From Escherichia coli (GTDB lineage: Bacteria > Pseudomonadota > Gammaproteobacteria > Enterobacterales > Enterobacteriaceae), in the NCBI RefSeq assembly GCF_011045215.1, contig NZ_CP049201.1: DNA of 64,000 bases. The stretch is one strand, 5' to 3'. The notes beneath the pieces were generated by a model. It was not told where the DNA came from, ran no database searches, and saw nothing but the letters and a program-made list of their open reading frames with translations. The translations under genes and the position numbers were made by a program. This document shows, piece by piece, positions 1 to 64,000 of the stretch. The number at the start of each line of letters is the position of its first letter. Positions within the stretch are counted from its first letter, which is position 1.

Positions 1-687
1 ACTGCCACCTCCAGACTGGAGCTGATTGAACCTCTCATGGGGGAAATTTACGGCAACCCGCAGGCTACCCAGAAAATGCTGGACGATGCCTTCTTCAACG
101 TGGAGGCCTGGATCAACAGCGAGCTGGCAACCGAATTTGCCGAACAGGAAGAAATTGCCTTTACCTCAGGCGATGGCACCAAGAAGCCGAAAGGGTTCCT
201 GGCGTATGAATCCACTGATGAAACCGATAAGGTTCGTGCGTTCGGTAAACTTCAGCATATTGTATCCGGTGAAGCGACGACGGTGACCGCAGACGCCATT
301 ATCAAACTGATTTACACGCTGCGTAAGGCACACCGCACTGGCGCGAAGTTCATGATGAACAACAACAGCCTGTTTGCCATCCGTCTGCTGAAAGACAGCG
401 AGGGTAACTATCTGTGGCGTCCGGGGCTGGAACTGGGGCAGCTGTCCTCTCTGGCGGGTTACGGTATCGCTGAAAACGAACAGATGCCGGATATCGCTGC
501 TGATGCGAAAGCCATTGCATTTGGTAACTTCAAACGGGGTTACACCATCGTTGACCGTATCGGCACCCGCATTCTGCGTGACCCGTACACCAATAAACCG
601 TTTGTCGGTTTTTATACCACCAAGCGCACCGGCGGGATGCTGGTCGATTCGCAGGCCATCAAACTGCTGAAGATTGCAGCGGCGTAA
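1..687 (+). CDS. phage major capsid protein, C-terminal part (5' end lies upstream of the window)
   Basis: Frame is open from nt 1 with no stop before 685-687; the 216-aa tail reads like a phage major capsid protein; sits immediately upstream of connector and tail genes. Confidence 0.75.
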   Translation, partial: TATSRLELIEPLMGEIYGNPQATQKMLDDAFFNVEAWINSELATEFAEQEEIAFTSGDGTKKPKGFLAYESTDETDKVRAFGKLQHIVSGEATTVTADAIIKLIYTLRKAHRTGAKFMMNNNSLFAIRLLKDSEGNYLWRPGLELGQLSSLAGYGIAENEQMPDIAADAKAIAFGNFKRGYTIVDRIGTRILRDPYTNKPFVGFYTTKRTGGMLVDSQAIKLLKIAAA

Positions 688-694
688 TCACTCA

Positions 695-714
695 GGGGCG
701 CGGAACCGCGCCCC
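695..714 (+). terminator. GC-rich stem-loop after the capsid gene (possible terminator or RNA-stabilising hairpin)
   Basis: ggggcgcgg / ccgcgcccc inverted repeat directly after the capsid stop codon; no strong T-run follows. Confidence 0.35.
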
Positions 715-736
715 CTGTTCTGACGGGTGAAGAATC

Positions 737-937
737 ATGATCCTGAAACAAGATCTGAAATGGTCACCGGACGGTATGCGTGTTGAGGTCATTCGGGCCG
801 GTGAGTATGACGACGGGGCGCTTCCTGCCCGGGTGCAGGAGATTGCACTTCAGGCCGGGTTAGCAGAGCGCGGAATCAGTGCAAAAAGCAGTAAAGCGGC
901 AAAAGAGAAAAAAGCCACGACCAGTAAAGAGGGCTGA
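737..937 (+). CDS. hypothetical small phage head-region protein (66 aa)
   Basis: ORF between capsid and connector genes on the same strand; Lys/Ala-rich C-terminus; no recognisable motif. Confidence 0.4.
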   Translation: MILKQDLKWSPDGMRVEVIRAGEYDDGALPARVQEIALQAGLAERGISAKSSKAAKEKKATTSKEG

Positions 938-939
938 GT

Positions 940-1263
940 ATGCTTCTGACAATGGAAGAGATTAAAGCCCAACTCCGGCTGGATGAGGATTTCGATACTG
1001 ATGACCGCCATCTGCAACTGCTGGCCTGTGCGGCACAAAAGCGGACGGAAACGTATCTGAACCGGAAGCTCTATGCACCGGATGAAACCATTCCGGACAG
1101 CGATCCGGACGGGCTGCACCTGCCGGATGATATTCGTCTGGGGATGCTGATGCTTATCAGCCATTTTTACGAAAACCGCTCGTCGGTTACTGAAGTGGAG
1201 AAACTCGACATGCCGCAGAGTTTTGGCTGGCTTGTCGGCCCGTACAGGTACTTTCCGCAATGA
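940..1263 (+). CDS. phage head-tail connector protein (gp6-like)
   Basis: 107 aa; position and sequence character fit the gp6-like connector family; 4-nt overlap with the next gene. Confidence 0.65.
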   Translation: MLLTMEEIKAQLRLDEDFDTDDRHLQLLACAAQKRTETYLNRKLYAPDETIPDSDPDGLHLPDDIRLGMLMLISHFYENRSSVTEVEKLDMPQSFGWLVGPYRYFPQ

Positions 1264-1670
1264 AAATTCGTCAGGCGCAGACCAGCGCAACCTACATTCT
1301 GCCGGACCCCGGTGAACTGAATAAACGCGTCCTGATCCGCCAGCGGGTGGATATGCCCGCGGATAACTTTGGCGTGGAGCCTCAATACCCGGTTACGTTC
1401 CGGACATGGGCGAAGGTTATCCAGACCAGTGCCACCACCTGGCAGGAAACCGCGCAGACCGGGGACGCCATCACCCATTACATCACCATTCGTTACCGCC
1501 GGGGGATCACTGCTGATTATGAGGTGGTCTGTGATGACAGTGTGTACCGGGTGAAACGTCAGCGTGATCTGAACGGGGCGCGGCGCTTTCTGCTGCTGGA
1601 GTGTACGGAGCTGGGCGAATGTAGGCAGAGTCACGGAGGCAGCAATGGCGACTCCCTTTTTTCACGTTGA
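1260..1670 (+). CDS. phage head closure / head-tail adaptor protein
   Basis: 136 aa, translationally coupled after the connector; typical position in a head-completion cluster. Confidence 0.6.
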   Translation: MKIRQAQTSATYILPDPGELNKRVLIRQRVDMPADNFGVEPQYPVTFRTWAKVIQTSATTWQETAQTGDAITHYITIRYRRGITADYEVVCDDSVYRVKRQRDLNGARRFLLLECTELGECRQSHGGSNGDSLFSR

Positions 1671-2151
1671 TGTTCAGCAGCCCGCCGAGATGCGCTTTAA
1701 CCGCGCCCGTGTCCGGCGGGCGTTTGTCACGATTGGGCAGCGTCATATGCGTGATGCCCGTCGGCTGGTGATGCGCCGTGCGCGGTCGGTACCAGGTGAA
1801 AACCCCGGTTATCAGACCGGACGCCTGGCTCGTTCGATTGGTTATATGGTGCCGAGAGCCAGTAAAAAGCGAGCCGGTTTTATGACACGCATTGCCCCTA
1901 ACCAGCGCAACGGGAAGGGGAACCGGATGATCTCTGGTGACTTCTATCCGGCATTTCTGTTTTTTGGTGTCCGGGGAGGAGCAAAACGTCGTCGTAGTCA
2001 TCATCGTGGTGCATCCGGTGGCAGCGGCTGGCGACTGGCTCCACGTAATAACTTCATGGTGGAAACTCTTGAAAAGAACCGCAGCTGGACACGCTATTTT
2101 CTGGCGCGGGAATTGCGTAAATCACTGAAGCCGGAGCGACGACACAGATGA
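1645..2151 (+). CDS. HK97 gp10-like tail-completion protein
   Basis: 168 aa basic protein; position between head-completion and tail genes. Confidence 0.55.
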   Translation: MATPFFHVDVQQPAEMRFNRARVRRAFVTIGQRHMRDARRLVMRRARSVPGENPGYQTGRLARSIGYMVPRASKKRAGFMTRIAPNQRNGKGNRMISGDFYPAFLFFGVRGGAKRRRSHHRGASGGSGWRLAPRNNFMVETLEKNRSWTRYFLARELRKSLKPERRHR

Positions 2152-2708
2152 AACTGACGCCTGTTATTGCTGCACTGCGTGCCCGCTGTCCGTATTTTGA
2201 AAACCGGGTTGCAGGCGCGGCCCAGTTCAAAAATCTGCCGGAGGTCGGAAAGCTGAAACTCCCGGCGGCATATGTTGTACCGGGTGATGATTCTCCGGGA
2301 GAAAACAAAAGCCAGACCGACTACTGGCAGGAGCTGAAAGAGGGTTTCTCCGTGGTTGTCATACTGAGTAACGGGCGTGATGAGCGCGGTCAGTTTGCCT
2401 CGTATGATGTGGTGGACGATGTCCGGCAGATGCTCTTTAAGGCTCTGCTGGGCTGGAACCCGGAGGCGTGCGGTAACCCGATTACCTATGACGGCGGCAC
2501 GCTGCTGGATCTGAATCGTCATGAGCTGATTTATCAGTTCGATTTTTCGGTCATCAGCGAGCTGACTGAAGACGATACCCGCCAGCAGGATGACCTGAAC
2601 AGTCTGGATGAACTGCGAACGCTGGCGATTGATGTTGATTATCTCGATCCCGGTAACGGGCCTGACGGCGATATCGAACATCACACCGAAATAACCCTTC
2701 CTTCCTGA
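2148..2708 (+). CDS. phage tail terminator-like protein (DUF1834 / Mu gp37-like)
   Basis: 186 aa; overlapping start with the previous gene; position just upstream of the sheath gene. Confidence 0.55.
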   Translation: MKLTPVIAALRARCPYFENRVAGAAQFKNLPEVGKLKLPAAYVVPGDDSPGENKSQTDYWQELKEGFSVVVILSNGRDERGQFASYDVVDDVRQMLFKALLGWNPEACGNPITYDGGTLLDLNRHELIYQFDFSVISELTEDDTRQQDDLNSLDELRTLAIDVDYLDPGNGPDGDIEHHTEITLPS

Positions 2709-2716
2709 GAATCTTC

Positions 2717-2887
2717 ATGTTTGTGAAACCTGTTAAAGGGCGGTCAGTTCCTGACCCTGCCCGCGGCGACCTTTTGCCCGCCGAAGGGCGAAATGTTGAC
2801 GAGAACAACTACTGGCTGCGCCGTGAAGCAGCGGGTGATATCCGGCGCGTGAATAAAAAGGTGAATACCGATGACGATAAGCTTTAA
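2717..2887 (+). CDS. small conserved Mu-like phage protein (DUF2635-like, 56 aa)
   Basis: ATG at 2717; MFVKPVKGRSVPDPARGDLLPAEGRNVDENNYWLRR...; overlaps the sheath start; absent from the ORF track because it is under 60 aa. Confidence 0.45.
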   Translation: MFVKPVKGRSVPDPARGDLLPAEGRNVDENNYWLRREAAGDIRRVNKKVNTDDDKL

Positions 2888-4367
2888 CACCATTCCGTCG
2901 AATACGCTGGTTCCGTTGTTTTATGCGGAAATGGATAACTCGGCGGCGAATACTGCACAGGACAGCGGAGCATCGCTGCTGATTGGTCATGCCAATAACG
3001 GTGCAGAGATTGTTGCCAACAGTCTGGTACTGATGCCGTCGGCAGACTATGCACGCCAGATTTGTGGTGCGGGAAGTCAGCTGGCGCGTATGGTCGAGGC
3101 TTATCGCCAGACCGACCCGTTTGGTGAGCTGTATGTGATTGCCGTTCCTGAATCCACAGGCGCGGCGGCAACGGTTACGCTGACGGTGACCGGGGCGGCA
3201 ACCGAAACCGGCACGGTGAATGTCTATGTGGGACGTACCCGCGTGCAGGCTCCGGTGACCAACGGCGATAACGTCACGACGATTGCCAGCAGTATCAAAG
3301 ATGCCATCAATGCCGTTCCGGCCCTGCCGTTTACGGCTTCATCTTCGGCAGGCGTGGTCACACTGACCGCGCGTCATAAGGGGCTTTGCGGGAATGAAAT
3401 TCCTGTCAGCCTCAATTACTACGGCTTTGGTGGGGGCGAAGTGCTGCCAGCGGGCGTACAGATTGCCGTGGCGACGGGTACCGCCGGAACGGGTGCTCCG
3501 GTTCTCACCGGCGCGGTGGCTGCAATGGCGGATGAGCCGTTTGATTATATCGGCCTGCCGTTCAACGACACGGCCTCCGTTAACACGCTGATGACCGAGA
3601 TGAACGATACCAGCGGTCGCTGGAGCTATGCGCGTCAGCTGTATGGTCATGTGTATACGGCAAAGATCGGCACGCTGTCAGAACTGGTGACCGCAGGTGA
3701 CCAGTTTAACCAGCAGCACATTACCCTGGCGGGGTACGAAAAAGAGACCCAGACGCCTGCCGACGAACTGGCGGCAAGCCGTACCGCCCGCGCAGCGGTG
3801 TTTATTCGCAACGATCCGGCACGTCCCACGCAGACCGGTGAGCTGGTGGGTATGCTGCCTGCGCCGAAGGGGAAACGGTTCACGATGACCGAACAACAGA
3901 CCCTGCTGTCTCATGGCGTGGCAACGGCGTATGTCGAAAGCGGGGTACTGCGCATTCAGCGTGATGTCACCACGTACAGGAAAAACGCTTACGGGGTTGC
4001 GGATAACAGCTACCTAGACAGTGAGACTCTGCATACCAGCGCGTATGTACTGCGCAAACTGAAATCCGTCATTACCAGTAAGTACGGGCGTCACAAGCTT
4101 GCCAGTGACGGTACCCGCTTTGGTCCCGGTCAGGCGATTGTCACCCCGGCGGTGATCAAAGGGGAACTGCTGGCAACCTACCGTCAGCTTGAGCGTGCGG
4201 GGATCGTGGAAAACTACGCACTGTTTAAGCAGTACCTAGTTGTGGAGCGTGATGCCAGCGATCCGAACCGCCTGAACACGCTGTTCCCGCCTGACTATGT
4301 TAACCAGTTGCGTGTCTTTGCCGTGGTTAACCAGTTCCGTCTTCAGTATTCAGAGGAGTCCGCATAA
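2871..4367 (+). CDS. phage contractile tail sheath protein
   Basis: 498 aa; size and sequence character typical of Mu/P2-type sheath proteins; followed by tube and chaperone genes. Confidence 0.9.
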   Translation: MTISFNTIPSNTLVPLFYAEMDNSAANTAQDSGASLLIGHANNGAEIVANSLVLMPSADYARQICGAGSQLARMVEAYRQTDPFGELYVIAVPESTGAAATVTLTVTGAATETGTVNVYVGRTRVQAPVTNGDNVTTIASSIKDAINAVPALPFTASSSAGVVTLTARHKGLCGNEIPVSLNYYGFGGGEVLPAGVQIAVATGTAGTGAPVLTGAVAAMADEPFDYIGLPFNDTASVNTLMTEMNDTSGRWSYARQLYGHVYTAKIGTLSELVTAGDQFNQQHITLAGYEKETQTPADELAASRTARAAVFIRNDPARPTQTGELVGMLPAPKGKRFTMTEQQTLLSHGVATAYVESGVLRIQRDVTTYRKNAYGVADNSYLDSETLHTSAYVLRKLKSVITSKYGRHKLASDGTRFGPGQAIVTPAVIKGELLATYRQLERAGIVENYALFKQYLVVERDASDPNRLNTLFPPDYVNQLRVFAVVNQFRLQYSEESA

Positions 4368-4723
4368 TGGCCCGTATCGGGGGAACCTGTTATTTCAAAA
4401 TTGACGGTCAGCAGCTATCGCTGACCGGCGGCATTGAGGTGCCCATGAACAGGACGGTCAATGATGACATCATCGGCCTGGACGGTTCAGTGGACCGCAA
4501 GGAAACTCACCGTGCGCCTTATGTCAAAGGGACCTTCAAGGTGCCGAAGAATTTTCCGGTGAGCAAAATCACCTCGTCTGATGAGATGACCATCACTGCC
4601 GAGCTGGCGAACGGTCAGGTCTATGTACTGTCGTCTGCCTGGCTGCACGGCGAAGCGAACCATAATGCCGAAGAAGGCACGGTCGATCTTGAGTTCCACG
4701 GTGAAGAAGGGGATTACCAGTGA
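4367..4723 (+). CDS. phage tail tube protein
   Basis: 118 aa, coupled to the sheath gene by overlapping stop/start. Confidence 0.8.
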   Translation: MARIGGTCYFKIDGQQLSLTGGIEVPMNRTVNDDIIGLDGSVDRKETHRAPYVKGTFKVPKNFPVSKITSSDEMTITAELANGQVYVLSSAWLHGEANHNAEEGTVDLEFHGEEGDYQ

Positions 4724-5043
4724 TTGAGCTTGTACTTAAAAAACCGATCATCGCCCACAAAGAAACACTGCATGTGCTGGAAATACGTGAGCCTACGTAT
4801 GACGAGATTGAGGCGCTGGGGTTCCCTTTCTCTGTTTCGCCTGATGGTGGTATGAAAATGGACAGTCAGGTGGCGCTGAAATATATCCCGCTTCTGGCCG
4901 GGATCCCGCGCTCGTCTGCAGCGCAGATGACGAAGCTGGATATTTTCAAGGCAGGCATGATTGTAATGCGTTTTTTTACCGGCTTGGAGACGGAAGAGAC
5001 CTCCGGAAGCGATTCTACAATGTCGCGTGGTTCTGGAAATTAA
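4720..5043 (+). CDS. phage tail assembly chaperone
   Basis: 107 aa located between the tube and tape-measure genes. Confidence 0.6.
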   Translation: MIELVLKKPIIAHKETLHVLEIREPTYDEIEALGFPFSVSPDGGMKMDSQVALKYIPLLAGIPRSSAAQMTKLDIFKAGMIVMRFFTGLETEETSGSDSTMSRGSGN

Positions 5044-5127
5044 ACCCCCTTGAACTTCGCCGGACGGCTATTTCCCACTTTGCTGATCTGGAGGCAGAGG
5101 CCGTCCGTATAAATGAGGAGATGAAGC

Positions 5128-7035
5128 ATGGCTGATAATTTTCAGCTGAAAGCCATCATCACCGCCGTTGACAGGCTATCCGGCCCGCTTAAAGGTATGC
5201 AGCGTCAGCTTAAGGGATTTCAGAAAGAAGTCTCCAGCCTTGCTCTGGGCGCTGCCGGGGCGGGTACTGCAATAATGGGGGCACTGGTACTCCCTGTAAA
5301 ATCAGCCATCACCCTTGAATCGAAGATGGCTGATGTCCGCAAAGTGGTGGACGGTCTGGATACGCCGGATGCGTTTAAGGCCATGACGGAGCAGGTGCGT
5401 GACCTGTCAACCGAACTGCCTATGTCGGCGGAAGGTATCGCTGAAATCGTGGCGGCGGGTGGTCAGGCCGGGATTGCACGTGATGAACTGATGCAGTTTG
5501 CCACTGATGCGGTGAAGATGGGCGTGGCCTTTGATACCACGGCTGAAGAGTCCGGGCAGATGATGGCCCAGTGGCGTACTGCGTTTAATATGACGCAGGA
5601 TGAAGTGGCCGGGCTGGCTGACAAAATCAACTACCTTGGTAATACCGGCCCGGCGAACGCGAAGAAAATCTCCGATATTGTTACGCGTATTGGTCCTTTA
5701 GGTGGTGTTGCAGGTGTGGCTTCCGGCGAAATCGCGGCAATGGGGGCAACCATTGCCGGGATGGGCGTGGAGTCAGAAATTGCCGCCACAGGGATCAAGA
5801 ACTTCATGCTTTCCCTGACCGCGGGAAATTCTGCGACAAAATCGCAGAAACAGGCATTGCGTTTTCTGCGGATCAATCCGAAGAAATTAGCTGCTGATAT
5901 GCAGAAAGATGCCCGGGGCACCATGCTATCTGTACTGGATGCGATGGCTAAAGTGCCTAAAGAAAAACGGGCAGCTGTGCTGAATGCCCTGTTCGGGAAA
6001 GAGTCTCTGGGCGCGATAGCACCTCTGCTGACTAACCTTGATTTGTTGCGTACCAACTTCAGGCGGGTTGCGGATTCCCAGCAGTATGGCAGTTCGATGC
6101 AGAAGGAATATGCTTCGAGGGCAGCGACGACGGAAAACCAGCTTTTACTTCTGCAAAATCAACTTGATGCCATTTCTTCCACGCTGGGGGAAACGTTTCT
6201 TCCTGAGGTTAATGATGGTCTTGAAGCGGTAAAACCGCTCCTTGAGGAAGTGAGAACGTTTGTCCGTGAAAACCCGGAGCTCGTTAAGACCATTGCTAAA
6301 ATCGGTCTGGCCTTACTGACGGTGGGAGCCGCTGCAGGCTCTTTGTCCAGAATTATGAAAGTTCTCGGCGGTGTGATGAATATGACGCCTGCTAAGGGGC
6401 TGATTGCTCTTCTGGTTGGTGGCGCTTACCTCATTATTGATAACTGGGAAACCGTAGGTCCTGTCATAAAAAAAGTCTGGCACGTGATGGATGAAACGGC
6501 GCAGGCGATGGGGGGATGGGAAACTGTTCTGAAAGCGATTGCCCTGTTTATGGCAACCAAATGGGTTGCTGACGTTACCAAATCCATTACCGCAGTGACC
6601 AGAGAGATGCGTACGCTGGGGAAGGTATCGGCAGAAACGGGATTGATGGGGAAAGGCCGCGGCTTTATCGGGAAGGCCGGGGTATATGGTTTTCTGGGAA
6701 CCCTGATGTATGAGCCGGTTAAAGATACTCTGGAAAGTGTTGTTCCTGAAGATACGGTTAACTGGCTGGATAATAAAGGGCTGTTTCTGGCTTCAGACTG
6801 GACGCCTTTTTTTGATCGTAAAGAGTACGAGCAATATCAGGCCAGCCTGAGTCAGTACAAACCCAATGTTCCGCTGTTGAATCCATCTTCTTCCATGACA
6901 CAGCACAGCGAGCTGAAAGTCACGTTCGAGAATGCTCCGCCAGGTATGAAGATAATTGATGTACCGGACAAAGCCGATCCCCTGATGAAAATCACGCACG
7001 ATGTGGGGTATTCCCCTTTTCGTTTTCCACGATAA
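5128..7035 (+). CDS. phage tail tape measure protein
   Basis: 635 aa, Ala/Gly-rich with a hydrophobic central segment; canonical position. Confidence 0.85.
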   Translation: MADNFQLKAIITAVDRLSGPLKGMQRQLKGFQKEVSSLALGAAGAGTAIMGALVLPVKSAITLESKMADVRKVVDGLDTPDAFKAMTEQVRDLSTELPMSAEGIAEIVAAGGQAGIARDELMQFATDAVKMGVAFDTTAEESGQMMAQWRTAFNMTQDEVAGLADKINYLGNTGPANAKKISDIVTRIGPLGGVAGVASGEIAAMGATIAGMGVESEIAATGIKNFMLSLTAGNSATKSQKQALRFLRINPKKLAADMQKDARGTMLSVLDAMAKVPKEKRAAVLNALFGKESLGAIAPLLTNLDLLRTNFRRVADSQQYGSSMQKEYASRAATTENQLLLLQNQLDAISSTLGETFLPEVNDGLEAVKPLLEEVRTFVRENPELVKTIAKIGLALLTVGAAAGSLSRIMKVLGGVMNMTPAKGLIALLVGGAYLIIDNWETVGPVIKKVWHVMDETAQAMGGWETVLKAIALFMATKWVADVTKSITAVTREMRTLGKVSAETGLMGKGRGFIGKAGVYGFLGTLMYEPVKDTLESVVPEDTVNWLDNKGLFLASDWTPFFDRKEYEQYQASLSQYKPNVPLLNPSSSMTQHSELKVTFENAPPGMKIIDVPDKADPLMKITHDVGYSPFRFPR

Positions 7036-7059
7036 CGCAGTCCTTTTTGAGGTCAGTCT

Positions 7060-8436
7060 ATGGATTTATCCTCATTTCCCACCCGACCTTCATTACTTTC
7101 GTCGTCTTCAGGCTGGCGTGACAGACTTCAGGACGCGTCATTTCGCGGCGTATCGTTTAAGGTTGAAGAAGAAAGTGCGGGAACCGGTCGCCGTGTGGAA
7201 ACACACGAATACCCGAACCGCGACAAGCCCTATACCGAAGATCTGGGAAAAGTTACTTTCCGCCCGTCCATCACGGCTTATGTGGTGGGAGATGACTGCT
7301 TTGACCAGCGCGATCGCCTGATTGATGCGCTGAATAAACCCGGTCCCGGCACGCTTGTCCATCCGACATACGGTGAGCTGAAAGTCTGTGTTGACGGGGA
7401 AGTTCGGGTCAGCACATCGAAAAGTGAAGGGCGTATTGTCCGCTTTGACCTGAAGTTTGTCGAAGCGGGAGAACTCTCTTACCCCACATCAGGTGCGGCG
7501 ACGGCGCAGACGCTGATGTCATCCTGTTCTGCACTGGATGACTGCATCAGTGACAGTTTCAGTGGTTTCAGTATCGATGGCGTGGCGGATTTTGTGCAGA
7601 ACGACGTCGTCGGTAATGCCAGCACAATGCTGGGGTATGTTTCTGATGCGATGAAAGTGGTGGATTCTGCCGTATCGGATGCTGCCAGGCTGTTGCAGGG
7701 GGATATCTCGGTACTTCTGCCGCCGCCATCGTCAGGAAAAAATTTCGTTGAGCAGGTGCAGAAAATGTGGCGTACCGGGAAACGCCTTTATGGTAACGCC
7801 AGCGACCTGGTCACCATGATCAAAACGCTTTCCGGTGTCAGCCTCGGCAGCGATCTGCAACCGCGCGGCGTCTGGAAAACGGACAGTAAAACCACCGCCA
7901 CGGCGACGCAGCAGCGTAACGTGGTTGCCAGCATCCTTCGTACGACCGCAATCAGCGAAGCGGCGTATGCCGTCACCCGATTGCCTGCGCCAACAACTTC
8001 TGCGGTGATGCAGAATGCCGCAGTGGGGCAGTCAACAACACCCGCGCAGAGCTCCGGCTGGCCTTCCGTCACGCATCCGGCACTGAACAATGCACCGGCG
8101 GTGAAAAACACGGTTGACCTGCCAACGTGGGAAGAACTGACCGACATTCGCGACACACTGAATACGGCAATTGATAAGGAGTTGTCCCGTACAACCAGTG
8201 ATGCGCTGTTTCTGGCGCTGCGCCGGGTGAAAGCAGATCTGAATGCGGATATCAACACGCGCCTTGAACAGTCTGCTCGGATCATTCAGCGCACACCGGA
8301 TGAGGTTTTACCCGCGCTGGTGCTGGCGGCGACCTGGTTTGATAACGCGGCGCGTGACGCGGACATTATCCGGCGTAATGCCATTACGCATCCCGGCTTT
8401 GTGCCGGTGATCCCTCTGAAGGTGCCAGTGCAATGA
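7060..8436 (+). CDS. DNA circularization protein (Mu N-like)
   Basis: 458 aa; position after the tape measure, as in Mu-like tail modules. Confidence 0.65.
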   Translation: MDLSSFPTRPSLLSSSSGWRDRLQDASFRGVSFKVEEESAGTGRRVETHEYPNRDKPYTEDLGKVTFRPSITAYVVGDDCFDQRDRLIDALNKPGPGTLVHPTYGELKVCVDGEVRVSTSKSEGRIVRFDLKFVEAGELSYPTSGAATAQTLMSSCSALDDCISDSFSGFSIDGVADFVQNDVVGNASTMLGYVSDAMKVVDSAVSDAARLLQGDISVLLPPPSSGKNFVEQVQKMWRTGKRLYGNASDLVTMIKTLSGVSLGSDLQPRGVWKTDSKTTATATQQRNVVASILRTTAISEAAYAVTRLPAPTTSAVMQNAAVGQSTTPAQSSGWPSVTHPALNNAPAVKNTVDLPTWEELTDIRDTLNTAIDKELSRTTSDALFLALRRVKADLNADINTRLEQSARIIQRTPDEVLPALVLAATWFDNAARDADIIRRNAITHPGFVPVIPLKVPVQ

Positions 8437-9512
8437 ACGACAATGTCACGCTACGGGTAAATGGCCGGGAGTGGAATGGCTGGACATCGGTGCGCATCGG
8501 TGCCGGTATTGAACGGCTGGCGCGGGATTTCAGTGTGGAGATCACCCGCCAGTGGCCGGGTGATGAGGGTATCACCACGCTTCAGCCGCGCATTAAAAAC
8601 GGTTCAAAAGTGGAGGTGCTGATTGGTGATGAGCTGGTGATCACCGGCTGGGTGGAGGCGACGCCCGTTCGTTACGATGCCCGTTCGGTCAGCACCGGTA
8701 TTGCCGGACGTAGTCTGACGGCTGACCTGATTGACTGTGCAGCCGAACCGACACAGTTTAACGGACGCTCGCTGGTGCAGATTGCGCAGGCGCTTGCTGC
8801 GCCTTTCGGCATTGAGGTGGTGAACAGCGGTGCGCCGTCGGGTGTTATTCCTGATGTTCAGCCTGATCACGGTGAAACGGTGATTGAGGTAATCAACAAA
8901 ATACTCGGTCAGCAGCAGGCACTGGCTTACGACGATCCGCACGGCAGGCTGGTGATTGGCGGTATTGGCTCAACGCGGGCACATACCGCGCTGGTACTTG
9001 GGGAAAACATCCTTTCCTGCGATACGGAGAAGAGTATCCGGGAGCGGTTTTCAGTTTACCAGGTGGCGGGGCAGCGTGCCGGAAACGACGATGATTTCGG
9101 TGAGGCCACCACCACCGCGCTGCGGGCCCGCACAGAGGACGCATTTATTGCCCGTTACCGTCCGATGTATATCAGGCAGACAGGGCAGGCCACGGGGGCT
9201 GGCTGTATTGCGCGTGCTGACTTTGAAGCCCGGCAACGGGCGGCGCGGACGGATGAAACCACCTATGTGGTGCAGGGCTGGCGACAGGGTAACGGTACGC
9301 TGTGGCAGCCCAACCAGCGGGTGATTGTCTTTGATCCGGTCTGTGGTTTTGACAATACCGAACTGCTTGTTTCGGAAGTCACGTTTACTCAGGACCAGAA
9401 CGGCACCCTGACGGAAATCCGTGTCGGCCCGCCTGATGCTTATCTGCCTGAACCCGATGCCCCCGGCGCGCAGAAAAAGAAAAAAGCCAGAGTACAGGAG
9501 GACCCGTTCTGA
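8433..9512 (+). CDS. baseplate hub / tail protein (Mu P/gp44-like, P2 gpD-like)
   Basis: 359 aa; overlapping-start gene chain within the baseplate module. Confidence 0.7.
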   Translation: MNDNVTLRVNGREWNGWTSVRIGAGIERLARDFSVEITRQWPGDEGITTLQPRIKNGSKVEVLIGDELVITGWVEATPVRYDARSVSTGIAGRSLTADLIDCAAEPTQFNGRSLVQIAQALAAPFGIEVVNSGAPSGVIPDVQPDHGETVIEVINKILGQQQALAYDDPHGRLVIGGIGSTRAHTALVLGENILSCDTEKSIRERFSVYQVAGQRAGNDDDFGEATTTALRARTEDAFIARYRPMYIRQTGQATGAGCIARADFEARQRAARTDETTYVVQGWRQGNGTLWQPNQRVIVFDPVCGFDNTELLVSEVTFTQDQNGTLTEIRVGPPDAYLPEPDAPGAQKKKKARVQEDPF

Positions 9513-10060
9513 TGAGGACGATTGAAGCCATGCAGCGACAACTTCTCGGCCTGATTGGGCGGGCAGTGGTGAAAAGTATCAGCGCCGCCACGAAATGTCA
9601 GACCGTGGATGTGTCCCTGATTGCCGGTGAACCCAAAGCCGGGGTTGAACATCTTGAACCCTACGGTTTTACCGCAAGGGCAAACAGCGGTGCGGAAGCG
9701 GTGGTGTTGTTTCCGGATGGCGACCGTTCTCATGCGGTGGTTGTTACGGTGTCGGACCGGCGCTACCGCCTGAAAGGGCTGCAGACGGGTGAGGTGGCTG
9801 TCTATGACGATCAGGGGCAGTCTGTGACGCTGACCCGGGAGGGGATCGTGGTGGACGGTGCAGGTAAAACGATCACGTTTCGCAATGCGCCCAGAGCACG
9901 TTTTGAAATGGACCTTGAAGTGACCGGACAGGTGAAAGACCTGTGCGACTCCGGCGGCACTACCATGTCAGCGATGCGGCTTGCCTATAACGGGCATCGT
10001 CACAGAGAGAACGGTCAGGGCAGTAACACCGACAAACCTGATAAAGCGATGGAGGCATGA
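9512..10060 (+). CDS. baseplate assembly protein V (spike, Mu gp45-like)
   Basis: 182 aa; position between the hub and gp46-like genes. Confidence 0.7.
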   Translation: MRTIEAMQRQLLGLIGRAVVKSISAATKCQTVDVSLIAGEPKAGVEHLEPYGFTARANSGAEAVVLFPDGDRSHAVVVTVSDRRYRLKGLQTGEVAVYDDQGQSVTLTREGIVVDGAGKTITFRNAPRARFEMDLEVTGQVKDLCDSGGTTMSAMRLAYNGHRHRENGQGSNTDKPDKAMEA

Positions 10061-10485
10061 TGGAACTGTGGCTGACGGTGAACGGTAAACGCACCTGCGC
10101 CAGCGCACCGCTGGATCCGCTGACCCGCGCCGTGGTGATTTCCATGTTTACCTGGCGGCGGGCGGAGCCTGATGACAACGCCGACGTCCCGATGGGATGG
10201 TGGGGGGATACCTGGCCTGCGGTACAGAATGACCGTTACGGCTCCCGACTGTGGCTGCTTCAGCGCAGCAAACTGACCAATCAGCTGGTGCAGACGGTAA
10301 GGGGGTATATCCGCGAATGCCTGCAATGGATGATTGATGACGGCGTGGTGTCCCGTATTGATCTGGATATCCGCCGCACCGGGATTAATGAGCTGGGTAA
10401 CAGTATCACCCTCTGGCGTCGTGACGGACCGATAATGATTTCTTTTGATGATCTGTGGAGTGCGATAACGCATGGCGGACAGTGA
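10057..10485 (+). CDS. phage GP46 family baseplate protein
   Basis: 142 aa; baseplate module position. Confidence 0.7.
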   Translation: MMELWLTVNGKRTCASAPLDPLTRAVVISMFTWRRAEPDDNADVPMGWWGDTWPAVQNDRYGSRLWLLQRSKLTNQLVQTVRGYIRECLQWMIDDGVVSRIDLDIRRTGINELGNSITLWRRDGPIMISFDDLWSAITHGGQ

Positions 10486-11530
10486 ATTTCAGCGCCCGAC
10501 GCTGGCAGAAAATATCAGTATGCTCCGTAACGATTTATTCGCCAGGCTGGACGTCAGCGACACGCTCCGGCGCATGGATGAAGACGTGCGGGCAAAGGTG
10601 TATGCGGCGGCGCTGCATACGGTTTACGGTTACATCGATTATCTGGCAATGAACATGCTGCCTGACCTGTGCGATGAGTCCTGGCTGGCGCGACATGCTG
10701 CGATGAAACGGTGTCCGCGCAAGGGGGCCACGGCTGCCAGCGGGTATATGCGCTGGGAAGGTGTCAGCGATGGCCTGAAGGTGACCGCCGGGAGCGTGAT
10801 TCAGCGCGCTGACCTGGTTCAGTACACGGCAACTGCTGATGCAACCAGCTCCGGTGGTGTCCTGCGCGTGCCGATCACTTGCTCAAGTGCAGGCGCGGTC
10901 GGTAACGCTGACGACGGTACGGCATTAATCCTGGTCACGCCGGTGAATGGTCTGCCGTCTTCCGGTGTTGCAGATACCCTGACTGGCGGATTCGATACTG
11001 AAGATCTGGAAACGTGGCGCGCCCGCGTCATTGAGCGGTATTACTGGACGCCTCAGGGCGGGGCTGACGGGGACTATGTCGTCTGGGCTAAAGAAGTGCC
11101 CGGCATTACCCGCGCATGGACATACCGTCACTGGATGGGAACGGGAACTGTCGGTGTGATGATTGCCAGCAGTGACCTGATTAATCCCATTCCGGAAGAA
11201 TCAACGGAAACGGCGGCAAGACAACATATCGGGCCACTGGCCCCGGTGGCAGGCTCTGATTTGTATGTGTTCAGGCCGGTGGCACATACGGTGGATTTTC
11301 ATATCCGCGTGACGCCGGACACACCGGAAATACGGGCTGCCATCACCGCGGAGTTGCGTTCGTTCCTGCTGCGTGATGGTTATCCGCAGGGAGAACTGAA
11401 GGTATCGCGTATCAGTGAGGCGATTTCCGGTGCGAACGGGGAATACAGCCATCAGTTGCTTGCACCGGCAGACAATATCTCCATTGCAAAAAATGAACTG
11501 GCGGTTCTGGGGACGATTTCATGGACGTGA
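10472..11530 (+). CDS. baseplate J-like protein (Mu gp47 / e14 JayE-like)
   Basis: 352 aa; size and sequence character of the baseplate J family. Confidence 0.85.
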
Positions 11531-12105
11531 CAAACGATGATTACATCCGTCTGTTGTCGGCACTGTTGCCCCCCGGTCCGGCGTGGTCAGCCAGCGATCC
11601 GGCGATTGCCGGTGCGGCACCGTCATTAACCCGTGTTCATCAGCGTGCGGATGCCCTGATGCGGGAGCTGGATCCGCGCACAACCACCGAACTGATAAAC
11701 CGCTGGGAGCGTCTGTGCGGCCTGCCGGATGAATGTATTCCGGCAGGGACGCAGACCCTTCGCCAGCGTCAGCAACGGCTGGATGCGAAGGTTAATCTGG
11801 CGGGCGGCATCAATGAGGATTTTTACCTTGCACAGCTTGCTGCCCTGGGCAGACCAGACGCCACCATCACGCGATACGACAAAAGCACGTTCACCTGCTC
11901 ATCTGCCTGTACTGACGCGGTGAATGCGCCGGAATGGCGGTATTACTGGCAGGTCAACATGCCAGCCGCCACCAACACCACCTGGATGACATGTGGCGAT
12001 CCCTGTGATTCCGCACTGCGTATCTGGGGCGACACCGTAGTCGAGTGTGTGCTTAACAAACTCTGCCCGTCGCATACCTACGTAATTTTTAAATATCCGG
12101 AGTAA
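11521..12105 (+). CDS. YmfQ-like tail protein (DUF2313, Mu gp48-like)
   Basis: 194 aa with a Cys-rich C-terminus; position directly upstream of the tail fibre gene, as in e14. Confidence 0.75.
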
Positions 12106-12108
12106 TCC

Positions 12109-12642
12109 ATGCATCGTATAGACACGAAAACCGCGCAGAAGGATAAGTTCGGCGCGGGTAAGAACGGTTTTACCCGTGGTAACCCCCAGACCGGCACACC
12201 TGCCACCGATCTGGATGATGACTACTTTGACATGTTGCAGGAGGAGCTTTGCAGCGTGGTGGAGGCATCCGGTACCAGCCTGGAGAAGGGGAGGCATGAC
12301 CAGTTGCTTACCGCACTTCGCGCGCTGCTGTTAAGCCGCAAGAATCCGTTTGGCGATATCAAATCGGACGGCACGGTGAAAACGGCTCTCGAAAACCTTG
12401 GTTTGGGAGAAGCGGCAAAACGGGATGTGGGGACAGGGGAAAATCAGATACCGGACATGGCCTCTTTTGCCAGTGGTGATGGATGGATGAAATTACCCAA
12501 CGGGAAAATCCTGCAATATGGTCGTGGTGCGGTTACGCCGACATTATCGACGCAAACAATGAGAATTACATTCAGCATCCCTTTTCCTAAAAAGTGGACT
12601 GCGCCATGCTTACTCATTCTGGTGATGGTGGTGCGCCTTTAG
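12109..12642 (+). CDS. tail fibre protein: constant N-terminal part fused to the currently selected short variable C-terminal part
   Basis: 177 aa; contains the left crossover site encoding ...ENLGLGE...; the variable part may carry a frameshift near 12585-12600 (alternative frame reads ...[26 protein letters not shown]). Confidence 0.7.
12386..12411. repeat. left crossover site of the Pin-type invertible segment
   Basis: CTCTCGAAAACCTTGGTTTGGGAGAA: fits the Gin/Hin/Pin site form (TTNTCNNAAACC-NN-GGTTT...); inverted copy of the site at 14288-14313 (17/18 identical in the shared half). Confidence 0.7.
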
Positions 12643-12791
12643 GTGCTGGGCGGGGATTCGTGATGACCGCAGAAGGCCCAACATTAACCTGTTTTTAATT
12701 CCGCTTACAGAACTGCATCAACCAGTTCCACAGTATCGATGAATTACAGTTGGTGGGCTGTTGGTGAGTAATTTTATTCAGGGTGATTTAT

Positions 12792-13235
12792 ATGAACGAA
12801 TATGTTTATAGCGCAAGGAATAATGCTTTTTCCCTGTGGATATGATTGATAAATATAAATCAGAGGGATGGGATTTATCAGATGCAAAGGAGGTGAATCA
12901 AAATATTATCAGTGAGTTTATGGCTGAACCGCCACAAGGAAAAATCCGTATTGCCGGAGATGATGGGATGCCTGCGTGGGCAGATATTCCTCCACCCACG
13001 CATGAAGAGCTTATTGAAATTACTGAATCAGAAAGACAGCTACTAATTAACCGGGCCAACGAATACATGAACAGTAAATCTGTGGCCCGGTAAAGCCGCT
13101 ATTGGTCGTCTGAAAGATGATGAACTGGCGCAATATAATTTGTGGCTGGATTATCTGGACGCACTGGAGCTGATCGATACTTCCGGTGCGCCAGATATTG
13201 AATGGCCTACGCCTCCGGCAGTTCAGGCCAGATGA
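12792..13235 (+). pseudogene. tail fibre assembly protein (Tfa) disrupted by two frameshifts
   Basis: N-terminus MNEYVYSARNNAFSLWI* (12792-12845), middle segment in ORF 12836-13093, C-terminus ...AAIGRLKDDELAQYNLWLDYLDALELIDTSGAPDIEWPTPPA in a third frame ending at 13233-13235. Confidence 0.55.
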
Positions 13236-13809
13236 CATCCGGCGCGGTGCTGGTATCTGTTGCCGTCACCGCGTCAATGTAATCCAGCACAGCGTTAAGG
13301 CGGGTTGTTTCTGCCTGCGTCAGATTCCGTCCGGCCTGTAATTTCAGTTGAATCAGACTGATGGAGGCCATTGCAGTATGAATCAGCGACTGGCGCAGTG
13401 CTTCTGCTGCATCTACTGCTGCGCCGTGCTGTGCCTCGGTATCTGTCACCCATTTCTCACCATTCCATTTATCGTATGGCGTTAACGGGGCGATAGTGGT
13501 TGTATTTTCAGGATAATCACCCGGAGCTGTGATTTTTTCGATTCTCCTGTTTCGGTGCTATAGACGATTTCACCACGATGATCTGGCACATATTCCCATG
13601 AATTTAAATCTACAGAGCGACAGATTGCATAACCAGCTTTATGTGTAATAAGCATCCAAACAAGAACATGCCGGGATACCGACGCCGACAGCGAGATATT
13701 CAGTTGATGTAGAAATATATTCACGCGTTTCACCATCATAATTATAAATGATAATGTCTCCCGCTTTTATGGCAATGAGTTCACTATTTAATACAGCTTT
13801 ATTCATCAT
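13207..13809 (-). pseudogene. second tail fibre assembly protein (Tfa') disrupted by two frameshifts
   Basis: Starts ATG at 13809 overlapping the fibre stop (ATGA); frame switches near 13640-13660 and inside the T6/A6 tract at 13533-13538; C-terminus ...RLNAVLDYIDAVTATDTSTAPDVIWPELPEA. Confidence 0.55.
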
Positions 13810-14313
13810 GCAGCCCTCACAATATAATTAAAGGCGATGTTACGTGGACGATTTTCATTTGCTGTTGGAACAACATTTGCCGCCGAGAAGTGAACATCTT
13901 GTCGGATTTTTCGGTCATTAGCGTATGTCATAGACACATTGATGTTATTCCGGACTGAGGTACCTCCGTAAAAGCCCCACTCACACTTTGAACATCGACA
14001 ATTGCATTAATTTCGCTGTTTACGCGCAACTGACCAAAACCGCCAGTAATGTTTCGAATAGCATCTCCTTGCGATGAAAGCAGAGTTCGCCCACTATCCA
14101 CACCACGTTCATCATCCCATCCACGAATAAATTCACCGCGTAAATCAGGCAATTTATTTGTCGGGTAAGCCTTTGCCAGTTCCGGGTATTCTTCAGCAGA
14201 AAAAGCCGCACCATTGCATTTCAGCCAGCCTGTTGGCGGAGTGGCTGAAGGCCACGGAACAGGCACCCCAACCCCACATGCTGAGCCTTCTCCCAAACCA
14301 ACGTTTATGAAAA
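13806..14313 (-). pseudogene. alternative tail-fibre variable C-terminal segment (promoterless; joins the constant part after inversion), frameshifted
   Basis: Begins in frame at the right crossover site (...FINVGLGE...); main frame stops at 13928-13930, while the conserved fibre terminus ...EWGFYGGTSVRNNINVSMTYANDRKIRQDVHFSAANVVPTANENRPRNIAFNYIVRAA lies in another frame ending at 13806-13808. Confidence 0.55.
14288..14313. repeat. right crossover site of the Pin-type invertible segment
   Basis: TTCTCCCAAACCAACGTTTATGAAAA; inverted relative to 12386-12411; 55 bp upstream of the invertase start. Confidence 0.7.
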
Positions 14314-14367
14314 TGCAGAAATAACGAGCAAATGGCATCATTCCTGCTTTTGTCAGGGAGATCTACC

Positions 14368-15850
<1,483 letters not shown>

Positions 15851-15930
15851 CTAACCCTTTGAATTTACATAGCGCAAAAAGATACCTTTCCTCATAATGT
15901 GAGCTAATTTTATGTTTCGTTTGATGATCG

Positions 15931-15993
15931 GGTCGGTCTCGAAAACCGGAGTAGGGGCAACTCTACCGGGGTTCAAATCCCCCTCTCTCGCCA
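15931..15993 (+). tRNA. partial tRNA-Ser 3' fragment (serU-like anticodon/T-arm/acceptor 3' strand; pseudo-tRNA, probable prophage att core)
   Basis: GGTCTCGAAAACCGGAGTAGGGGCAACTCTACCGGGGTTCAAATCCCCCTCTCTCGCCA matches the 3' two-thirds of tRNA-Ser as recalled; the 5' acceptor/D-arm is absent. Confidence 0.6.
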
Positions 15994-16571
15994 CTTTATC
16001 AATGACTTATCTCCCGACTTCCCGTCTTGCTTTTCCTAAACAGAACAATCGTAGAATATTCTTGAAGGGTTAGATCGTCACTGTTTTCTGTTCGATACTG
16101 TGACATTCAGCACTTGATTCGCTATGGATCTGACAGGAAGGTTTTGAGCGAAAATCTGCAGTTATTCAGTCGTTTTCTTATCGGTCACCATTATTCTTTT
16201 AGACATTGATCCTACAAAGCTGCCGCAAAGTTGGTGGTGGGAACTGAAGTTGCGTAGAGAAGGGGTCAATACCCGGAGGCAAACATGGGCTGGCAAAAGT
16301 GTAGCGGTATTAGGCGCAGCTATTTAGCCTAGTTATGTTTTATGAAAACTTGATATCATATAAGTGTCTTACTTATTGGCTGTAAATAAGTTTTTCTAAG
16401 GAATTGTTTCTTGAGTATCATTTGTAACTGTAACGGAATTTATAATCCTTTGCTTTATTGTTACGGTATTTTTATCACACCCTATTTTTAGTGGTTTTTA
16501 TACTGAAGTTTGGCAAAGTGAACTTTATATACATATACTTCATCCTGTTTCAGTTAAATTGGGTGGATGAT

Positions 16572-17315
16572 ATGGCAACTACATGTTCAGTTATATTGAT
16601 TTTGGAGTCCTTTGATGTTTATTTCGGAAAAGAGAGTGTGTTTCTGGAGAGAGGTTCATCTGTACTTGTCGACTCTAGCTCTAGAGATTTTTTCCTGACA
16701 TATCCTGAAAGAGTGATAGTGGCGGATTTTGGCGCTGAGTTTATTAGTCGCTATTTGAAAGCTAATAACTTAAGGGATATTTCTGATTGTAGGGAATATC
16801 CATCTTATTTAAAAATAAACTTTGCTGACTTCAGTTTAATTAAAGGATTAATTAGTTGGGCTAATCACTGTGCTGAATACATAGAAATTTTTGATGAGTC
16901 TATTGCTTTTACATGTCTCTCTGCATTTTCTTCTGAAAAACAATTTGGAGTATTTCTGTTTGGATGTTTGAAAAGCACAGGGGCTAAAGTTAAAACGATT
17001 ATTCATACGGATTTATCTGCACCATGGCGTCTTAAGGATATATCATCAAGATTATATCTCAGCGAAAGTTTACTAAAGAGGAAATTGAAAGAAGAGGGGG
17101 TATCATTCAGTAAGATCATACTTGATGAGAGGATGCAAATGGCTGAATATTTACTCAGCACTCGTTGTTATCCTATTAGTAAAGTAGCTAAGGTCTGTGG
17201 TTATGCCAGTGTCTCATACTTTACTTATGTATTTAGACGTTATTTTGGTGTTTCTCCAAGTCAATACTCTCAGAGGAGTTCAGAAAGTAAAATTCTTACT
17301 CACCAGGGAATCTGA
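16572..17315 (+). CDS. AraC-family transcriptional regulator (AppY/EnvY/Rns-like)
   Basis: C-terminal HTH ...ISKVAKVCGYASVSYFTYVFRRYFGVSPSQY; N-terminus MATTCSVILILESFD aligns with the AppY start MDYVCSVVFICQSFD; AT-rich gene; the first 38 codons of track ORF 16458 are rejected. Confidence 0.8.
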   Translation: MATTCSVILILESFDVYFGKESVFLERGSSVLVDSSSRDFFLTYPERVIVADFGAEFISRYLKANNLRDISDCREYPSYLKINFADFSLIKGLISWANHCAEYIEIFDESIAFTCLSAFSSEKQFGVFLFGCLKSTGAKVKTIIHTDLSAPWRLKDISSRLYLSESLLKRKLKEEGVSFSKIILDERMQMAEYLLSTRCYPISKVAKVCGYASVSYFTYVFRRYFGVSPSQYSQRSSESKILTHQGI

Positions 17316-17321
17316 TCATTG

Positions 17322-17790
17322 TTCTTGCCCCCTTATTTCCAGACAGGGGGTGTATCTTAAGTTAACGTTACCCGCTGACGTCGATATTCTCGCGGAGAGC
17401 GATAACCCAACGCACTGTGCGGATGGTTTTCATTGTAATGTTCGATCGCCACTGCAAGATTATGCAATGCCGTTCTTACATTCGGTTTCGGCATGAACGC
17501 GATGTAGTCTTCCTTCATCGTTTTCACGAACCTTTCTGCAATTCCATTACTCTGAGGACTGCTGATTGCCGTTGTGCAGGGCTCCAGATTCAACTCTCTG
17601 GCGAACTGCCGTGTTTCATGCGCTCTATACGCTGAACCGTTATCTGTCAGCCACTGGATGGACTGTTCCGGTACTTTATCGCCAAAGCGTTTTTCTATCG
17701 CTCCTAACATGACATCCTGCACTGTCGCTTTATCGTAACCTCCCGTGCTTGCGGCCCAGTCTATGGCTTCACGATCGCAACAGTCCAGGG
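17322..17790 (-). mobile_element. IS2 remnant (terminal inverted repeat plus 3' part of the transposase gene; truncated)
   Basis: TTGCCCCCTTATTTCCAGACA end sequence at about 17326-17350; ORF 17357-17722 encodes an IS3-family integrase-core C-terminus (...[17 protein letters not shown]...); only about 0.45 kb of a 1.3-kb element is present. Right boundary is approximate. Confidence 0.55.
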
Positions 17791-18069
17791 CGATTCATCT
17801 GGGCCAATCCTCGCTCATAACAGGCATTCACTTCAGTCATGGCAGAAAGGTATGCATGCTGGAGAAGTCGTGAAAGAAAAGAAGACTGCTGCGCCGTTTG
17901 TCGTCACGTTTATCTTCATTGGCTATGCAAGTCGTAATACAAGGTGGGACAAAACTGAGACACATAAGGCCTCGCAATGGCTTGCAAGGCTTTACATGTT
18001 TTGATGTGGTGGGACGTGTGAGCGCAGTGTTGATGGGGTAATGCTTTGAATTAGAAGCGGATTCTTATA

Positions 18070-18115
18070 ATTCGTAATGCGAAGGTCGTAGGTTCGACTC
18101 CTATTATCGGCACCA
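18070..18115 (+). tRNA. partial tRNA-Thr (thrW) 3' fragment (pseudo-tRNA / att core)
   Basis: ATTCGTAATGCGAAGGTCGTAGGTTCGACTCCTATTATCGGCACCA equals the 3' 46 nt of thrW as recalled; the 5' half is replaced by unrelated sequence. Confidence 0.7.
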
Positions 18116-18280
18116 TTTCAACGTCTTTTCCCGTCTATTAAAATCCAAAAAACCCGCATATACTCTAGCTTTGAGCGCCCCCGATAGTGTTTTAACGTCT
18201 ATCAATATCTCCTAAAATCCACGTCTTTTGGGGGTATATTCGGGGGTATATGCTGTGTGGGCTACTGGAGATACCCCCAA

Positions 18281-19471
18281 ATGAAACTAAATGCCCGTCA
18301 GGTCGATACGGCCAAACCGAAAGAAAAACCCTATAAACTGGCCGATGGTGGTGGGCTTTATCTGCTTGTTAATCCCAATGGTTCCCGGTACTGGCGTTTA
18401 AAGTACCGGGTAGCCGGAAAAGAAAAGCTGTTGGCGCTGGGGGTATATCCCGATGTAACCCTGGCTGATGCCAGGGCGAAACGAGATGAGGCCAAAAGGG
18501 GTATGGCTGGGGGGATCGACCCGAACGAAGCGAAGCGGGAAGAAAAATTGAACCGCGAAGCGCAAATCAAAAACACCTTCGAAGAAATCGCCAGAGAGTG
18601 GCATACAGAACGGCAGAAGAAATGGTCTGAGGGGTACGCCTCGGACATTCTGGAAGCATTCAGTAAAGACATATTCCCTTGGATTGGAAAACGCCCCATC
18701 ACGGAAATAAAGCCCCTTGATTTGCTGAATACGCTTAAACGCATCGAGAATAGGGGAGCGACTGAAAAGGCCCGTAAGGTTCGCCAGTGGTGCGGGGAGG
18801 TCTGGAAGTATGCGATCGTTACCGCCCGCGCAGAATATAACCCCGCCCCTGATCTATCTGTGGCTATGGAAGGACACGAAGGGGAGCACTTCCCCCATCT
18901 GGAAGCCGAAGAGTTACCCGAATTTTTCCAGACGCTGGCGACGGCAAAAAGTAACGTTCAGGTTATTTTGGGGCTGCGTCTGCTTATTCTTGTGGGGTTA
19001 CGTCCGGTTGAATTACGCGCGGCCCCGTGGTCAGAGATTGATTTTGATAATGCCTTGTGGGAGATCCCCAAAGAGCGAATGAAGAAAAGACGTCCGCACG
19101 TTGTCCCGCTTTCTCGCCAGGCTATGGTTATTCTCGGGCAATTAAAAGAGTTGTCGGGCCGCAATCCTTTCATTTTTCCGGGCCGGAACGACCCGCGAAA
19201 GCCAATGAGTGAAGGAGCAATTAATCAGCTAATAAAGCGACTCGGGTATAAGGGCAAAGCTTGCGGGCATGGTTTCCGACATACCATGAGCACAATTTTG
19301 TATGAGAAAGGGTATAACACCGAATGGATCGAAACCCAGCTTGCACATGTTGATAAAAATACCATCCGTGGCACATATAATCATGCCCGCTATCTGGATG
19401 GACGCCGGGAAATGCTTCAATGGTATGCCGACTATATGGAATCGCTGGCGAGTGGCAGGGTAAAAGATTAG
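18281..19471 (+). CDS. P4-type tyrosine integrase
   Basis: MKLNARQVDTAKPKEKPYKLADGGGLYLLVNPNGSRYWRLKYR... is the canonical P4/CP4 integrase N-terminus; C-terminal HxxR...Y catalytic region present; lies 165 bp after the thrW fragment. Confidence 0.9.
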   Translation: MKLNARQVDTAKPKEKPYKLADGGGLYLLVNPNGSRYWRLKYRVAGKEKLLALGVYPDVTLADARAKRDEAKRGMAGGIDPNEAKREEKLNREAQIKNTFEEIAREWHTERQKKWSEGYASDILEAFSKDIFPWIGKRPITEIKPLDLLNTLKRIENRGATEKARKVRQWCGEVWKYAIVTARAEYNPAPDLSVAMEGHEGEHFPHLEAEELPEFFQTLATAKSNVQVILGLRLLILVGLRPVELRAAPWSEIDFDNALWEIPKERMKKRRPHVVPLSRQAMVILGQLKELSGRNPFIFPGRNDPRKPMSEGAINQLIKRLGYKGKACGHGFRHTMSTILYEKGYNTEWIETQLAHVDKNTIRGTYNHARYLDGRREMLQWYADYMESLASGRVKD

Positions 19472-19511
19472 AGAAGGTCTAAGACGGGAATACCGCTAAA
19501 TTAGATGTTAG

Positions 19512-19547
19512 GCGTGGACACTCAGCATCCACGCTTAAACTTTTTAT
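19512..19547 (+). terminator. rho-independent terminator of the integrase gene
   Basis: GCGTGGA-(9 nt)-TCCACGC hairpin followed by a T-rich tract (TTAAACTTTTTATT). Confidence 0.6.
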
Positions 19548-20041
19548 TATCATTTTCAATGAATTATGATTTTGGAAATTTTATAAAAAACACCAAGATT
19601 ACTAATCTATTGATTAATATGAAATATTTCTTTTTTTGATTATTAATTGTGCTCTTGATTGTTGTTTTTATGGTGTTAATTTATAAAAATCTTATTTATA
19701 GGAATTAACATTATATAGTTGGCACTTTTTGCTAAAATCTGTTTTTATTGTGTTTTATTTTTATTTCATTTTTGTTGTTGTTTGTTTGATTTTTAGTGTC
19801 TTTATATCTGGCTAATTGATTTCACTCAAACCATAAATCCTTTCAGAGGCTTCTAGAGTCTTCCTGAGGCTTAAATTGACTTAACTAAAAGTCAAGCCCC
19901 ACATCCCACATACATCTTTTTGACATGCACTTATGGCGTGAATAACAATGACTTCATCCAATCTACAGGCATCCTATAAAGTCAATGTCTGTATATAGAA
20001 AGATATTACATAACGTTTGAATGTTAATAGCGGGTGTGAAT

Positions 20042-20260
20042 ATGAGAAATGATGCAATGCAGCTTTTAAACCAGGGAAAAAGATTGATCCGCCTGCCTGA
20101 AGTTATGATGCTTACGGGGCGGTGTCGCGCCAGTATTTATAAAGATATCAATGCAAATGTCTTTCCAAAGCCGATTAAAACCGGCCCGCGTTCTGTCGCA
20201 TGGGTTGAGGGTGAGATCAGCGACTGGATCGACAACAAAATCAAAGAGCGCAAAGTGTAA
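20042..20260 (+). CDS. alpA: AlpA-family phage regulatory protein (excisionase-like)
   Basis: ...RLIRLPEVMMLTGRCRASIYKDINANVFPKPIKTGPRSVAWVEGEISDWI... matches the AlpA pattern; start is ambiguous (20042 or 20057). Confidence 0.75.
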   Translation: MRNDAMQLLNQGKRLIRLPEVMMLTGRCRASIYKDINANVFPKPIKTGPRSVAWVEGEISDWIDNKIKERKV

Positions 20261-20459
20261 ATCTGATTTTATTCAGAGATGAATATGATTTATTTGAATG
20301 CTAAGGATTTTGTGTATTCTTTTTGTTGTAAATACTCGTAGCATGGGGAGTTGGCAGTATTTATTCAGTATTAGGTTAAGTAGTGATAAAATACCAGGTA
20401 ATGCCGGTTTATGCAGTGTTTAATATATTTGTTGCTGGCGAAAATTTACGGAAAATTAA

Positions 20460-21332
20460 ATGAACATTACTGATATTATCAGCCATCGCGTATATCGTGA
20501 TGCGGATCTTGCTGTCATTAATAACACGGCATTTATTCAGCCTTATGACGGTTGTCACCGTGGGTTGTATGAAATGCGCGTTATTGAACTTTATCGCCTG
20601 AATAAAATGATGCACCTTACCCACGAATATAAATCTATTTCCGGGGAAAGCGTAGGCATTCCGGCGACTAAAGAGGAACTGTTTACACTGGTTAATAAAG
20701 GGCATGAACTTTGCCAGTCTGAACGGGAAAAGCTGGCGGCACTTGAAGCAGAATTGCAGCGTCTGCCAAGCCCGGCTGTAATTCCTGCGCCGCAGACGAT
20801 TAAAGAAGCACAGCAGGCCCGTAAATCACTAGAAGATGAAAGATACAGACTGCATCACGCAGCAATTAAAAATCAAGTCAAAGCACAGCAGGAAGAGTTA
20901 TCCATCAGACAAAACATTCTGGAATTGCTCGCGCCGGTTATTGATGTGTTGTTGGCCGTGGAAGATGTGGAACTGCTCGATCTGCGCCGTTCCCTGCCTA
21001 AGTCATCCCTCGATGCTAAGGCATTCAAAAAGGCGATTTCTGAAATTGAGTGTGCTGACCTTGCCTGGCAGAAAATGGATAAACTGGAGATTGCCCTTAA
21101 CAAGGTGGTGAACAACTGCACATATCGCCCGGAAGGAAGCATTAATCCCCGTTTTGTTAACCCTCTTAATGAAGATAAGCGGGAACGCGCCGAAATATCA
21201 CGCGATTATTACAGCTCTGAAATGGCCTTTATTCATACGGTGATGAGTGCAGATGAATATTTAAATTATATGTTGCCGATCCGTCACCAGCAGCGCGCGC
21301 AACGACTCACATTAGAAAGAAATATCAACTAA
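20460..21332 (+). CDS. hypothetical coiled-coil protein (possible capsid scaffold / size-determination factor)
   Basis: 290 aa with a long Gln/Glu/Leu-rich heptad-like central region; immediately upstream of, and on the same strand as, the capsid-like gene. Confidence 0.45.
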   Translation: MNITDIISHRVYRDADLAVINNTAFIQPYDGCHRGLYEMRVIELYRLNKMMHLTHEYKSISGESVGIPATKEELFTLVNKGHELCQSEREKLAALEAELQRLPSPAVIPAPQTIKEAQQARKSLEDERYRLHHAAIKNQVKAQQEELSIRQNILELLAPVIDVLLAVEDVELLDLRRSLPKSSLDAKAFKKAISEIECADLAWQKMDKLEIALNKVVNNCTYRPEGSINPRFVNPLNEDKRERAEISRDYYSSEMAFIHTVMSADEYLNYMLPIRHQQRAQRLTLERNIN

Positions 21333-21341
21333 GGAAGAATT

Positions 21342-22349
21342 ATGTCTTATGTAACACCAGATTATTTAACGCAGTATCACGAAAACCTGATTAAGTCTTT
21401 TAATATTAAATATAAAAACGAAGATACGGGGTATTTCACCATATCACAGCCGGAAAAAGCATCTCCGGATGCATGGGGATGTTCCACGCTTGATGTTAAA
21501 GGCTCGTCCTGGCTGATTGATAATATTTCATTACTGGACATTATCGGTGCGGATGGCACGACGATCACCATCGGTGATGGTTCCCTTTATACAGGCCGTG
21601 CAAAGGAAGGTCGCTTTCATAAGAAACTAAAAACCAACGGAACACCTTTTTTATTATCAGAAACGGATTCCTGCGCCTCATTGACTTATGAAGAAATGGC
21701 GGTAATGGCAAACGCGAAAAATTTCAGTAATGAAATGATCATTTTTTTCAAGAAGGCCGTGGTGCGGGATATGCTCCGTATTGGATTTAACGGCAAGATG
21801 ATTGCCGAAAATACCAACCCGGAACAATATAAAAACGGCGAAGATATCAATATTGGCTGGCACTCGCTGGCAAAAACATTCAATAACGGTTCACAAATTA
21901 TTTCTGATGCTTTCGCACTGGGGAAAGGCGGTGATTTTGCCGATGTTCACGATCTGGCTGATTGCCTCATCACGTCAAAAATCCCCGAAGGTCAGCGCGA
22001 AGATCCGGGCCTTGTGGTGATGGTTGGCGCGCAACTTGCCGCCCGCGAACGACTGAAACTGTTCAACATGGCCGATCAACCACTGACGCTGACGGCGGGG
22101 GATATGCTGACAAGCAGTGTCGCCGGTCGCTTTGCTTTTATCCCGCCGTTTATGCCGGGTAAGCGCCTGGCTGTTACGACGCTGAAAAATTTGCAGATCC
22201 TGACGCTGAAACACAGCCAACGCTACCGCGCGGAGGATATCCCGCAACGAGGTGTTTATGAGCATGGCTATTTACGTGAGGAAGGTTACGCGCTGGGGGA
22301 TGGCTATCTTTACGCGGCCAGCGATGAGAACGCCGTAACGCTGGTTTAA
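21342..22349 (+). CDS. P2 GpN-family major capsid protein homologue
   Basis: Segment LGKGGDFADVHDLADCLITSKIPEGQREDPGLVVMVGAQLAA parallels P2 gpN VGKGGDYASLDALVMDATNNLIEPWYQEDPDLVVIVGRQLLA (recalled from memory); FNGKM... also parallels gpN FNGVK... Confidence 0.6.
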   Translation: MSYVTPDYLTQYHENLIKSFNIKYKNEDTGYFTISQPEKASPDAWGCSTLDVKGSSWLIDNISLLDIIGADGTTITIGDGSLYTGRAKEGRFHKKLKTNGTPFLLSETDSCASLTYEEMAVMANAKNFSNEMIIFFKKAVVRDMLRIGFNGKMIAENTNPEQYKNGEDINIGWHSLAKTFNNGSQIISDAFALGKGGDFADVHDLADCLITSKIPEGQREDPGLVVMVGAQLAARERLKLFNMADQPLTLTAGDMLTSSVAGRFAFIPPFMPGKRLAVTTLKNLQILTLKHSQRYRAEDIPQRGVYEHGYLREEGYALGDGYLYAASDENAVTLV

Positions 22350-22561
22350 GTATCGAGTACAGCCAGCTTTGACAGTGATGGCCAGATAAAAGAAAACCCT
22401 CTCACCGGAACGAACAAGAAACGATAAGAGGGTTTATCAGGAAGATGATTCTACGTGATGAATTATACCGAGAAACAACCGATGCTTACCAGCAAAAACG
22501 CGTCACTGTTTGTGCAGCTGGCACCGTCCGATCTGACGGTGTTTTCCGGAATGGTAAGGAG

Positions 22562-22753
22562 CTATTCCTTTGCCTTTTTGCGCTGTTCTGCTTTCAGCTT
22601 GCGCCCGCAGGCATCCAGCACCCAAGCGGAAAAACTTGAACCCGGATTATCGACTTTTTCGCGTTCTACGCAGGCATCAATTTCTGCGATCATTTCATGC
22701 GGGAAGCGTATTCCCTTGTATGTTGTTTTGCTGTTTATGTGGTTTTTAGTCAT
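22562..22753 (-). CDS. putative small DNA-binding regulator (ribbon-helix-helix-like), about 63 aa
   Basis: MTKNHINSKTTYKGIRFPHEMIAEIDACVEREKV... has RHH-like strand-helix character; divergent from the downstream operon with operators between; start codon uncertain (M15/M24/M33 of the track ORF). Confidence 0.45.
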   Translation of the reverse strand: MTKNHINSKTTYKGIRFPHEMIAEIDACVEREKVDNPGSSFSAWVLDACGRKLKAEQRKKAKE

Positions 22754-22769
22754 GCTGGAAACTCTTAAG

Positions 22770-22870
22770 TGTTTAAACATCAGTAAAGATACAGTAAAGC
22801 CGGACATAACAAAACTGTTTAAACAAAATCTGTTGACTTGTTTAAACACTCAGCATAATGTGTTTAAACA
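22770..22870. promoter_or_regulatory. operator array: four copies of the palindrome TGTTTAAACA within divergent promoters
   Basis: Exact copies at 22770-22779, 22816-22825, 22839-22848 and 22861-22870; TTGACT (22833-22838) and CATAAT (22854-22859) hexamers interleave with the right-hand pair. Confidence 0.6.
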
Positions 22871-22960
22871 GTTTGCTACGTTGCAAACTGAAAAAACGAA
22901 GCCCGGCAGTGTTGACGCACTAACCGGGCCTCTGACCAACACGTTATTAGGAGTAACGCT

Positions 22961-23164
22961 ATGGCTAGCCATCAGTGTAACCAAACTCGCCCTAAAAATC
23001 GCCTATTTCTCTTTCTCGCGGTATCACGGGCCGACATGCAGGACAAACCACACCGCGAACAAATCACCGCGTACAGCGAACAGGAAGCCCGTTCCATGCT
23101 GGCCGGTCGCTTTATCCTCTGCTTTGCTGGCCGTCTGCCGGTTCAGGAGGTGCACCATGTTTAA
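22961..23164 (+). CDS. hypothetical protein (67 aa), first gene of the coupled operon
   Basis: AGGAG 7-8 nt upstream of the ATG; stop overlaps the next start (ATGTTTAA). Confidence 0.4.
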   Translation: MASHQCNQTRPKNRLFLFLAVSRADMQDKPHREQITAYSEQEARSMLAGRFILCFAGRLPVQEVHHV

Positions 23165-23405
23165 CCCACTGGACAACCGCAAAGCGGCGGCGCTTAACCC
23201 GTTCCACGATGACTGTTACGATCCGCCAGCCTTTATTAAACCGGGTTCAAAAGTAGTGGTTGAAATTGATTCCCGGGAAATGGAGGTCGCTATTCTAGCC
23301 GCTTATGACTACGGACTGGACGCGCTGAACGACGATGGCCGGGAAGAGCTTAACCGCTTAATTGCTGACCTGAAAGACAAGATAACGGAGGCGCGGTATG
23401 CATAA
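23158..23405 (+). CDS. hypothetical protein (82 aa)
   Basis: Strong SD (caGGAGGtg) before the ATG at 23158; acidic protein; the rest of track ORF 22455-23405 is rejected. Confidence 0.55.
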
Positions 23406-23823
23406 TCTGCTTAATTCACCGTTGCCAGTGTCTATGGATCTCTTTCAGGCTGGCGAGATGTGCGGGCATTTTGTCGCGCGGTTAACGGATGAAAGTTGTG
23501 TTGACGAGACTGAACGCGTCGCACTTTGCGGACGTCTGGCTTTTGCCCTGCGTTCTCTTTCATCTCTTTGTGATACAGACTATCCATCGCATATCCAGGC
23601 GCAATTAACCGCGACTGCTATTCCTGCTCCCTGCGTACCTGATGAGTGGATCGACGCGACGATCATGACGGGCTATTGCACCGCCTTAAATGATGCGCTG
23701 CTTAGTCGCTCCCTTCGTATGGACGTTGAAACACAATTACGCTGGCTTTTGCATGACATGATTAATTTACTTGTCAGATATCTGAAACAGCCTTGTATTA
23801 AGGCGGGAGTAGATCATGTCTGA
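23398..23823 (+). CDS. hypothetical protein (141 aa)
   Basis: Start overlaps the previous stop by 8 nt; Cys-containing; no known motif. Confidence 0.55.
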   Translation: MHNLLNSPLPVSMDLFQAGEMCGHFVARLTDESCVDETERVALCGRLAFALRSLSSLCDTDYPSHIQAQLTATAIPAPCVPDEWIDATIMTGYCTALNDALLSRSLRMDVETQLRWLLHDMINLLVRYLKQPCIKAGVDHV

Positions 23824-24214
23824 AATTATGCTCACACCGTTTCACGTTGACCGCCATTTTTACGATCTGGTTTACGGTGCTTCATTTTTTGCGGATGCAT
23901 TACCTGCAATGAATGATATCAAGCAGCAGCGGCTTTATTGTCGATTATTGCAATTAAATCTGGTTGTTTTATTTGAAAAACGGTCGCGGGATATTCCCCC
24001 AATTCAGTCGAGTAAAATAAAAATCGCTGATGAGGTTATATTTCTTAATGTCGATAATATTTATCATGCGCTTTCCCTGACTGCCGGGCTGATAAGTCAG
24101 GATATCAGTAAGGGGATGGAAAAAGAACTGGCTGAATATATCAGGGATATTATTAGTATTATTTTTAATGAAATGCGAATGCAGATGGTTGATTATGATC
24201 CATATGAAATGTGA
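23816..24214 (+). CDS. hypothetical protein (132 aa), AT-rich gene
   Basis: Start overlaps the previous stop by 8 nt; composition shifts to AT-rich. Confidence 0.5.
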   Translation: MSEIMLTPFHVDRHFYDLVYGASFFADALPAMNDIKQQRLYCRLLQLNLVVLFEKRSRDIPPIQSSKIKIADEVIFLNVDNIYHALSLTAGLISQDISKGMEKELAEYIRDIISIIFNEMRMQMVDYDPYEM

Positions 24215-24310
24215 GACGAATAAAACAATAATCGATTTATAAGAACTGAAAAATATTTAATTATAACCGTATTTTAACGGGGGATAATTACGCCCCTGTA
24301 AGGAAAATAT

Positions 24311-24580
24311 ATGTCTGATTTGAATACCATTGCTGTTAATAGTGCTGAAAAATATCTTAGCCTTGAGTGCTTCCATAAACTCAACCGCGCAAGGAATGTT
24401 TCATTCCAGATGCATTTACAGATCCGTCAGTGTGAGATAAACGGCCTGCCACTTTTATGGATTCCAGATATTTTCAGCTATATCAGCGAAGACATATCCG
24501 CCGTTCTGGAAGAAGCCAAAGTACTTGGCCTTTGCGATAAGTTCACAGGCGAAGCCCGGATCGGTCAGGTCAGTCTTTAA
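24311..24580 (+). CDS. hypothetical protein (89 aa)
   Basis: Same strand, between the coupled operon and the primase gene. Confidence 0.45.
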   Translation: MSDLNTIAVNSAEKYLSLECFHKLNRARNVSFQMHLQIRQCEINGLPLLWIPDIFSYISEDISAVLEEAKVLGLCDKFTGEARIGQVSL

Positions 24581-24643
24581 TTTTTTGTATTCCGCGCCGC
24601 CCGCTGCGGCGCATTGTCTTACCCATTAATAAAGGTCATACCG

Positions 24644-27376
24644 ATGCAAGGTAAAAAAGTTTCACAGACAGCAGGACGCGCGGCGGGCCAGTGGGAAAAT
24701 ATTCTTGAACACCTGGGGATTACTGTTCCTGCGGGTGGTCTTCATGGCCCCTGCCCGATCTGCGGCGGTAAAGATCGTTTTCGCTTTGATAATAAAAAAG
24801 GGCGTGGAACCTGGTTCTGCAACCAGTGCGGCCACGGTGACGGGCTGGATCTGGTCAAACTGGCGCTTTCGCTGGACACCGGGCCAGCCGCTGATCGAGT
24901 TGCTGAATTACTTCCGGCCCTTCCTCCGCCTGCGGTCATGCAGCCTGCCAGAAAAGAAGCCAGTGACGAAGGTCGCCCACATGACTACTGGCAACGCCTC
25001 TTTGCCCGTACTCAGCCGGGGGAAAGCCCTTACCTTACGGCGCGGGGGCTGACAGGTTTTGAACTGCCGCTGACCGTTCAGGAGATGAAAACCGCTGGCG
25101 GTGTTTTTCCGGCTGGTTCGCTTTTATTACCGATCACGGACACCGAAGGACGGATGACCGGTGCACAGCTTATCGGCCCGGACAAGGTAAAAGGCTTATG
25201 TGCTGGCACCAGGAAAAAAGGGCGTTTTATCTCTGTCGGGCCGTTCCCGGAGAAAATGCCCGCGCGGATCATTATCTCGGAAGGCTTTGCCACTGCGTTA
25301 AGCGCATCCCTGCTTTCAGAGGGCTGGAGTATTGCGGCGCTGGATAAAGGCAACCTGAAAGACGTTGCGGAGCAAATCCGCCAGAAATGGCCGGACGTGC
25401 AGATCGTTATTGCCGGTGATAATGACTTTTCTGACGGTAAACCCAATCAGGGGAAAGAGTCTGCGATCAAAGCTGCACTGGCCGTTAAGGGATGGATGAC
25501 CATTCCTCCCGGACGGATCAAAGTTGACTGGGATGATTACCGCCGTGAATTTGGCCTCCAGCGCGCCCGTGACGCATTCGCGGAAGAACTGCTTAACCCG
25601 GCAGACACCGAAACGCGTTTACCGCATGGTTTCCGCCTGACGAAGGATTATCTTTGGTTTGATCGCCCGCTCAGTGACGGTAGCGAAAGCGGCCAGACTC
25701 GCCAGGTGAAGATATGTAGCCCGCTCAAAGTGACGGCCATCACCAGCGACGGCGAAGGCGGTAAATTCGGGCGTCTGCTTGAGTGGGAAGACTCCAGCGG
25801 ATTACGGCATGAATGGGCGATGCCAATGACAGTGCTTGCCGGAAGCGGTCAGGAGCTGCGGGAGGTTCTGCTTGATAACGGAATGCACTTTATCAGCGTG
25901 AACGGCGCGGCGCGTAGCTATCTGATGGAATACATTTCTAACTGTCGCCCGGTTCGCCGCGTCACCTGCGTTGAAAAAACAGGCTGGTTTAGCGGTGCGT
26001 ATGTTCTCCAGGATGAGGTGATCGGCAGCGATGCCGGATCGGTCATCCTCCAGTCTGCTATGTCGTCTAAAAATGACTTCCGGGTGAGCGGAACGGTGGC
26101 GGAATGGGCGCAACACGTCGGGCGCTATTGTGCCGGAAATTCCCGCCTGGTGTTCTGCGTCAGTCTGGCGCTGGCCGCGCCGTTACTGAATATTATTGGT
26201 GTTGGCGGCGGCGGTTATCACCTTAAGGGCGAATCCACGGACGGCAAGACAACCACAATGAAGGTAGCGGCGTCTGTCTGCGGCGGGCCTGATTTCTGGA
26301 AAACGTGGCGGGCAACCGGAAACGCGCTGGAAGGTATTGCGCTACGCCGTAATGATGCCGCCCTGATGCTGGATGAAATCAGCGAAGTTGACGGCAGAGA
26401 GGCTAGCCGGATCGCCTATATGCTGGGGAACGGGCAGGGCAAAGCAAGGGGGCGCGTTGATGGCAGCGTCCGCGATCCGGTGACCTGGACATTGCTTTAC
26501 CTGTCCACCGGGGAAATCTCTATTGCGGAACATGCCGCCGAAGCCGGAGAAAAGCGAACCGGCGCGGGTGTCGGTGTGCGTATGGTGCAAATCCCCAGCG
26601 ATACCGGAAAACATGGCGCTTTCGAAAATCTCCACGGCATGGAAGGCGGTAAAGCGTTTGCGGAATACCTTGAACAGACCTGTAAACAATATTACGGCGC
26701 GCCGTTCCGCGAATGGTTGCGCTGGCTGGCGGCAAATCTGACGGAAACCGCGAACCGGGCGCGGGCAATGAAAAAAGAGTATGAACGGACATTATTACCC
26801 GAAGATTCCGGCAAGCAGGTTGGGCGCATTGTGGATCGCTTTGCACTGTTGGCCGTTGCGGGGGAACTGGCGAGTGAAGCGGGGATCACAGGCTGGCAAC
26901 CAGGAGAAGCGTATAACGCTGCAAGAAGCTGTCTGGCGGCATGGCTTAACGATCGTGGACATGCGGCCAACCAGGAAGAAGCCGACGCGCTGGAGAAGGT
27001 GCGGCGCTTTATTACGGCCAATCAGTACACACGCTTTGCTGACTGGTATGACGAGAAAAACCGCCCGTCAAATATGGTTGGCTTTCGCCGGGTGGAGAAA
27101 GGCGGGAACGGTATTGGCATGAGCAAAAAGGAGAACAGCGGCGATACTGTTAAAGACGGGGACGCCACTAAAGAGCCGGAAACCACATTTTATATCCTGC
27201 CCAGCGGATGGAAGGAAATTTGCGGGACGTCGGACAGCGTTAAAACGGCGAGACTATGCGACGAGGCTGGATGGCTTGTAAAGGATGAAGATCGCCAGCG
27301 CCTACAACGTACAGTAAGACTACCGGAAATTGGCTTAAAGAAAGTGTATGTGTTCAGCGGCGAAGTGATCGGATAA
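24644..27376 (+). CDS. P4 alpha-type DNA primase/helicase (zinc-binding, Toprim and P-loop helicase domains)
   Basis: CPICGGKDRFRF...WFCNQCGHGDG zinc motif; Toprim-like IISEGFATALSA...IAGDNDF; Walker-type region further downstream; true start ATG 24644 (the track ORF begins at a TTG). Confidence 0.9.
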   Translation: MQGKKVSQTAGRAAGQWENILEHLGITVPAGGLHGPCPICGGKDRFRFDNKKGRGTWFCNQCGHGDGLDLVKLALSLDTGPAADRVAELLPALPPPAVMQPARKEASDEGRPHDYWQRLFARTQPGESPYLTARGLTGFELPLTVQEMKTAGGVFPAGSLLLPITDTEGRMTGAQLIGPDKVKGLCAGTRKKGRFISVGPFPEKMPARIIISEGFATALSASLLSEGWSIAALDKGNLKDVAEQIRQKWPDVQIVIAGDNDFSDGKPNQGKESAIKAALAVKGWMTIPPGRIKVDWDDYRREFGLQRARDAFAEELLNPADTETRLPHGFRLTKDYLWFDRPLSDGSESGQTRQVKICSPLKVTAITSDGEGGKFGRLLEWEDSSGLRHEWAMPMTVLAGSGQELREVLLDNGMHFISVNGAARSYLMEYISNCRPVRRVTCVEKTGWFSGAYVLQDEVIGSDAGSVILQSAMSSKNDFRVSGTVAEWAQHVGRYCAGNSRLVFCVSLALAAPLLNIIGVGGGGYHLKGESTDGKTTTMKVAASVCGGPDFWKTWRATGNALEGIALRRNDAALMLDEISEVDGREASRIAYMLGNGQGKARGRVDGSVRDPVTWTLLYLSTGEISIAEHAAEAGEKRTGAGVGVRMVQIPSDTGKHGAFENLHGMEGGKAFAEYLEQTCKQYYGAPFREWLRWLAANLTETANRARAMKKEYERTLLPEDSGKQVGRIVDRFALLAVAGELASEAGITGWQPGEAYNAARSCLAAWLNDRGHAANQEEADALEKVRRFITANQYTRFADWYDEKNRPSNMVGFRRVEKGGNGIGMSKKENSGDTVKDGDATKEPETTFYILPSGWKEICGTSDSVKTARLCDEAGWLVKDEDRQRLQRTVRLPEIGLKKVYVFSGEVIG

Positions 27377-27419
27377 GACCTGCTGACACCGCTATAACTA
27401 ACGGTGTTGGCCAGCTTCC

Positions 27420-27700
27420 GGCCCTGGAAACATAGCCAGCCAGGAAGAAGTGATCGCACGTATCATATTTTTTAGTGGAAACAGTGGGAACATAGGGAAC
27501 AGACTTGATTTATAAAGGTTTTATTTGTTCCCAATTACTGTTCCCATATGGTAACAGGTGGTAATGTATTTTAAATCATATGGTTATGTTGATATGCAAA
27601 GCGTTGTTCCCAGTTGTAAAAGAGAGATGGGAACAGGAAAAAGGTATAAATATCAACACTGTTACCATTGTTCCCACTGTTTCCACCATTTTTGACAATA
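27420..27700. repeat. iteron cluster (GGGAACA / TGTTCCC heptamers), putative replication origin or cis replication region
   Basis: At least 7 exact copies in both orientations plus variants (GGAAACA, TGTTACC, TGTTTCC) within about 280 bp directly after the primase gene; resembles P4 ori/crr TGTTCACC iterons. Confidence 0.55.
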
Positions 27701-27724
27701 ACAATATTTAATTTCGGGGAAAAT

Positions 27725-27741
27725 GCTTTTCCCTGGCTGGC
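27725..27741. repeat. 17-bp direct repeat, left copy (GCTTTTCCCTGGCTGGC)
   Basis: Exact copy of 30005-30021; lies 20 bp upstream of the P2-like integrase start. Confidence 0.5.
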
Positions 27742-27760
27742 TAACATCAAAGGTAAAGAA

Positions 27761-28726
27761 ATGAGCATTAAGAAACGTCCTGATGGAAAATGGCTGGTAG
27801 ATATGCGGCCCGCAGGTCGTAAAGGAAAACGTATTCGCAGGGTTTTTAACAGGAAATCGGAGGCCCTGGCATTTGAGATGTATTACCTGGTCCGTTCTCA
27901 ATCGCCGGAATGGGCAACGAACTTCACAGACCGCAGATTATTAAGCGATTTGCGTAAAACATGGTGGGACCTGTTTGGACACGCCAGAAATAACGCAGAA
28001 ACTGAAAAGCGCCAGCTTGATAAAACCATCCGGCAGATGGGAGATCCACCAGTTAACCGGCTTACAATCCGCTTCATTCTGGAATTCAGAGCAGGCCGTG
28101 TTTCAGGGAAATTAAAGGCATCCACGATAAATCGCGATATGTACCGGTTATCAGGCATGTTTACCGAATTAATTAAAGCAGGTGAGTGTAAAAATAATCC
28201 GTTCCGTAGTCTTGAACCGTTAAAGGAAGAACCTTCCGCAGTAACGTTTCTGACCCACGAAGAAATTAGCATGTTACTGGAAAAACTGGAGGGAGATTCG
28301 CGTAAGCTGGCGTTACTGTGTCTTAATACTGGGGCGCGTTTCAGTGAAGCCGCGAATCTAACGGCTGAAATGGTTAACAACCGTCGTGTAACGTTTATTA
28401 AGACAAAGAACGGGAAGCAGCGGACAATACCCATTTCATCTGAACTCGAAAAGGAAATAAAAACAAAAAATTCAGGTCAACTTTTCACGGTGGATTATAA
28501 ATGGTTTTCCCGCAGGTTGAAGGCAATCAAACCGGATTTACCGGATGGACAGGCAACGCATGTATTACGACATACTTTCGCCAGTCATTTCATTATGAAT
28601 GGGGGAAATATTGTTGTATTAAAAGAGATTCTTGGACATGCCAATATTCAGCAAACTATGATTTATGCACACTTTGCGCCTGAATTTCTGGCGCAGGCTG
28701 TAACATTGAATCCATTTAGTAAGTAA
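27761..28726 (+). CDS. P2-like tyrosine integrase
   Basis: MSIKKRPDGKWLVDMRPAGRKGKRIRRVFNRKSEALAFE... parallels P2 Int MAIKKLDDGRYEVDIRPTGRNGKRIRRKFDKKSEAVAFE (from memory); C-terminal HxLRHTFASHF...Y region present. Confidence 0.85.
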   Translation: MSIKKRPDGKWLVDMRPAGRKGKRIRRVFNRKSEALAFEMYYLVRSQSPEWATNFTDRRLLSDLRKTWWDLFGHARNNAETEKRQLDKTIRQMGDPPVNRLTIRFILEFRAGRVSGKLKASTINRDMYRLSGMFTELIKAGECKNNPFRSLEPLKEEPSAVTFLTHEEISMLLEKLEGDSRKLALLCLNTGARFSEAANLTAEMVNNRRVTFIKTKNGKQRTIPISSELEKEIKTKNSGQLFTVDYKWFSRRLKAIKPDLPDGQATHVLRHTFASHFIMNGGNIVVLKEILGHANIQQTMIYAHFAPEFLAQAVTLNPFSK

Positions 28727-28754
28727 CTGCGGATTTTCTTTTGAATGTACAAAA

Positions 28755-29012
28755 CTAACGTTGAAGTAATTCTTTCATGACCGTTTTTTGTTCCGGCGTC
28801 ATCATGTCAATCATTGTTTTTACTGCTTTATCCCCAGTCAGAGCGCTGGGGCTTAGCGTATGGGAGAACGTCATATTCATAACGAAGGTATGCCCACATT
28901 CAACATTATTACAGGCACAATACATATCAGACAGGTGGGGATGCTTGCGCACTGTCTTTTTTGTTGTTGAATTACTTCCACACTCAGGACAAACAATTTT
29001 ATGGCTGCGCAT
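28755..29012 (-). CDS. Ogr/Delta-family zinc-finger transcriptional activator
   Basis: CPECGSNSTTKKTVRKHPHLSDMYCACNNVECGHTF: a CxxC...CxxxxC zinc finger typical of P2 Ogr / P4 Delta; convergent with the integrase, 28 bp apart. Confidence 0.8.
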   Translation of the reverse strand: MRSHKIVCPECGSNSTTKKTVRKHPHLSDMYCACNNVECGHTFVMNMTFSHTLSPSALTGDKAVKTMIDMMTPEQKTVMKELLQR

Positions 29013-29430
29013 AATAATCACCACTCGTAAAAGGCGCATTATTATACCACTATTTGCATTAAACAAAAAAAAGAAATTGATATAAATTATCAATAATATC
29101 ATCGTGTTATGTCATTCCATTCTTTCTTTGCTTTTAACTTAGTGTCACGCAATTTGATTTTTTTTGTTTTAATTTTCATATGGTTACGTTATTTTGATTA
29201 AAGATTGAATTTTACGATGACTGTAATTATTGAAATCCTTTTCAACTGATTGCATTTTTTTCAGTCTCAAATTTCATGTAAAACCCCGTTTAACGCCTGT
29301 TCTGGCGCTTCTTTCCTGCAATTTTCCAAACTGAAAAAATTCTCACTACGTAAACACCGTGGGCGTGCGGGTGAGCGCGGTTTTGGTCCCGCTGGCGTTT
29401 GCGTCGTAACAAGTCAGAAACATACAACCA

Positions 29431-29452
29431 CATGTACAACTAGCTGTACATA
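29431..29452. promoter_or_regulatory. putative YefM-type operator (paired TGTACA hexamers)
   Basis: caTGTACAactagcTGTACAta lies 45 bp upstream of the antitoxin start. Confidence 0.45.
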
Positions 29453-29495
29453 TGCAATACTTACGACGTAATAACTTGGCGGACGGAAAAACACT

Positions 29496-29741
29496 ATGCA
29501 ACACGTAAACTATACCGATGCTCGACAGCATTTAGCTGACCTGATGCAGCAGGCTAATGATGATCGTGCGCCAATCCTGGTTACGCGTAAGGGTGCTAAA
29601 AGCGTAGTAATGATCGATGCGGAAGAGTTCGCATCGATTCAGGAAACGTTACACCTGTTCAGTAACCCGGCGAACGCCGCACACATTGAAGCCAGCCTTG
29701 CATCGCTCGAACGCGGCGATTATGAGGAACTGGACATTTAA
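29496..29741 (+). CDS. type II antitoxin, Phd/YefM family
   Basis: 81 aa; ...RAPILVTRKGAKSVVMIDAEEFASIQETLHLFSNPANAAHI... matches the YefM pattern; 1-nt overlap with the toxin gene. Confidence 0.85.
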   Translation: MQHVNYTDARQHLADLMQQANDDRAPILVTRKGAKSVVMIDAEEFASIQETLHLFSNPANAAHIEASLASLERGDYEELDI

Positions 29742-30001
29742 TGAAAGTCAGGATATCCCCGCAGGCAAAAGGCGATCTTCAGTACTGGGCTGAGAATGAC
29801 CCAAAGACGTATAACAAGGTAATGGAGCTAATCAAATCGGCTAAGGAAAGCCCCTTCAAGGGGATAGGGAAGCCGGAGGCGCTAAAGCATCGTAAGCCGC
29901 TTTGGTCACGTCGAATCACGAAAGAACATCGCCTGGTGTATTACGTTGAGCAAGGCGATCTGTACATTGTTGCGTGTCGCTATCACTACACCACGATTTA
30001 A
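29741..30001 (+). CDS. type II toxin, YoeB/Txe family mRNA interferase
   Basis: 86 aa; ...GIGKPEALKHRKPLWSRRITKEHRLVYYVEQGDLYIVACRYHY is the conserved YoeB C-terminus. Confidence 0.85.
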   Translation: MKVRISPQAKGDLQYWAENDPKTYNKVMELIKSAKESPFKGIGKPEALKHRKPLWSRRITKEHRLVYYVEQGDLYIVACRYHYTTI

Positions 30002-30004
30002 ACA

Positions 30005-30021
30005 GCTTTTCCCTGGCTGGC
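30005..30021. repeat. 17-bp direct repeat, right copy (GCTTTTCCCTGGCTGGC)
   Basis: Exact copy of 27725-27741; begins 4 bp after the yoeB-like stop. Confidence 0.5.
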
Positions 30022-30320
30022 GGGTTTACCTTAACTTTGCCAGCACTGTTTAAACGCCCGCCGCTCTCTCCCAAATACAGTATAAAAAGCAATCAATTAT
30101 TGTGGACGTAAAAGCGCATGGGGGTACAATTGGGGGTACGTTGGTTATCCATTATGTAATAAATTCATAATAAACATGGTGTTATATTGCATGTTTAACT
30201 CTTATTATCTACCCCATATTCAAATACACCACGTTTCCTCCTGTGCCGTATTTATGCCATTGTAACCCTGGCAATTAATCAAAATACTGTTCTGACATCA
30301 GGCAATGCAGGTGCAGACAT

Positions 30321-31220
30321 TTAAGCCAATTGCTGCCGCCATTCCTTAACGTGGTCAATCAGAGCGCGGAGCTTTGGTGCAATATTGCGACGCTGTGGGA
30401 AATACAGATAGAAGCCCGGAAATTGTGGAAGAAAGTCATCAAGCAGAGATACAAGCTTACCGCTTTCAATATATGGCCTGAAAGTTTCCTGAGTGGCAAT
30501 TGTTATTCCTCCGCCGGCAAGAGCCAGCCTCAACATCAGACGCAGATCATTAGTCGTAATCTGTGGTTCAATCGCAAGGTCGAAAGCTCTCCCGTTTTCT
30601 TCAAATGGCCAGCGATAAGGCGCAACATCCGGGGATTGACGCCAGCCGATACACTTATGATTCACAAGTTCACGCGGATGAACAGGTGTGCTGTTGGCTG
30701 CGAGATAGGAGGGAGAGGCAACGACCATTTCACGCTGACTGCCGGTAAGGGGCACAGCAATCATGTCTTTTTCAATGACCTCTCCGAGCCTTACGCCAGC
30801 ATCGTAACCTGCGGCCACGATATCGAATTCCTCATCCGTGACAACAATATCAAGCGTAACGGCTGGATTGGCTGCTGCAAACGAAGCGATTAGCGGACCT
30901 GAAAGAAATTCTTCAGCTATTGACGTCACTGCGATTCTGAGAAGTCCACGTGGTACATGATCAGAAACCATCTCTTCGAACGCTGTCTCAATACCGGATA
31001 AAGGTAATGACAGCGATTTATGCAGCCGTTCTCCTGCTTCTGTCAAATTAACTGAGCGCGTGGTCCGCATTACAAGCATTGTCCCGAATGCATCTTCAAG
31101 GCGTCTTATTCCCTGACTGACCGCTGAACGGGTAACGCCCAGCCGTGCGGCGGCTTTACTGAAATTACTCTCTTCTGCTACCGCGATAAAAATGGGTAAA
31201 AGATTAAGATCGATTTTCAT
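30321..31220 (-). CDS. LysR-family transcriptional regulator
   Basis: 299 aa; N-terminal HTH (...FSKAAARLGVTRSAVSQGIRRLE...) and LysR substrate-binding region; divergent from the SDR gene. Confidence 0.85.
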   Translation of the reverse strand: MKIDLNLLPIFIAVAEESNFSKAAARLGVTRSAVSQGIRRLEDAFGTMLVMRTTRSVNLTEAGERLHKSLSLPLSGIETAFEEMVSDHVPRGLLRIAVTSIAEEFLSGPLIASFAAANPAVTLDIVVTDEEFDIVAAGYDAGVRLGEVIEKDMIAVPLTGSQREMVVASPSYLAANSTPVHPRELVNHKCIGWRQSPDVAPYRWPFEENGRAFDLAIEPQITTNDLRLMLRLALAGGGITIATQETFRPYIESGKLVSLLDDFLPQFPGFYLYFPQRRNIAPKLRALIDHVKEWRQQLA

Positions 31221-31318
31221 TGTTTAATGCCGCTAACCACTGAGTACATTGAAAGCAGGATACTGGAACCAATCATAAAGTTCTATTCTCTCTCCGAACA
31301 CATTTGAAGGAGAACGTA

Positions 31319-32041
31319 ATGGATAAGGTCATATTAATTACCGGCGCATCAAGTGGTATTGGGGAAGGTATTGCCAGAGAGCTTGGACCGACAGGTGCAA
31401 AGGTTTTACTGGGAGCACGCAGAGTTGAGCGTATCGAAGCCATTGCAACCGAAATTTGCCGCGCAGGAGGAATTGCTAAAGCGCGGGAGTTGGATGTCAC
31501 AGACCGACAGTCCATGGCAGATTTCGTGCAAGTAGCGCTGGATAGCTGGGGGCGAGTTGATGTTCTTATCAATAATGCGGGCGTTATGCCGCTTTCACCG
31601 CTTGCAGCAGGAAAACAGGATGAATGGGAGCTCACTATTGACGTGAATATCAAAGGTGTACTGTGGGGAATTGGCGCTGTACTTCCGGTGATGGAAGCAC
31701 AGGGTTCCGGTCAGATAATCAATCTTGGTTCTATTGGTGCCCTTTCTGTTGTGCCCACAGGCGCAGTCTATTGTGCATCAAAATTTGCAGTACGGGCTAT
31801 TTCTGATGGCTTACGGCAGGAAAGCTCGAAAATCCGTGTGACCTGCGTAAATCCTGGCGTTGTCGAAAGTGAACTGGCTTCAACCATTACCCATGTGGAA
31901 ACCATGAAGGCAATGGACGCCTACCGTTCTGTTGCACTTCAACCTGCGGATATTGCCCGTGCGGTAAGGCATATTATTGAATCTCCCGAAAGCGTTGATA
32001 CAACCGAAATTACCATCAGACCCACTGCATCTGCAAACTGA
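31319..32041 (+). CDS. SDR-family oxidoreductase
   Basis: TGASSGIG Rossmann motif and YxxxK active-site spacing; AAGGAG SD before the ATG at 31319 (the track ORF begins at a TTG). Confidence 0.85.
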   Translation: MDKVILITGASSGIGEGIARELGPTGAKVLLGARRVERIEAIATEICRAGGIAKARELDVTDRQSMADFVQVALDSWGRVDVLINNAGVMPLSPLAAGKQDEWELTIDVNIKGVLWGIGAVLPVMEAQGSGQIINLGSIGALSVVPTGAVYCASKFAVRAISDGLRQESSKIRVTCVNPGVVESELASTITHVETMKAMDAYRSVALQPADIARAVRHIIESPESVDTTEITIRPTASAN

Positions 32042-32254
32042 AGAATAACTTTTACATTCACGTTTTATTAAATAGGTCAGAAGGAAGATTTATATATCCC
32101 TGTGTTTTTCATAGCAAGATGCATTATGTATTGCTCACCCCGAAGGAGATGAAGGTTTAATTACAGAAAGATTATTTTCACAGGAAGTAAACATGACTCA
32201 TGTTTAATGCCTTTATATATAAAACTCATCCTCTCAATTGTCAGGAGAATTAGC

Positions 32255-32485
32255 ATGAATACTATCTGTTCTTTAATTGTTGTGGTTACACTGTCTTTAT
32301 TATCATTCAGTAGCGTCGCCAAAACGATTACTGCCGTCGGTTCAACCATTGACAGCACTGAAAAAGAAATTTCTTTACAGGCAGAAAAACAAGGGAAATC
32401 ATATAAAATTCTGGGCGCGTTTTTTAAGAACAGAGTTTATATGATAGCAAAGTTAACACCAGTCAGTAAAAATGATGCTTCATAA
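32255..32485 (+). CDS. DUF1471 (YdgH/BhsA/McbA-like) small secreted protein
   Basis: Signal peptide MNTICSLIVVVTLSLLSFSSVA, about 76 aa; CAGGAG SD 8 nt upstream. Confidence 0.55.
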   Translation: MNTICSLIVVVTLSLLSFSSVAKTITAVGSTIDSTEKEISLQAEKQGKSYKILGAFFKNRVYMIAKLTPVSKNDAS

Positions 32486-32769
32486 GGCTCATGGTATAAT
32501 TTTAAGACATGATCAAGAAGCACGTCTATTGATTCAAAATTATCATTATGATGGAAATGGAATGCCCGACAAATGACGCTACACCCACCTTCTGTACCAG
32601 TCGTTCTGCTAATTCTACCGATGCTTCGGTCTGGAGTAGTAAAGTAATATTGGACACAGTTTTATTTTCTCTCTTTTTCGAGGGCTGTATATCAACAGGA
32701 AGAATACATCCCTAAGCGGTTAATGCTGGCGTAATCAATAGACCAGCATTAATCACAGATGATTACCAA

Positions 32770-32842
32770 TCAGACAGAAATGGTTAAATCGTCGAATTCA
32801 TATTTAATACGTTTTCTTACGCCGCTGAACAGCTTGAAAAGG
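32770..32842 (-). pseudogene. remnant of an rpmJ-paralog (ykgO-like) 3' end
   Basis: Closely similar to the ykgO 3' end and its downstream flank at 51391-51470 (encodes ...AVQRRKKTY* versus ...AVQGRKKKR*); the upstream coding sequence is missing. Confidence 0.45.
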
Positions 32843-32908
32843 ATGCATATTTTAAATATCAGTGAAATGAACAGTTTATTGCCGTTATTAATAGAAATGG
32901 AGGGATAA
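32843..32908 (+). CDS. putative 21-codon small ORF (MHILNISEMNSLLPLLIEMEG), copy A
   Basis: AAAAGG-ATG; conserved with copy B at 52160-52225 inside a 120-bp repeat of about 90% identity. Confidence 0.3.
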   Translation: MHILNISEMNSLLPLLIEMEG

Positions 32909-33185
32909 ATACGCGTATTCTACTGTTGCAACAAAAACAACGATATTGATCGGTTTTCATAATGAAGTAACCTGACAGATATAAAAATGTTGATTGAGGC
33001 TAAATTCCCGGATGAAGGTTGTTGAGGGAGCCAGGTAGTTTTTTCTTTTGGGTGATCTCCATTGCTGGATAGTCCCCTTGTACAGATAAGTCCGCTCTTT
33101 CTCGCTCAAAGCGGCCCCTGGAATTGAACGCAGAGTGACTACCTGACACAATATTGCACAGTGAAGAGTCGGTCGTTGTTAACGT

Positions 33186-34070
33186 TCAGATTTTCAATGT
33201 ATCAATGACCATCCGCAGAGCGGGGGAGACGTTGCGATGAGGGTAATAGAGAAACAATCCCTCCAATCGCAGGCTGTAACGCTGCAACACTCTGATAAGC
33301 TTACCGTGTTCTAAATCATCCGCGACCAGTTCAACAGGAACATAGGCCAACCCGAGGCCCAGCCGGGCTGCTTCTGCTTCCATATAGCTGTCGGATAGGG
33401 CCCATTGCCCTTCAGGGCGATGAGTGATTTTTTTATCATCCTGATTGAGTTCCCACTGGTATACGCTGCCGTCGGCAAACTGATAGGCGATACAGGGATG
33501 CGCCTTTAAATCCGCCGGAGTTTGCGGAAAACCATAGCGACGAAAATGTTCCGGAGTCCCCACAATTGCCATCTCCATATCGGGCGTGATGCGTACCGCG
33601 ACCATACCCTGGCCGACTTCAGGCCCCAGGCGGACACCTGCATCGAATCTTTCCTCGATGATATCGACGAACCGGCTCTCATTTATCAGTTCAAGCCGGA
33701 TATCAGGATATCGCTGTTTAAATACCGCCAGCTTTGGCAGCAGGCATTTATCAATCGCATGCTGGCTGGCATTGATGCGCACCGTGCCGGAGGGCGTCTC
33801 TCGATAGTGCGCCAGCGTGGCAAGCCCAAGATCTAACATTTCAAATCCAGATGCCGTCTTCTGGTAGAGCTGCTCGCCTGCTTGCGTCAGAGACAGTTTA
33901 CGCGTGGTGCGCACCAGCAGCTGGACGCCCAGCCTTTCTTCAAGCTCGCGAACAGAACGGCTGACTCCTGACTGCGCAAGACCCAGCCGTTTAGCCGCTG
34001 CGGTAAAACTGCCTTCTTGCACCACCTGCATAAACAGGTACAGCTCGTTGTAGTTCTCCCTTTTCGCCAT
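33186..34070 (-). CDS. LysR-family transcriptional regulator
   Basis: 294 aa; HTH ...FTAAAKRLGLAQSGVSRSVRELE...; divergent from the hydrolase/MFS genes. Confidence 0.85.
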   Translation of the reverse strand: MAKRENYNELYLFMQVVQEGSFTAAAKRLGLAQSGVSRSVRELEERLGVQLLVRTTRKLSLTQAGEQLYQKTASGFEMLDLGLATLAHYRETPSGTVRINASQHAIDKCLLPKLAVFKQRYPDIRLELINESRFVDIIEERFDAGVRLGPEVGQGMVAVRITPDMEMAIVGTPEHFRRYGFPQTPADLKAHPCIAYQFADGSVYQWELNQDDKKITHRPEGQWALSDSYMEAEAARLGLGLAYVPVELVADDLEHGKLIRVLQRYSLRLEGLFLYYPHRNVSPALRMVIDTLKI

Positions 34071-34235
34071 TGAAACATCCCCCCTTCATGCCGGCAATCT
34101 TCGCATTAATTTATAACAATATGGTATTAATCTTAGCATTAATCGCCCCCTAATCAGCACTAATTCTGCTCACTATAATGACCCCATCAAAGTAAAGCAC
34201 CGCAGCGTTGTCCGTCGGAAACCTGTATCTCTCTG

Positions 34236-35393
34236 TTGTTTTTTATGGGGATTTTTATGAAAGCCTTCACCCGAACGCTAAAAACCGCGATGCCGGCCAT
34301 GCTGCTTTTCGCATCATTAAGTGGAGTCACGACAATGAGTTATGCTGATTCAACCAATCCTAATGCCCCTGTGTCCATGACAGATAAATGGGATAAAACG
34401 TTCGCCGAGAGCCAGAAAGTCGATCATCGTAAAGTATCGTTCCCGAACCGATATGGCATCACCTTAGTGGGCGATCTTTACCTGCCTAAAGACCGTGGCG
34501 ATCGCAAGCTGGCGGCGATTGCGGTCAGTGGGCCATTTGGCGCGGTGAAAGAGCAATCCAGCGGCTTGTATGCGCAGACGCTGGCGGAACGAGGGTTTGT
34601 TACCCTGGCGTTCGATCCTTCTTACACCGGGGAAAGCGGCGGCTATCCGCGAAACGTCGCCTCACCGGATATCAACACTGAAGATTTCAGCGCGGCGGTG
34701 GATTTCTTAGGGCTGCAAAAAGAGGTAGATCGCAACCGTATCGGGCTGCTCGGTATTTGTGGCTGGGGTGGCATGGCGCTGAACGACGCGGCGATGGATA
34801 CCCGCGTTAAAGCGGTTGCTACCAGCGTGATGTATGACATGAGCCGGGCGATGGGCCATGGTGTGGGGGATGGCGAAGACCGTTATTCTACCGCCGACCG
34901 TCGTGCTGTTCTGCAATATCTGAATGAACAGCGCTGGAAGGATGCGCAGAGCGGAACGTTCGCTCACGGTGGTCATGATATTAATGTCGATAGCAACGGC
35001 AAGGTCAGTGCGGGCGAGCGCATTCTGCCAGAAACGCTGCCGGCAAATCCTCATCCGGTACTGAAAGAGTTCTTTGACTACTATCGCATGCCGCGCGGCT
35101 TCCACGAACGTTCCGTTAACTCTACCGGGGCGTGGACGGCAACGATGCCGCTGTCATTTATGAATATGCCGCTGTTGAGCTACGCCAGTGAAATAACCAT
35201 TCCGACGCTGATTGTGACCGGTGAGAAAGCACATTCACGCTATTTTGCTGAAGATGCTTACAAGGCGGTTGGCAGTAAAGACAAAGAGTTGGTGGTGGTA
35301 CCAGGAGCAAATCACGTGGACCTGTACGATAACGTGGCCGGAAAAATACCTTTCGCGAAGTTCGAACAATTTTTCCAGACCAAACTGAAATAA
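34236..35393 (+). CDS. secreted alpha/beta-hydrolase-fold protein
   Basis: Signal peptide (MKAFTRTLKTAMPAMLLFASLSGVTTMSYA) and GxCGWGG nucleophile-elbow-like motif; start may be 34257. Confidence 0.7.
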   Translation: MFFMGIFMKAFTRTLKTAMPAMLLFASLSGVTTMSYADSTNPNAPVSMTDKWDKTFAESQKVDHRKVSFPNRYGITLVGDLYLPKDRGDRKLAAIAVSGPFGAVKEQSSGLYAQTLAERGFVTLAFDPSYTGESGGYPRNVASPDINTEDFSAAVDFLGLQKEVDRNRIGLLGICGWGGMALNDAAMDTRVKAVATSVMYDMSRAMGHGVGDGEDRYSTADRRAVLQYLNEQRWKDAQSGTFAHGGHDINVDSNGKVSAGERILPETLPANPHPVLKEFFDYYRMPRGFHERSVNSTGAWTATMPLSFMNMPLLSYASEITIPTLIVTGEKAHSRYFAEDAYKAVGSKDKELVVVPGANHVDLYDNVAGKIPFAKFEQFFQTKLK

Positions 35394-35468
35394 AACCTCT
35401 CCTGAATTGATGCAAAGCCACCGGTCTATGGCCGGTGGCTTTTATCCTGATCTTTGTGAAATTTCACT

Positions 35469-36662
35469 ATGTCGACACTAAGCCAAACACCATCACCTCA
35501 TCATCAGCACGCATACTGGGGCGGTATTTTTGCCATGACCCTGTGCGTGTTTGTGCTGATTGCTTCTGAATTTATGCCCGTCAGCCTGCTCACGCCGATT
35601 GCCCGTGACCTGGGCGTGACGGAGGGGCTGGCAGGGCGGGGGATTGCTATCTCCGGTGCGCTGGCGGTTCTGACCAGCCTGACGCTTTCAACGCTAGCTG
35701 GAAAGATGAATCGTAAGTTCCTGCTGCTGGGGATGACGGTTCTGATGGCCGTATCGGGGCTTATTATTGCGCTGGCTACCAGTTATCTGATGTATATGGT
35801 CGGTCGTGCGATGATTGGTGTGGCCATTGGCGGATTCTGGTCGATGTCAGCGGCAACGGCGATTCGTCTGGTGCCGCAGCATCAGGTCACGCGTGCGCTG
35901 GCGATTTTCAACGCCGGTAATGCGCTGGCGACGGTCGTGGCCGCGCCGCTGGGAAGCTATCTGGGGGCTACGGTCGGATGGCGAGGCGCTTTCTTGTGCC
36001 TTGTGCCCATGGCGGTTGTCGCCTTTATCTGGCAGTGCATTAGTCTGCCCAGCATGGATGCGAATAAAAGCCACACGTCATGTGGCGCGGTATTCCGCTT
36101 ATTTAGCCGCCGCATGGTTGTGCTCGGCATGATAGCTTGTGGCCTGTTTTTCATGGGGCAGTTTGCGCTATTCACCTATGTGCGCCCGTTTCTGGAGTCG
36201 GTGACACGGGTTAATTCCTTAGGCTTGTCGTTGATTTTGCTGATTATCGGCGTGGCCGGTTTTATTGGCACGCTGGTTGTTTCGACATTTCTCAACAGAA
36301 AATTCTACCCCACGCTGATGGCCATACCCGGACTGATGGCCGTCATTGCCATCGGTCTGATGCTTACCGGGCATCACGTCTGGACGGTCTCGCTGCTGTT
36401 AGGACTCTGGGGCATGCTGGCCACCGCCGCGCCAACCGGATGGTGGACATGGATTGCGCGTACGTTGCCTGACAACGCCGAAGCCGGAGGCGGGCTCATG
36501 GTCGCGGTGATTCAGCTCGCCATCGCCCTTGGATCAACGGCAGGAGGCATCGTGTTTGACCGCCTTGGCTGGCAGAGTACGTTTGCCATGAGTAGTGTGC
36601 TGCTCCTTTGCGCGGGCGTACTGACCTTTGTTACCGCACGCCAGAAGGCCGGTGCGCTTTAG
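35469..36662 (+). CDS. MFS transporter
   Basis: 397 aa with about 12 hydrophobic segments. Confidence 0.85.
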   Translation: MSTLSQTPSPHHQHAYWGGIFAMTLCVFVLIASEFMPVSLLTPIARDLGVTEGLAGRGIAISGALAVLTSLTLSTLAGKMNRKFLLLGMTVLMAVSGLIIALATSYLMYMVGRAMIGVAIGGFWSMSAATAIRLVPQHQVTRALAIFNAGNALATVVAAPLGSYLGATVGWRGAFLCLVPMAVVAFIWQCISLPSMDANKSHTSCGAVFRLFSRRMVVLGMIACGLFFMGQFALFTYVRPFLESVTRVNSLGLSLILLIIGVAGFIGTLVVSTFLNRKFYPTLMAIPGLMAVIAIGLMLTGHHVWTVSLLLGLWGMLATAAPTGWWTWIARTLPDNAEAGGGLMVAVIQLAIALGSTAGGIVFDRLGWQSTFAMSSVLLLCAGVLTFVTARQKAGAL

Positions 36663-36840
36663 TCCGGCGAGGGCGCGCGTTGCTGAATAAGTTACACAAG
36701 GCGATGAGCACCCACTATGGGTAGGGCGCTCTTTTAAACGATTTAGGTGATTTTCTAAAACGGCTACTGCAGATTTTTCTCTTAATTTATGATATTTCCC
36801 CCGGAGGTGAGAAAGCGCTTCCCACGCCCGGCCGCAAGGA

Positions 36841-37797
36841 TCAGGACGACGGGGGCAGGTATGAATCCTCCTCCTGATGGAGACGTACAGAGGCGACTTC
36901 TGCCAGCACGGAGAGGGCCAGTGTATGCGCATCCCGGGCTTTGGGAAATATCCCGACGGGTGCCCGGATTTGCGCTGTCTCCTCCCTGGACCATCCCAGC
37001 TCGTGGAGCTTTTGCAGACGTAAAGTGTGGGTTCGATAGCTGCCCAATGCGCCGAGATAAAAGGGTTTTGCTTCTCGCGCGGCCTGCAACACTGGCAGCT
37101 CCCGGTTGAGATCATGGCACAGCAAAATGACCGCCGTATCGGTATCGATCTGAGCGCTGGCTGAGGCCGGAAAAAGATCGAAGATATGGCTGTCATAGCC
37201 TGTGGCTGCTGCAAGACTCGCGGCTGCCTGCGCCTCAAGAGAACGTCCGTAAATCATCAGCCTGACGCATGGCCTGAACCCCACCTCAAAGCCATTGAGA
37301 TTCCAGCCCGTTCGGGTTTGCGTGGGCAGGCACACCAACGATTGTGCTTGCGGATCGTAGCGCAGCCCCGCCGGTTTTCTCTGTTCCAGGCGGTTCAGCA
37401 CGGCGAGCAGAGGCTGTGCCGAGCGTAGTTTATGGAGCGTCAGCGTGATCCCACCGCCGCAGGGCAGAACGATGTCAAACCACGGCGAACCTTCGCCATA
37501 GCGAATTTCGCGATCGCAGCCTGAGCCCATCATCTCCAGCGCTTCAAAAGCGGCAGCGGCCTCCACGCAGCCGCCAGAGACAAAACCGCAGTAACGACCA
37601 TCTTCGCGCACCACCATCTGCGCCCCGAGCGGGCGCGCCGCGCCGCCGCGTATCTCCACCAGCGTCACCAGCACCGCTCCTTTACCGGACATTAGCGCCT
37701 CTACGGCGAAGCGCAGAATGGTCCGGTGGTCATCGGTGAGAAACGCCTGCTCTGGCTTATGCCAGTGTTCGTCTTTATCAAAAAGCGGGTATGACAT
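36841..37797 (-). CDS. paoD: XdhC-family molybdenum cofactor insertion chaperone PaoD
   Basis: 318 aa; directly downstream of paoC on the same strand, in the conserved yagQRST order. Confidence 0.8.
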   Translation of the reverse strand: MSYPLFDKDEHWHKPEQAFLTDDHRTILRFAVEALMSGKGAVLVTLVEIRGGAARPLGAQMVVREDGRYCGFVSGGCVEAAAAFEALEMMGSGCDREIRYGEGSPWFDIVLPCGGGITLTLHKLRSAQPLLAVLNRLEQRKPAGLRYDPQAQSLVCLPTQTRTGWNLNGFEVGFRPCVRLMIYGRSLEAQAAASLAAATGYDSHIFDLFPASASAQIDTDTAVILLCHDLNRELPVLQAAREAKPFYLGALGSYRTHTLRLQKLHELGWSREETAQIRAPVGIFPKARDAHTLALSVLAEVASVRLHQEEDSYLPPSS

Positions 37798-37806
37798 TGT
37801 TCCTCC

Positions 37807-40005
37807 TTAAACCACATCCGGCAGCTTATCGAGCAGCTTATCCAGAGTGATGGGATAATCGCGTACCCGAATACCGGTGGCGTTATACACCGCGTTGGCG
37901 ATAGCCGCGCTCACGCCGCACAGGCCCAGCTCACCGACACCTTTGGCCTTCATCGGGGAGGATATGGGGTCGGTATCATCCAGGAAAATCACTTCCTGTT
38001 TTGGGATATCCGCATGGACCGGCACCTCATACCCCGCCATATCGTGATTAACGAAGTAACCCAAACGGTCATCCACCGCCAGCTCCTCCATCAGTGCCGC
38101 GCCCATGCCCATAGTCATTGCGCCAATGACCTGGCTGCGTGCAGTTTTCGGATTCAGGATGCGTCCTGCAGCACACACAGCGAGCATACGCCGGACCCGA
38201 ACTTCTCCCGTCGCTCTATGCACGCCGACCTCCACAAAATGCCCGGCAAAGGTCGACTGCTGGTACTCCTTGCTCAGTGTTCCGAATTCAATGCTCTCTT
38301 CCGCTGTCAGTCTGCCGCCTGCGGTGGCCTCATGTAGCATGGCGCTTCGGGTACCGTTGGTAATCTTGCCGTCGGCAAACTGCGACTGCTCAGGATCAAA
38401 CCCGACTGCCGAGGCAATCATTTCGCGAAGCTTCACACAGGCGGCGTAAACGCCGGAGGTGGAGGTATTCGCGCCCCATTGTCCACCAGAACCCGCAGAA
38501 ACCGGGAAACTGGAATCGCCGAGGTGAACCGCAACCTGCTCCAGCGGTACGCCAAGCATTTCCGCTGCCGTCTGGGCCAGAATGGTGTAGCTGCCGGTGC
38601 CAATGTCGGTCATGTCCGTTTCCACGGTAACGGTGCCGTTTGGTTCGAGGTGAACCCGAGCCCCCGATTTTTCCAGCAGATTATTGCGAAAGCCCGCCGC
38701 GACGCCGTGGCCGACTAGCCACTCTCCGTCGCGTACCTGTCCGGGTGTGGCGTTGCGCTGCTTCCAGCCAAATTTATCCGCTCCGGTGCGCAAGCACTCG
38801 ATAAGCTGACGGCGAGAGAAGCGGCGCGTCGGGTCGGCGGGGTCAACCTGAGTGTCATTCAGGATGCGAAACTCGACGGGATCGATGCCCGCTTTTTCCG
38901 CCAGTTCGTCGATCGCGATTTCGAGCGCCATCAGACCGGGGGCTTCGCCGGGCGCACGCATGGCGTTCCCTTCTGGCAAATCAAGCGTGGCGAGCCGCAG
39001 GCCGGTATGACGGTTTGCCCCGGCGTAGAGTAATTCGCTTTGCTGTACCGCCGTTTCCGGCGTGCCGCCGGGCAGGTTTCCGGACCAGCTTTCATGTGAG
39101 ATAGCGGTGATTTTCCCGCTCTGGTCGGCACCGATACGCAAGTGCTGAAGGGTGGCGGGGCGGTGCGTGGTGTTATTGGGAATAGAGGGGCGGGGGAGCA
39201 TCACTTTAACCGGACGTTTCACCGCTCGGGCGGCGAGGGCCGCCAGCAGCGCATCGCTTCTCAGGAACAGCTTGCCGCCAAACCCTCCGCCGATATACGG
39301 GGAGATAATACGCACATTCTCCACGGGCACTTTTAGCGTTTTTGCCAGATCGGTGCGGCACCAGTCAATCATCTGATTTGAGGTCCAGAGAGTAAGCTTA
39401 TTTCCATCCCAGACGGCCATCGAGGCATGCGGCTCCATCGCCATATGGCTCTGGTCCGGGGTCGTGTAGGTAGCATCAATCTTCACCGCAGCGGAGGTGA
39501 AAGCCCCGTCAAAGTCACCGACGTTTTTGTCGGGCGTGTCTTCCGGCGGCTGACTGACGGCCTGTTTTTCGTCCGCCAGGGAGTAAGCTCCTTTATTACG
39601 GCGATAGTGCGCCTGCACCAGCGAGGCCGCCGCTCGCGCCTGTTCGAAGGTCTCGGCCACTACCAGCGCAATGGCCTGATGATAGTGCTCAATAGTGGGA
39701 CCGCCTAACAGCCTGGCGGTGTTTTTGTCGCCTTTGCCGAGTGCCCCGGCGTTACTGGCGGTAATGACAGCCAGTACGCCCGGCGCTTTTTGCGCGGCGT
39801 CCGTATCAAGGGCGGTGAGGCGTCCTTTGGCAATGGCGGAACCGACGATATAGCCATAGGCGGCGTTGGGGGATTCTTCATGCCATTCGTAGGCGTAGCG
39901 TGCCGTGCCGGTAGTTTTCAGCGGTCCGTCGATGCGGTCATAGGGACGACCGACAACCTTCAGCTGATCGATCGGGTTTTCCCCTGCGGGTTTATCAAAT
40001 TTCAT
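37807..40005 (-). CDS. paoC: periplasmic aldehyde oxidoreductase, molybdopterin-binding subunit PaoC
   Basis: 732 aa with xanthine-dehydrogenase-family molybdopterin-subunit character; operon context. Confidence 0.9.
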
Positions 40006-40958
40006 GCTTGTGCCCTCGCTTCAGCCAGTACGGAGGCAAGCGTTCGCTTCGCCAACAGGAGTTTAAAGGTGTTTTCAGCGGTGGGATGGGCGCTGGCGAA
40101 CAGCGCGTCATATACGGCCTGCGCCCCCTGGGATAGCTGAGCATCCGCAGCCTCAATGCGCCAGGGCTTATGTGCTACTCCGCCCAGCGCGACGCGCCCG
40201 CTGCCGTCAGGCTGAATAATCGCCGCGACCGATACCAGGGCAAAGGCGTAGGAGGCGCGATCGCGCACCTTACGGTAGATATGTTTTCCGCCGAGCGGCG
40301 GAGGTAACGTCACCGCAATGATAAGCTCACCGGGAAGCAGGGCGGTTTCAATGTGCGGCGTTTTCCCCGGTGGGTGATAAAAATCAGCCAGTGTGATACT
40401 GCGAGTCTTTCCCTCCGGCGTGATGGTTTCCACCACCGCATCCAGCAACCGCATTGCGACCGCCATATCGCTCGGATGGGTGGCAATGCAGGCTTCGCTT
40501 ACGCCTACCACCGCGTGCTGACGGCTAAAGCCTTCAAGCGCCGCGCAGCCGCTCCCGGGCAGGCGCTTATTGCAGGGCTGATTGGTGTCGTAAAAATAGG
40601 GGCAGCGCGTGCGCTGGAGCAGATTACCTGCGGTGGTTGCCTGATTGCGTAACTGACCAGACGCGCCAGCGAGCAGGGCGCGGGAGAGTACCGCGTAATC
40701 ACGACGCACGCGCTCGTGAGCCGCCAGGTCGGTGTTCCGTACCAGTGCGCCGATGCGCAGCCCACCCGCGTCGGTCACTTCGATCTTATCGAGCCCGAGG
40801 CCGTTCACATCGATAAGGTGGGTGGGCGTTTCAATTTCCAGCTTCATCAGGTCCAGCAGATTGGTCCCGCCCGCGATAAATTTTGCGCCGGGTACGCGCT
40901 GAGCGCTAAGTGCCGCCTCGGCTGGGGTGTTCACTCGTTCATAGGTAAACGCCTTCAT
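40002..40958 (-). CDS. paoB: aldehyde oxidoreductase FAD-binding subunit PaoB
   Basis: 318 aa; overlapping-start operon with paoA and paoC. Confidence 0.9.
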
Positions 40959-41644
40959 GATTTTATCTCCCCCGCAGCGTCTTCAATGGCGGCAAGGATG
41001 TTAGCGTATGCACCACAGCGACAGATGTTGCCGCTCATACGTTCACGGATCTCATCGGCAGTTGTTTCTGGAGGGGAAACCAAATCGACCGTGACGTGAC
41101 TGGGAATGCCGTCCTGAATCTCTTTTAGCACCGCTACTGATGAGCAAATTTGCCCGGAAGTGCAGTAGCCGCACTGGAAGCCATCATGCTTGATAAAGGC
41201 CGCCTGCATGGGGTGAAGATTATCTGGTGAACCCAGGCCTTCAATGGTGGTGATCTCGGCCCCCTGATGCATGACTGCCAGCGTCAGGCAGGCATTAAGC
41301 CTGCGACCATTGACCAGCACGGTACAGGCTCCGCACTGTCCGTGATCGCAACCTTTCTTGGTACCGATCAGATGCAGATTTTCACGCAAAGCGTCCAGTA
41401 GCGTGGTTCGGGTATCCACCTCAAGCTGCTCGGTTTTGCCGTTCACCTTAAGTGTCAGGGGCATTATCTCTGGCGCGGGTGTAGCTGCCGGAACGCTTGC
41501 CGCAAGCGTAGAATGAGGATAAACCACGGCGGTCGCCGCCGTTGCGGCGCTCACTTTAATCAGATCGCGACGGGTCAAACTAAAATCGTGCGGCTCGTGC
41601 TTCCCAACCCGATTATCTTCGGGGTATTCGCCTTGGTTGCTCAT
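40955..41644 (-). CDS. paoA: aldehyde oxidoreductase iron-sulfur subunit PaoA (Tat-exported)
   Basis: Twin-arginine signal ([19 protein letters not shown]) and 2Fe-2S cysteine motifs ([11 protein letters not shown]; CGYC...C). Confidence 0.9.
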
Positions 41645-42060
41645 ACCAGGCCTCCGGTATTCTAAAGGGGAAAATAAGAGTGCGTTGTGAGAGTGCTGAT
41701 GCTTTTTTAAACGTTAAGCATAGTCGGCGACAGCAGGAGGATTATTCTTAAAACGCGAATGCAGCTATGAGCCCGGCTAATAAATTCATGTTCGCCGGGA
41801 TGTTGATGAGGATGGGAGCTGGTTTATTGCTTTAGTTGTACGATGCAAAACCGATAAGGAAACCTGTGATTGTCAGCTCTGCATCACCCTGCAAATCTTT
41901 GTCACTTCTAATATAAAAATATGGAGAAATGATGGTGCTTATATTCATTGGCGATTAGGCAACCATCATTTTATACAAAACAATACAGTTCTTTACATTT
42001 GCCTTGTTTTATGAATACTCCTAAAGAGGTGTATAACATAATGGTACAAGCAGGGTAGAT

Positions 42061-42675
42061 ATGAATATATTTGAACAAACTCCTCCGAACCGCAGACGTT
42101 ATGGTCTTGCTGCATTCATTGGGCTGATTGCTGGCGTTGTTTCCGCATTTGTGAAGTGGGGGGCTGAAGTTCCATTGCCGCCACGTAGCCCGGTGGATAT
42201 GTTTAATGCAGCGTGTGGCCCGGAATCATTAATCAGGGCTGCTGGGCAAATTGATTGCTCGCGTAATTTTCTCAATCCTCCGTATATTTTTCTTCGAGAC
42301 TGGCTGGGGCTGACAGATCCCAATGCGGCTGTTTATACCTTTGCCGGGCATGTCTTTAACTGGGTTGGTGTTACGCACATTATCTTTTCGATAGTGTTTG
42401 CTGTCGGTTATTGTGTGGTCGCTGAAGTATTTCCAAAAATTAAACTCTGGCAGGGCTTACTGGCAGGTGCTTTAGCCCAACTTTTTGTTCATATGATTTC
42501 ATTCCCTCTCATGGGACTGACACCACCTCTGTTTGATCTCCCGTGGTATGAGAATGTTTCTGAAATTTTTGGACATTTAGTCTGGTTCTGGTCCATTGAA
42601 ATTATTCGCAGAGATTTACGAAACAGAATTACTCATGAGCCAGACCCTGAGATCCCTTTAGGCTCAAACAGATAA
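42061..42675 (+). CDS. yagU: inner-membrane protein YagU (DUF1440)
   Basis: 204 aa, multiple TM segments; conserved position between pao and ykgJ. Confidence 0.8.
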
Positions 42676-42689
42676 TGCATTGAATGATA

Positions 42690-42718
42690 AAAATGGCGCA
42701 AATACAGCGCCATTTTTA
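42690..42718 (+). terminator. rho-independent terminator of yagU
   Basis: AAAATGGCGC-loop-GCGCCATTTTT hairpin with a T-run, 15 bp after the stop. Confidence 0.7.
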
Positions 42719-42863
42719 TAGGTTAAAAACATTGCTTTTTATATTCTGATGCAGATAGCCAGTGAGTATATCGTGCCACTTCAGGATGATGTAGATCCGA
42801 AGAACGCTACAGAAGAGAGGCATTGTTGCTGGCAAATACAAGAAGTATCGGGTTTTGTTGCCC

Positions 42864-42899
42864 CTAAAAACGAAGCCCCGCTATTACAGTAGGCGGGGC
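42864..42899 (-). terminator. rho-independent terminator of ykgJ
   Basis: GCCCCGC-(11 nt)-GCGGGGC hairpin followed on the minus strand by TTTTT. Confidence 0.6.
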
Positions 42900-42917
42900 A
42901 GTGCAATTAATTTATGT

Positions 42918-43247
42918 TTATAACGGTGTCAGCCCGTATTTAGCCCTTGCACGATTGCAAGCCTCATTGACGACTCCGTTCTCACCAGACATGGCGAATT
43001 CTCTGCATGTGGACGATCGATTTTTATATATCGTGCAGCAGGCATTTTTGCCCGGGGTTCCTGCAAGGGCAATACATCGGGGGTTTTTCTGATTGGTACC
43101 GCTCATGCATCGGTGAAAAGGGGATATTTGTTCAGTGAGCCTGGCGGGAATAGTGCCGCCAGCATCGTCGGCTTCGGCCCAGTAGAAAGAGACGCGGAAA
43201 AATGCACAACAGGCACCACACGTCATGCATGGATTCAGATTGCTCAT
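42918..43247 (-). CDS. ykgJ: YkgJ family cysteine-cluster protein
   Basis: 109 aa; CMTCGACC...C cluster; conserved position upstream of the ecp operon. Confidence 0.8.
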
Positions 43248-43559
43248 AATTCACCAGTACAGCTATAAATCGTAAAGAGAACAGCGGTACATCGTATGTA
43301 AGAACGTACCGCGGTTGGCTGGTGTACTTTCGATAGTGTGAGTATTGAATGATTTCCAGCCGTTACCGATTTTACGTACTAATTCGTGAATAAACCACTC
43401 GTTAGCAGGCAGCCTGATACCTTTCCGTGTCTCCTGAACACTATGGTGTGCATATGGGAAAGCCCATCGTTACAGGTGATATTGACGATCGCTTCCACAT
43501 CATTTAAACGATTTTTGAGTCTCTGAGGTGGAATTCTTCCCTCGACCGATGGATAAGTA

Positions 43560-44270
43560 TCAGTCCGCCGAAGGGGGCTTAGCCGGACAGGAATCGCTAA
43601 TCTTAATGAATTTGTCGTTATAGACCAAATAATGATTCCCCGGCTGACGTAACTCAGGCTGATGAACCACGTCTCCCGGACGTAGATACCAGGCATCGCC
43701 TTCCTCTTCGGTCGAATCACATCCTGGTTTAATCAATAGCTTAAACCACGTGTTGCCGATGTTACTTACCGTTCCTGTCACCTGGTCGAAGGACCATTTA
43801 AACTGGACCTGACGTGGTCGTACTACCAGAATGGTATCCATCACCACCACCGGCTCCGTGCTGACCTCGCCGCCGGTTGGGCTGCGTCTTGTCTGGTTAC
43901 GAGTGGGGACCTCGCGAAATGAGACCCGGTAGTAGCGCTCGCGGTTATCCTGTGGACCATGATAGTAAAATTTAAAATACTCGCTCTCACCAGCCTGCAA
44001 CGCCAGCTGGCGGGGGGCGAAAAGCAGTTCACCATCCACCGGTCGGGTGCGCAATTCACTGCTGCCCGGGCTATCAATAGCACTGATGGCAATACGGTAT
44101 ATCCGTGCGCTTTTGTTGTTATTCACTACACGTTTGCTGACAAAGTCAGTCTCGGACGGCAGTGAAAAAGTCAGATTGCCGACCGAAATCGCCTGTGTCA
44201 AAGGTGCCGCCAGCATACAGACCGCTGTCAGCAGGGCCTTAGTTAATGTTACGCCACGTCGCCTGAACAT
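43560..44270 (-). CDS. ecpE: E. coli common pilus chaperone EcpE
   Basis: Signal peptide starting [27 protein letters not shown]; last gene of the ecp operon; start taken at the internal Met of the track ORF. Confidence 0.8.
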
Positions 44271-45882
44271 GAATTTCTCCTGAAGCGCTGACTTCGCCAA
44301 ACCAGCCGTTATCATCTACCGTACGCAGCGAAATGGCGTTATCCATTGGAATCGAAAATTTGACTGTGGTCTTATCCATCTGCCCCACTTCGCCAGAGAT
44401 ATCAGTCCACGGTGTGGTCAGCCACAGCGCATCGGTCATATCCCGCCAGCTATCATCGCACCCGGCATCGTAGGTTTTTGTAGCTCCGTTGCGAGTAATA
44501 AAGGAAAGCGTCGCCGGGAACGGTACTTTCGCCTTACCGTCATCGGAGCTGAAGACACAATAGGAGCGCCCGCCAATCACCTGCGCGGGTCCGGTCACCT
44601 TGATCAGCACTTCGTCGGCAGCTGTTTTACCGCTGGTGGTTACGATATAGCCGAAATCGAGTGCCGACTCGCCGCTGCCGACATATCCCTCCCGCGACGG
44701 TGTCTGAGTATATTCATCGGAGATAATACTGATGCTGAAATCACGGGGTTTGATAAGCAGCGTGTTGGAGGTAGAAAATTCATACCAGCCAGACTCCGGT
44801 GATGTGGTGTTCTGAAAGCGAAAGTTGAATAGATCTTTGGTGTTGATATCGCTGATCCCGAGGTTCACCATCTGCTTAAAGAAGTTGCTCGAGAAGAAAA
44901 CATAGATCGAGTCTGCGCTCTTCATCTCGTTGAAGGTGTAGTAATAGGCAGTATTGCTCACCGGTTTCCATGAACTGCCATTCAGACTGAACTGCATATC
45001 GTACGCCCCGACGGCCGAGGCTAATGATGAGTTGGCGATCGCCGGGAATATATGGATTGAGATGTTGCTGAGTCCGTTTGTTTGCAGGGTGTAGTTGACC
45101 ATCTTACAACTTAATCCTGAAAGGCTGCCGATGGTTTGCGTCCGGCAGTCGGCGTTCCCTTCGCCCAGAGTCGGTACTCCGTCGCTGTTGATAAATACCT
45201 CCGCCAGCGAGTGGGTATTTATTAACCGCAGATTTGCTGCTTTCGTATGGGTGACATTGCGAACATACCAGTTTCCGGAGGCCTGATCCTTACAACGCGC
45301 GCCGCTGCTGGCGTCATAGTTCACAGAGGTCTGACAGGTATTGATGGTCATTGTAAAGCTGCTGCCGACGGGCATTTGTTGCATATACTGGTAAAACGCG
45401 TCTGACAACATGCCGTGCATCCATTTCGCGCCGCCGCTGGTCACCGTCGCGCCATAAAATCCACTGGCGTCGGTGGTTTGCGGCAGGATAAGACTGGTGG
45501 TCATATTACACCCTGCGTACCAGTTGATGCAGCGTAAGCCAGTTAAAGGAGATGAAACCGGCGAATTTTCCAGCCACATATCAAACTTCCAGTTGGTATA
45601 GAGGCCGGTGTTGTAACCGTTATCAATGTAGCCGAGGCTTTGTTGATAAATGGTTCCTGAGCCAGTGTATTTTAAACCGGTCCAGCGGTTGGCACCGGTC
45701 AGGCGCGGATCCAGCGCCCCGCCAGGCGTGACGAAAAAGTTGTCGTCTGAGTTGTTTTCGACAAACACAAACTCGCTTGCCGGTGCATCCGCCCAGGTTG
45801 TTTTGCTCACTGCCGCTCTGAGCGCAGTTACTGGCCAGATTAGCGCGAAAATTATCATCGTTATTAGTAGGTTAACTCTCAT
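44239..45882 (-). CDS. ecpD: E. coli common pilus tip adhesin EcpD
   Basis: 547 aa with signal peptide; operon position. Confidence 0.85.
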
Positions 45883-48397
45883 TCTCTTCTCCTGTCTGCG
45901 TCACCGCCGCCCACGATGAGAGGCCGCTGCAGACCACATCACCGACCCAGACGGCACCGCGCGCCTGGTTGAGTTCCAGAGCCACTTCGCAGGTTTTATT
46001 GCCACTGTAGCGAAAATCGATAGTGGGGTATTTCTTATCCACGTCCATGACAAACTCGCCGTTTTCATCGGTTCGGGTTCGGCCGATATGGTTGTTAATC
46101 CGTGCGTTAGCCAGCAGTGTGCCGTCTTCCGCACGGATACGACCGGAGACGGTAACCATCTGCTTCACCTCTGGCTCAATGACAGCGACATTGCCTGGAT
46201 AGAGAGTCAGATGACTTTTGCGGCCGCTGACGATATCGTAACTGTCGAGTGAGTTTTTGCTGTTCTGTAACTCCACCTCATATCTTCCATAGGGAGAGAG
46301 CGGGAGATAGTTACGCTTGCCGTGAAGCGGGAAAATCCGCCCGTTGATTTTGGCGCTGATCTGACCGTCGTCCTCCAGCCCGGTGTTGAATATCACCCCA
46401 GCGTTGCCATCAGTCCGCCCGCTGGCAGCAATGTTTTTACCCTGCCAGCCGACGCTGCCATTGGCGGTTAAATTGGTATTGACGTAGCCGTCCGCCGCGC
46501 TATTGACGTTCAGCGTTCCGCTGGCGTAGCGAGCGTCGAACTGTGCATACGCCCCACCACTGAGAGTTTTGTCATCACCTGTATCGCCGGAGATGGCTCG
46601 TGACAGATTGGCACCAACAGTGCGAATGGTCCCTTCATCAAACTGCTTGCATGCTGACAGGTTTGCCATGGTGTAGCCGTTTTGATGAGTCATCCCTGCG
46701 CTAAACCAGTTGCCCAGTGGTAGCGAGAGATCGAGAGCGATATATTTCCCTGTATTGGCGTTGCTGTCGCCGTTGTTATAGCGCTGAATACCGGCCCGCA
46801 GGCCAAGCGAACCAAAGGGACCGCTGTAGACATTTTGATAGTAATCTGCCGTGTAATAATGGCTGTTGTAACGGCGGTCATCATTGTAGCTGATGCTGAA
46901 TGTGCCCAGCTTCGACCACAGTGAGTTCAGGTTGAGTGTGCCGCCGATTGCACGGTTGTCGGCATCGCTACGTCGCAATTGATTGCCAATGCGGGTTTTT
47001 TCCTGGTTAACCCACAGCGAACTAAAGCCTCCCGGTAGAGTGGCGCTGATGCTGGCGATGTTGCTCCATGAGCTGTCACTGGCCAGCATATTTTGCAGGT
47101 TAACGTTGATCGCTCCCCCAAGCGGCAGCGTCAGACGGGTTTCACCCACCGCCTGATTATCGTATCCATATCCCGTTGCCGCCCAGCTAAGCGTACTCAG
47201 TGAGCCGGAGGTCGAGGCACCTGCCAGCCAACTCTCTTTAGCTGGTCGCGTCTTTTTCCCGTTTTCCGACCAGCGATCCATATGAAAGCTACCGCCCCAT
47301 ATCTGCCACGCCAGTGGTGCACCGACGCCGCGCCCCCGGCTAAACAGCTTATTGACCCGCTGGGTGCGTTTGCTGATCACGCGACCGTTAACGATCACCT
47401 CAACTTCCACATCGTAAATACCGTACGGTAGACCCCGGGTATCCACTTCATGATTGCCCATAGTGAAGTTCTGAACGCTTAGTAGCCGCCCATCACGGGT
47501 GAGATGTACTTCACCCGCCGCCGGTAAAAAGGCGATCACTGGCGTGGCTGACTGGCTGCTGTCGAAGATGGTGGAGCTGGCCTGGTTTCCCCAGGAAAGG
47601 CCGTAAATCTTCCCTGCTGAAATGGCGGTCATCGGCCCTAAGGACTGCAAGTTCCAGGTGTCGAGCATTCCACCGGCAAATCGGTGACCGGCAAAATCGC
47701 GTTCATACATCGCTTTATATAATTCACTGTCCTGTTGACCGCTACCGATCCCGTACAGCGAGCCGTCGAGCACCACATGATGTTCGCGCAGTGCAGTAAC
47801 GTTATTCAGCGACAGATAGCTGGATGTGTTGCTCCCGCCGTTACGCAACTGGTTGTTATAGATGCCGAAGTTATAGCTCAGATTACTGCTGAGGGTGTTA
47901 ACACTGGACTGCCCGATGTCTTCGCTACGTGAGCGTAGTACAGTGCCCAGCGCTTCGCGCTTGACCACCAGCTGCAGCAGCAGTTGGCGCAAGCTGAGAT
48001 CCAGCTGCGCGTTGTCAGTCAGGGGGATGGTAAGGGCCTCATTGAACGGGGCGTTCGCCAGAGCCATCAGCTGCTGTCGAGTTTGTTCGCTGACACTGGC
48101 GTTATCTTCACTCTCTTCCAGCTGTATTTTCCGGATGCGTAGCTGTCCATCATCCAGCCAGATAAAAGCGCTGCCGATTCGCTGATCGTCCTGGCGACCC
48201 TGGCTACCGGCGAGATGAATATAAAGCGGGACGCTCATGCCGTCCTGGAGCGCCTGACTGAAGGCCTGCGGAATAATCACCCCACCTATTTGCTGCGCAC
48301 TTATGTCAGCAGCGCTGGCATCGGGCTGAACGAACAAAAAGACCATGCCGAAGGCAAACTGGGCTTTCAGTCCTGGGGAGAACAGTCGTAAAGGCAT
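45872..48397 (-). CDS. ecpC: E. coli common pilus usher EcpC
   Basis: 841-aa outer-membrane usher-sized protein; operon position. Confidence 0.85.
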
Positions 48398-48422
48398 TGT
48401 CGTTATCCATCTGCACAGCTAT

Positions 48423-49091
48423 CTATTTCACGGGAATGAACTTATCACCCTGCCAAAGTGCAACCCGTCCTTTGTTATCCGCAGTGTCCACGCGGGTAAA
48501 ACGACGCGACTTGCCCGGCATCAGGTAGTAATTCTCTTTACACTCCTTACCGTTGGCGGCTTTCAGGCAAGGGCCGTAGGCGAGGATCCGCAGCGTCGCA
48601 TTTCCTGTATTTGTCAGGGAGCCGTTGGCGTACTGAAAGTGGTAGTTCGCCTGGCGAGGGGCGACGACCAGAATGGTGCCGATGCGGGCGGAAGCAGTGG
48701 CCACAGCGCTGCGGTTGGCATTATCGCGCTGCGCATCACTGAGGGCCTGATCAAACCAGACAATGCGGTAGTAGCGCTCTTTTTCATCTGCGGGTCCCTT
48801 ATAGAAGAAGCGGATCACTTCGCTGGCTTGGGCGGGTAGCAGCAAGCTGGCGGGAGTGAGTAGCAACTCATCCGGCTTGTCCATTGAGATAACCTGCCCG
48901 TCGTCAAGCGGTGAAGAGAGCCGTTCGAGACGGATATTGATAAGGCGACCACTGTCGGTACTGTTTTTGATCGTTTTGCTCAGCGTGCTGCTGTCACTGT
49001 TCATAAACGATGATATATCGCCGACATCCAGCGCCTGGGCCGGAGATATTCCGGAAAACAGCAGAGCGAGAGGCAGAAGGTGCTTTTTCAT
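48423..49091 (-). CDS. ecpB: E. coli common pilus chaperone EcpB
   Basis: 222 aa with signal peptide; operon position. Confidence 0.85.
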
Positions 49092-49148
49092 AACAATTCC
49101 GTCCAGGAATAAAGCAGGGGGGCTACCCCTGCTGGTACATCAGAGAGA

Positions 49149-49736
49149 TTAACTGGTCCAGGTCGCGTCGAACTGTACGCTAACGTCGCCGCTCCAGATG
49201 CCTTCCGGTAGAGTGCTGTAGTCGGTTACTGCGGTGGTACCATTGGTGGTGCCGCTGATGATGGTGAAGGTGAAACCATCCTGTGCAGTGGTACGATTGC
49301 TGGCATTGTAACCGTTAGCCAGCGGGCTAAGGTTGCCGCCCAGTACGCCGTTGGCGGTATCGATCATCACGGTATCGCCAGTTTTTTCGACTGCCGCGCC
49401 GTTATAATCCACGCCCACATTCAGTGTGGAACCTGAGGTATCCAACTGGGTTAATGTGTTGGTGATAAGACGTGAGGTCAGTTTAAAGGCGGTAGCCGTT
49501 GAGTCACCTTCGATAGCCACGTCAAATAGACCTTTCTGTGAGTTAAAACCTTTAATGCCTTCGGCATACTGGAACGCCAGGCTACCGAGTGGCGTCACAA
49601 CCAGCTTACTGGTGGTGTCTTTTTTGGCTGTTGCCGACCAGGTCGCTACAGCCTGAGCTGTTACGTCAGCAGCCTGCGCCACACCCATGCCGGTAAACAC
49701 CGTTACCAGAGCTATTGCCAGAACCTTTTTTTTCAT
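49149..49736 (-). CDS. ecpA: E. coli common pilus major pilin EcpA (MatB)
   Basis: 195 aa, signal peptide [22 protein letters not shown], Thr/Ser-rich pilin. Confidence 0.9.
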
Positions 49737-49810
49737 TGCATTTCTTCCCGAGTTGAATTGAGGACGTGATGTCCCAGTGAGTCATTTTTTAAAACTAACT
49801 TGCCTGGAGT

Positions 49811-50422
<612 letters not shown>

Positions 50423-51176
50423 TTACAGGTGCATTCAGTTTCCTTAGTAAACCGGAAGTAAATAAGATACGTAGTACATATCAATAAAGGTTAAACGAGA
50501 TTAAGTTTAATTATTTTCGATTGGGCTTAAATTTATGTTTTTTTCCCGATGAGTGTCAATATGTGAACGAAAAAGGAATTCAATGGTTAAGTCAATATTT
50601 AGAAAAAACTGAAAATATTGCTTTTTTGATAAGAAGAAAAAGACATTTAGTTTCATAAGGTTATTGGCAATATAACGTTCATTTCTTACTTGCATTTTAT
50701 ATTGGTCAGGAACTTTGCCCTGAAGTGTTAGGAATAGTCTTAATGCGCTGTGTGATGGACTAGTAAAAAAACAAGTTTTAACGGTAAGGGATAGAATATA
50801 AAACTATGATGAGCTGTCATTGAAGATGATTTGCCAATCAGTAAGATATTTTAATGGATTAACATGCCGCACAAAATGGTTACAGGTGTTCATTCCAATA
50901 AGTGATGGAAAATTGAATGGGCGTATGTACGTCATCTGTTCGGTAAGCCCCCAAGAGCCAGATTAAGTGAAGTTAAACGAAGGCTGCCAGCTGTCACAGG
51001 AACGATGGCCTCTTTGTCAGGGCACTGAGTGCAGTTATCTGTGCGCCTTACTCTAACTGGCACTCGAACGTCGGCGACGGGGGTACCGGTGGATCAGACT
51101 GTTCCTGTGGCGTAAACGTTTTTATGTTAGTACCAACAGATTTACCACATTTATCATCTTAACAGTTTGAGTGAAA

Positions 51177-51404
51177 ATGCAGGCTGCGCCGCAAAGGGAG
51201 GAGACTGAGTGGCGTGTTCAGTCTAAAAGAGAGTTGATGCCAGCATACAGGGGCGAAGCTGGTCAACAAGTCAACATTAAGATAATGGAATATTCGGAGA
51301 GAAACGTCAGGCAGTTGGCCTCAAATGAACAGGAAGAATATATCCGCAGGAAAATTAATGTTGGTGTTATAAACACACCAACATTAAACCGATCTGATTA
51401 TTAA
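51177..51404 (+). CDS. hypothetical small protein (ykgL-position ORF)
   Basis: ORF between ecpR and ykgO; first ATG at 51177 (track ORF begins with GTG 51171); no motif recognised. Confidence 0.3.
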   Translation: MQAAPQREETEWRVQSKRELMPAYRGEAGQQVNIKIMEYSERNVRQLASNEQEEYIRRKINVGVINTPTLNRSDY

Positions 51405-51438
51405 TCAGACAAATATCGTTAATTCGTCGAATTTTAAA

Positions 51439-51579
51439 TCAACGTTTTTTCTTACGACCCTGAACGGCCTTAAAACGTGGATTAGATTTACAAATCACAT
51501 ATAGCCGTCCTTTTCGCTTCACAATCTGACAGTCTGGATGGCGTTCTTTTGCGGTACGAAGAGAGTTAAGAACTTTCAT
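51439..51579 (-). CDS. ykgO: ribosomal protein L36 paralogue (zinc-independent type), YkgO/RpmJ2
   Basis: 46 aa [46 protein letters not shown]; ATG overlaps the ykgM stop (ATGA); below the ORF-track size cut-off. Confidence 0.85.
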
Positions 51580-51842
51580 CACGCCCCCTTTTTCGTGCTA
51601 ACAAAACGACCAAAACGTTGGGTGAATCGTGCAACATTTCCTTCTGATGCCACTGTTCTCAGCTTCCCTGTATAGAACGGGTGCGATTTAGAAGAGACAT
51701 CAATTGTCACGTATGGATACGTTACGCCATCCAGCTCAATCTCACGGTCTGTTTTGATAGTCGAGCCGATTTTAAAGTACTCATCAACACTGGTGTCGTG
51801 GAACACCACAGTACGATACTCAGGATGGATATTGGGTTTCAT
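51579..51842 (-). CDS. ykgM: ribosomal protein L31 paralogue type B, YkgM/RpmE2
   Basis: [59 protein letters not shown]...; start taken at the ATG for MKPNIH. Confidence 0.85.
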
Positions 51843-51853
51843 CATTTTCACCT

Positions 51854-51871
51854 GTTATGTTATAACATAAC
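51854..51871. promoter_or_regulatory. Zur box upstream of ykgM-ykgO
   Basis: Perfect 18-bp palindrome GTTATGTTATAACATAAC, 12 bp upstream of ykgM; matches the Zur operator form and the known Zur control of this operon. Confidence 0.7.
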
Positions 51872-52159
51872 CGTAAAGATACATGCTCATCCGGATCATT
51901 TCAACACCCAATCCCTGTGACCCTTTGTGGATGTGGAATTTCCGCAACGGGGAACTCTGGCATTGTTAGCAGCCGTTGGCGACGCTCCCATAAACGCCTG
52001 GATGAGTGATTGATGATGGTTTTGCTGAGAGTATGGATTTTTCGAGAATGGAGGTTATCTCCACTTTACTGGCCGATGATTTATCGCAGTATGATTGATT
52101 ACCTGACAGCGTGTATTCCTCTCCCACGGATATAATAATTACTTACAAAAAGGGAGAGG

Positions 52160-52225
52160 ATGCATATTTTAAATATCACTGAAGTGAACAGTTTATTGCC
52201 GTTATTAATAGAAATGGAGAAATAA
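52160..52225 (+). CDS. putative 21-codon small ORF (MHILNITEVNSLLPLLIEMEK), copy B
   Basis: GGGAGAGG-ATG; the peptide is conserved with copy A despite nucleotide substitutions. Confidence 0.3.
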   Translation: MHILNITEVNSLLPLLIEMEK

Positions 52226-52779
52226 ATAGGCGTATTCTACAATTGCGACAAAAACAACGATATTAATCAGTTTATGACTGATTTGTTGTACTTTATTCTC
52301 TTTCATTGGTACTTCCTCGCTTTAAAAAAGAGCGCACTTCGTAAGTGCCCTTATATAAATAACGAGTTTGGTCAACCAATTTTTTGACATGTATCACAAA
52401 TTTGAATAGATGTATTACATCGGCTATCTTTTATTGCACCAACGTCATTGATATATGTCGCCTGAAGTCAGTTCCGGGAATGAGTCTGATCTCAAGACTG
52501 GCCCAGTCCTGGCGTTGATTGGCGCTGAGGAGCATATCGCATCTCATTATAATGTCGTATCTCCTGGGGTGTTATACAAGATATCGTTGTTGGTAACCTG
52601 GGCGAGGAATTGAGCTCTATTAAACCGTCAACTATGCCGGATACATACTGGATTACACTGAAGGCACGCCTTATGAGAGAACGTGCCGCAGTGACGGGTT
52701 AATTATCTGAAAGAATTTGTGAGGCTGTATCGGTTACTCATTGATTTGATAGTTTTACTCTCGGGAGAGTAATAGATAT

Positions 52780-53922
52780 TTAATCCATTAACGGAAACCA
52801 GCCAGTTCCTTTCGATGCCTGAATTTGATCCCATAGTTTATCCGGAATGGTTAATTCAGGAACAAGTTGTGGATTAAGGGTTGTTTGAATTTCATGGCCT
52901 CTACCTGATTCAGCTAAAGTCACCCATTCTGGATTTATCACCAGCCCTTTACCGATCGCAACAAGTGGCAGGCCAGTGGAAATTGCTTCTTGAGCCTGAG
53001 ACGGTGTGCGTATTTTACCTGCAGCGATTACCGGCACTCTGCCTGCAATATGATTTAAAATCAATTCAATAGTTCGGGGGCCATTTGGCGACTCAACAGG
53101 GTAGCTATCGTTAATACTGACCAGCGAGGTATGTATATACGAAATACCGGATGAAATGAGCCGATCAAGGAGTTTATAAGTATCCTCTATCCGCAGCCCC
53201 CCTGTTGCAGATTCTTCAGGAGATATTCTGTAACCGATGGCAAAGGGCTTTGTCGCATATTCATAGACTACATTTTTTACTTCCTGTAATACGGCCAGCG
53301 GGAAGCGCATACGTCCTTCGAGATCTCCTCCCCATCGGTCATTACGCTGGTTAAATAGAGGGGAGAAGAAATTCTGTAGAAGGAATCCGTGCGCACCATG
53401 AAGTTCAATGCCATCAAAACCTGCTTTAATCGCCCTTTTTGTGACATCTCCGAATGCTCTAATGGTTTCCTGAATTTCGTTTTCAGTCATTTCCCTGCTT
53501 TGTACCACTCTCTTCATAAAGTCACCAGATTTTACGCTTGATGCGCTGGCACTAATAACATCGTTATTTGGTACAAGCTCCGGGATGGCTTTATTACCGG
53601 CGTGGAAAATCTGCAAAATAGCCGGAGCACCCCCACTTTTGGCTGCCGCTGCTAACTTTTCAAGGCTGTTAATGAAACGGTCGTCATACGCGGCAAATTC
53701 ATGAGTAAACCCAATGCCGCTTGGCGTGACATAGGTACATCCTGTTATTACTAAACCAACATTTTGTGAGCGGCGTTTATAAAATTCGAGTTCTTGCTCA
53801 GAGATGGTTCCATCAGGATTCGCTGACCAGGTCGTCATAGGAGCCATAACGATACGATTACGTAGCTTTATTTTTTCTGTCAGCATAAAAGGAGAAAACA
53901 ATGATGGGTGTTTATTTGTCAT
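52780..53922 (-). CDS. Old Yellow Enzyme family NADH:flavin oxidoreductase
   Basis: 380 aa; sequence character of the OYE/NemA-like TIM-barrel flavoenzymes. Confidence 0.8.
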   Translation of the reverse strand: MTNKHPSLFSPFMLTEKIKLRNRIVMAPMTTWSANPDGTISEQELEFYKRRSQNVGLVITGCTYVTPSGIGFTHEFAAYDDRFINSLEKLAAAAKSGGAPAILQIFHAGNKAIPELVPNNDVISASASSVKSGDFMKRVVQSREMTENEIQETIRAFGDVTKRAIKAGFDGIELHGAHGFLLQNFFSPLFNQRNDRWGGDLEGRMRFPLAVLQEVKNVVYEYATKPFAIGYRISPEESATGGLRIEDTYKLLDRLISSGISYIHTSLVSINDSYPVESPNGPRTIELILNHIAGRVPVIAAGKIRTPSQAQEAISTGLPLVAIGKGLVINPEWVTLAESGRGHEIQTTLNPQLVPELTIPDKLWDQIQASKGTGWFPLMD

Positions 53923-54156
53923 AACAATACCTCAAATGTTTATCTGATTTTGATGCGTATGTTTTAACTGGTTAGTTGTTGCCAGCTTTGGAACCAAGAG
54001 TTCTGGCTTTATTTATAATCCCTTTAAAGGGTTTCTAATAATTGAGTTGCTGCTTTTTTGTTTTTTAATGAAATTTCTTTTTGAGTAATTTTATTATTGT
54101 TGTGTAGTCAATAAAGGATAAATGTCAGGGAGATAAGGAATCTCCCTGTAAAATTA

Positions 54157-55077
54157 TTACAAATGTGTTTTATAAAAAGGAATTAATTTATCGAGTGCCT
54201 GTTTTACAGGTTCTGGCTTATCATACAGGTCGTAATGTGAATAACCTTCAACCACGACCAGCTCTTTATGTTTTGAAGCAGCGCGGCCAATAATTTCGCA
54301 GCCGTCACGGTAGGCACCAAATGCGCCCACTCTATCGCCCACCACAACCATTATTGGTTGAGTTAACAGGACTTCTGCAAGATGAAATGCATCCCAACCC
54401 ACGGCAACAGTCTGATGTGAGAATAGCGAACGATTTACCCCATTAGGTGCATAGCCTCGTGGCGAACGATAATATTCTGTGGCTTCAAAAAGGTCTATTT
54501 CTGTTAATCCCGCTTCAAGAGCTGCATCCGGAGAAGAGGGGAGTAAATCATCTACGCGAAGTTTTGCGCCGTTAGCTTCGTCTGTTCTTTGTTGCGCCAT
54601 TGCTTCGAGTGCTCCGATAGGATTAAACGCTGTAAATCCCTCACGCATAAGACGCCCGTAGTTTGCACCCGTGACAGTACCAATAGCTTTAATTCGACGT
54701 TCTGTCATTGCGGCATTAATGGCATATCCACCTCCACCACAAATACCCAGTACACCAATACGCCCGGCATCAACGTAAGGTAAGCTGGTAAGGTAATCAA
54801 CGACAATGCTGAAGTCTTTTACTCGCATTGTTGGATCTTCCAGATAACGCGGTTCCCCACCGCTGCTTCCCTGAAAACTGGCATCAAAAGCAATGACGAT
54901 AAAGCCAGCTTTTGCCAGGGCGGCACCATACACACTACCCGATGTCTGTTCTTTGCAGCTTCCAATTGGATGGGCGCTGATAATGGCAGGATACTTTTTT
55001 TCACTATTAAAATCGTCAGGGAAATAGATATCAGCAGCTATATCCCAGTAAGTGTGTTTTATCGAAACAGTTTTCAT
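54157..55077 (-). CDS. alpha/beta-hydrolase-fold protein (dienelactone-hydrolase-like)
   Basis: 306 aa; GICGGGG nucleophile-elbow-like motif; paralogous in pattern to 34236-35393 but lacks a signal peptide. Confidence 0.7.
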   Translation of the reverse strand: MKTVSIKHTYWDIAADIYFPDDFNSEKKYPAIISAHPIGSCKEQTSGSVYGAALAKAGFIVIAFDASFQGSSGGEPRYLEDPTMRVKDFSIVVDYLTSLPYVDAGRIGVLGICGGGGYAINAAMTERRIKAIGTVTGANYGRLMREGFTAFNPIGALEAMAQQRTDEANGAKLRVDDLLPSSPDAALEAGLTEIDLFEATEYYRSPRGYAPNGVNRSLFSHQTVAVGWDAFHLAEVLLTQPIMVVVGDRVGAFGAYRDGCEIIGRAASKHKELVVVEGYSHYDLYDKPEPVKQALDKLIPFYKTHL

Positions 55078-55233
55078 TTCAAGCTCCGGGGATTTGCCTA
55101 AACAGATTTAAATATCATTTCTATTATCCGCAACTGGCATTTGTGTTCATATCGAGAACGGCGTAATAGTATGACTTGTATTGGTTATCATCAATGGTCT
55201 AATATCTATCACAGTGTTAAGTTAAGGTTTACA

Positions 55234-56160
55234 ATGATGAAAATAGAGCCTTCAATTTTGCCTTCTCTTGCCTGGTTTGCGCTTATTGTTCGTGCCGGCA
55301 GTTTTTCCAGAGCCGCTTCTGAAATGGGTATTACGCGGGCCGCATTGTCCCAGAATTTAAAATCTCTTGAGGAACGTCTTAACACCAAGCTGATATACCG
55401 TACGACCCGCAATATGTCGCTTACTGAGGAAGGACAGCGTCTGTATGAAGTGCTGGTGTCGGCTTTGGGGCAAATTGATGATGCTTTGAAAGATGTTGGT
55501 GATACCCAACTTGAACCTACAGGCCTGTTGAGAATAAATTCCTCCCGTGTTGCAGCACGGATGCTTGTTGAGCCTCATATTGGCGAGTTTCTTACTCGTT
55601 ACCCCAAAACAAAGATAGAACTCATTATGGATGACGGTTTATCTAACATTATTGCGGACGGCTGTGATGTGGGCATACGTCTTGAGCAAGGACTGGATGA
55701 GCATATGACTGCCGTTCCTGTTGCTCCGCTTATTAAACTGGTTACTGTGGCATCGCCAGATTATTTAAAAGAACACGGTATTCCTGAAACGCCTCAGGAA
55801 CTGAGTAACCATAATTGCCTTCGGTTGCGGCATAAAAGTAGCGGTGCACTCTCTGCATGGGAGTTTTCTAATGTTGCGGGCGGGAATGAAGAGTTCGAAA
55901 TAGAGGTTTCAGGTAAGTATATTTCTAATGATGACGAAAGCATGATACGAATGGCGCTGAATGGAACGGGTATCATTCAACATCTGGATTTTGCAATCGC
56001 TGAACATATCAATGCGGGCAAGTTACAGCCGATTCTTGAGGATTGGGCTGTTTCATTTCCTGGATTTTATATTTATGTTTCATCACGGGTGAGAATGCCC
56101 TCTAAAGTTCGTGCTTTTATTGATTTTATGGTGGAGAAAAGAGTAAAACTCGAAAATTGA
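55234..56160 (+). CDS. LysR-family transcriptional regulator
   Basis: HTH ...FSRAASEMGITRAALSQNLKSLE...; start taken at the ATG for MMKIEPS. Confidence 0.8.
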   Translation: MMKIEPSILPSLAWFALIVRAGSFSRAASEMGITRAALSQNLKSLEERLNTKLIYRTTRNMSLTEEGQRLYEVLVSALGQIDDALKDVGDTQLEPTGLLRINSSRVAARMLVEPHIGEFLTRYPKTKIELIMDDGLSNIIADGCDVGIRLEQGLDEHMTAVPVAPLIKLVTVASPDYLKEHGIPETPQELSNHNCLRLRHKSSGALSAWEFSNVAGGNEEFEIEVSGKYISNDDESMIRMALNGTGIIQHLDFAIAEHINAGKLQPILEDWAVSFPGFYIYVSSRVRMPSKVRAFIDFMVEKRVKLEN

Positions 56161-56300
56161 TGATATGTGTCAGAATATCGGTAAGAAGAATGGCGCAATC
56201 GTGAGGATACGTTTATTCATAATAAATCTCCTGAAAGTTTAGAATTATTTTCGATACAGCCAGATTATCATTGTTACTAATAATGTGGCTAAAATAATAG

Positions 56301-59167
<2,867 letters not shown>

Positions 59168-59717
59168 TTATCGTTCATGAGAAGCATAACGTAAAGAGAA
59201 GAGCTCGATTAGACGGCAGGATTTGTCAGGGGTTATGAACGAAATTCATAAATCTGTTTGAGTGTTGCGATGGGTAGTGCAAGTTCGATATCTCCGCAAT
59301 TTACAGTCCGATAAAGGAAAATTAATATCCATAAAAAATATATCGGTTTATCCTGGCGTATATACCTACTTCGACGTATTTCTAATAGTTGCTAATTAAA
59401 GGCAGGTCATTATTATTCACTCTGAATAATGAATTATTCACTGTCCGCAGAGTAAGAAATATAACTTAAGTATCTATTTAATGACTTGCACAAAAAGCTA
59501 AATTTTCACCCATAAATAAAAATATAATCCCGCGCCCAACCACCTGATGAGTGGCTACAGGCACTGGATATATTAGGTGGCGGTGTACTTTCTTACATAA
59601 AGGTATTTCCTTTTCTGCGGAAAAGGAAACCGGGAAATCCCCGGTTTTTCTGACAAGCAGACGCCATTATTTGTGTCTGCCTATGTTCGTTAATTCGTTC
59701 ATCAGGAAATTATCTCA

Positions 59718-62700
59718 ATGTCACGTTATAAAACAGGTCATAAACAACCACGATTTCGTTATTCAGTTCTGGCCCGCTGCGTGGCGTGGGCAAATATCTC
59801 TGTTCAGGTTCTTTTTCCACTCGCTGTCACCTTTACCCCAGTAATGGCGGCACGTGCGCAGCATGCGGTTCAGCCACGGTTGAGCATGGGAAATACTACG
59901 GTAACTGCTGATAATAATGTGGAGAAAAATGTCGCGTCGTTTGCCGCAAATGCCGGGACATTTTTAAGCAGTCAGCCAGATAGCGATGCGACACGTAACT
60001 TTATTACCGGAATGGCCACAGCTAAAGCTAACCAGGAAATACAGGAGTGGCTCGGGAAATACGGTACTGCGCGCGTCAAACTGAATGTCGATAAAGATTT
60101 CTCGCTGAAGGATTCTTCGCTGGAAATGCTTTATCCGATTTATGATACGCCGACAAATATGTTGTTCACTCAGGGGGCAATACATCGTACAGACGATCGT
60201 ACTCAGTCAAATATTGGTTTTGGCTGGCGTCATTTTTCAGGAAATGACTGGATGGCGGGGGTGAACACCTTTATCGACCATGATTTATCCCGTAGTCATA
60301 CCCGCATTGGTGTTGGTGCGGAATACTGGCGCGATTATCTGAAACTGAGCGCCAATGGTTATATTCGGGCTTCTGGCTGGAAAAAATCGCCGGATATTGA
60401 GGATTATCAGGAACGCCCGGCGAATGGTTGGGATATCCGCGCAGAGGGCTATTTACCTGCCTGGCCGCAGCTTGGCGCAAGCCTGATGTATGAACAGTAT
60501 TATGGCGATGAAGTCGGGCTGTTTGGTAAAGATAAGCGCCAGAAAGACCCGCATGCTATTTCTGCCGAGGTGACCTATACGCCAGTGCCTCTTCTGACAC
60601 TGAGCGCCGGGCATAAGCAGGGCAAGAGCGGTGAGAATGACACTCGCTTTGGCCTGGAAGTTAACTACCGAATTGGCGAACCTTTGGCGAAACAACTCGA
60701 TACGGATAGCATTCGCGAGCGTCGGGTACTGGCAGGCAGCCGCTATGACCTGGTTGAGCGTAATAACAACATCGTTCTTGAGTACCGCAAATCTGAAGTG
60801 ATCCGTATTGCTCTGCCTGAGCGTATTGAAGGTAAGGGCGGTCAGACACTTTCCCTGAGGCTTGTGGTCAGCAAAGCAACTCACGGACTGAAAAATGTGC
60901 AGTGGGAAGCGCCGTCATTACTGGCTGAAGGTGGCAAAATTACCGGTCAGGGTAGTCAGTGGCAAGTAACGCTCCCTGCTTATCGTCCAGGCAAAGACAA
61001 TTATTATGCGATTTCTGCGGTTGCCTACGATAACAAAGGCAATGCCTCAAAACGCGTGCAGACAGAGGTGGTCATTACCGGAGCAGGTATGAGCGCCGAT
61101 CGCACGGCGTTAACGCTTGACGGTCAGAGCCGTATTCAAATGCTTGCTAACGGTAATGAGCAAAAACCGCTGGTGCTGTCTCTGCGCGACGCCGAGGGCC
61201 AGCCAGTCACGGGCATGAAAGATCAGATCAAGACTGAACTAGCCTTCAAACCGGCTGGAAATATTGTGACTCGTTCCCTGAAGGCCGCTAAATCACAGGC
61301 AAAGCCAACACTGGGTGAGTTCACCGAAACTGAAGCAGGGGTGTATCAGTCTGTCTTTACTACCGGAACGCAGTCAGGTGAGGCAACGATTACTGTTAGC
61401 GTTGATGGCATGAGCAAAACCGTCACTGCAGAACTGCGGGCCACGATGATGGATGTGGCAAACTCCACCCTGAGCGCTAACGAGCCGTCAGGTGACGTGG
61501 TTGCTGATGGTCAGCAAGCCTATACGTTGACGTTGACTGCGGTGGACTCCGAGGGTAATCCGGTGACGGGAGAAGCCAGCCGCTTGCGATTTGTTCCGCA
61601 AGACACTAATGGTGTAACCGTTGGTGCCATTTCGGAAATAAAACCAGGCGTTTACAGCGCCACGGTTTCTTCGACCCGTGCCGGAAACGTTGTTGTGCGT
61701 GCTTTCAGCGAGCAGTATCAGCTGGGCACATTACAACAAACGCTGAAGTTTGTTGCCGGGCCGCTTGATGCAGCACATTCGTCCATCACCCTGAATCCTG
61801 ATAAACCGGTGGTTGGGGGGACAGTTACGGCAATCTGGACGGTAAAAGATGCCTATGACAACCCTGTGACCAGCCTCACGCCGGAAGCGCCGTCATTAGC
61901 GGGTGCCGCTGCTGTAGGTTCTACGGCATCGGGCTGGACAAATAATGGTGATGGGACGTGGACTGCGCAGATTACTCTCGGCTCTACGGCGGGTGAATTA
62001 GAAGTTATGCCGAAGCTAAATGGACAGGATGCGGCAGCAAATGCGGCAAAAGTAACCGTGGTGGCTGATGCGTTATCTTCAAACCAGTCGAAAGTCTCTG
62101 TCGCAGAAGATCACGTAAAAGCCGGCGAAAGCACAACCGTGACGCTTATTGCAAAAGATGCACATGGCAACGCTATCAGTGGTCTTTCGTTGTCGGCAAG
62201 TTTGACGGGGACCGCCTCTGAAGGGGCGACCGTTTCCAGTTGGACCGAAAAAGGTGACGGTTCCTATGTTGCTACGTTGACTACAGGCGGAAAGACGGGC
62301 GAGCTTCGTGTCATGCCGCTCTTCAACGGCCAGCCAGCCGCCACCGAAGCCGCGCAGTTGACGGTCATCGCCGGAGAGATGTCATCAGCGAACTCTACGC
62401 TTGTTGCGGACAATAAGGCTCCGACCGTCAAAACGACGACGGAACTCACCTTCACCGTGAAGGATGCGTACGGGAACCCGGTCACCGGGCTGAAGCCAGA
62501 TGCACCAGTGTTTAGCGGTGCCGCCAGCACGGGGAGTGAGCGTCCTTCAGCAGGAAACTGGACAGAGAAAGGTAATGGGGTCTACGTGGCGACCTTAACG
62601 CTGGGATCTGCCGCGGGTCAGTTGTCTGTGATGCCGCGAGTGAACGGCCAAAATGCCGTTGCTCAGCCACTGGTGCTGAACGTTGCAGGTGACGCATCTA

Positions 62701-63971
62701 AGGCTGAGATTCGTGATATGACAGTGAAGGTTAATAACCAACTGGCTAATGGACAGTCTGCTAACCAGATAACCCTGACCGTTGTGGACAGCTATGGTAA
62801 CCCGTTGCAGGGGCAAGAAGTTACGCTGACTTTACCGCAGGGTGTGACCAGCAAGACGGGGAATACAGTAACAACCAATGCGGCAGGGAAAGTGGACATT
62901 GAGCTTATGTCAACGGTTGCGGGAGAACACAATATTTCCGCTTCGGTGAATGGTGCTCAGAAGACGGTCACGGTGAAATTCAACGCGGATGCCAGCACCG
63001 GTCAGGCAAACCTGCAGGTAGACACCGCCGTTCAAAAAGTGGCAAACGGCAAAGATGCCTTTACGCTGACGGCGACCGTTGAGGATAAAAATGGTAACCC
63101 TGTTCCAGGGAGCCTGGTGACCTTTAATCTGCCCCGGGGTGTCAAGCCGCTTATAGGCGATAATGTCTGGGTGAAAGCCAACGATGAGGGGAAAGCCGAG
63201 TTGCAGGTGGTTTCAGTGACTGCCGGAACGTATGAGATCACGGCATCGGCAGGGAATAGCCAGCCTTCGGATACGCAGACTATAACGTTTGTAGCCGATA
63301 AGGCTACCGCAACCGTCTCCGGTATTGAGGTGATGGGCAACTATGCGCTGGCGGACGGCAAAGCCAAACAAACGTATAAAGTTACGGTGACTGATGCCAA
63401 TAACAATTTGGTGAAAGATAGCGACGTGACGCTAACTGCCAGCCCGGCTTCGTTAAACCTGGAACCGAATGGCACTGCGACAACGAATGAGCAAGGGCAG
63501 GCTATTTTCACCGCCACCACTACTGTTGCGGCGACATATAAACTCACGGCGCAAGTGAGTCAGACCAACGGTCAGGTATCAACGAAAACTGCCGAATCTA
63601 AATTCGTCGCGGATGATAAAAACGCGGTGCTCACCGCATCATCTGATATGCAATCTCTGGTGGCGGATGGGAAATCGACTGCGAAGCTGGAGGTGACCCT
63701 GATGTCGGCAAATAACCCCGTTGGCGGGAATATGTGGGTCGACATTCAGACGCCGGAAGGGGTGACGGAGGAGGATTATCAGTTCCTGCCGTCGAAAAAT
63801 GACCATTTCGTGAGCGGAAAAATCACGCGTACATTTAGTACCAGCAAGCCTGGTGTCTATACATTCACATTTAACGCCCTGACCTATGGCGGGTACGAAA
63901 TGAAGCCAGTGACGGTGACCATTACCGCGGTGGATGCCAATACGGCAACGGGCGAGGAGGCGATGAAATAA
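59718..63971 (+). CDS. fdeC: intimin/invasin-like inverse autotransporter adhesin FdeC (EaeH), apparently intact
   Basis: 1417 aa; N-terminal beta-barrel region followed by many repeated Ig-like segments (...TLTAVDSEGNPVTG..., ...TVKDAYGNPVTGL...); conserved position after ykgM. Confidence 0.85.
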   Translation: MSRYKTGHKQPRFRYSVLARCVAWANISVQVLFPLAVTFTPVMAARAQHAVQPRLSMGNTTVTADNNVEKNVASFAANAGTFLSSQPDSDATRNFITGMATAKANQEIQEWLGKYGTARVKLNVDKDFSLKDSSLEMLYPIYDTPTNMLFTQGAIHRTDDRTQSNIGFGWRHFSGNDWMAGVNTFIDHDLSRSHTRIGVGAEYWRDYLKLSANGYIRASGWKKSPDIEDYQERPANGWDIRAEGYLPAWPQLGASLMYEQYYGDEVGLFGKDKRQKDPHAISAEVTYTPVPLLTLSAGHKQGKSGENDTRFGLEVNYRIGEPLAKQLDTDSIRERRVLAGSRYDLVERNNNIVLEYRKSEVIRIALPERIEGKGGQTLSLRLVVSKATHGLKNVQWEAPSLLAEGGKITGQGSQWQVTLPAYRPGKDNYYAISAVAYDNKGNASKRVQTEVVITGAGMSADRTALTLDGQSRIQMLANGNEQKPLVLSLRDAEGQPVTGMKDQIKTELAFKPAGNIVTRSLKAAKSQAKPTLGEFTETEAGVYQSVFTTGTQSGEATITVSVDGMSKTVTAELRATMMDVANSTLSANEPSGDVVADGQQAYTLTLTAVDSEGNPVTGEASRLRFVPQDTNGVTVGAISEIKPGVYSATVSSTRAGNVVVRAFSEQYQLGTLQQTLKFVAGPLDAAHSSITLNPDKPVVGGTVTAIWTVKDAYDNPVTSLTPEAPSLAGAAAVGSTASGWTNNGDGTWTAQITLGSTAGELEVMPKLNGQDAAANAAKVTVVADALSSNQSKVSVAEDHVKAGESTTVTLIAKDAHGNAISGLSLSASLTGTASEGATVSSWTEKGDGSYVATLTTGGKTGELRVMPLFNGQPAATEAAQLTVIAGEMSSANSTLVADNKAPTVKTTTELTFTVKDAYGNPVTGLKPDAPVFSGAASTGSERPSAGNWTEKGNGVYVATLTLGSAAGQLSVMPRVNGQNAVAQPLVLNVAGDASKAEIRDMTVKVNNQLANGQSANQITLTVVDSYGNPLQGQEVTLTLPQGVTSKTGNTVTTNAAGKVDIELMSTVAGEHNISASVNGAQKTVTVKFNADASTGQANLQVDTAVQKVANGKDAFTLTATVEDKNGNPVPGSLVTFNLPRGVKPLIGDNVWVKANDEGKAELQVVSVTAGTYEITASAGNSQPSDTQTITFVADKATATVSGIEVMGNYALADGKAKQTYKVTVTDANNNLVKDSDVTLTASPASLNLEPNGTATTNEQGQAIFTATTTVAATYKLTAQVSQTNGQVSTKTAESKFVADDKNAVLTASSDMQSLVADGKSTAKLEVTLMSANNPVGGNMWVDIQTPEGVTEEDYQFLPSKNDHFVSGKITRTFSTSKPGVYTFTFNALTYGGYEMKPVTVTITAVDANTATGEEAMK

Positions 63972-64000
63972 TATTAAGAGTATGAAAGTAACATTCTAAT

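Follow-up and report, generated by a model that had tools for sequence, protein, structure and literature searches.

Apparent frameshifts in an e14-type invertible tail-fiber cassette of Escherichia coli are very probably an assembly artifact

Introduction

The closest described systems to the locus analyzed here are the DNA switches of the Din family, which comprises the P-region of the e14 prophage with its invertase Pin, the G segment of phage Mu (Gin), the C segment of phage P1 (Cin) and Hin of Salmonella. Like the e14 P-region/Pin switch, the locus combines a serine invertase gene with an adjoining segment, about 1.9 kb long, that has hix/gix-like inverted sites at its two ends, and it shares with the Din-family switches a constant N-terminal fiber part outside the segment, two opposed C-termini inside it, each with its own tfa gene, and the occurrence of both orientations in near-identical relatives. 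As assembled, however, several of its genes are interrupted by frameshifts. A first-pass annotation of the sequence had offered two explanations for these interruptions: either the fiber cassette is selectively decaying, or they are consensus errors from reads of mixed orientation and thereby indirect evidence of ongoing inversion.

The residual errors of long-read assemblies are the second described phenomenon of relevance. In nanopore consensus sequences of Enterobacteriaceae, errors at the Dcm motif make up about 70% with default models, followed by errors in homopolymer length (Wick et al., 2019; PMC6591954), and Oxford Nanopore (ONT) reads under-report the length of homopolymers (PMC10039527). 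Errors in repeat regions often outlast short-read polishing (Polypolish; Wick and Holt). The frameshifts of the present cassette lie in a patch that bears the error signature of unpolished nanopore consensus, and for this reason we judge them to be very probably an assembly artifact, a patch of nanopore-type consensus that escaped polishing, and not the marks of decaying genes.

Results

The window, that is the whole stretch of 64,000 nucleotides that was analyzed, is part of an E. coli/Shigella chromosome, in which paoABCD shares 99.4% and the ecp-fdeC region 99.1% identity with E. coli. An e14-family prophage contributes its head-tail joining genes and its Mu-like tail genes to positions 1-12105, including those for the sheath, the tube, the tape measure, the DNA-circularization protein and the baseplate (gp44-48/YmfQ); the last of these, ymfQ/gp48 (11521-12105), lies directly upstream of the tail-fiber gene. 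A search with ARAGORN found no tRNA gene in the window, only 3' fragments. The constant N-terminal part of the fiber gene (12109-12392, + strand) is intact in the list of open reading frames, and the interval 12100-12400 is 100% identical in seven relatives, where RefSeq labels the gene as encoding a gp53-like domain protein or StfP. The left crossover site (12393-12412, core AAACCTTGGTTTGGGAGAAG) is an inverted repeat of 20 nt that is 95% complementary to the right copy, which was located by repeat search at 14287-14306; we take the cores of both sites to be hix/gix-like, and crossover sites of the Din family span about 26 bp. The 1.9 kb between these repeats encode a fiber C-terminus and tfa on the + strand, and tfaE and an alternative fiber C-terminus on the - strand. 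In the relatives, the genes of the module bear the RefSeq names stfP/gp53-like, tail fiber assembly protein, tfaE, phage tail protein, pinE and LEM-3-like GIY-YIG, and an identical cassette layout is annotated in L002, L003, L004 and L017. Once the errors described below are reverted, the window shows two opposed fiber C-termini, each with its cognate assembly gene, together with a constant N-terminus outside the segment, a pair of inverted crossover sites that bound it and a serine recombinase that adjoins it (ORF 14368-14922). The element is an ordinary e14/Pin-type invertible tail-fiber switch at the end of an e14-family prophage, and as such of an already known kind.

Alignment to intact relatives placed seven frameshifts within the invertible segment: two in the expressed fiber end, two in each of the Tfa genes and one in the alternative fiber end. 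The expressed variable C-terminus of the fiber (12413-12771, + strand) is one base short in a homopolymer (A6>A5 at 12589-12593) and has an additional T at 12690. Reading on in the same direction, tfa (12793-13235, + strand; 147 aa when intact) carries T6>T5 at 12827-12831 and an additional T at 13079 with neighboring miscalls at 13078-13082, besides a change in a Dcm site (CCAGG>CCGGG, 13051-13055). The alternative assembly gene tfaE (13207-13809, - strand; 200 aa when intact) shows T7>T6 at 13533-13538 and, at 13648-13651, a scramble of 6 nt into 4 nt, which is a garbled Dcm site that reads CCTGGT in the reference and ATAA in the window. For the alternative fiber C-terminus, which lies in the silent orientation (13806-14286, - strand), alignment to the intact relative L016 identified a single break, A5>A4 at 13970-13973, and reversion of this one base yields one open frame.

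Further changes were found beyond the segment. The invertase gene pin (14368-14922, + strand) encodes a serine recombinase of 184 aa, whose relatives contain the Pfam domains Resolvase and HTH_7 and are annotated as pinE in RefSeq. It has no frameshift, and its only mismatch to L026/L027 in 619 nt (99.8% DNA identity) is a Dcm-site change, CCTGG>CCCGG at 14697-14701, through which the conserved GALAEMER becomes GAPAEMER, an apparent L>P exchange. The LEM-3-like GIY-YIG gene, likewise outside the invertible segment (14980-15754, - strand; 257 aa when intact), carries T7>T6 at 15019-15024, an additional CT at 15387-15388 and a Dcm-site change, CCAGG>CCGGG, at 15450-15454. Six 1-bp deletions follow in non-coding DNA (15955-16550), at 15967 (G5>G4), 15988, 16395, 16468 (T6>T5), 16494 (T6>T5) and 16546, the last inside a Dcm site (CCTGG). 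With 12 small edits reverted, six genes regain their full length: the fiber (220 aa), Tfa (147 aa), TfaE (201 aa as an open frame), the alternative fiber end, Pin and the GIY-YIG protein (257 aa).

The breaks noticed in the first-pass annotation are therefore real differences from the relatives at the positions it gave, although it counted five or six frameshifts and confined the cluster to the invertible segment, where there are seven, and the cluster extends to 16546. Its reading of the Tfa genes, with two frame changes in each and one of these in the homopolymer at 13533-13538, holds, as does its single break near 13970-14010 in the alternative fiber C-terminus; the break suspected near 12585-12600 in the current fiber is present, but is accompanied by the second one at 12690. 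The roughly 12 kb of upstream tail genes are as clean as they were described to be, without an indel in 12.1 kb relative to L018. The invertase was also thought to read cleanly, which is correct with respect to frame but not with respect to the L>P exchange, and frameshifts are also present in the GIY-YIG gene past pin.

Measured against near-identical relatives, the affected patch extends from 12588 to 16546 and contains 15 small indel events. Its left edge lies beyond the last intact marker, a Dcm site at 12279, and its right edge before the first intact markers on that side, a T6 tract at 16688 and a Dcm site at 17303. On the right, the patch exceeds the inverted repeat by 2.2 kb and takes in pin, the GIY-YIG gene and non-coding DNA; eight of the indels lie in this part, as far as 16546, with two of them frameshifting the GIY-YIG gene (15018, 15387). 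Between 11900 and 13782, the differences of the window from L004 (E. coli WP2-S18-ESBL-07) consist of six indel events, the miscalls adjacent to them and one isolated change at 13053, which falls in a Dcm site. Between 14307 and 18117 the comparison was made with L026 and L054, which have the same prophage at the same chromosomal place as the window but the segment in the opposite orientation; here eight gap sites and four mismatches were found, two of the latter in Dcm sites.

The balance of indels and substitutions separates this patch from its surroundings. In the patch, indel events and substitutions stand at 15:15, where the 15 substitutions include the adjacent and Dcm-site miscalls, whereas the 35 kb of flanks give 3:260; such clustering goes well past what chance would produce (Fisher p = 2e-14). 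Ordinary SNPs in the patch number only about three (13001, 15767, 17186). A cluster of pseudogenes would be expected to carry indels along with substitutions at the ratio of the neighboring DNA, and 15 indels with about three SNPs, set against 3:260, depart from it. The flank at 1-12100 differs from L018 by 64 substitutions and no indel, the flank at 41000-64000 has 196 substitutions and three indels, all of them intergenic, and ratios are ordinary between 17000 and 37000; a search for a second error patch in the rest of the window found none. The error density, about 20 events in 4 kb or 0.5%, is at the level of a draft consensus and the surrounding 60 kb are clean, which suggests that one stretch missed the correction given to the rest.

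The kinds of changes observed are those expected of uncorrected nanopore consensus, with under-called homopolymers and a concentration on the Dcm motif. Six of the eight reference homopolymers of at least six bases are one base shorter in the patch, compared with 0 of 38 in the flanks (Fisher p = 3e-6), the long homopolymers left intact being A6 at 14503 and T7 at 15041. Deletions number 13 among the 15 indel events, or 16 length changes, of the patch. All five Dcm sites (CCWGG) are altered, compared with 3 of 76 in the flanks (Fisher p = 2e-6): CCAGG>CCGGG at 13051, a garbled CCTGG at 13648, CCTGG>CCCGG at 14697, CCAGG>CCGGG at 15450 and CCTGG>CCT-G at 16544, and no CCWGG remains in the window from 12280 to 17302. 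Three of these sites are changed at the central base only, CCWGG>CCSGG, which is the same change read from either strand, and it is in this direction, from central W to S, that older ONT basecallers miscall Dcm sites. Three events (12690, 13078-13082 and 15387) fall outside both the homopolymer and the Dcm class, and the garbled 4-7-mers are more like miscalls than mutations. To our knowledge, no mutational process would hit five out of five Dcm sites and shorten six out of eight long homopolymers. Deamination of 5-methylcytosine at the Dcm sites was considered separately and rejected, given that it produces C>T, whereas the changes lie at the central W.

The changes are, in addition, private to one assembly. 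At least ten independent assemblies agree among themselves, with the window departing from all of them at the same sites, and the indels are absent from all 5,426 complete E. coli genomes searched. The best match among these genomes is 98.7% identical over 12420-13800, with all genes annotated as intact, and its identity is not higher because of these very indel and miscall events. The first-pass annotation had proposed a comparison with orthologous segments in related prophages; in this comparison, intact near-identical relatives lack all of the events, and across the 5,426 complete genomes and about 40 fetched loci no lesion was shared with any relative. Neither IMG/VR nor the GTDB representative genomes contain the variant 32-mer, and exact protein look-ups for the truncated fiber and for the L>P form of Pin (184 aa and 196 aa) returned no record, whereas the intact neighbors of both are recorded from hundreds to thousands of assemblies. 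When an independent copy of the lesions was sought through intact neighbors (YmfQ, baseplate J, AraC, DNA-circularization protein and FdeC), only relatives with intact cassettes were returned.

Both orientations of the segment are represented among the relatives. L004 and L005 carry the same allele with the segment in opposite orientations, and the same is true of the window in comparison with L026/L054, with the junction half-sites exchanged at the core AACC|TT|GG. At the level of assembled loci, near-identical relatives in both orientations demonstrate inversion in the e14/Pin fiber-switch family independently of the errors.

Discussion

We suggest that one stretch of the window, some 4 kb in length (about 12.5-16.55 kb), was left at the quality of a draft long-read consensus, most likely from Oxford Nanopore sequencing. 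Within this stretch, homopolymers would have been called one base too short, and the methylated cytosine (5-methylcytosine) of the Dcm motif CCWGG would have given rise to miscalls; the outcome would be seven false frameshifts in four cassette genes, two more in the GIY-YIG gene, a false L>P exchange in Pin and six non-coding deletions. The rest of the assembly would have been polished, with this stretch escaping that correction. On the evidence given above, the genes are most likely intact and the same as widespread alleles.

The sequencing platform and the reason why the patch escaped polishing are points that we infer. The likeliest reason is the presence of more than one copy of the module in the genome, or a break of the short-read graph at this place, leaving only long-read consensus. 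The fiber-switch module is found in E. coli genomes at a median of 2 places, and at as many as 11, and contigs of short-read drafts end at or in the module: L029 stops 40 nt beyond the crossover site on the left, and the contigs L039 and L040 begin within the segment. Since the module is often multi-copy and short-read drafts break there, the stretch was probably bridged by, or left with, long-read consensus only. Orientation heterogeneity that breaks the short-read graph, or low short-read coverage, may also have caused a stretch to remain unpolished.

The proposal that the consensus errors stem from the mixing of reads from both segment orientations, and thus report ongoing inversion, has to be considered in this context, and we regard it as rather doubtful. 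The left edge of the patch, between 12279 and 12588, may be identical with the left crossover site (12393-12412), near-identical relatives do exist in both orientations, and the draft contig that ends 40 nt past the left site would fit with orientation heterogeneity helping to break short-read graphs. The patch, however, covers a further 2.2 kb on the far side of the right crossover site, where pin, the GIY-YIG gene and intergenic DNA do not invert, and the drafts that break inside the segment (L039, L040) do so as expected of a repeat boundary. Moreover, the segment interior has the same sequence either way, and mixing alone makes no errors in homopolymers or Dcm sites. As the interior is the same in either orientation and the patch extends past the segment, the errors provide no evidence of ongoing inversion. 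Of the two explanations in the first-pass annotation, that of consensus errors is accordingly supported, although the orientation of the reads is a doubtful cause of them, and the further step, from the errors to inversion in progress, cannot be taken.

Genuine pseudogenization, in which the cassette and its neighbors would be decaying in a cryptic prophage by replication slippage in short repeats, appears very unlikely. It has precedents, in that cryptic prophage modules of the e14 family do decay, with a frameshifted fiber gene in L001, a frameshifted pinE in L018 and a truncated recombinase in L004/L005, and the loss of one base from a homopolymer is the commonest natural frameshift. Against it stand the scarcity of ordinary SNPs (about three beside 15 indels, when the flanks have 260 substitutions to three indels), the alteration of all five Dcm sites, mostly at the central base, which known mutational processes do not bring about, the equal density of events in non-coding DNA, the 12 kb of tail genes in the same prophage without an indel, and the fact that no event is common to any relative. 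The selective decay of the fiber cassette envisaged at first receives no support from these observations either: substitutions are few, non-coding DNA and genes that do not invert are hit as well, the changes are motif-specific and the lesions are private.

A real cluster of local mutations is extremely improbable. Error-prone repair, for example with -1 frameshifts of the Pol IV type, could act around breaks at the invertase sites, and the lesions indeed begin near a recombination site; in E. coli, break-associated stress mutagenesis produces -1 deletions in mononucleotide runs that cluster near the break. Such repair leaves unexplained the central-base changes at the Dcm sites (five out of five sites hit), the garbled 4-7-mers at 13078-13082 and 13648-13651 and the asymmetric position of the patch with respect to the two crossover sites. 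Scarcely credible, too, is a burst of real -1 frameshifts, for example in the repair of Pin-made breaks, that would have killed both fiber cassettes and the GIY-YIG gene in one lineage, with the Dcm changes arising by a methylation-linked process.

Two other candidates were tried and rejected. The frameshifts come in pairs in three genes (-1/+1, -1/+1 and -1/-2), which could be taken for compensation under selection or for programmed frameshifting, but stop codons occur in the intervals that the pairs enclose, compensation would be expected of every second random pair, and the pair in the GIY-YIG gene does not compensate. A chimeric consensus of two diverged paralogous alleles does not fit either, as the window follows a single allele (L004/L026) at all positions that are polymorphic, and the odd variants of the window are found in no other allele.

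There is no new biology in this cassette, and its significance lies in what such a patch, if it is indeed residual long-read error, does to annotation. Pseudogene surveys and annotation pipelines would count six broken genes and a mutant invertase in this cassette, and would infer that the host-range switch of the phage is dead. The practical lesson is that prophage modules that are multi-copy or invertible are the places where residual long-read errors gather. A check that needs no reads is to ask whether the CCWGG sites and long homopolymers are all altered with respect to near-identical relatives.

In comparison with known systems, the patch shares with the residual errors of nanopore consensus (Wick et al., 2019; Polypolish) the errors in homopolymer length with a bias to deletion, the errors at CCAGG/CCTGG, the confinement to a few kb of an assembly that is clean elsewhere and the location in a module that is commonly multi-copy; it differs from the classic error classes in the three events that fit neither. 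Frameshifted fiber and invertase genes do occur in the natural decay of prophage tail-fiber regions, as in e14 of K-12 and in the fiber gene of L001 and pinE of L018, but these cases are single events amid ordinary substitutions, whereas the window combines 15 indels and changes in five out of five Dcm sites with an otherwise identical allele, and the changes continue into non-coding DNA. After reversion of the errors, the module itself does not differ substantially from the Din-family switches. The prophage that it terminates belongs to the e14 family, has a Mu-like tail and sits in the proA-thrW/pao region, and the LEM-3-like GIY-YIG gene comes after the module, in the place that mcrA has in the e14 prophage of K-12.

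Variation around the invertible fibre segment

The DNA 3' of the fibre gene carries cargo that is highly variable among the relatives. In seven loci that share the tail genes of the window (L020, L023, L046, L050, L051, L053 and L055; compared over approximately 12.7-18.2 kb of each locus), an acyltransferase gene stands in place of the invertible cassette and pin, and a cytosine DNA methylase and EcoRII-like restriction pair lies beyond the GIY-YIG gene. The fibre module is also a regular break point of short-read assemblies, as seen in three draft contigs from relatives: one ends at the equivalent of window position 12452, 40 nt beyond the left crossover site (L029), while two others start within the invertible segment (L039 and L040).

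A tRNA-gene 3' fragment is evident at 15936-15995 (GGTTCAAATCCCCC...CGCCA), which we take to resemble the tRNA-Ser gene serU and which is probably the remnant of an old attachment site. Two of the 1-bp deletions of the error patch, the cluster of indels read as nanopore consensus artefact, fall within this fragment. ARAGORN detected no tRNA genes in the window (all 64,000 nt).

Neighboring elements of the window

A P4-like satellite element occupies 18070-30210, adjoining a tRNA-Thr 3' fragment of 46 nt (18070-18115) that is identical to the thrW 3' end of the relative L030. It encodes an integrase (18257-19471) and a DUF927 primase (24614-27376), together with an AlpA-type regulator, a P2-capsid-like gene, an ogr/Delta gene and a Phd/YoeB toxin-antitoxin pair, all within the same interval. 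L026 and L054, two copies of the same prophage at the same chromosomal place, are co-linear with the window elsewhere and both are without the satellite.

Further downstream, fdeC (59718-63971), encoding an inverse autotransporter adhesin of 1417 aa, is intact in the window. A protein look-up recorded this exact allele on only 14 contigs, and in PapM-32-1, the closest complete genome, the fdeC annotation has an internal stop.

Comparison with related switches

In Escherichia coli G47-1 (L018), the e14-family prophage at icd is complete and has mcrA on the far side of pin. The pinE gene of this prophage (L018 20366-20921) carries a frameshift annotation; this lesion, in the same module, could be natural or could equally be artefactual. 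The near-identical E. coli loci L004 (WP2-S18-ESBL-07) and L005 hold opposite orientations of the same fibre segment, and the adjoining recombinase gene is reduced to 123 nt (L004 4893-5015; L005 2790-2912). Either the inversion is older than the truncation of the recombinase, or the cell has a second invertase of the Din family that acts in trans.

Follow-up and report, generated by a model that had tools for sequence, protein, structure and literature searches.

Ser and Thr tRNA 3' fragments at the right end of a thrW prophage in Escherichia coli

The region from 15.9 to 18.1 kb in the E. coli DNA analyzed here very likely comprises a temperate prophage's cargo slot and its right attachment site at thrW, with a second thrW-specific element, a P4-like satellite, abutting it. 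The two tRNA pieces in this region are recombination relics. The window, the whole 64,000-nucleotide stretch that was analyzed, begins inside the prophage. Both the left end of that prophage and the serU locus lie outside the window, and the architecture was read from collinear genomes.

The original prediction described the two pieces as 3' attachment scars of tRNA-Ser and tRNA-Thr left by two different integrases, neither of them a functional tRNA, and this description held. Both were confirmed by alignment, to serU nucleotides 29 to 90 and thrW nucleotides 31 to 76, and both are 3' tRNA attachment cores of two integrase specificities. With only these portions present, neither is a functional gene for tRNA-Ser (CGA) or tRNA-Thr (CGU). 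ARAGORN found no tRNA genes in the whole window, and an Rfam scan of the window returned nothing at the gathering score. A permissive Rfam scan gave only a sub-threshold tRNA-Sec match (27 bits) and a spurious plastid UTR match, both over the Ser piece, so that no tRNA or other RNA family accounted for either fragment. Probes of 20 and 25 nt from the two fragments found no matches in shuffled windows. We also considered the serU anticodon arm (TCTCGAAAACC) as a hix/gix half-site of the neighbouring Pin invertase. This reading was rejected: by eye only one half-site matches, and the sites for inversion have to lie on either side of the tail-fibre segment, upstream of pin.

The right end of the left prophage appears to be the thrW fragment and not the Ser fragment, which had been taken for a prophage right end brought to a thrW island. 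On the plus strand, positions 18070 to 18115 are identical to thrW nucleotides 31 to 76 (46/46). Three common bases downstream extend the core to 18118. It is preceded at 17794-18069 (plus strand) by the P arm of a thrW-specific attP of the lambdoid/SfIV type, recognized by its likeness to SfIV, phage 21 and lambda-like phage DNA. Positions 17945-18117 are 98.3% identical to the attP region of Shigella phage SfIV between gtrA and int, and 17811-18004 match the DNA next to int in phage 21 and lambda-like phages at 87.6% identity. A conserved 82-nt element at 17946-18027 forms a long hairpin on the minus strand (fold z = -2.9) and has a 97.6%-identical counterpart in K-12 at the right end of DLP12, 40 nt upstream of the 3' fragment of argU. 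The thrW core thus has the composition of an attR, an identical tRNA 3' core preceded by P-arm DNA homologous to a known attP. The matching attL, an intact thrW followed by the integrase far to the left, is present in the collinear genomes of O157:H7 (L001) and strain 602687 (L019). In strain 602687 the order is thrW, int, phage, cassette, thrW', chromosome. The same core is also the attL of the right-hand satellite, because the satellite integrase gene directly follows. Where a genome has only the prophage, the native flank ttaaaatcaaagagttacccc... comes after the thrW core; the window has this flank again only at 30210, where the chromosome resumes.

The satellite is an island of about 12 kb at 18119-30192 (plus strand), assigned from PHROG matches and the annotations of 98%-identical islands in two other loci (L020 and L021). 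Its genes code for AlpA, a P2-family major capsid protein, an Icd-like protein, a derepression protein, a DUF927 primase, a second tyrosine recombinase and YefM/YoeB. The first integrase, at 18281-19471 (plus strand), is a P4-type (arm-binding) tyrosine integrase (NCBIfam PRK09692 integrase domain, 306 bits). It is 72% identical to integrases following thrW' in other genomes, and in L020 it directly follows the intact thrW. Like P4-type satellites, the island combines such an integrase beside a tRNA with AlpA, Icd-like and derepression regulators and a large primase, without a full virion gene set. An iteron-like cluster at 27486-27675 holds seven copies of TGTTCCC/GGGAACA, against three in the rest of the window. 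An Ogr/Delta gene is annotated in the L020 and L021 relatives; in the window the second integrase ORF covers part of that stretch. Four satellite proteins gave no matches with PADLOC. When we searched the window for a third strong thrW core bounding the satellite, only a degenerate 17-nt copy was found (GTTTAACTCTTATTATC, 30193-30209, plus strand). This copy is the putative satellite attR and has about 20 nt deleted relative to the same island elsewhere. The satellite of the window is rare, with only three of 5,426 genomes carrying at least 58% of it.

The prophage and satellite have accreted in tandem at thrW, as Sp1 and Sp2 did in O157:H7, since other E. coli genomes carry the prophage alone, the satellite alone, or both. 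Only the prophage occupies thrW in EC93 (L011) and strain 602687, and only the satellite, right after an intact thrW, in L020. O157:H7, E8, fM51a, a15 and JNEC-KY203 encode both, as does the window, with the native flank displaced beyond the last element. Tandem island accretion had been among the explanations first offered for the two fragments. These occupancy states bear it out for the Thr fragment, whereas the Ser piece appears to be fossil cargo within the prophage. Either of the two elements may have reached thrW first.

The Ser core lies at 15934-15993 (plus strand) and aligns with nucleotides 29 to 90 of serU, for which the tRNA-Ser (CGA) gene of locus L004 was the reference. A looser likeness begins to the left of this core, at 15925 (serU nucleotide 20). 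The window copy has two one-base deletions, with a G5 run one base short and a CC reduced to a single C, relative to a core that in O157:H7 and EC93 is identical to serU (62/62 nt). The match runs past the tRNA end to 16271 at 96-97.7% identity. These 278 bp (15994-16271, plus strand) are host DNA, the chromosomal spacer between serU and yodB, and they are contiguous with the Ser core as at chromosomal serU. Almost every one of the 5,426 E. coli genomes has this DNA downstream of serU, derivatives of K-12 and BL21 included, and the chromosomal breakpoint of the captured spacer falls at ...CAATA|ATTG.... To the left of the core, 15806-15933 (plus strand) is the apparent phage-side (P-arm) remainder of a serU-type attR and is collinear with the serU locus of MB15 and RMDEC332. 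In those two genomes the GIY-YIG gene, the junction and the Ser core run directly into the spacer and yodB at the true serU locus. The order in MB15 is pinE, GIY-YIG, Ser core, yodB. A chimeric query joining the PD-T4-3 gene, junction, Ser core, spacer and DNA towards yodB was matched end to end in two genomes at 97% identity.

The Ser piece therefore seems to be the fossil attR of a serU-resident ancestor with captured host DNA, and not to have been made at this site, because its cassette is found in phages and in att-lambda and thrW prophages, and the same right arm is at the true serU locus in MB15. Packaged phage genomes contain both the hybrid attachment site and the chromosomally contiguous DNA, consistent with capture of the specialized-transduction type, a mechanism that we infer. 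In the a15 relative the Ser-like sequence stops after its first 16-20 nt and other cargo follows, so some junction events would have fallen inside the core. A full-text literature search found no description of the provenance of the Ser piece.

The cassette is a 1.86-kb mosaic of the serU core and spacer, a 56-nt IS630-family end, patE and an IS2-group stump. The IS630-family remnant (16272-16327, plus strand) stops exactly at the right inverted repeat. Annotated IS630-family transposase genes match it at their 3' ends with 93-98% identity, and its position in the element was read from locus L009. An AT-rich region (16328-16571, plus strand; 31-37% G+C) within the conserved cassette precedes patE (16572-17315, plus strand), itself in a stretch of 31-36% G+C. 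patE codes for a prophage regulator of the AraC/XylS family with 247 residues, all identical to those of WP_000246059.1 from O157:H7 strain 7386WT, the sole AraC-family gene product of that strain's thrW prophage. PatE corresponds to z0321 in OI-8 of EDL933, an equation that rests on position, as the only AraC gene in the OI-8 prophage, and on a review (PMC10877973). As summarized in the same review, PatE activates the acid-resistance genes gadE/hdeA in the O157:H7 strain EDL933 (PMC10877973). We would expect PatE to be the only active component of the 15.9-18.1 kb interval. It had been described as AppY/EnvY-like, and orthology with either was rejected. PatE is 28% identical to AppY, aligns with EnvY over 127 residues only (39% identity), and has YdeO as its best NCBIfam model at 148 bits against a cut-off of 348. 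What it has in common with AppY and EnvY is the AraC/XylS family and a location at a prophage end.

The IS2-group (IS3-family) stump lies on the minus strand at 17321-17793 and retains the C-terminal 145 codons of orfB and the IS end. It matches positions 149-289 of the 301 in the NCBIfam IS2 TnpB model (230 bits), and full-length relatives share 94-96% identity with it. In the form of the cassette found at att-lambda (L008) the stump extends further, by at least 16 nt. It had been called a truncated IS2. K-12 carries several IS2 copies. A megablast search of K-12 strains with 17321-18069 gave a sole match, to the unrelated 82 nt at 17946-18027 (query 626-707), and left the stump unmatched. 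It is thus a truncated relative within the IS2 group, IS2-like and not IS2 itself. That IS elements mark the internal junctions was correctly anticipated, these being the IS630 end and the IS2-group stump.

Beyond the window, phages PhiR70_1, ev099 and mEp332 carry the cassette (15933-17793) at 98.6-99.1% identity, placed between the tail-fibre assembly gene and attP-int, and it is also encoded in att-lambda prophages adjoining ybhB-bioA. The patE segment is present in 644 genomes, and 80% or more of 15800-18300 in 325. Earlier, the regulator and the IS stump had been viewed as trapped between two elements. As both are inside the prophage and inside packaged phage genomes, between the tail-fibre genes and attP, they are instead phage cargo. 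The slot between the tail-fibre genes and attP is the b-region slot of lambda, which holds gtr in SfIV and mcrA in e14. Left of the Ser core, both types of cassette-bearing backbone are collinear with the right arm of prophages at the real serU. L008 and ev099 are 97% collinear with the serU prophage L005 from tail-fibre assembly through attR to the exact 278-bp point.

The left prophage is e14/SfIV-like with a Mu-like tail. Over its structural genes (1-14300) it shares 98.6% identity with an e14-like prophage that occupies icd in XH988, and the best full-length matches of parts of the window have 97-98.6% identity. A pinE-type serine invertase (14332-14922, plus strand) ends the tail-fibre inversion module; it was assigned from serine-recombinase family matches, and pinE is annotated in the collinear O157, E8 and MB15 loci. 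It is followed by a GIY-YIG gene for the anti-phage defence system PD-T4-3 (14868-15805, minus strand), identified with PADLOC and split into two ORFs by frameshifts. The two adjacent ORFs match model positions 1-121 and 122-244, and the gene is an intact 257-aa CDS in O157, EC93 and MB15. Relative to O157 its indels are at 15018 and 15387-15388. The comparison with O157 shows six one-base deletions, each in a short run of two to seven identical bases, and a CT insertion. Sequencing error could account for the deletions, which makes it uncertain whether the Ser core and the PD-T4-3 gene have really decayed in the window.

We propose that a serU-resident ancestor took its attR junction and the adjacent host DNA into a phage genome. 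The route may have been imprecise excision of the lambda-bio type, or recombination involving an IS630 copy that had inserted into the spacer. The capture would fit imprecise excision, cointegration mediated by IS630 and simple recombination between prophages alike. The captured fragment would then have been fused, via the now truncated IS630, to a patE-bearing b region, and the hybrid would have had an int/attP module for att-lambda or thrW, either retained or newly gained. Its 340 bp of serU-derived DNA, core and spacer together, could provide homology with the attR of any serU prophage, which would explain a move of the cassette between lambda-tailed and Mu-like-tailed backbones.

The prediction that IS- or prophage-mediated rearrangement had brought the two fragments together fared poorly. 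As a local event in this strain, an inversion, translocation or deletion mediated by an IS or prophage would have joined a serU prophage to a thrW island. The Ser fragment would then be the true prophage right end, with patE and the IS stump as trapped debris. As far as 16271 the left arm does represent a type of phage resident at serU, with its right arm, attR and flanking host DNA, and there are IS remnants at both internal junctions. However, identical junctions (99%) are found in at least 325 complete genomes of unrelated lineages, each with a separate match at the serU locus, and the cassette sits inside packaged phage genomes between tail fibre and attP. In strain 602687 and O157:H7 the whole unit lies between the intact thrW with its integrase and the thrW' repeat. 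Host DNA is limited to 278 bp, and the yodB side of the chromosome is absent. A serU-thrW rearrangement at this site is highly improbable and is not needed, as the Ser piece would have been carried in with its 278-bp host spacer. Juxtaposition of the two tRNA pieces by a misjoin of repeats in the assembly is more improbable still, although several one-base deletions in short runs against a 99.6%-identical reference suggest an error-prone read technology. Misassembly of the junctions is judged very unlikely because every junction from 15.9 to 18.1 kb recurs in more than 300 independent complete genomes; the junctions recur in phage genomes as well. Similarly, the junction of thrW' with the satellite recurs in JNEC-KY203, and that of the satellite with the chromosome in two further genomes.

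We regard as unlikely a further idea, that the serU core and spacer themselves form a portable docking sequence. In this role they would be a secondary attB, used by serU-specific integrases, or a patch of homology to the attR of any serU prophage. If true, the acid-resistance regulator patE could pass by way of the 340 bp from one temperate phage backbone to another, unrelated one, and from one integration site to the next. Where a cell harbours a serU prophage as well, the 340 bp could favour rearrangements mediated by Int between the thrW and serU regions. The stricter version, in which the Ser core is still a usable landing pad for serU-specific integrases such as those of Sp14-type phages, is less likely again. 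Site-specific and not homologous recombination would then have produced the two different left contexts. In its favour, the cassette is joined to two unrelated backbones at the point where the core begins (15933 in the window), the core is identical to serU in O157 and EC93, and O157:H7 has the serU prophage Sp14 in the same cell (PMC8190617). Both left contexts, however, are native attR junctions of serU prophages, and homologous exchange over the 340-bp core and spacer is just as good an explanation for them. The one full prophage examined, that of strain 602687, has a single integrase, of the thrW type, and no nested serU-type element, and nested integration was absent from all loci inspected.

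With a fossil serU attR carried as cargo of a thrW prophage as the preferred reading, the 15.9-18.1 kb region is well-understood phage biology, at a well-studied prophage hotspot, and has little significance beyond annotation. The lesson for annotation is that a partial tRNA within a prophage is not always the edge of an element; in this case the edge is the Thr piece, 2 kb beyond the Ser piece, which is cargo. In the Ser piece, nature provides a neat example of how a phage can fix a scar of the transduction type, which has then spread over backbones (lambda- and Mu-like-tailed) and sites (att-lambda and thrW). Its provenance could be of modest interest to those tracing the movement of the prophage moron patE.

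Among known systems, one of the closest is the thrW prophage of O157:H7 (Sp1/Sp2; CP-933H, O-island 8 and its neighbour), to whose right end 14286-18122 of the window is 99.6% identical. Both have in common pinE, GIY-YIG, the Ser core, spacer, IS630', patE, the IS stump, the P arm and thrW', and in both an element with a P4-type integrase follows thrW'. Sp1 and Sp2 lie together at thrW as a compound prophage (PMC8190617). The left prophage of O157 is a 12-kb lambda-like remnant, whereas the collinear part of the window continues into a full Mu-like tail module. The satellites also differ, and the satellite integrase of the window is not similar at the DNA level to that of O157. Like the window, the K-12 prophage DLP12 has at its right end (appY...ompT...argU 3' fragment, known as pauD ... 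envY) an AT-rich AraC-family regulator as cargo after tail-fibre remnants. In DLP12 too, the 82-nt P-arm element lies about 40 nt before the 3' tRNA fragment that is the prophage attR. Unlike the window, the core is argU and not thrW, AppY has only low identity to PatE, and no second tRNA fossil or captured host spacer was seen at the DLP12 right end.

Similar to the window prophage, the Shigella flexneri serotype-converting phage SfIV has a closely matching attP half, targets thrW and keeps its cargo between the tail genes and attP; SfV, SfII and SfX belong to the same serotype-converting group. The e14-like prophages share the head, Mu-like tail and pin architecture, but e14 uses icd while the window prophage uses thrW. 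The cargo differs as well, being gtrA/B/type in SfIV, mcrA in e14, and PD-T4-3 with the patE cassette in the window. In the specialized transducing phages lambda-bio and lambda-gal, a hybrid attachment site is followed by host DNA that had flanked the prophage, the two lying after the b region and ahead of the early genes, and the order in ev099 and L008 is the same. Unlike them, the cassette phage retains only 278 bp of non-coding host DNA and is not int-defective, having a different int/attP module downstream. Its host-phage junction is a truncated IS630-family element, and its capture route is one that we infer.

Two tRNA 3' fragments lie in the window where the original prediction had placed them. 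Nucleotides 29-90 of serU, the tRNA-Ser gene beside yodB (reference locus L004), align with 15934-15993, and a weaker resemblance begins at 15925. The stretch 18070-18115 corresponds to nt 31-76 of the tRNA-Thr gene thrW of O157:H7 (L001) with 0 mismatches. Probes from each fragment had one match in the window and 0 in shuffles. That neither is a tRNA gene, as also predicted, agrees with ARAGORN, which called 0 tRNA genes in the 64 kb, and with Rfam, in which no tRNA in the window reached the gathering score; the sole hit of a permissive scan was sub-threshold (27 bits) and fell on the Ser piece. The only Rfam hit in the window at the gathering score was IS009 (189 bits, 42681-42879, plus strand), which is placed between ORFs collinear with yagU and ykgJ and has no relation to the tRNA fragments.

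The 276 bp left of the Thr fragment are phage attP DNA. The region between gtrA and int of Shigella phage SfIV is 98.3% identical to 17945-18117, and 17811-18004 is similar to DNA close to int in phage 21 and lambda-like phages. Because these 276 bp match phage attP regions, 17794-18118 is a P arm and core, and so the attR of the left, e14/SfIV-like prophage. The left end of this prophage and the serU locus fall outside the window. Within the P arm, an 82-nt element (17946-18027) has a 97.6%-identical counterpart in K-12 at the DLP12 right end, 40 nt ahead of the argU 3' fragment there. Att sites specific for thrW (SfIV-type) and for argU (DLP12) both retain this element. Read on the minus (int-sense) strand, it folds (z = -2.9) into a stem of ~17 bp with a U-rich tract behind it, possibly a retroregulator of the sib/tI kind or a terminator acting on int.

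The interval between the fragments holds an AT-rich AraC-family gene and what is left of an IS3-family orfB, its 3' stump. Beyond the tRNA, the match to the serU locus goes on through 278 bp of serU-yodB spacer, to 16271 (96-97.7% identity), and this spacer DNA is found at serU in nearly all of 5,426 genomes. At 16272 it is joined to an IS630-family element of which only the final 56 nt remain, ending exactly at the inverted repeat; the regulator gene and then the IS stump follow. The resulting 1.86-kb cassette (15933-17793) was found again elsewhere at about 99% identity: in phages PhiR70_1, ev099, and mEp332, between tail-fibre assembly and attP-int-xis; in att-lambda prophages beside ybhB-bioA; and in thrW prophages. 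Strain 602687 carries a single prophage with the order intact thrW, integrase, phage genes, tail fibre, Ser core, regulator, IS stump, and thrW 3' fragment. As this order ends at the thrW fragment, the Ser piece, regulator, and stump are cargo within the bounds of the prophage and not, as had been proposed, material trapped between two elements; the three phages speak to the same point.

The regulator gene (16572-17315, 31-36% G+C) encodes a protein that matches, at 247 of 247 residues, the one AraC-family protein encoded by the thrW prophage in O157:H7. It is PatE (z0321, OI-8), a reported activator of gadE/hdeA acid resistance and repressor of some LEE genes (PMC10877973). The predicted likeness to AppY holds at the family level only, with 28% identity to AppY and 39% to EnvY over only 127 residues. 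The IS stump (17321-17793, minus strand) has a profile match to the IS2 TnpB subfamily model. In K-12 strains, the sole megablast match of 17321-18069 was the unrelated 82-nt P-arm element, and full-length relatives carry annotation as IS3-family only. Given the model match and a K-12 match confined to DNA outside the stump, the stump is from a relative in the IS2 group and not from IS2 itself, as had been suggested.

The Ser piece is an attR fossil that has captured host spacer and moves with patE. To the left of the Ser core, the lambda-tailed carriers L008 (an att-lambda prophage) and ev099 are 97% collinear with L005, a prophage at the true serU locus. The shared stretch extends from tail-fibre assembly, takes in attR, and breaks off exactly at the 278-bp point. 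A chimeric query of the window's left arm (pinE, GIY-YIG/PD-T4-3), Ser core, spacer, and chromosomal DNA past that point had end-to-end matches in two genomes at 97% identity. MB15 has at its real serU locus a Mu-like baseplate, tail fibre, pinE, GIY-YIG, Ser core, and yodB. The window up to 16271 is therefore the right arm and attR, with a short piece of host flank, of a phage type that resides at serU.

The original prediction also allowed for a local rearrangement. A strain-specific serU-thrW rearrangement or misassembly is very unlikely, as all junctions were found again in hundreds of independent complete genomes and in phage genomes. A functional role of the Ser core as a secondary attB has a low probability: it is unneeded to account for the data, and the only full prophage examined (strain 602687) lent it no support. 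Capture of a serU attR would be the most economical history, and we infer four steps. A serU prophage would have taken its attR junction and adjacent host DNA into a phage genome, either excising imprecisely in the manner of lambda-bio or making use of an IS630 copy located in the spacer; the sequence fits either. The captured fragment would then have been fused to a patE-bearing b region, and the hybrid would have used an att-lambda or thrW int/attP module. The 340-bp host-derived patch could have let exchange with other serU prophages occur, giving two backbones with one cassette. In a15 (L013 6920-6945), only the first 16-20 nt of Ser-like sequence (GATCGGGTCGGTCTCGAAA) are kept, followed by a hairpin and a SIR2 gene. 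As this junction falls inside the Ser core, it points to further illegitimate events in the cargo slot.

This slot, after pinE and before attR, varies among e14/SfIV-like prophages (L013, L016, L018, and L021). XH988 (at icd) has mcrA there, a15 an acyltransferase, PD-T4-3, and a SIR2-family gene, JNEC-KY203 a DUF262 gene, and SfIV gtrA/B/IV. It acts as a hotspot for defence and host modification. Upstream of pinE, a tail-fibre inversion segment (12109-14331) with opposed tail-fibre and assembly ORFs resembles the layout of e14 and Mu-type phages. The GIY-YIG gene adjoining pinE (14868-15805, -) matches the PADLOC PD-T4-3 anti-phage defence model. It is intact (257 aa) in O157:H7, EC93, and MB15 but is two ORFs in the window, where a T-run has lost a base at 15018 and CT has been inserted at 15387-15388. 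Six one-base deletions were found relative to the 99.6%-identical O157:H7 (15018, 15967, 15988, 16395, 16468, and 16546), all in short runs of 2-7 identical bases. With the CT insertion, they account for the two Ser-core gaps and the split PD-T4-3 gene, and all may be sequencing errors. Deletions placed in this way are what errors of sequencing or assembly typically leave, and apparent pseudogenisation here is to be read with caution.

A P4-type integrase begins directly right of the Thr fragment and belongs to a 12-kb P4-like satellite (18116-30209) encoding AlpA, a P2-family major capsid protein, an Icd-like protein, a derepression protein, a DUF927 primase, and YefM/YoeB. The satellite is rare: in a set of 5,426 complete E. 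coli genomes, only 2 have 80% or more of it. Seven TGTTCCC/GGGAACA heptamers (27486-27675) sit shortly downstream of the primase gene, with 3 in the rest of the 64 kb; the cluster looks like a putative iteron-type replication origin. There is also an extra tyrosine recombinase at ~27.7-28.7 kb, a stretch that is shorter and otherwise annotated in the two closest relatives. The right end is a degenerate 17-nt thrW-like core (30193-30209), beyond which lie the native thrW downstream flank and then chromosomal LysR, SDR, pao, yagU, and ecp. Compared with the islands of JNEC-KY203 and Z1323HEC0462, the satellite attR (30193-30217) is without ~20 nt, the last thrW-like core bases and the first native-flank bases. 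With its attR core truncated, the satellite may no longer be excisable.

Every occupancy state of thrW was seen among other complete E. coli genomes. The prophage is alone, with the thrW fragment followed by native flank, in EC93 and strain 602687; the same satellite is alone, directly after intact thrW, in Z1323HEC0462; and the two are in tandem in O157:H7, E8, fM51a, a15, and JNEC-KY203. The Thr fragment joint is thus a case of tandem accretion at thrW, one part of the original interpretation that was borne out; its trapped material was not. As biology this is ordinary, and in essence already known. For one part only, the fossil attR that holds captured host spacer and travels with patE, was no description found in the literature searched. 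Tandem accretion at thrW is known for Sp1/Sp2 of O157:H7 (PMC8190617), and like them the window has two elements in tandem at thrW.

Follow-up and report, generated by a model that had tools for sequence, protein, structure and literature searches.

Background

The arm repeats of the satellite phage P4 were reportedly first described by Pierson and Kahn in 1987. In the P4 reference record (NC_001609) they are annotated as "attP arm sequence repeat" features. The phage targets leuX, and its core comprises the last 20 nt of this tRNA gene; one tandem pair of 12-nt units lies 53 nt from the core on the far arm, a second pair lies 112 nt from it on the int side, and 15 nt from the latter is a single inverted unit (3915-3926) just upstream of int, within which the annotated int start falls. 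Seven components have been used to describe a P4-like satellite, namely int, psu, delta, sid, alpA, epsilon and alpha (PMC8628076).

A second relevant system is the IntS/TorI module of KplE1 (CPS-53), a defective prophage at argW of E. coli K-12 studied by Panis et al. 2010 (PMC2951348), who mutated the previously characterised IntS arm-type and TorI sites of its attL. Because the integrase gene of KplE1 points away from the tRNA, its control region and attL overlap. Its arm sites comprise a direct pair with 12-bp spacing and, after it, two inverted copies, the last of which abuts the ATG. The sites of TorI, the recombination directionality factor (RDF), fall into two blocks in the interval that separates the core from these arm sites. 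The motifs are GGGTAAAA for the arm sites and GTTCG for the RDF. The int gene of KplE1 is repressed by both Int and the RDF (PMC2951348), and the same paper describes negative autoregulation by P4 Int and KplE1 IntS from sites in equivalent positions.

The phage-inducible islands (PICIs) of Gram-negative bacteria offer a third point of comparison (Fillol-Salom et al. 2018, PMC6092414; Mageeney et al. 2023, PMC10111431). In these 10-20 kb islands int, alpA and the primase gene form a common backbone, and the origin follows the primase; 21 of the 29 reference PICIs encode a major capsid homologue (PMC6092414, PMC10111431), and some occasionally carry extra integrase genes resembling those of helper phages. 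Capsid-forming PICIs (cf-PICIs) are recognized by a complete head module consisting of capsid, protease, portal, connectors and small terminase.

Results and Discussion

Boundaries of the island and its insertion site

The window analysed here is a 64,000-nt stretch of Escherichia coli DNA, in which an earlier note had proposed an approximately 12-kb island bounded by a fragment of thrW. Alignment against an island-free E. coli locus (L001) upholds this proposal and defines the ends to the base: because the match stops at 18118 and resumes at 30210, the island proper occupies 18119-30209 (Table 1) and begins directly after the thrW fragment. The same element, 95-99% identical, is present in L002, L003, L004 and L008, and in two of these, the strains of L003 and L004, it adjoins an intact thrW; the empty site and these two copies agree with the proposed ends. 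The thrW fragment is identical to the thrW 3' end of L003, L004 and K-12 and is also found in the island-free locus, and ARAGORN detected no intact tRNA gene in the window. The last 20 nt of the fragment (18096-18115, GACTCCTATTATCGGCACCA) constitute the attL core of the island, and the fragment is probably also the attR remnant of a myovirus-type prophage on its left.

Based on these boundaries, the integrase and the end repeats, we consider it very probable that a P4-related phage satellite has entered the thrW 3' end by means of a heterobivalent tyrosine integrase of the P4 family, and that the GGGGGTAY units at its ends are the arm-type binding sites of that integrase. Among the features of a P4-type attachment site, an arm-domain tyrosine integrase, the P4 repeat arrangement and a Vis/AlpA gene were found here. 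The integrase contains the Pfam domains Arm-DNA-bind_3 (2.6e-28), Phage_int_M and Phage_integrase, belongs to PHROG 1, and shares 43% identity with P4 Int, the N-terminal arm domains of the two being nearly the same.

Table 1. Features of the thrW-linked island and its ends, in window coordinates
Feature	Position	Strand	Remarks
thrW 3' fragment	18070..18115	+	46 nt, anticodon loop to CCA
Island proper	18119..30209	+	12,091 bp (~12.09 kb); very probable P4-related phage satellite
GTCT motifs	18123..18226	+	four on the same strand (18123, 18133, 18197, 18223), in two blocks
P' arm	18228..18251	+	two contiguous 12-nt units, TTGGGGGTATAT and TCGGGGGTATAT; proposed integrase arm-type sites
Inverted arm-type unit	18269..18280	-	AGATACCCCCAA on + strand; proposed site
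int	18281..19471	+	heterobivalent tyrosine integrase, 396 aa
alpA/vis-like gene	20042..20260	+	helix-turn-helix; candidate excisionase
Uncharacterised gene	20460-21332	+	290-aa all-helical protein; capsid module (20460..22349)
Major capsid protein gene	21342-22349	+	P2 family (gpN-like); PHROG 70 at 3.7e-72
epsilon-like gene	24311-24580	+	derepression; 45% identical to P4 epsilon
alpha-like gene	24644-27376	+	primase/helicase; primase domain 37% identical to P4 alpha; PHROG 1139
GGGAACA/TGTTCCC repeats	27478..27690		iterated, downstream of alpha; read from sequence
Variable region	27668..29012		second integrase convergent with zinc-finger gene
Second integrase gene	27668-28726	+	P2-phage-type; Pfam Int_N, Phage_integrase
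Zinc-finger gene	28755-29012	-	Ogr/Delta-like; homologues annotated Ogr/Delta
Phd/YefM-YoeB pair	29496..30001	+	toxin-antitoxin; NCBIfam TIGR01552 and TIGR02116, both above cut-off
P arm	30118..30141	+	two contiguous 12-nt units, ATGGGGGTACAA and TTGGGGGTACGT; proposed integrase arm-type sites
attR core, shortened	30198..30209	+	ACTCTTATTATC; 3' part of the 20-bp core lost, as are 14 nt of native thrW downstream sequence

The damaged right end

While the attL core is complete, the attR of the window retains only 12 nt of the core, 11 of which match. A match of 15 out of 20 positions between 30197-30216 (AACTCTTATTATCTACCCCA) and the thrW 3' end had been noted previously; the segment 30198-30209 within it is indeed homologous to the core, whereas its final 7 nt belong to the flank and agree with the core accidentally, having fallen under the core alignment because 22 bp of the other copies are deleted here. 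In three other copies the attR core is present with gaps of 1-3 nt, and where the other copies read AACTCTTATTATCG-CACCATTTAAATCAA..GTTAC the window goes from TATC straight to TACCCCAT. This last segment (30210-30217), once taken for an inverted degenerate copy of the arm motif, is also present in the empty site and is chromosomal flank.

Since the 22-bp deletion has shortened the attR core, this copy is probably impaired in, or incapable of, excision, and its att arrangement may no longer be functional. We incline slightly to the stronger view that the element is a grounded remnant with a fossil att architecture, which can no longer leave the window: the lost 22 bp take in the 3' part of the core together with native downstream sequence, an identical junction is absent from 27 other attR sites in IMG/VR, and an attP junction of the element was not found in that database. 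Against this, all core genes are full length in comparison with three other copies, the arm sites are intact, and, should strand exchange take place within TATTATC, the identity that is left could still be enough. This question bears on the present state of the element and not on the nature of its repeats.

Architecture and conservation of the end repeats

At the left end GGGGGTAT occurs in direct orientation at 18230-18237 and 18242-18249, 12 bp apart, followed by the inverted copy ATACCCCC at 18271-18278, and at the right end GGGGGTAC occurs at 30120-30127 and 30132-30139 with the same spacing. The earlier note had placed all of these exactly, but its statement that the inverted copy overlaps the integrase start codon does not hold, as the last base of the copy falls 2 nt short of the ATG at 18281. 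A distance of 112 nt separates the P' units from the core end, precisely as in P4, and the inverted unit is 17 nt from the P' pair (15 nt in P4), in a position equivalent to that of its P4 counterpart; the P arm pair is 55 nt from the attR core (53 nt in P4). Both elements use the final 20 nt of a tRNA gene as their core. They differ in this region in the target gene, in one base of the arm motif (GGGGGCAY in P4) and in the int start, which in P4 is annotated inside the inverted unit and in the island lies just downstream of the 8-mer. The KplE1 attL likewise has two direct sites 12 bp apart and an integrase gene that points away from the tRNA, with attL overlapping its control region; however, it has two inverted copies where the island has one, both its arm and its RDF motifs are different, and its integrase is only ~44% identical to that of the island, KplE1 being a defective prophage and not a satellite.

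The pairs and the inverted copy are conserved in every copy of the element, and are retained both in islands with unrelated cargo and in ~40 more distant relatives, so that the suggested check of the repeats in other copies comes out in favour of the proposal. Across ~45 loci at several different tRNAs the direct pair is found at -51/-52 from the int start and the inverted copy 1-3 nt ahead of the int start codon in every relative, and an ATG or GTG is kept at this position, while the non-coding DNA around the repeats has diverged. The P-arm pair lies 54-61 nt from the attR core in P4 and in four further loci (L005, L025, L046 and L069) with unrelated spacers. With the geometry constant, the 8-mer varies in concert at all positions, being GGGGGTAY, GGGGGCAT/ATGCCCCC, GTGTATAG/CTATACAC or ACGGTATA/TATACCGT in different lineages. 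Residue 29 of Int is Leu in combination with GGGGGTA and Glu with GGGGGCA, a possible case of recognition covariation with the arm motif drawn from only two lineages of the GGGGGCA type. A further direct copy inside int, at 18439, is probably a coding coincidence, because it is missing from relatives that are 84% identical.

Control of int expression

The int gene reads away from the tRNA; the P' sites occupy the 50 bp upstream of it, and the inverted unit sits between the GGAG Shine-Dalgarno sequence (18267-18270) and the ATG. A consensus scan found no sigma-70 promoter between the core and int. Int bound at the P' sites, including the inverted one between ribosome-binding site and start codon, would probably lower its own expression; negative autoregulation of int is plausible because P4 Int and KplE1 IntS repress their own genes from equivalently placed sites.

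The same position allows for an explanation at the RNA level, in which the GGGGGTAT copies upstream of int would not be protein-binding DNA sites but would act mainly as RNA, with direct copy 2 pairing with the inverted copy in the int leader and thereby hiding the Shine-Dalgarno sequence and the ATG to limit translation. The two copies can fold into a hairpin of -16.3 kcal/mol over GGAG and ATG, and a report cited in PMC2951348 has Vis acting on the int mRNA of P4. This hairpin, however, does not exceed shuffled sequence in stability (z = -0.21), the complementarity in relatives stops at the motif edge, and both the identical pair 55 nt from the attR core and the first copy of the tandem would be left unexplained. 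We therefore regard this explanation as quite improbable, though an RNA role could co-exist with DNA binding.

The integrase, the candidate excisionase and the GTCT array

The AlpA-like protein encoded downstream of int matches the PHROG entry "excisionase and transcriptional regulator" and is 39% identical to P4 ORF88/Vis; in almost every relative an AlpA homologue is encoded after int. Besides the arm motif, GTCT also keeps its positions, and it lies between the core and the P' sites. All 14 of 14 diverse relatives have it at about -148, and most also have it near -85, with 37 occurrences observed against 4.3 expected, always in one orientation, and it remains unchanged where the arm motif changes. 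Because this array parallels the two TorI site blocks on the KplE1 attL, the GTCT motifs are candidate binding sites for the AlpA/Vis-type excisionase.

It might be supposed that the GGGGGTAY units are themselves bound by the AlpA/Vis-type regulator or another island protein instead of the integrase arm domain, particularly since AlpA accompanies Int so regularly that co-variation with island lineage cannot by itself separate the two. We deem this very unlikely, as the KplE1 sites in the equivalent place are IntS arm-type sites, with the different TorI motif between them and the core, a place that in the island is taken by the GTCT array. The N-terminal Arm-DNA-bind_3 domain of Int, the annotated layout of P4 and the KplE1 IntS sites all sustain the original identification of the repeats as arm-type sites of attL and attR.

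On the preferred integrase reading, and by analogy with P4 and KplE1, the catalytic domain of Int would act on the 20-bp core at the end of the tRNA, while its N-terminal domain would bridge to the two tandem P-arm sites ~55 nt away (now in attR) and to the two tandem and one inverted P'-arm sites ~112 nt away (now in attL). The phased GTCT array between the core and the P' sites would then be the likely docking place of the AlpA/Vis-type excisionase.

Single GGGGGTAY 8-mers number 9 in the window against 2.8 expected, including lone ones at 10301, 17096 and 51079, and pairs with 12-bp spacing number exactly 2, one per island end. That the repeats are chance or functionless low-complexity G-runs can be dismissed, since the paired pattern is expected only 0.01 times per window and its position, spacing and orientation are kept over dozens of diverged relatives in which the motif changes in concert.

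Gene content and relationship to other satellites

Counterparts of P4 Vis, of epsilon, of the primase domain of alpha and of an Ogr/Delta zinc finger occur in the island, and of the seven components of P4-like satellites it has homologues of int, alpA, epsilon and alpha. It differs from P4 in its gene order and in its additional genes for a capsid protein of the gpN family and for a second integrase of P2 type. Psu and Sid had no PHROG or NCBIfam match among the island proteins scanned, which included some of the small ORFs at ~22350-23400. The island also differs from P4 in that no P2/P4 cos sequence and no Rfam-detectable RNA of any family were found in it. The iterated GGGAACA/TGTTCCC repeats are a probable replication origin, because their place matches that of the ori and crr repeats beside alpha in P4. 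The 85-aa zinc-finger protein has a single finger and matches P4 delta weakly (30% over 44 aa, E = 2e-5); its size is Ogr-like and not Delta-like. The second integrase, in which Pfam finds no arm-type domain, is 51-60% identical to integrases of P2-like phages, and the segment 27811-28761 does not align with L002.

The capsid protein scores 157 bits against TIGR01551, under the family cut-off, and is at most ~49% identical to phage capsid proteins. The adjacent 290-aa protein has no match in Pfam, PHROG or PDB, and its profile gives a probability of 0.4% against P4 Sid and Psu. The island resembles the PICIs in size, in its int-alpA-primase backbone with the origin after the primase, in encoding a major capsid homologue and in the extra integrase; unlike theirs, its capsid gene belongs to the P2 (gpN) family and is located in the interval from alpA to the primase. 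Of the cf-PICI head module only the capsid homologue is present, together with the 290-aa protein, and no portal, protease or terminase was found among the ORFs. Its homologues of epsilon and Ogr/Delta suggest that the helper is P2-like, again unlike the PICIs.

A wider and rather doubtful possibility is that P2-like phages have a so far uncharacterised lineage of P4-related satellites across Enterobacterales, to which the island belongs. Its members would lack Sid and Psu and have their own gpN-family capsid, paired with the all-helical 290-aa protein, which is conserved and might serve as a scaffold, as well as a helper-type integrase and ogr. In the same tentative vein, the deletions of 1-22 bp that cluster within the CGGCACCA segment of the attR cores of these satellites may be an integrase scar that progressively grounds copies like this one.

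The finding is real but ordinary, the layout having long been known from P4, and the accepted view of how such systems work stays unchanged. The island ends are now fixed to the base, and the end repeats can be read as arm-type sites at which an integrase of the P4 family docks. A rule for such integrases emerges: one tandem pair lies near -52, a single inverted copy closely precedes the start codon, and another pair is placed ~55-60 nt ahead of the attR core. The rule can be used to locate island ends and to read the arm motif of each integrase. The defined ends and the reading of the repeats should aid the annotation of islands linked to thrW, a common kind in E. coli and Salmonella. The related thrW-linked islands examined here carry defence cargo.

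Boundaries and genomic setting of the satellite

Comparison by megablast with 5,426 complete E. coli genomes, which yielded both comparisons called for in the earlier note, an empty site and other copies of the element, establishes the ends of the island directly. In E. coli PapM-32-1 (the island-free locus L001) the same flanks occur with nothing between them; the alignment extends up to 18118 and resumes at 30210, and the island therefore occupies 18119-30209 (12,091 bp). This bears out the delimitation by thrW and the end repeats proposed in the earlier note, all coordinates of which proved exact when the sequence was re-read. The finding is real and was correctly delimited and interpreted: it is a new P4-related satellite at thrW with a classical P4-type attachment-site architecture.

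The thrW 3' fragment at 18070-18115 comprises the final 46 nt of the gene, from the anticodon loop to CCA, and ARAGORN detects no intact tRNA in the whole window. Such fragments are the type of duplication left by myovirus-type prophages, and CP4-6 of E. coli K-12 terminates in an identical one. On the left of the island a myovirus-type prophage is represented by its tail and baseplate genes, and on the right lies conserved chromosome with the LysR, pao and ecp genes. Given this succession of prophage, thrW fragment, satellite and chromosome, the locus is a tandem array at thrW. The left prophage contributes sheath, tape measure, DNA circularisation protein and baseplate J genes to 1-17800; comparison with related loci places a tail-fibre segment and an invertase gene after these, and the intact thrW end of the prophage falls outside the window. 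Three other genomes among the 5,426 contain the same satellite at 95-99% identity, namely JNEC-KY203 (L002), where the context is that of the window, and Z1323HEC0462 (L003) and Eco_24-2013 (L004), where it lies directly downstream of proBA and an intact thrW.

Features of the satellite and its surroundings (window coordinates unless a locus is named; L002-L004 are other copies of the satellite, L005 and L006 thrW islands with unrelated cargo)
Feature	Coordinates	Remarks
AraC-family gene	about 16572-17315	between left prophage and island
Truncated IS-type "integrase core domain" pseudogene	about 17357-17791	after the AraC-family gene
Same-strand GTCT motifs	18123, 18133, 18197, 18223	between core and arm pair
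Dense GGGAACA/TGTTCCC iterons	27478-27690	directly 3' of the alpha-like primase gene
Second tyrosine integrase, P2-phage type	27668-29012 (block)	no arm-type Pfam domain; segment varies between copies
Phd/YefM-YoeB toxin-antitoxin pair	29496-30001	last gene pair before attR
Gapped attR/junction cores	window 30198-30210; L002 17899; L003 16704; L004 16233; L005 about 10971; L006, L213, L215, L216	

Architecture and conservation of the proposed arm-type sites

At the left end of the island GGGGGTAT is found at 18230 and 18242, with an inverted copy, ATACCCCC, at 18271-18278, and at the right end GGGGGTAC is found at 30120 and 30132. As a single 8-mer the motif is found 9 times in the window, where 2.8 would be expected; for the pair spaced by 12 bp the expectation is 0.01 per window, and it is found exactly twice, once at each island end. 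The inverted copy had been thought to overlap the int start codon; it in fact stops 2 nt before ATG 18281, which it abuts, and lies 3' of the GGAG at 18267-18270. This ATG is the int start, an ATG or GTG being retained there in relatives and annotated 396-aa homologues beginning at the same point. The supposed inverted degenerate copy of the right end (TACCCCAT, 30210-30217) belongs to the chromosomal flank, because it is also present in the empty site of L001, and in the 15/20 match to thrW homology to the core is confined to ACTCTTATTATC (30198-30209), the remainder being unrelated by descent. Inside int, two candidates for additional arm sites were rejected: a further GGGGGTAT at 18439, which is not retained in 84%-identical relatives, and a pair with 2 mismatches at 18497.

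The reading of these repeats as integrase arm-type sites is supported by the arm-binding domain of the integrase, by concerted covariation in relatives and by positional identity with P4 and the K-12 prophage KplE1. Int contains the Pfam domains Arm-DNA-bind_3, Phage_int_M and Phage_integrase, and shares 43% identity with P4 Int, the N-termini being nearly identical. In the P4 record (NC_001609), features labelled "attP arm sequence repeat" are annotated in the same arrangement: a tandem 12-nt pair precedes the 20-bp core by 53 nt (55 nt in our element), a second tandem pair follows the core by 112 nt (exactly the same distance here), and an inverted unit lies another 15 nt on (17 nt here), at the int start. 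The P4 motif, GGGGGCAY, differs from GGGGGTAY by one base, and the reconstructed attP of our element aligns collinearly with that of P4. The KplE1 attL follows the same plan, with GGGTAAAA and GGATAAAA 12 bp apart and then two copies of TTTTACCC, the last abutting the intS ATG; Panis et al. 2010 (PMC2951348) regard these repeats as the arm-type P' sites of IntS, of which P'1 overlaps the -10 box.

The repeats recur in other elements of this kind. Three E. coli thrW islands with unrelated cargo (L005-L007), whose integrase genes are about 84% identical in DNA, retain the attL pair, the inverted copy and an attR pair, and the non-coding DNA around the retained repeats has diverged. A scan of IMG/VR yielded 80 loci with integrases 40-100% identical. 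Among those examined, each locus that includes upstream sequence and whose integrase reaches about 47% identity or more has an 8-mer pair, 11-12 bp apart, at -51 to -54, and in each of these an inverted copy lies 0-3 nt 5' of the start codon. Elements with this layout occupy several different tRNAs. In loci whose right end is available, the P arm carries a pair with the same motif 54-61 nt ahead of the attR core, the intervening A/T-rich spacers being unrelated. The 8-mer itself varies in concert at all positions: GGGGGTAY is found in most relatives, GGGGGCAT with ATGCCCCC in L081, GTGTATAG/GCGTATAG with CTATACAC in L058-L078, and ACGGTATA with TATACCGT in L084. At residue 29 of Int (18365-18367), the x of the conserved GGGLYL-x-V strand in the arm-binding domain, all GGGGGTA-type elements have Leu and both GGGGGCA-type elements (P4 and L081) have Glu; judged from this correlation, the residue may make a direct base-recognition contact.

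A different account, in which direct copy 2 and the inverted copy form a hairpin in the int leader, is possible but unremarkable: the hairpin is no more stable than shuffled sequence (z = -0.21), and it does not account for the pair at the far end.

Candidate excisionase sites and proposed control of int

A GTCT motif is present at about -148 in 14 of 14 diverse relatives and at about -85 in most of them, with neighbours 10-11 bp away; in these relatives 37 are observed against 4.3 expected, and the motif stays when the arm motif changes. In KplE1 two blocks of sites for the TorI excisionase separate the core from the arm sites (PMC2951348). The AlpA/Vis homologue encoded at 20042-20260 shares 39% identity with P4 Vis, and the GTCT motifs, which correspond in position to the TorI blocks, are its candidate binding sites.

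We propose that the N-terminal domain of Int would bind the five GGGGGTAY units and bridge them to the core, and that AlpA, bound to the GTCT arrays, would direct excision. Int bound 5' of its own gene would also be expected to lower int expression. In KplE1 intS is repressed by both IntS and TorI, and P4 Int likewise represses int by binding DNA at similar positions, the P4 excisionase Vis being thought to act on the int mRNA (PMC2951348). A consensus scan of 18000-20500 found no sigma-70 promoter between the core and int; the sole good match in this interval is a near-consensus TTGACA-18-AACAAT at 19920-19949, facing alpA. The 550-bp non-coding gap from int to alpA (19472-20020) is very A/T-rich, with long T-runs at 19550-19800.

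State of the attR core

The attR of L003 reads AACTCTTATTATCG-CACCATTTAAATCAATAAGTTAC, and similar forms occur in L002 and L004. In the window TATC runs straight into TACCCCAT, a 22-bp deletion by which the core has lost its 3' part and the native sequence downstream of thrW 14 nt. The four copies of this satellite have four different attR cores. More generally, where a P arm of this family of integrases is followed by a pseudo-core, that core usually departs from thrW within CGGCACCA: 11 contexts have the form CG-CACCA, several others have gaps of 1-4 nt and just 4 are wild type. Of 14 contexts with the 46-nt thrW fragment of the other prophage type, 12 have the wild-type sequence. The gapped cores reflect either an imperfect P-side core in attP, with exchange in CACCATT, or a hotspot of damage or scarring at the exchange site. 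The core variants do not fix the crossover point, because wild-type and gapped cores are found with identical arms. A search of IMG/VR for an excised attP junction of this satellite found none; junctions of related elements are present there, but these could be tandem arrays. If exchange takes place in CACCATT, the window copy cannot excise, and we lean slightly towards regarding it as grounded.

Gene content and relatives of the satellite

The satellite shares with P4 homologues of Int, Vis, epsilon (45% identical) and the alpha primase domain (37% identical), and encodes a small zinc finger of the Ogr/Delta type. The iterons that follow alpha are probably the replication origin. Neither psu nor sid was found among the scanned island proteins by PHROG search, or by hhalign in the case of the 290-aa protein described below; the P2/P4 cos sequence is absent even with up to 3 mismatches allowed, and an Rfam search of the island (E <= 0.1) gave no match, so that no P4-type immunity RNA was detected. 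Against the seven-gene definition of P4-like satellites (PMC8628076), the element has at most five components.

A major capsid gene of the gpN (P2) family shares no more than about 49% identity with phage capsids, or about 41% when its full length is compared. It is preceded by a gene for a conserved, all-helical 290-aa protein (the pair occupies 20460-22349; confident AlphaFold model, pLDDT 83). Identification of this protein as Sid, Psu or a known scaffold was rejected on the lack of any Pfam, PHROG, PDB-sequence or Foldseek match and of hhalign similarity; it could be a scaffold. The pair is also found at 1661-3554 of L090 and 9106-11005 of L091, and recurs in satellites from Salmonella, Pectobacterium, Enterobacter and others.

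The second integrase is 51-60% identical to those of SEN4/SEN5 and fiAA91-ss, and its gene is convergent with the ogr-like gene, just 28 nt from the stop codon of the latter. The segment looks like an int-ogr block captured from a P2-like phage without its attP. The toxin-antitoxin pair is 100% conserved in all copies of the satellite and could stabilise the island.

The backbone of alpA, a protein of roughly 288 aa, capsid, primase and Ogr is also found in Pectobacterium, and at thrW in Salmonella with a retron or GmrSD as cargo. Gram-negative PICIs with capsid genes or with additional helper-like integrases have been described before, and our literature search found no paper describing this satellite lineage; only the eroded attR cores and the lineage with its own capsid gene might reward further work. 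Two short unannotated "phage" records, OR850877.1 and OR845435.1, from E. coli O157 and Salmonella Kentucky, match the satellite capsid protein at ~43% identity, and sibling records with the same phage names (OR851147.1 and OR845519.1) match the integrase at about 45%; these records may be related satellites from induced particles.

Follow-up and report, generated by a model that had tools for sequence, protein, structure and literature searches.

In the window analyzed here (the whole 64,000-nucleotide stretch of Escherichia coli DNA), the tract that lies between the integrase gene and alpA of a P4-like satellite is best read as a cis-regulatory region, which separates int from the genes led by alpA and switches them on. 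In particular, its sequence anatomy suggests that the tract is probably the control region of alpA, composed of an intrinsic terminator, an AT-rich spacer, a phased repeat array, a promoter, and a leader. With regard to annotation, the tract is ordinary, since it is a promoter and terminator region and not a missed gene, and it represents a variant of the control region upstream of vis/alpA that is already known from P4 and from the PICIs. The promoter, its start site, the IHF sites, and the role of H-NS are predictions made from the sequence.

The element hosting the tract is integrative, spans approximately 12 kb (about 18066 to 30216), and is located at thrW. The features of its left part are the following:

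18066 to 18115, plus strand: partial 3' copy of the tRNA-Thr gene thrW (attL core), marking the left end of the satellite and identical to the 3' end of thrW over 18091 to 18115
18281 to 19471, plus strand: tyrosine integrase of 396 amino acids, present in the ORF table and matching Pfam Arm-DNA-bind_3, Phage_int_M, and Phage_integrase
20042 to 20260, plus strand: alpA, encoding an AlpA/Vis-family regulator/excisionase of 72 amino acids (Pfam PF05930, 1.2e-18; PHROG "excisionase and transcriptional regulator")
20460 to 22349, plus strand: a conserved ORF of 290 amino acids and a P2-family major capsid gene (PF05125, 1e-54; phrog_70), co-directional downstream of alpA

No complete tRNA gene was detected by ARAGORN in 17000 to 45000, and related elements lie directly downstream of an intact thrW. 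The identity of the two flanking genes as integrase and alpA, which had been proposed from the sequence, was confirmed by the Pfam matches to PF00589 and PF05930. The 290-amino-acid ORF has no match in Pfam or PHROGs; its homologues form 31 clusters, and all those whose source is named come from Escherichia or Salmonella. The closest phage capsid shares only about 41% identity with the capsid protein of the satellite. Furthermore, the satellite carries a YlcI/DUF3950-like gene and an Ogr/Delta gene, both on the opposite strand, together with an Icd-like gene, small ORFs, an epsilon-like "Derepression" gene, and the primase alpha (DUF927/Toprim), which is adjoined by a cluster of 7 copies of the iteron TGTTCCC (27486 to 27675). 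Accessory genes, namely, a second tyrosine recombinase and a Phd/YoeB toxin-antitoxin pair, are found between alpha and attR, while sid and psu are absent from the satellite. It follows from this gene content that the element is a P4-like satellite devoid of sid and psu and equipped with its own capsid gene, so that its original assignment to the P4 type is upheld by the RefSeq annotation of its copies and by Pfam. The tract is rare: of 5426 complete E. coli genomes, megablast detected it in 2 and sensitive blastn in 3, and neither the phage nor the plasmid collections contain it.

The tract covers 570 bp, from the position following the int stop codon (TAG, 19469 to 19471) to the one preceding the alpA start codon (ATG at 20042), and the same 570 bp are devoid of annotation in the RefSeq entries of two near-identical E. 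coli copies. The initial description of these positions as a gene-free, very AT-rich tract was exact, in that 19472 to 20041 has a GC content of 29.5% and contains no ORF of at least 60 amino acids on either strand. The longest complete ORF, considering both strands, starts with ATG and encodes 44 amino acids (19505 to 19639), and several others encode 25 to 28 amino acids. Mononucleotide shuffling of the tract likewise gives no ORF of at least 60 amino acids in 85% of the cases, so that the absence of long ORFs is not surprising and follows from the composition. Thus, the real anomalies of the tract are its composition and its intergenic length, and not the missing ORFs. Concerning the length, the tract is the third longest ORF-free stretch within the window. 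Concerning the composition, the lowest-GC 300 bp of the entire window fall inside it (20.7 to 22% GC versus a mean of 49.9% and a standard deviation of 7.7%; z about -3.6), and the core of the tract (19549 to 19840) has a GC content of 21%, with 147 T against 83 A.

We compared 19 distinct int-alpA intervals of Escherichia and Salmonella, gathered through the relatives of AlpA and of the 290-amino-acid ORF; only three clusters of close relatives of the AlpA protein were found, and viral contigs yielded only two further related loci. The intervals belong to two lineages. Lineage A includes the elements with the thrW integrase and has gaps of 524 to 585 bp, while in lineage B the integrase is only 38% identical to that of lineage A, the chromosomal site is a different one, and the gap measures 473 to 492 bp. 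In all of the 19 variants the interval contains no called genes, is 473 to 585 bp long, and has a GC content of 29 to 33%. The terminator and the architecture of the gap are common to elements whose integrases are only 38% identical, and the gap travels with the alpA-capsid module and not with int.

Within the tract, the following structural elements were recognized:

19508 to 19550, plus strand: intrinsic terminator of int from the predicted fold, with an 11-bp stem (19508 to 19518 pairing with 19528 to 19538), a 9-nt loop, and a T-run at 19541 to 19545
19549 to 19840, no strand assigned: AT-rich core of about 290 bp, non-homologous between sister satellites in the alignments of the alleles
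19554 to 19566, plus strand: IHF-like site 1, TTTCAATGAATTA, a putative binding site with one mismatch to the consensus WATCAANNNNTTR
19603 to 19615, minus strand: IHF-like site 2, AATCAATAGATTA, a putative binding site matching the consensus exactly
19846 to 19885, plus strand: four cox-box-like direct repeats in 10-bp phase with the core GNCTT (GAGGCTTCTA, GAGTCTTCCT, GAGGCTTAAA, and TTGACTTAAC), directly upstream of the -35 hexamer
19887 to 19896, plus strand: conserved box AAAAGTCAAG, with RGTCAAY in all alleles, lying about 24 bp upstream of the -35 hexamer
19920 to 19949, plus strand: predicted sigma-70 promoter of alpA from motif scan and conservation, with the -35 hexamer TTGACA (19920 to 19925), an 18-bp spacer, and the -10 hexamer AACAAT (19944 to 19949)
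19956 to 20041, plus strand: predicted alpA leader of about 85 nt, conserved at the DNA level in the alignment

The terminator shows a predicted folding energy of -14.7 kcal/mol (z -2.8 versus shuffles), and it escaped the terminator scan because its 9-nt loop exceeds the limit of 8 imposed by the scan. Its 5' arm (GGCGTGGACA) shows conservation across lineages A and B, and the hairpin and the U-tract are kept in three other alleles having different 3' arms (z -3.4 to -4.5). A GC-rich hairpin followed by a U-tract just past the int stop codon occurs in four alleles.

At the opposite end of the tract, the predicted alpA promoter matches 10 of 12 positions and is the only promoter-like site on the plus strand in 19300 to 20500, with the transcription start predicted near 19956. 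A TTGAC(A/T) hexamer and a -10-like hexamer at a distance of 17 to 18 bp (17 bp in lineage B) are conserved in both lineages, and within each lineage the -35 hexamer lies at a constant distance from the ATG, namely, 122 bp in A and 86 bp in B. Across lineage A, the promoter and the leader (the 3'-terminal 126 bp, 19916 to 20041) share 79 to 94% identity, versus 41 to 55% for the core. Moreover, the RGTCAAY sequence of the box upstream of the promoter is kept in every allele of lineages A and B amid variable sequence. The conservation of the leader is not accompanied by significant predicted RNA folding (z +0.10 versus shuffles).

The AT-rich core behaves differently from these two ends. Lineage A has four core alleles, whose mutual identity of 41 to 55% compares with 42 ± 5% for aligned shuffles of the core, and yet the flanking genes are close, with synonymous p-distances of 0.05 to 0.20 for int and 0.02 to 0.36 for alpA. 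The comparison indicates that the core is allelic, and not merely diverged, and that it is swapped as a unit between sister elements. Its history is decoupled from both flanks: locus L087 has the core allele of the window (84% identity) despite having the most diverged alpA and 290-amino-acid ORF, while locus L003 combines an integrase 98% identical to that of the window with an unrelated core. The breakpoints of recombination are located within the terminator hairpin and at the -35 hexamer, and the interval is recombination prone and mosaic. Furthermore, the core and array alleles do not covary with the early genes, epsilon, the primase type, delta, or the block at 22.5 to 22.9 kb, and the gap allele B3 was found together with both primase types. 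What is kept in the core across alleles is a length of 220 to 300 bp, a GC content of 21 to 29%, and the two IHF-like sites. In particular, site 1 is a perfect consensus at the same place in the alleles of L003 and L092, and the block TCAATRAATTA at this site is conserved in the alignment. Site 2 is an exact consensus at the homologous position in all lineage A alleles, despite core sequences that are only about 41 to 55% identical; the number of IHF consensus matches expected by chance is about 0.1 to 0.2 per sequence. The core contains no conserved ORF and no predicted RNA structure on either strand (z -0.30 and -0.55), and since it shows no sequence constraint, any specific role of the core beyond spacing and composition would be hypothetical.

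Two further properties of the core were considered and discarded. A conserved strand bias was rejected, as the T-rich top strand is specific to the core allele of the window; regarding intrinsic curvature, the periodicity of the A/T tracts, taken as its proxy, is marginal in the allele of the window (at 11.5 bp, p about 0.05), while the other alleles do not show it.

The core also bears on the proposal, made from the sequence, that the tract could be a regulatory region silenced by H-NS. The regulatory part of this proposal fits the anatomy, with its terminator, phased array, promoter, and leader, while the part concerning H-NS is plausible from the composition only. The AT content of the core (79%) is far above the genome mean, as for H-NS targets, and the nucleation motif TCGATAAATT is not enriched over shuffles. 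We therefore regard an involvement of H-NS at the tract as possible, with the balance tilting slightly against it.

In the phased array, three copies of GAGKCTT occur at an exact spacing of 10 bp, and the count of this motif over the whole window is at the level of chance (11 versus 12.2 expected). The 10-bp lag is the top or a near-top lag of self-similarity in five independent alleles (z 2.6, 1.7, 3.5, 1.9, and 5.2). Indels in the array are exclusively multiples of 10 bp: the copy number of AGGCTTATAA is 2 in L093, 3 in L101, and 4 in L100, and the array of L096 features a 10-bp duplication (+10 bp). The helix-turn-helix of AlpA is invariant within each lineage. A partner of the array encoded by the satellite itself was considered and rejected, given that the array alleles do not covary with AlpA, the early genes, epsilon, alpha, delta, or the block at 22.5 to 22.9 kb.

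The alternative that survives best is that the tract is an empty or decayed cargo slot, namely, neutral filler left in the place that P4-type satellites use for the hotspot, cos, and the psu-delta-sid operon, in which only the terminator and the promoter at the two ends would matter. We consider this unlikely. Its appeal comes from the fact that the content of the segment from int to alpA in canonical P4-like elements (PMC8628076; bioRxiv 10.64898/2026.02.27.708500) is here collapsed into 570 bp, from the core alleles being no more alike than shuffled sequence, and from the wider integrase family. In our survey of 80 loci having integrases 47 to 74% identical, where the interval was scored whenever an alpA homologue was detectable downstream, the int-alpA interval is either empty and 165 to 335 bp long or occupied, over 800 to 2700 bp, by 1 or 2 unrelated ORFs (DUF6387, unknowns, and an IS630-type transposase); likewise, CP4-57 has yfjH at the equivalent position. 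However, the interval is unoccupied in the 19 distinct variants, belonging to two lineages and two genera, and its length of 473 to 585 bp and GC content of 29 to 33% are held despite a complete turnover of the sequence. Moreover, the two IHF-like sites are conserved in position, the phased repeats change their copy number only by units of 10 bp, and the tract shows neither a coding trace nor similarity to cargo genes, phages, or plasmids. As for a decayed gene in particular, tblastx and blastn searches against the cargo genes of the 80 related loci gave only chance-level matches, and the phage and plasmid collections gave none.

The suggestion of an empty cargo slot in an integrase-proximal position holds in part. 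It is in agreement with the literature, according to which the P4 hotspot adjoins the integrase, and with the occupied intervals of the wider integrase family and of CP4-57, but within this satellite family none of the variants has a gene in the interval (0 of 19), which retains its length and AT content. Similarly, the variability that had been expected among related elements does exist in sequence, as shown by the allelic and non-homologous cores, but not in gene content, inserted genes being seen only in the distant relatives of the integrase.

A bolder variant of the control-region reading is that the core and the array (19549 to 19915) could constitute a non-coding helper-specificity cassette, whose allele would decide which Cox/Apl-type protein of the helper switches the satellite on. 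According to this hypothesis, which we hold to be speculative and quite improbable, old non-homologous alleles would persist in the population, and recombination at the conserved terminator and promoter blocks would reassort them without regard to any satellite gene. If this were true, the cassette would represent a cis-acting "helper sensor" under diversifying selection.

The possibility of a small RNA or of micro-peptides encoded in the tract, which had also been raised, was not corroborated, and we judge it very improbable. P4 uses a small immunity RNA, and the long intergenic region, with its 44-amino-acid ORF at 19505 to 19639 and the several ORFs of 25 to 28 amino acids, could in principle accommodate such products. 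However, no Rfam 15 covariance model matches at an E value of at most 1 in 17500 to 24000, shuffled sequences fold as well as the leader (z +0.10) and the two strands of the core (z -0.30 and -0.55), and the only terminator is that of int at the 5' end of the tract. Furthermore, no ORF of at least 20 amino acids stays in frame in every relative of the comparison, which also covered the other core alleles: most of the ORFs, among them the one of 44 amino acids, are broken within the same core allele, and all are broken in the other alleles. The bias toward a T-rich strand, being allele-specific, is not conserved either.

A replication origin of the P4 type, with an AT-rich unwinding region and iterons bound by alpha, is just as hard to credit: although the equivalent region upstream of vis in P4 is annotated as ori (9086 to 9809, with type 1 and type 2 repeats) and no other DNA of the element is as AT rich as the tract, the 7 copies of TGTTCCC lie beside alpha (27486 to 27675) and 0 in the gap, as is likewise the case in L002, while L003 has 10 copies of an iteron of its own, TGTAACC, versus 0 in the gap, the P4 positive control yielded 7 iterons for crr and 6 for the vis-sid gap, and the gap alleles do not covary with the alpha type, B3 occurring with both primase types.

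Other candidate signals were also searched for and rejected. No P2-type cohesive end is present within 3 mismatches anywhere in the window, and the tract has no TGT-N12-ACA dyad, which in an Ogr/Delta late promoter is located near -55. A sigma-54 promoter (TTGGCAC-N5-GC, in the 19720s) was discarded for a spacing 2 bp too short and a motif that is not conserved in L003.

Returning to the alpA control region, it is possible to hypothesize the following course of events. The int terminator would end the transcription of the integrase gene and insulate alpA from int read-through. When the helper is absent, the promoter would be quiet, and the AT-rich spacer, with IHF and probably H-NS, would keep it silent. 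Once a P2-like helper becomes active, the array could be loaded with a winged-helix protein, one protomer per helical turn, which would activate alpA; the candidate binders are a Cox/Apl-type protein of the helper, AlpA itself through the shared GNCTT core, or both. AlpA would then drive excision and the cycle of the satellite. That the activator is a Cox-type protein of the helper is a tentative idea suggested by analogy, and we lean somewhat against it. The proposed mechanism would parallel that of P4, where Cox acts at PLL, and that of the Gram-negative PICIs, where alpA is induced by the helper and activates itself.

Among the known systems, CP4-57 of E. coli K-12, which has the archetypal AlpA locus, resembles the satellite of the window in the order and orientation of intA and alpA and in its location beside a gene for a small stable RNA that serves as the attachment site, this gene being ssrA (tmRNA) for CP4-57 and the tRNA gene thrW for the satellite. 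However, different from the window, the intA-alpA interval of CP4-57 (1243 bp) is filled by yfjH on the opposite strand, which leaves 43 bp upstream of alpA, and no comparable AT-rich tract is present.

The main cargo and defence hotspot of P4 adjoins the integrase, and the canonical order of P4-like elements is int, hotspot/cos, psu-delta-sid, hotspot, and alpA (PMC8628076; bioRxiv 10.64898/2026.02.27.708500). The tract is similar to the P4 hotspot in being the first interval past the integrase, but the variable genes that define the hotspot between int and psu-delta-sid have no counterpart, psu and sid being absent and the 19 variants containing 0 genes in the interval.

The comparison with P4 itself (X51522) is closer. 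In P4, vis (ORF88), the homologue of alpA, is preceded by a gene-free, low-GC interval of 552 bp, compared with the 570 bp of the window, and in both cases the interval abuts the start codon of a gene of the AlpA family, as is characteristic of the PLL region. Upstream of vis, P4 has three tandem 10-bp cox boxes (TGNCTTTAA, annotated as "ori type 2 repeats"), which read GCTTTAAGTG, GGCTTTAAAT, and GACTTTAAGT in the direction of vis and are located 146 to 175 bp from its ATG; these type 2 repeats are cox boxes corresponding to the reverse complement of TTAAA(G/C)NC(A/C), and our scan recovered 3 of them at 157 to 177 bp. The repeats of the window lie 157 to 196 bp from the alpA ATG, with the same orientation and the same 10-bp phase as in P4, and the CTT columns of the array and of the P4 cox boxes fall into the same 10-bp register, with the core GNCTT(T)AA. 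Thus, direct repeats spaced 10 to 11 bp are found upstream of the promoter in the window as they are at P4 PLL, where P2 Cox binds at least 6 cox boxes spaced 10 to 11 bp and derepresses P4 (PMC3936717).

However, the P2 cox-box consensus TTAAA(G/C)NC(A/C) is not reproduced in the window, where 0 of the 4 units fall within one mismatch of it and only the GNCTT core is common; in L087 and L096, by comparison, 2 to 3 units are within one mismatch of this consensus, at 164 to 175 bp from the ATG. Judged by these repeats, the tract is not a strict member of the P2-Cox-box class. Other differences concern the surroundings of the array. The Ogr/Delta box TGT-N12-ACA, which P4 has upstream of vis (TGTAAGACAGCCTGAACA), is absent from 19472 to 20041, and the window has a consensus sigma-70 -35 hexamer instead. 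The vis-sid interval of P4 holds the type 1 iterons of alpha, of which the tract is devoid; the tract also has neither the divergent promoter Psid nor the sid operon of P4, its upstream neighbor being the 3' end of int. In addition, the core of the window is far more AT rich than the P4 interval (21% versus about 34% GC). The tract would thus work in the manner of the PLL portion of the P4 region, and, being devoid of the alpha iterons, it is not an ori. It offers a view of the region upstream of P4 vis after the loss of the origin iterons and of the Ogr/Delta box, in a satellite that carries a capsid gene.

In the Gram-negative PICIs EcCICFT073 and EcCIMP1, the alpA region is the point at which the helper switches the element on, and AlpA activates its own promoter (PMC6092414; PMC11773190); the overexpression of AlpA triggers excision and replication (PMC6092414), and in EcCIMP1 the alpA fragment from -449 to +50 is inducible by the helper (PMC11773190). 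The PICIs and the satellite of the window are alike in that int lies next to alpA in the same orientation, the two genes are separated by a long control region, and alpA stands at the head of the downstream operon. However, different from the PICIs, the satellite has a P4-type alpha primase, the epsilon-like "Derepression" gene, Ogr/Delta, and a P2-family capsid, and it lacks the PICI packaging genes. In functional terms, the alpA region of the PICIs is the nearest precedent for a long control region between int and alpA. For the question, posed by the Gram-negative PICIs (PMC6092414), of which helper product turns on alpA and where it acts, the tract provides a compact promoter that lends itself to comparison and in which the phased GNCTT array is a clear candidate for the operator, and the existence of natural array alleles and copy number variants combined with an invariant AlpA means that the signal could be addressed by reporter swaps.

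The thrW gene at window 18040-18115 consists of its 3' part only, ARAGORN found no complete tRNA in window 17000-45000, and a transposase fragment, an AraC-like ORF and Mu-like tail genes lie upstream, from which it follows that the P4-like satellite hosting the AT-rich int-alpA interval occupies the distal position in a series of islands arranged in tandem at thrW.

Features of the satellite and its surroundings (window coordinates)
1-12.6 kb: Mu-like tail genes, further upstream, beyond the next two features
16458-17315: AT-rich AraC-like ORF, upstream of the partial thrW
17357-17722, minus strand: transposase fragment, upstream of the partial thrW
18066-30216: P4-like satellite, with int, alpA, epsilon-like, alpha primase and Ogr/Delta genes
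20460-21332: conserved 290-aa ORF, directly before the capsid gene
21342-22349: P2-family major capsid gene, part of the satellite
27668-28726: second tyrosine recombinase (Int_N and Phage_integrase), between alpha and Ogr/Delta
29496-30001: Phd/YefM-YoeB toxin-antitoxin pair, at the attR end

Both sid and psu are missing from the satellite, and the capsid that it encodes shares only ~41% identity with the nearest phage capsids, which are ESSI-2-like. The family of the 290-aa ORF comprises 31 protein clusters, those with a named source all being from Escherichia or Salmonella, and searches of this ORF against Pfam and PHROG matched no family. In lineage A, the satellites with the thrW integrase, this ORF is separated from alpA by a second gene-free AT-rich spacer (window 20261-20459, 199 bp, ~37% GC), whereas in lineage B the distance is only 35 bp.

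Upstream of alpA, a CRP-like site, AAATGTGA-N6-TCACATTT, is conserved in the middle of the AT-rich core in the lineage-B gaps L086, L102, L093 and L104, lying ~190 bp 5' of the alpA -35 element, with perfect half-sites in L086 and L102; no site of this kind occurs in the core allele of the window. In the Salmonella salamae copy (L087), a frameshift in the C-terminal part of AlpA (L087 6001-6225) gives a different, longer tail, and the control region upstream is nonetheless the allele of the window. At the int terminator (equivalent to window 19510-19520), most alleles carry the direct repeat TGTGGACA-N3-TGTGGACA, namely, L003, L092, L098 and all lineage-B gaps, so that it is common to both lineages despite integrases only 38% identical. 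In the window, the second copy is replaced, leaving a simple hairpin. The region may serve solely as a terminator, or bind a protein as well.

Directly after the alpha primase gene, seven copies of the iteron TGTTCCC/GGGAACA (window 27475-27690) are laid out as an 82-nt imperfect inverted repeat, and this cluster is likely the single origin of the satellite or its crr equivalent. The related locus L003 has, at the same place, 10 copies of a different iteron, TGTAACC, together with a different primase.

Two segments show mosaicism. In L001 and L002, copies that are near-identical elsewhere, unrelated DNA takes the place of the recombinase segment, and the window differs from L001, almost identical to it, in the block 22500-22900. 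The latter contains a 25-nt inverted repeat (22812-22874) and, at 22831-22848, the only TGT-N12-ACA box near a promoter-like position; we regard it as a candidate immunity or late-control region for the satellite. At the attR end, the Phd/YefM-YoeB pair is the counterpart of the minor "primase-to-att" hotspot of P4-like satellites.

Follow-up and report, generated by a model that had tools for sequence, protein, structure and literature searches.

An X–capsid gene pair in a P4-like satellite

The window, i.e., the whole stretch of 64,000 nucleotides of Escherichia coli DNA that was analyzed here, carries a gene for an orphan protein, which we call X, and directly after it a gene for a homologue of the major capsid protein of the P2 family (Table 1). 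The frame of 290 amino acids that the initial annotation had placed at X is present as described, on the plus strand and with an ATG start, and the gap of 9 bp that had been noted before the following gene is exactly 9 nt between the stop codon of X and the ATG of the capsid gene at 21342. This pair of genes sits in a P4-like satellite and not in a phage, a point that had gone unrecognized in the initial annotation. The satellite spans ~12.1 kb, which is about one third of a peduovirus genome of 30–33 kb, and an element of this size fits a small capsid.

Table 1. Features of the P4-like satellite in the window, with positions counted from the first nucleotide of the window
Feature	Position	Strand	Support and remarks
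tRNA-Thr 3' end, 46 nt, att-type partial copy	18070..18115	+	left end of the satellite
P4-type tyrosine integrase	18257..19471	+	phrog_1, 7e-74; NF007246, 3e-91 (below cutoff); RefSeq
AlpA-family regulator/excisionase	20021..20260	+	upstream of X; phrog_2790 and phrog_66; RefSeq "AlpA family transcriptional regulator"
X, all-helical (predicted) orphan protein	20460..21332	+	ATG start; 290 aa
P2-family (gpN-like) major capsid protein homologue	21342..22349	+	335 aa, full length
YlcI/YnfO gene	22562–22849	opposite	position of the ORF; annotated gene shorter
Icd-like gene and three small ORFs	about 22960–24214		
Epsilon-like helper-derepression protein	24311..24580	+	45% identity to P4 epsilon, E = 8e-21; RefSeq "Derepression protein"
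P4 alpha-type primase/helicase	24614..27376	+	phrog_1139, 3.5e-167; DUF927
Extra P2-phage-like integrase	27668–28726		
Ogr/Delta-like zinc-finger late activator	28755..29102	−	phrog_603, 7e-32; RefSeq "ogr/Delta-like zinc finger family protein"
YefM/YoeB toxin–antitoxin pair	29496–30001		

Seven core components have been defined for P4-like satellites (PMC8628076), and the element in the window possesses five of them, namely the integrase, AlpA, epsilon, the alpha primase, and Delta/Ogr, with Sid and Psu being the two that are lacking. Over the primase domain, the alpha-type primase and P4 alpha are 37% identical (E = 7e-49). The match of the Ogr/Delta-like gene to P4 Delta is weak (E = 2e-5), and the true Ogr/Delta-like gene is probably the stretch of 258 bp at 28755–29012. 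Neither Sid nor Psu was found in the window or in any of the X-bearing loci described below, while the P4 positive control was recovered in the same searches; indeed, the Sid HMM scores 1e-130 on this control, and phmmer with Psu as the query finds the P4 control only.

Two sequence signals known from P2 and P4 were also looked for. The 19-mer of the P2/P4 cos site was not found with up to three mismatches allowed, and a cos of another peduovirus type is possible. The TGT-N12-ACA sequence (Ogr/Delta box) is absent upstream of alpA and X in the window and was detected in only one of 13 satellites, with the P4 controls having the box. Late co-expression of X with the structural genes of a helper thus draws no support from a canonical Ogr/Delta box.

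X as a conserved gene

X is under purifying selection, as dN/dS was 0.14–0.24 against the two E. coli orthologues that were available as DNA. In a search of 5.8 billion proteins, 31 close relatives with 79–99% identity were found in Escherichia and Salmonella, nearly all of which are exactly 290 aa long. When 1.84 billion representative proteins were furthermore searched exhaustively with HMMER, 20 clusters of distant homologues were obtained, which are full length with the exception of one fragment of 46 aa; across the family, the length is 278–308 aa with a median of 286 aa. One RefSeq record annotates X from a start that gives 252 aa, but the first 38 residues (i.e., residues 1–38 of the 290-aa protein) are conserved across the family alignment, and we thus prefer the start that gives 290 aa.

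It is extremely improbable that X is a chance open reading frame or a decaying remnant and hence no functional gene. Such a reading might draw on the rarity of the exact element in E. coli, given that only 3 of the 5426 complete genomes have a near-identical element at the tRNA-Thr that follows proA, and also on the right-hand att copy, which was not found in the window. It is nonetheless at odds with the values of dN/dS, with the retention of a full-length family across Enterobacterales, and with a confident structure prediction (see below), and we regard it as essentially refuted by the conservation data.

When genome contigs in public collections were scanned with one pattern, relatives of X were noticed only in Pectobacterium carotovorum and Yersinia aldovae; a pattern scan of IMG/VR found no relatives of X, and the full X alignment is too divergent for pattern scanning. 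Also, a tblastn search of X against 50,697 phage records returned zero matches.

Homology searches with X

When X was searched against Pfam, zero matches were returned even at E ≤ 10. The searches of PHROGs and PADLOC gave no match, and that of NCBIfam gave only one meaningless match of 16 bits. X together with all 23 family members gave no consistent match in Pfam, and ten distant members scanned singly in the family libraries were equally blank. What did appear within the family were stray and weak compositional matches (YlbO at 0.0077, DUF4618, phrog_25815, and phrog_6880) and matches of coiled-coil Pfam families in single members. Sequence searches of the PDB, with X alone and with the family profile, produced coiled-coil noise only (best E = 0.017), and the central region of X weakly matched tropomyosin, keratin, and lamin (E = 0.02–0.14). 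Clear homology of X to an unrelated family was found in none of the libraries searched, i.e., Pfam, PHROGs, NCBIfam, PADLOC, and PDB.

The initial annotation had recognized no similarity to Sid or gpO by eye and had proposed a comparison with both of the HHpred type, which turned out negative for X. With the alignment of 23 X sequences as the query in a profile–profile comparison by hhalign, the probability was 0.2% for P4 Sid, 0.22% for a Sid profile of 13 sequences, 0.3% for P4 Psu, 0.25% for ESSI2 gpO, and 0.33% for a gpO profile of four phages; the highest value, 7.6% for P2 gpO, reflects a compositional match of coiled-coil segments. The serine protease domain Phage_GPO_N (PF05929) was not found in X either by Pfam at E ≤ 10 or by a gpO HMM, which does find gpO in phages and the N-terminal gpO domain (gpO_N) in three of the satellite loci described below (L005, L011, and L016) but never X.

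Predicted structure of X

The AlphaFold model of X based on a diverse alignment has a pLDDT of 85.5 and a pTM of 0.79. A model from close homologues alone reached a pLDDT of only 53 and was discarded for that from the deep alignment. In agreement with the helical protein expected from the initial annotation, the model consists of 13 helices and no strands, in which two long helices at residues 71–101 and 124–155 flank a proline-rich and poorly conserved loop. Mean pLDDT of the blocks 31–50 and 201–270 is ~91–96, with a drop to 67–68 at residues 221–240. The model indicates that X adopts a defined fold and is not one long rod.

The family alignment reveals three conserved blocks, namely residues 31–50 with the RVIEIYRL motif, residues 151–160 with GLLxLL, and residues 201–270, which carry W..M..LE.A, C..P.DKY.LN.GG, and YY. 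Sharply conserved are R40, E43, E73, Y250, and Y251. The central helical pair (residues 71–155), in contrast, is variable in sequence but shows few indels. The richness in Gln, Glu, and Leu for which X had been singled out holds for residues 71–178 (Leu 16.7%, Glu 13.9%, and Gln 8.3%) but not for the whole protein, where Gln amounts to 4.8%. The suggested coiled coil has likewise stood in part: it finds an echo in the weak matches to tropomyosin, keratin, and lamin and to the coiled-coil families of Pfam, whereas the model predicts a defined fold and no single rod. The C-terminal tail of X is weakly basic with a mean net charge of about +1, and a basic capsid-binding hairpin of the P22 type is thus not evident.

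A structure search of AFDB50 with the X model matched 17 proteins, all of 252–340 aa and 16 of which are labeled as uncharacterized. Where the organism is stated, all of them belong to Enterobacterales (Salmonella, Escherichia, Citrobacter, Xenorhabdus, Yersinia, Enterobacter, Cronobacter, and Intestinirhabdus). Among solved structures and viral structures, no fold match to the X model was found. X is a new protein family without recognizable fold relatives.

The capsid partner gene

The gene downstream of X had been called capsid-like and GpN-like, and this assignment is borne out by the matches of its product to PF05125 (E = 1.2e-54, covering residues 10–327 of 335) and to phrog_70 (3.7e-72). 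The score against TIGR01551 is 157 bits and thus below the equivalog cutoff of 219.65, by which the protein is a divergent member of the P2 family. It shares 24% of its residues with P2 gpN, 41% with the capsid proteins of Quadragintavirus (ESSI-2-like), and 46% with P0168, the capsid protein of another peduovirus-like element. The ribosome-binding site of the capsid gene, AGGAAG, overlaps the TAA stop codon of X (CTAAGGAAGAATTATG), which suggests co-transcription of the two genes and makes their translational coupling probable.

Gene neighborhood of X and its relatives

The genomic context was collected for the distant homologues of X, which are 21–26% identical to X of the window, and independently for the relatives of the capsid homologue. 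Of the independent satellite loci, 13 could be read downstream of X (the window, L001, L002, L003–L005, L006, L007, L010 (partial), L011, L012 (partial), L013, L016, L018, and L020), and in all of them X is directly followed by a P2-family capsid gene, while the loci differ in integrases, regulators, and cargo. For two of them, L018 and L020, the capsid gene was the point of entry; the unannotated genes upstream of their capsid genes, with 290 and 311 aa, turned out to be members of the X family, with E-values of 3e-72 and 2e-55, respectively. In true peduoviruses, i.e., P2, ESSI2_ev015, L015, and L021, the slot before the capsid gene is occupied by gpO, and X is absent. "Salmonella phage S.Kent 1-2-1" was considered as a packaged satellite and rejected, as it proved to be a fragment of an ordinary peduovirus that carries gpO.

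Three satellite lineages (L003–L005, L011, and L016) have, just after the capsid gene, a gene for the N-terminal domain of gpO with 169–177 aa. These detached gpO_N proteins keep the positions aligned with D19, H48, and S107 of P2 gpO, which we take to be its proposed catalytic triad, and lack the C-terminal scaffolding half of ~90–110 residues. Hence, either X or the helper supplies the scaffolding function, or the module is without one, and such a vacancy next to a detached gpO_N is plausible. In the element of the window, a gene for gpO_N or its remnant was searched for and not found.

On the upstream side, alpA overlaps or abuts X in most of the distant relatives, which suggests an alpA-X-capsid operon, and in L003, L006, L010, and L011 the gene immediately before X belongs to PF05930. 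A place in the alpA operon beside regulatory genes would also suit a protein directed against the helper rather than one aiding in building the satellite shell: X might sequester gpN, gpO, or the portal of the helper, or might alter late expression of the helper in the way Psu acts on Rho. The defined fold, in which a few invariant charged and aromatic residues resemble a specific binding site, speaks in the same direction. Satellites commonly interfere with their helpers (PMC6893505), and Psu of P4 is a precedent for a helical satellite protein with a dual role in regulation and in the capsid (PMC11718236). We consider this reading rather unlikely; if it were correct, X would be a new interference protein.

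Divergence of X and its neighbors

Between lineages, the identity of X is 21–26%, compared with 47–60% for the capsid homologue and 54–68% for the primase. Fast divergence combined with conserved length and helicity is typical of scaffolding and size-determining proteins. The distance matrix of X correlates with that of the capsid gene no better than with that of the primase or AlpA; this mirror-tree correlation is uninformative, because one close group dominates it.

Given that the capsid gene does not stand out in these correlations, X might have a function unrelated to the capsid, e.g., in replication control, excision, partition, or an unrecognized anti-phage activity, and might merely be co-inherited with the capsid gene. 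In this context, one homologue is named "DNA replication terminus site-binding protein" in UniProt, but this name is unsupported by any match to Tus or in NCBIfam, Pfam, or PDB, and PADLOC was negative for X. An unrelated function is also hard to reconcile with the 13 loci, in which X never occurs without the capsid homologue while the other neighbors are shuffled, and it is considered unlikely.

A possible role of X in capsid assembly

The initial annotation had suggested that X is a scaffold or size-determination factor. This suggestion is supported in part, by context, namely the capsid adjacency in 13 of 13 loci, the position in the gpO slot, the lack of Sid and Psu, and the lineages with gpO_N, together with the helicity, fast divergence, and constant length of X, but not by homology. 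By gene context, X would be a satellite-specific, scaffold-like or size-determining partner in capsid assembly, a reading to which we assign about an even chance. We infer that X would interact physically with the capsid protein, most likely as a scaffold-like assembly chaperone, and that it may also set the size of the shell.

A mechanism along these lines may be outlined as follows. A satellite of ~12 kb without Sid and Psu would not cage the helper gpN from outside but would express a capsid protein of its own as part of the alpA-X-capsid transcription unit. X would bind this capsid protein through its conserved helical blocks near the N and C termini, and the central helical pair, which is variable but conserved in length, might serve as a spacer or an oligomerization element. 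Together, the blocks and the central pair could nucleate and steer the assembly of a shell that fits a genome of ~12 kb, by which X would take over the scaffolding role of the C-terminal half of gpO in peduoviruses. The portal, the terminase, the head completion proteins, and the tail, and for the element in the window also the maturation protease, would come from the helper, which is probably not P2 itself but a peduovirus similar to Quadragintavirus or HP1.

X resembles gpO of P2 in several respects. Each of the two genes immediately precedes, in the same orientation, a gene for a capsid protein of the P2 family, and the two proteins contain a helical region rich in Glu, Leu, and Gln and are similar in length, as gpO is composed of 284 aa and X of 290 aa (the all-helical family having a median close to gpO). 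The two proteins are not homologous, however; X has no protease domain and is absent from phages.

Several observations do not favor a scaffold. X has neither sequence nor fold similarity to known scaffolds, Sid, Psu, or gpO. Scaffolds often have a loose structure and little sequence conservation, whereas the fold of X is predicted with confidence and its motifs are sharply conserved, and X is thus less scaffold-like in this respect. Furthermore, a basic C-terminal tail and the Ogr/Delta box are lacking, and the co-evolution with the capsid gene is unspecific. The adjacency of X and the capsid gene speaks for linkage and not, in itself, for a function, and the gene for the protease domain of gpO is absent from the element in the window.

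Comparison with known systems of capsid-size control

Sid of P4 is an external size-determining scaffold that forms a cage on gpN procapsids and thereby turns a T=7 shell into a T=4 shell, and Psu is its paralogue. Like X, Sid is all-helical, encoded by a satellite with the P4-like backbone, and without relatives in phages; with 244 aa, it is also of similar size, and each of the two proteins is a candidate for directing a P2-type capsid protein into a small capsid. X nonetheless differs from Sid and Psu in several points in addition to the lack of homology. Sid is encoded in the sid-delta-psu operon behind a TGT-N12-ACA box, whereas X follows alpA without such a box; unlike in the sid-delta-psu late operon, the Ogr/Delta gene in the window is 7 kb away from X and on the other strand. 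Also, Sid acts on gpN of the helper, whereas X is paired with a capsid protein encoded by the satellite itself, and Sid is an elongated strut, whereas X is predicted to have a defined fold.

Capsid homologues encoded by satellites have been described in SaPIbov5 (Ccm), PmCI172, and EcCICFT073, where they are implicated or suspected in the formation of satellite-sized capsids (PMC6893505, PMC6092414). These elements are, however, PICIs and not P4-like, and PmCI172 was compared by its description only. For Ccm of SaPIbov5, no dedicated partner like X is described. EcCICFT073 has a lambda-type capsid protein with a decoration gene downstream, and an X-like gene was looked for in this element and is absent.

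The pairing of a major capsid protein with a head decoration protein in EcCICFT073 raises the alternative that X is a decoration or cementing protein stabilizing the finished small capsid, as Psu does on P4 capsids; because Psu is absent from the X elements, a stabilizer may be needed there. Known decoration proteins are, however, ~110–190 aa in size and often beta-rich or knotted dimers, none of which X with its 290 aa matches, and the decoration gene of EcCICFT073 is downstream of the capsid gene, whereas X occupies the upstream position of a scaffold. A decoration protein is considered distinctly unlikely.

With X as an assembly partner, capsid-forming PICIs (cf-PICIs) are another system to be compared. 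They have a full head and packaging module composed of the capsid protein, a protease or scaffold, the portal, adaptors, and the terminase. The X lineage has only X, the capsid protein, and sometimes the protease domain, which are placed on a P4-like backbone. In the original report, cf-PICIs are described as encoding all proteins for their own small capsids and stealing the remaining parts (bioRxiv 10.1101/2022.09.08.507074).

As for P4 itself, it is the textbook satellite, which has no virion genes of its own and uses Sid to shrink the capsid of its helper. Surveyed P4-like elements were reported to have no virion proteins and to share little with phages (PMC8628076). The elements examined here represent a branch of the P4-like backbone in which a capsid gene, together with its conserved orphan partner, is present instead of Sid and Psu. 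A published description of X, or of a P2-family capsid gene in a P4-like satellite, was not found within the literature covered, to which most subscription journals did not belong.

More broadly, X and the gpN-like protein might define an undescribed class of P4-like satellites that are minimally capsid-forming, in which Sid and Psu are replaced by an own shell protein and by X as a scaffold or size-determining protein with a new fold, in some lineages supplemented with the protease domain of gpO detached from its scaffold half; such satellites would form a small shell of their own and take no more than the portal, terminase, and tail from a peduovirus helper. We put this forward tentatively, as a possibility that falls short of being probable. 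If it is true, X would be a third independent solution to capsid size in the world of P2 and P4, beside the internal gpO and the external Sid.

The function proposed for X is drawn from gene association, given that hhalign related it to none of Sid, Psu, and gpO and that its model matched no solved or viral fold. If X is indeed an assembly or size factor, the X–capsid pair would be a compact system of two genes for steering a P2-type capsid protein to a given size, and X would add a new fold to scaffold biology. X and the gpN-like gene could then also serve as a pair of markers for satellites that detectors keyed to sid and psu may miss or class as incomplete. This branch of satellites is not rare, judging from the related capsid clusters P0122, with 410 member sequences in Salmonella, and P0123, with 618 in E. 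coli.

Satellite insertion site and neighbouring prophage

Since the tRNA-Thr at 18070-18115 is represented only by its 3' 46 nt and no complete tRNA was found in the window with ARAGORN, the satellite is placed in tandem behind another island at the thrW site, and the island ahead of it is composed of a prophage, an AraC-like gene and an IS fragment. A right-hand att copy was looked for but not found; an integrase fragment was noticed near 30253-30272.

The prophage is of the myovirus type, and its late region occupies 1-14922 (see the table). Its invertase gene adjoins an oppositely oriented ORF for a tail-fibre C-terminus, which suggests an invertible host-range segment. The invertase and the AraC-like gene are separated by two neighbouring ORFs at 14868-15805 (-), and the upstream one (15383-15805, -) has at its start a GIY-YIG-like motif, recognized by eye in a stretch of 27 residues.

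Features of the window and of related X-bearing satellites (loci L003, L005, L011, L016 and L018)
Feature	Locus	Coordinates	Remark
Head protein fragment	window	37-687	myovirus prophage
Sheath	window	2871-4367	myovirus prophage
Tape measure	window	5128-7035	myovirus prophage
Mu-like baseplate	window	7060-11530	myovirus prophage
Tail fibre	window	from 12109	myovirus prophage
Tail-fibre C-terminus ORF	window	13928-14341	opposite orientation; adjoins invertase
Hin/Gin-type invertase	window	14332-14922	after tail fibre
YefM/YoeB	window	29496-30001	cargo slot
Kiwa (KwaA/KwaB)	L003	15476-16858	cargo slot
GmrSD	L018	13070-14626	cargo slot
DUF3800	L011	16155-17045	cargo slot
gpO N-terminal domain gene	L005	2587-3096	
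gpO N-terminal domain gene	L011	10877-11410	
gpO N-terminal domain gene	L016	about 11864-12403	

Candidate helper and capsid-related genes

The head of the myovirus prophage falls outside the P2 family, and this prophage is therefore not an obvious helper of the satellite. A peduovirus-like element was noticed on the E. coli contig JANFEN010000034.1; because its capsid protein shares 46% identity with that of the satellite, an element of this type is considered to be a candidate helper. It is also possibly a phage-plasmid, given that ParM/StbA partition genes adjoin its gpA replication gene and that its head module is complete.

In three related satellites, the capsid gene is followed by a stand-alone N-terminal protease domain (169-177 aa) of gpO, the P2 capsid scaffold; compared with P2 gpO, this domain retains the D/H/S positions but lacks the scaffolding half. 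The gene is broken in L003, where two ORFs share its sequence, and in L004, where only 118 aa are left after truncation, and is wholly absent from the satellite of the window.

Start codon and upstream region of X

RefSeq records disagree on the start of X, the helical orphan protein encoded directly before the capsid gene (window, 20460-20573; L001, 6505-7263): namely, Met39 in one record (252 aa, WP_143365243.1) and Met1 in another (290 aa, WP_489699702.1). The length of 290 aa is the more likely, as residues 1-38 are conserved throughout the family. The name of a homologue in UniProt (A0AAW5MJF2), "DNA replication terminus site-binding protein", is without support.

The spacer between alpA and X is 199 nt (20261-20459) in the window, whereas most of the distant relatives have no such spacer, their alpA and X genes being overlapping or almost contiguous. 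Within this spacer, a GTATT-N12-AATAC dyad (20314-20335) matches the Ogr/Delta activator box in spacing but not in its half-sites, and may be a chance occurrence; of the 13 satellites, 12 lack the canonical TGT-N12-ACA ahead of alpA or X.

Cargo slot

To the right of Ogr/Delta, the satellites have a variable cargo site, which has the look of a defence hotspot, similar to that described in classical P4-like satellites.
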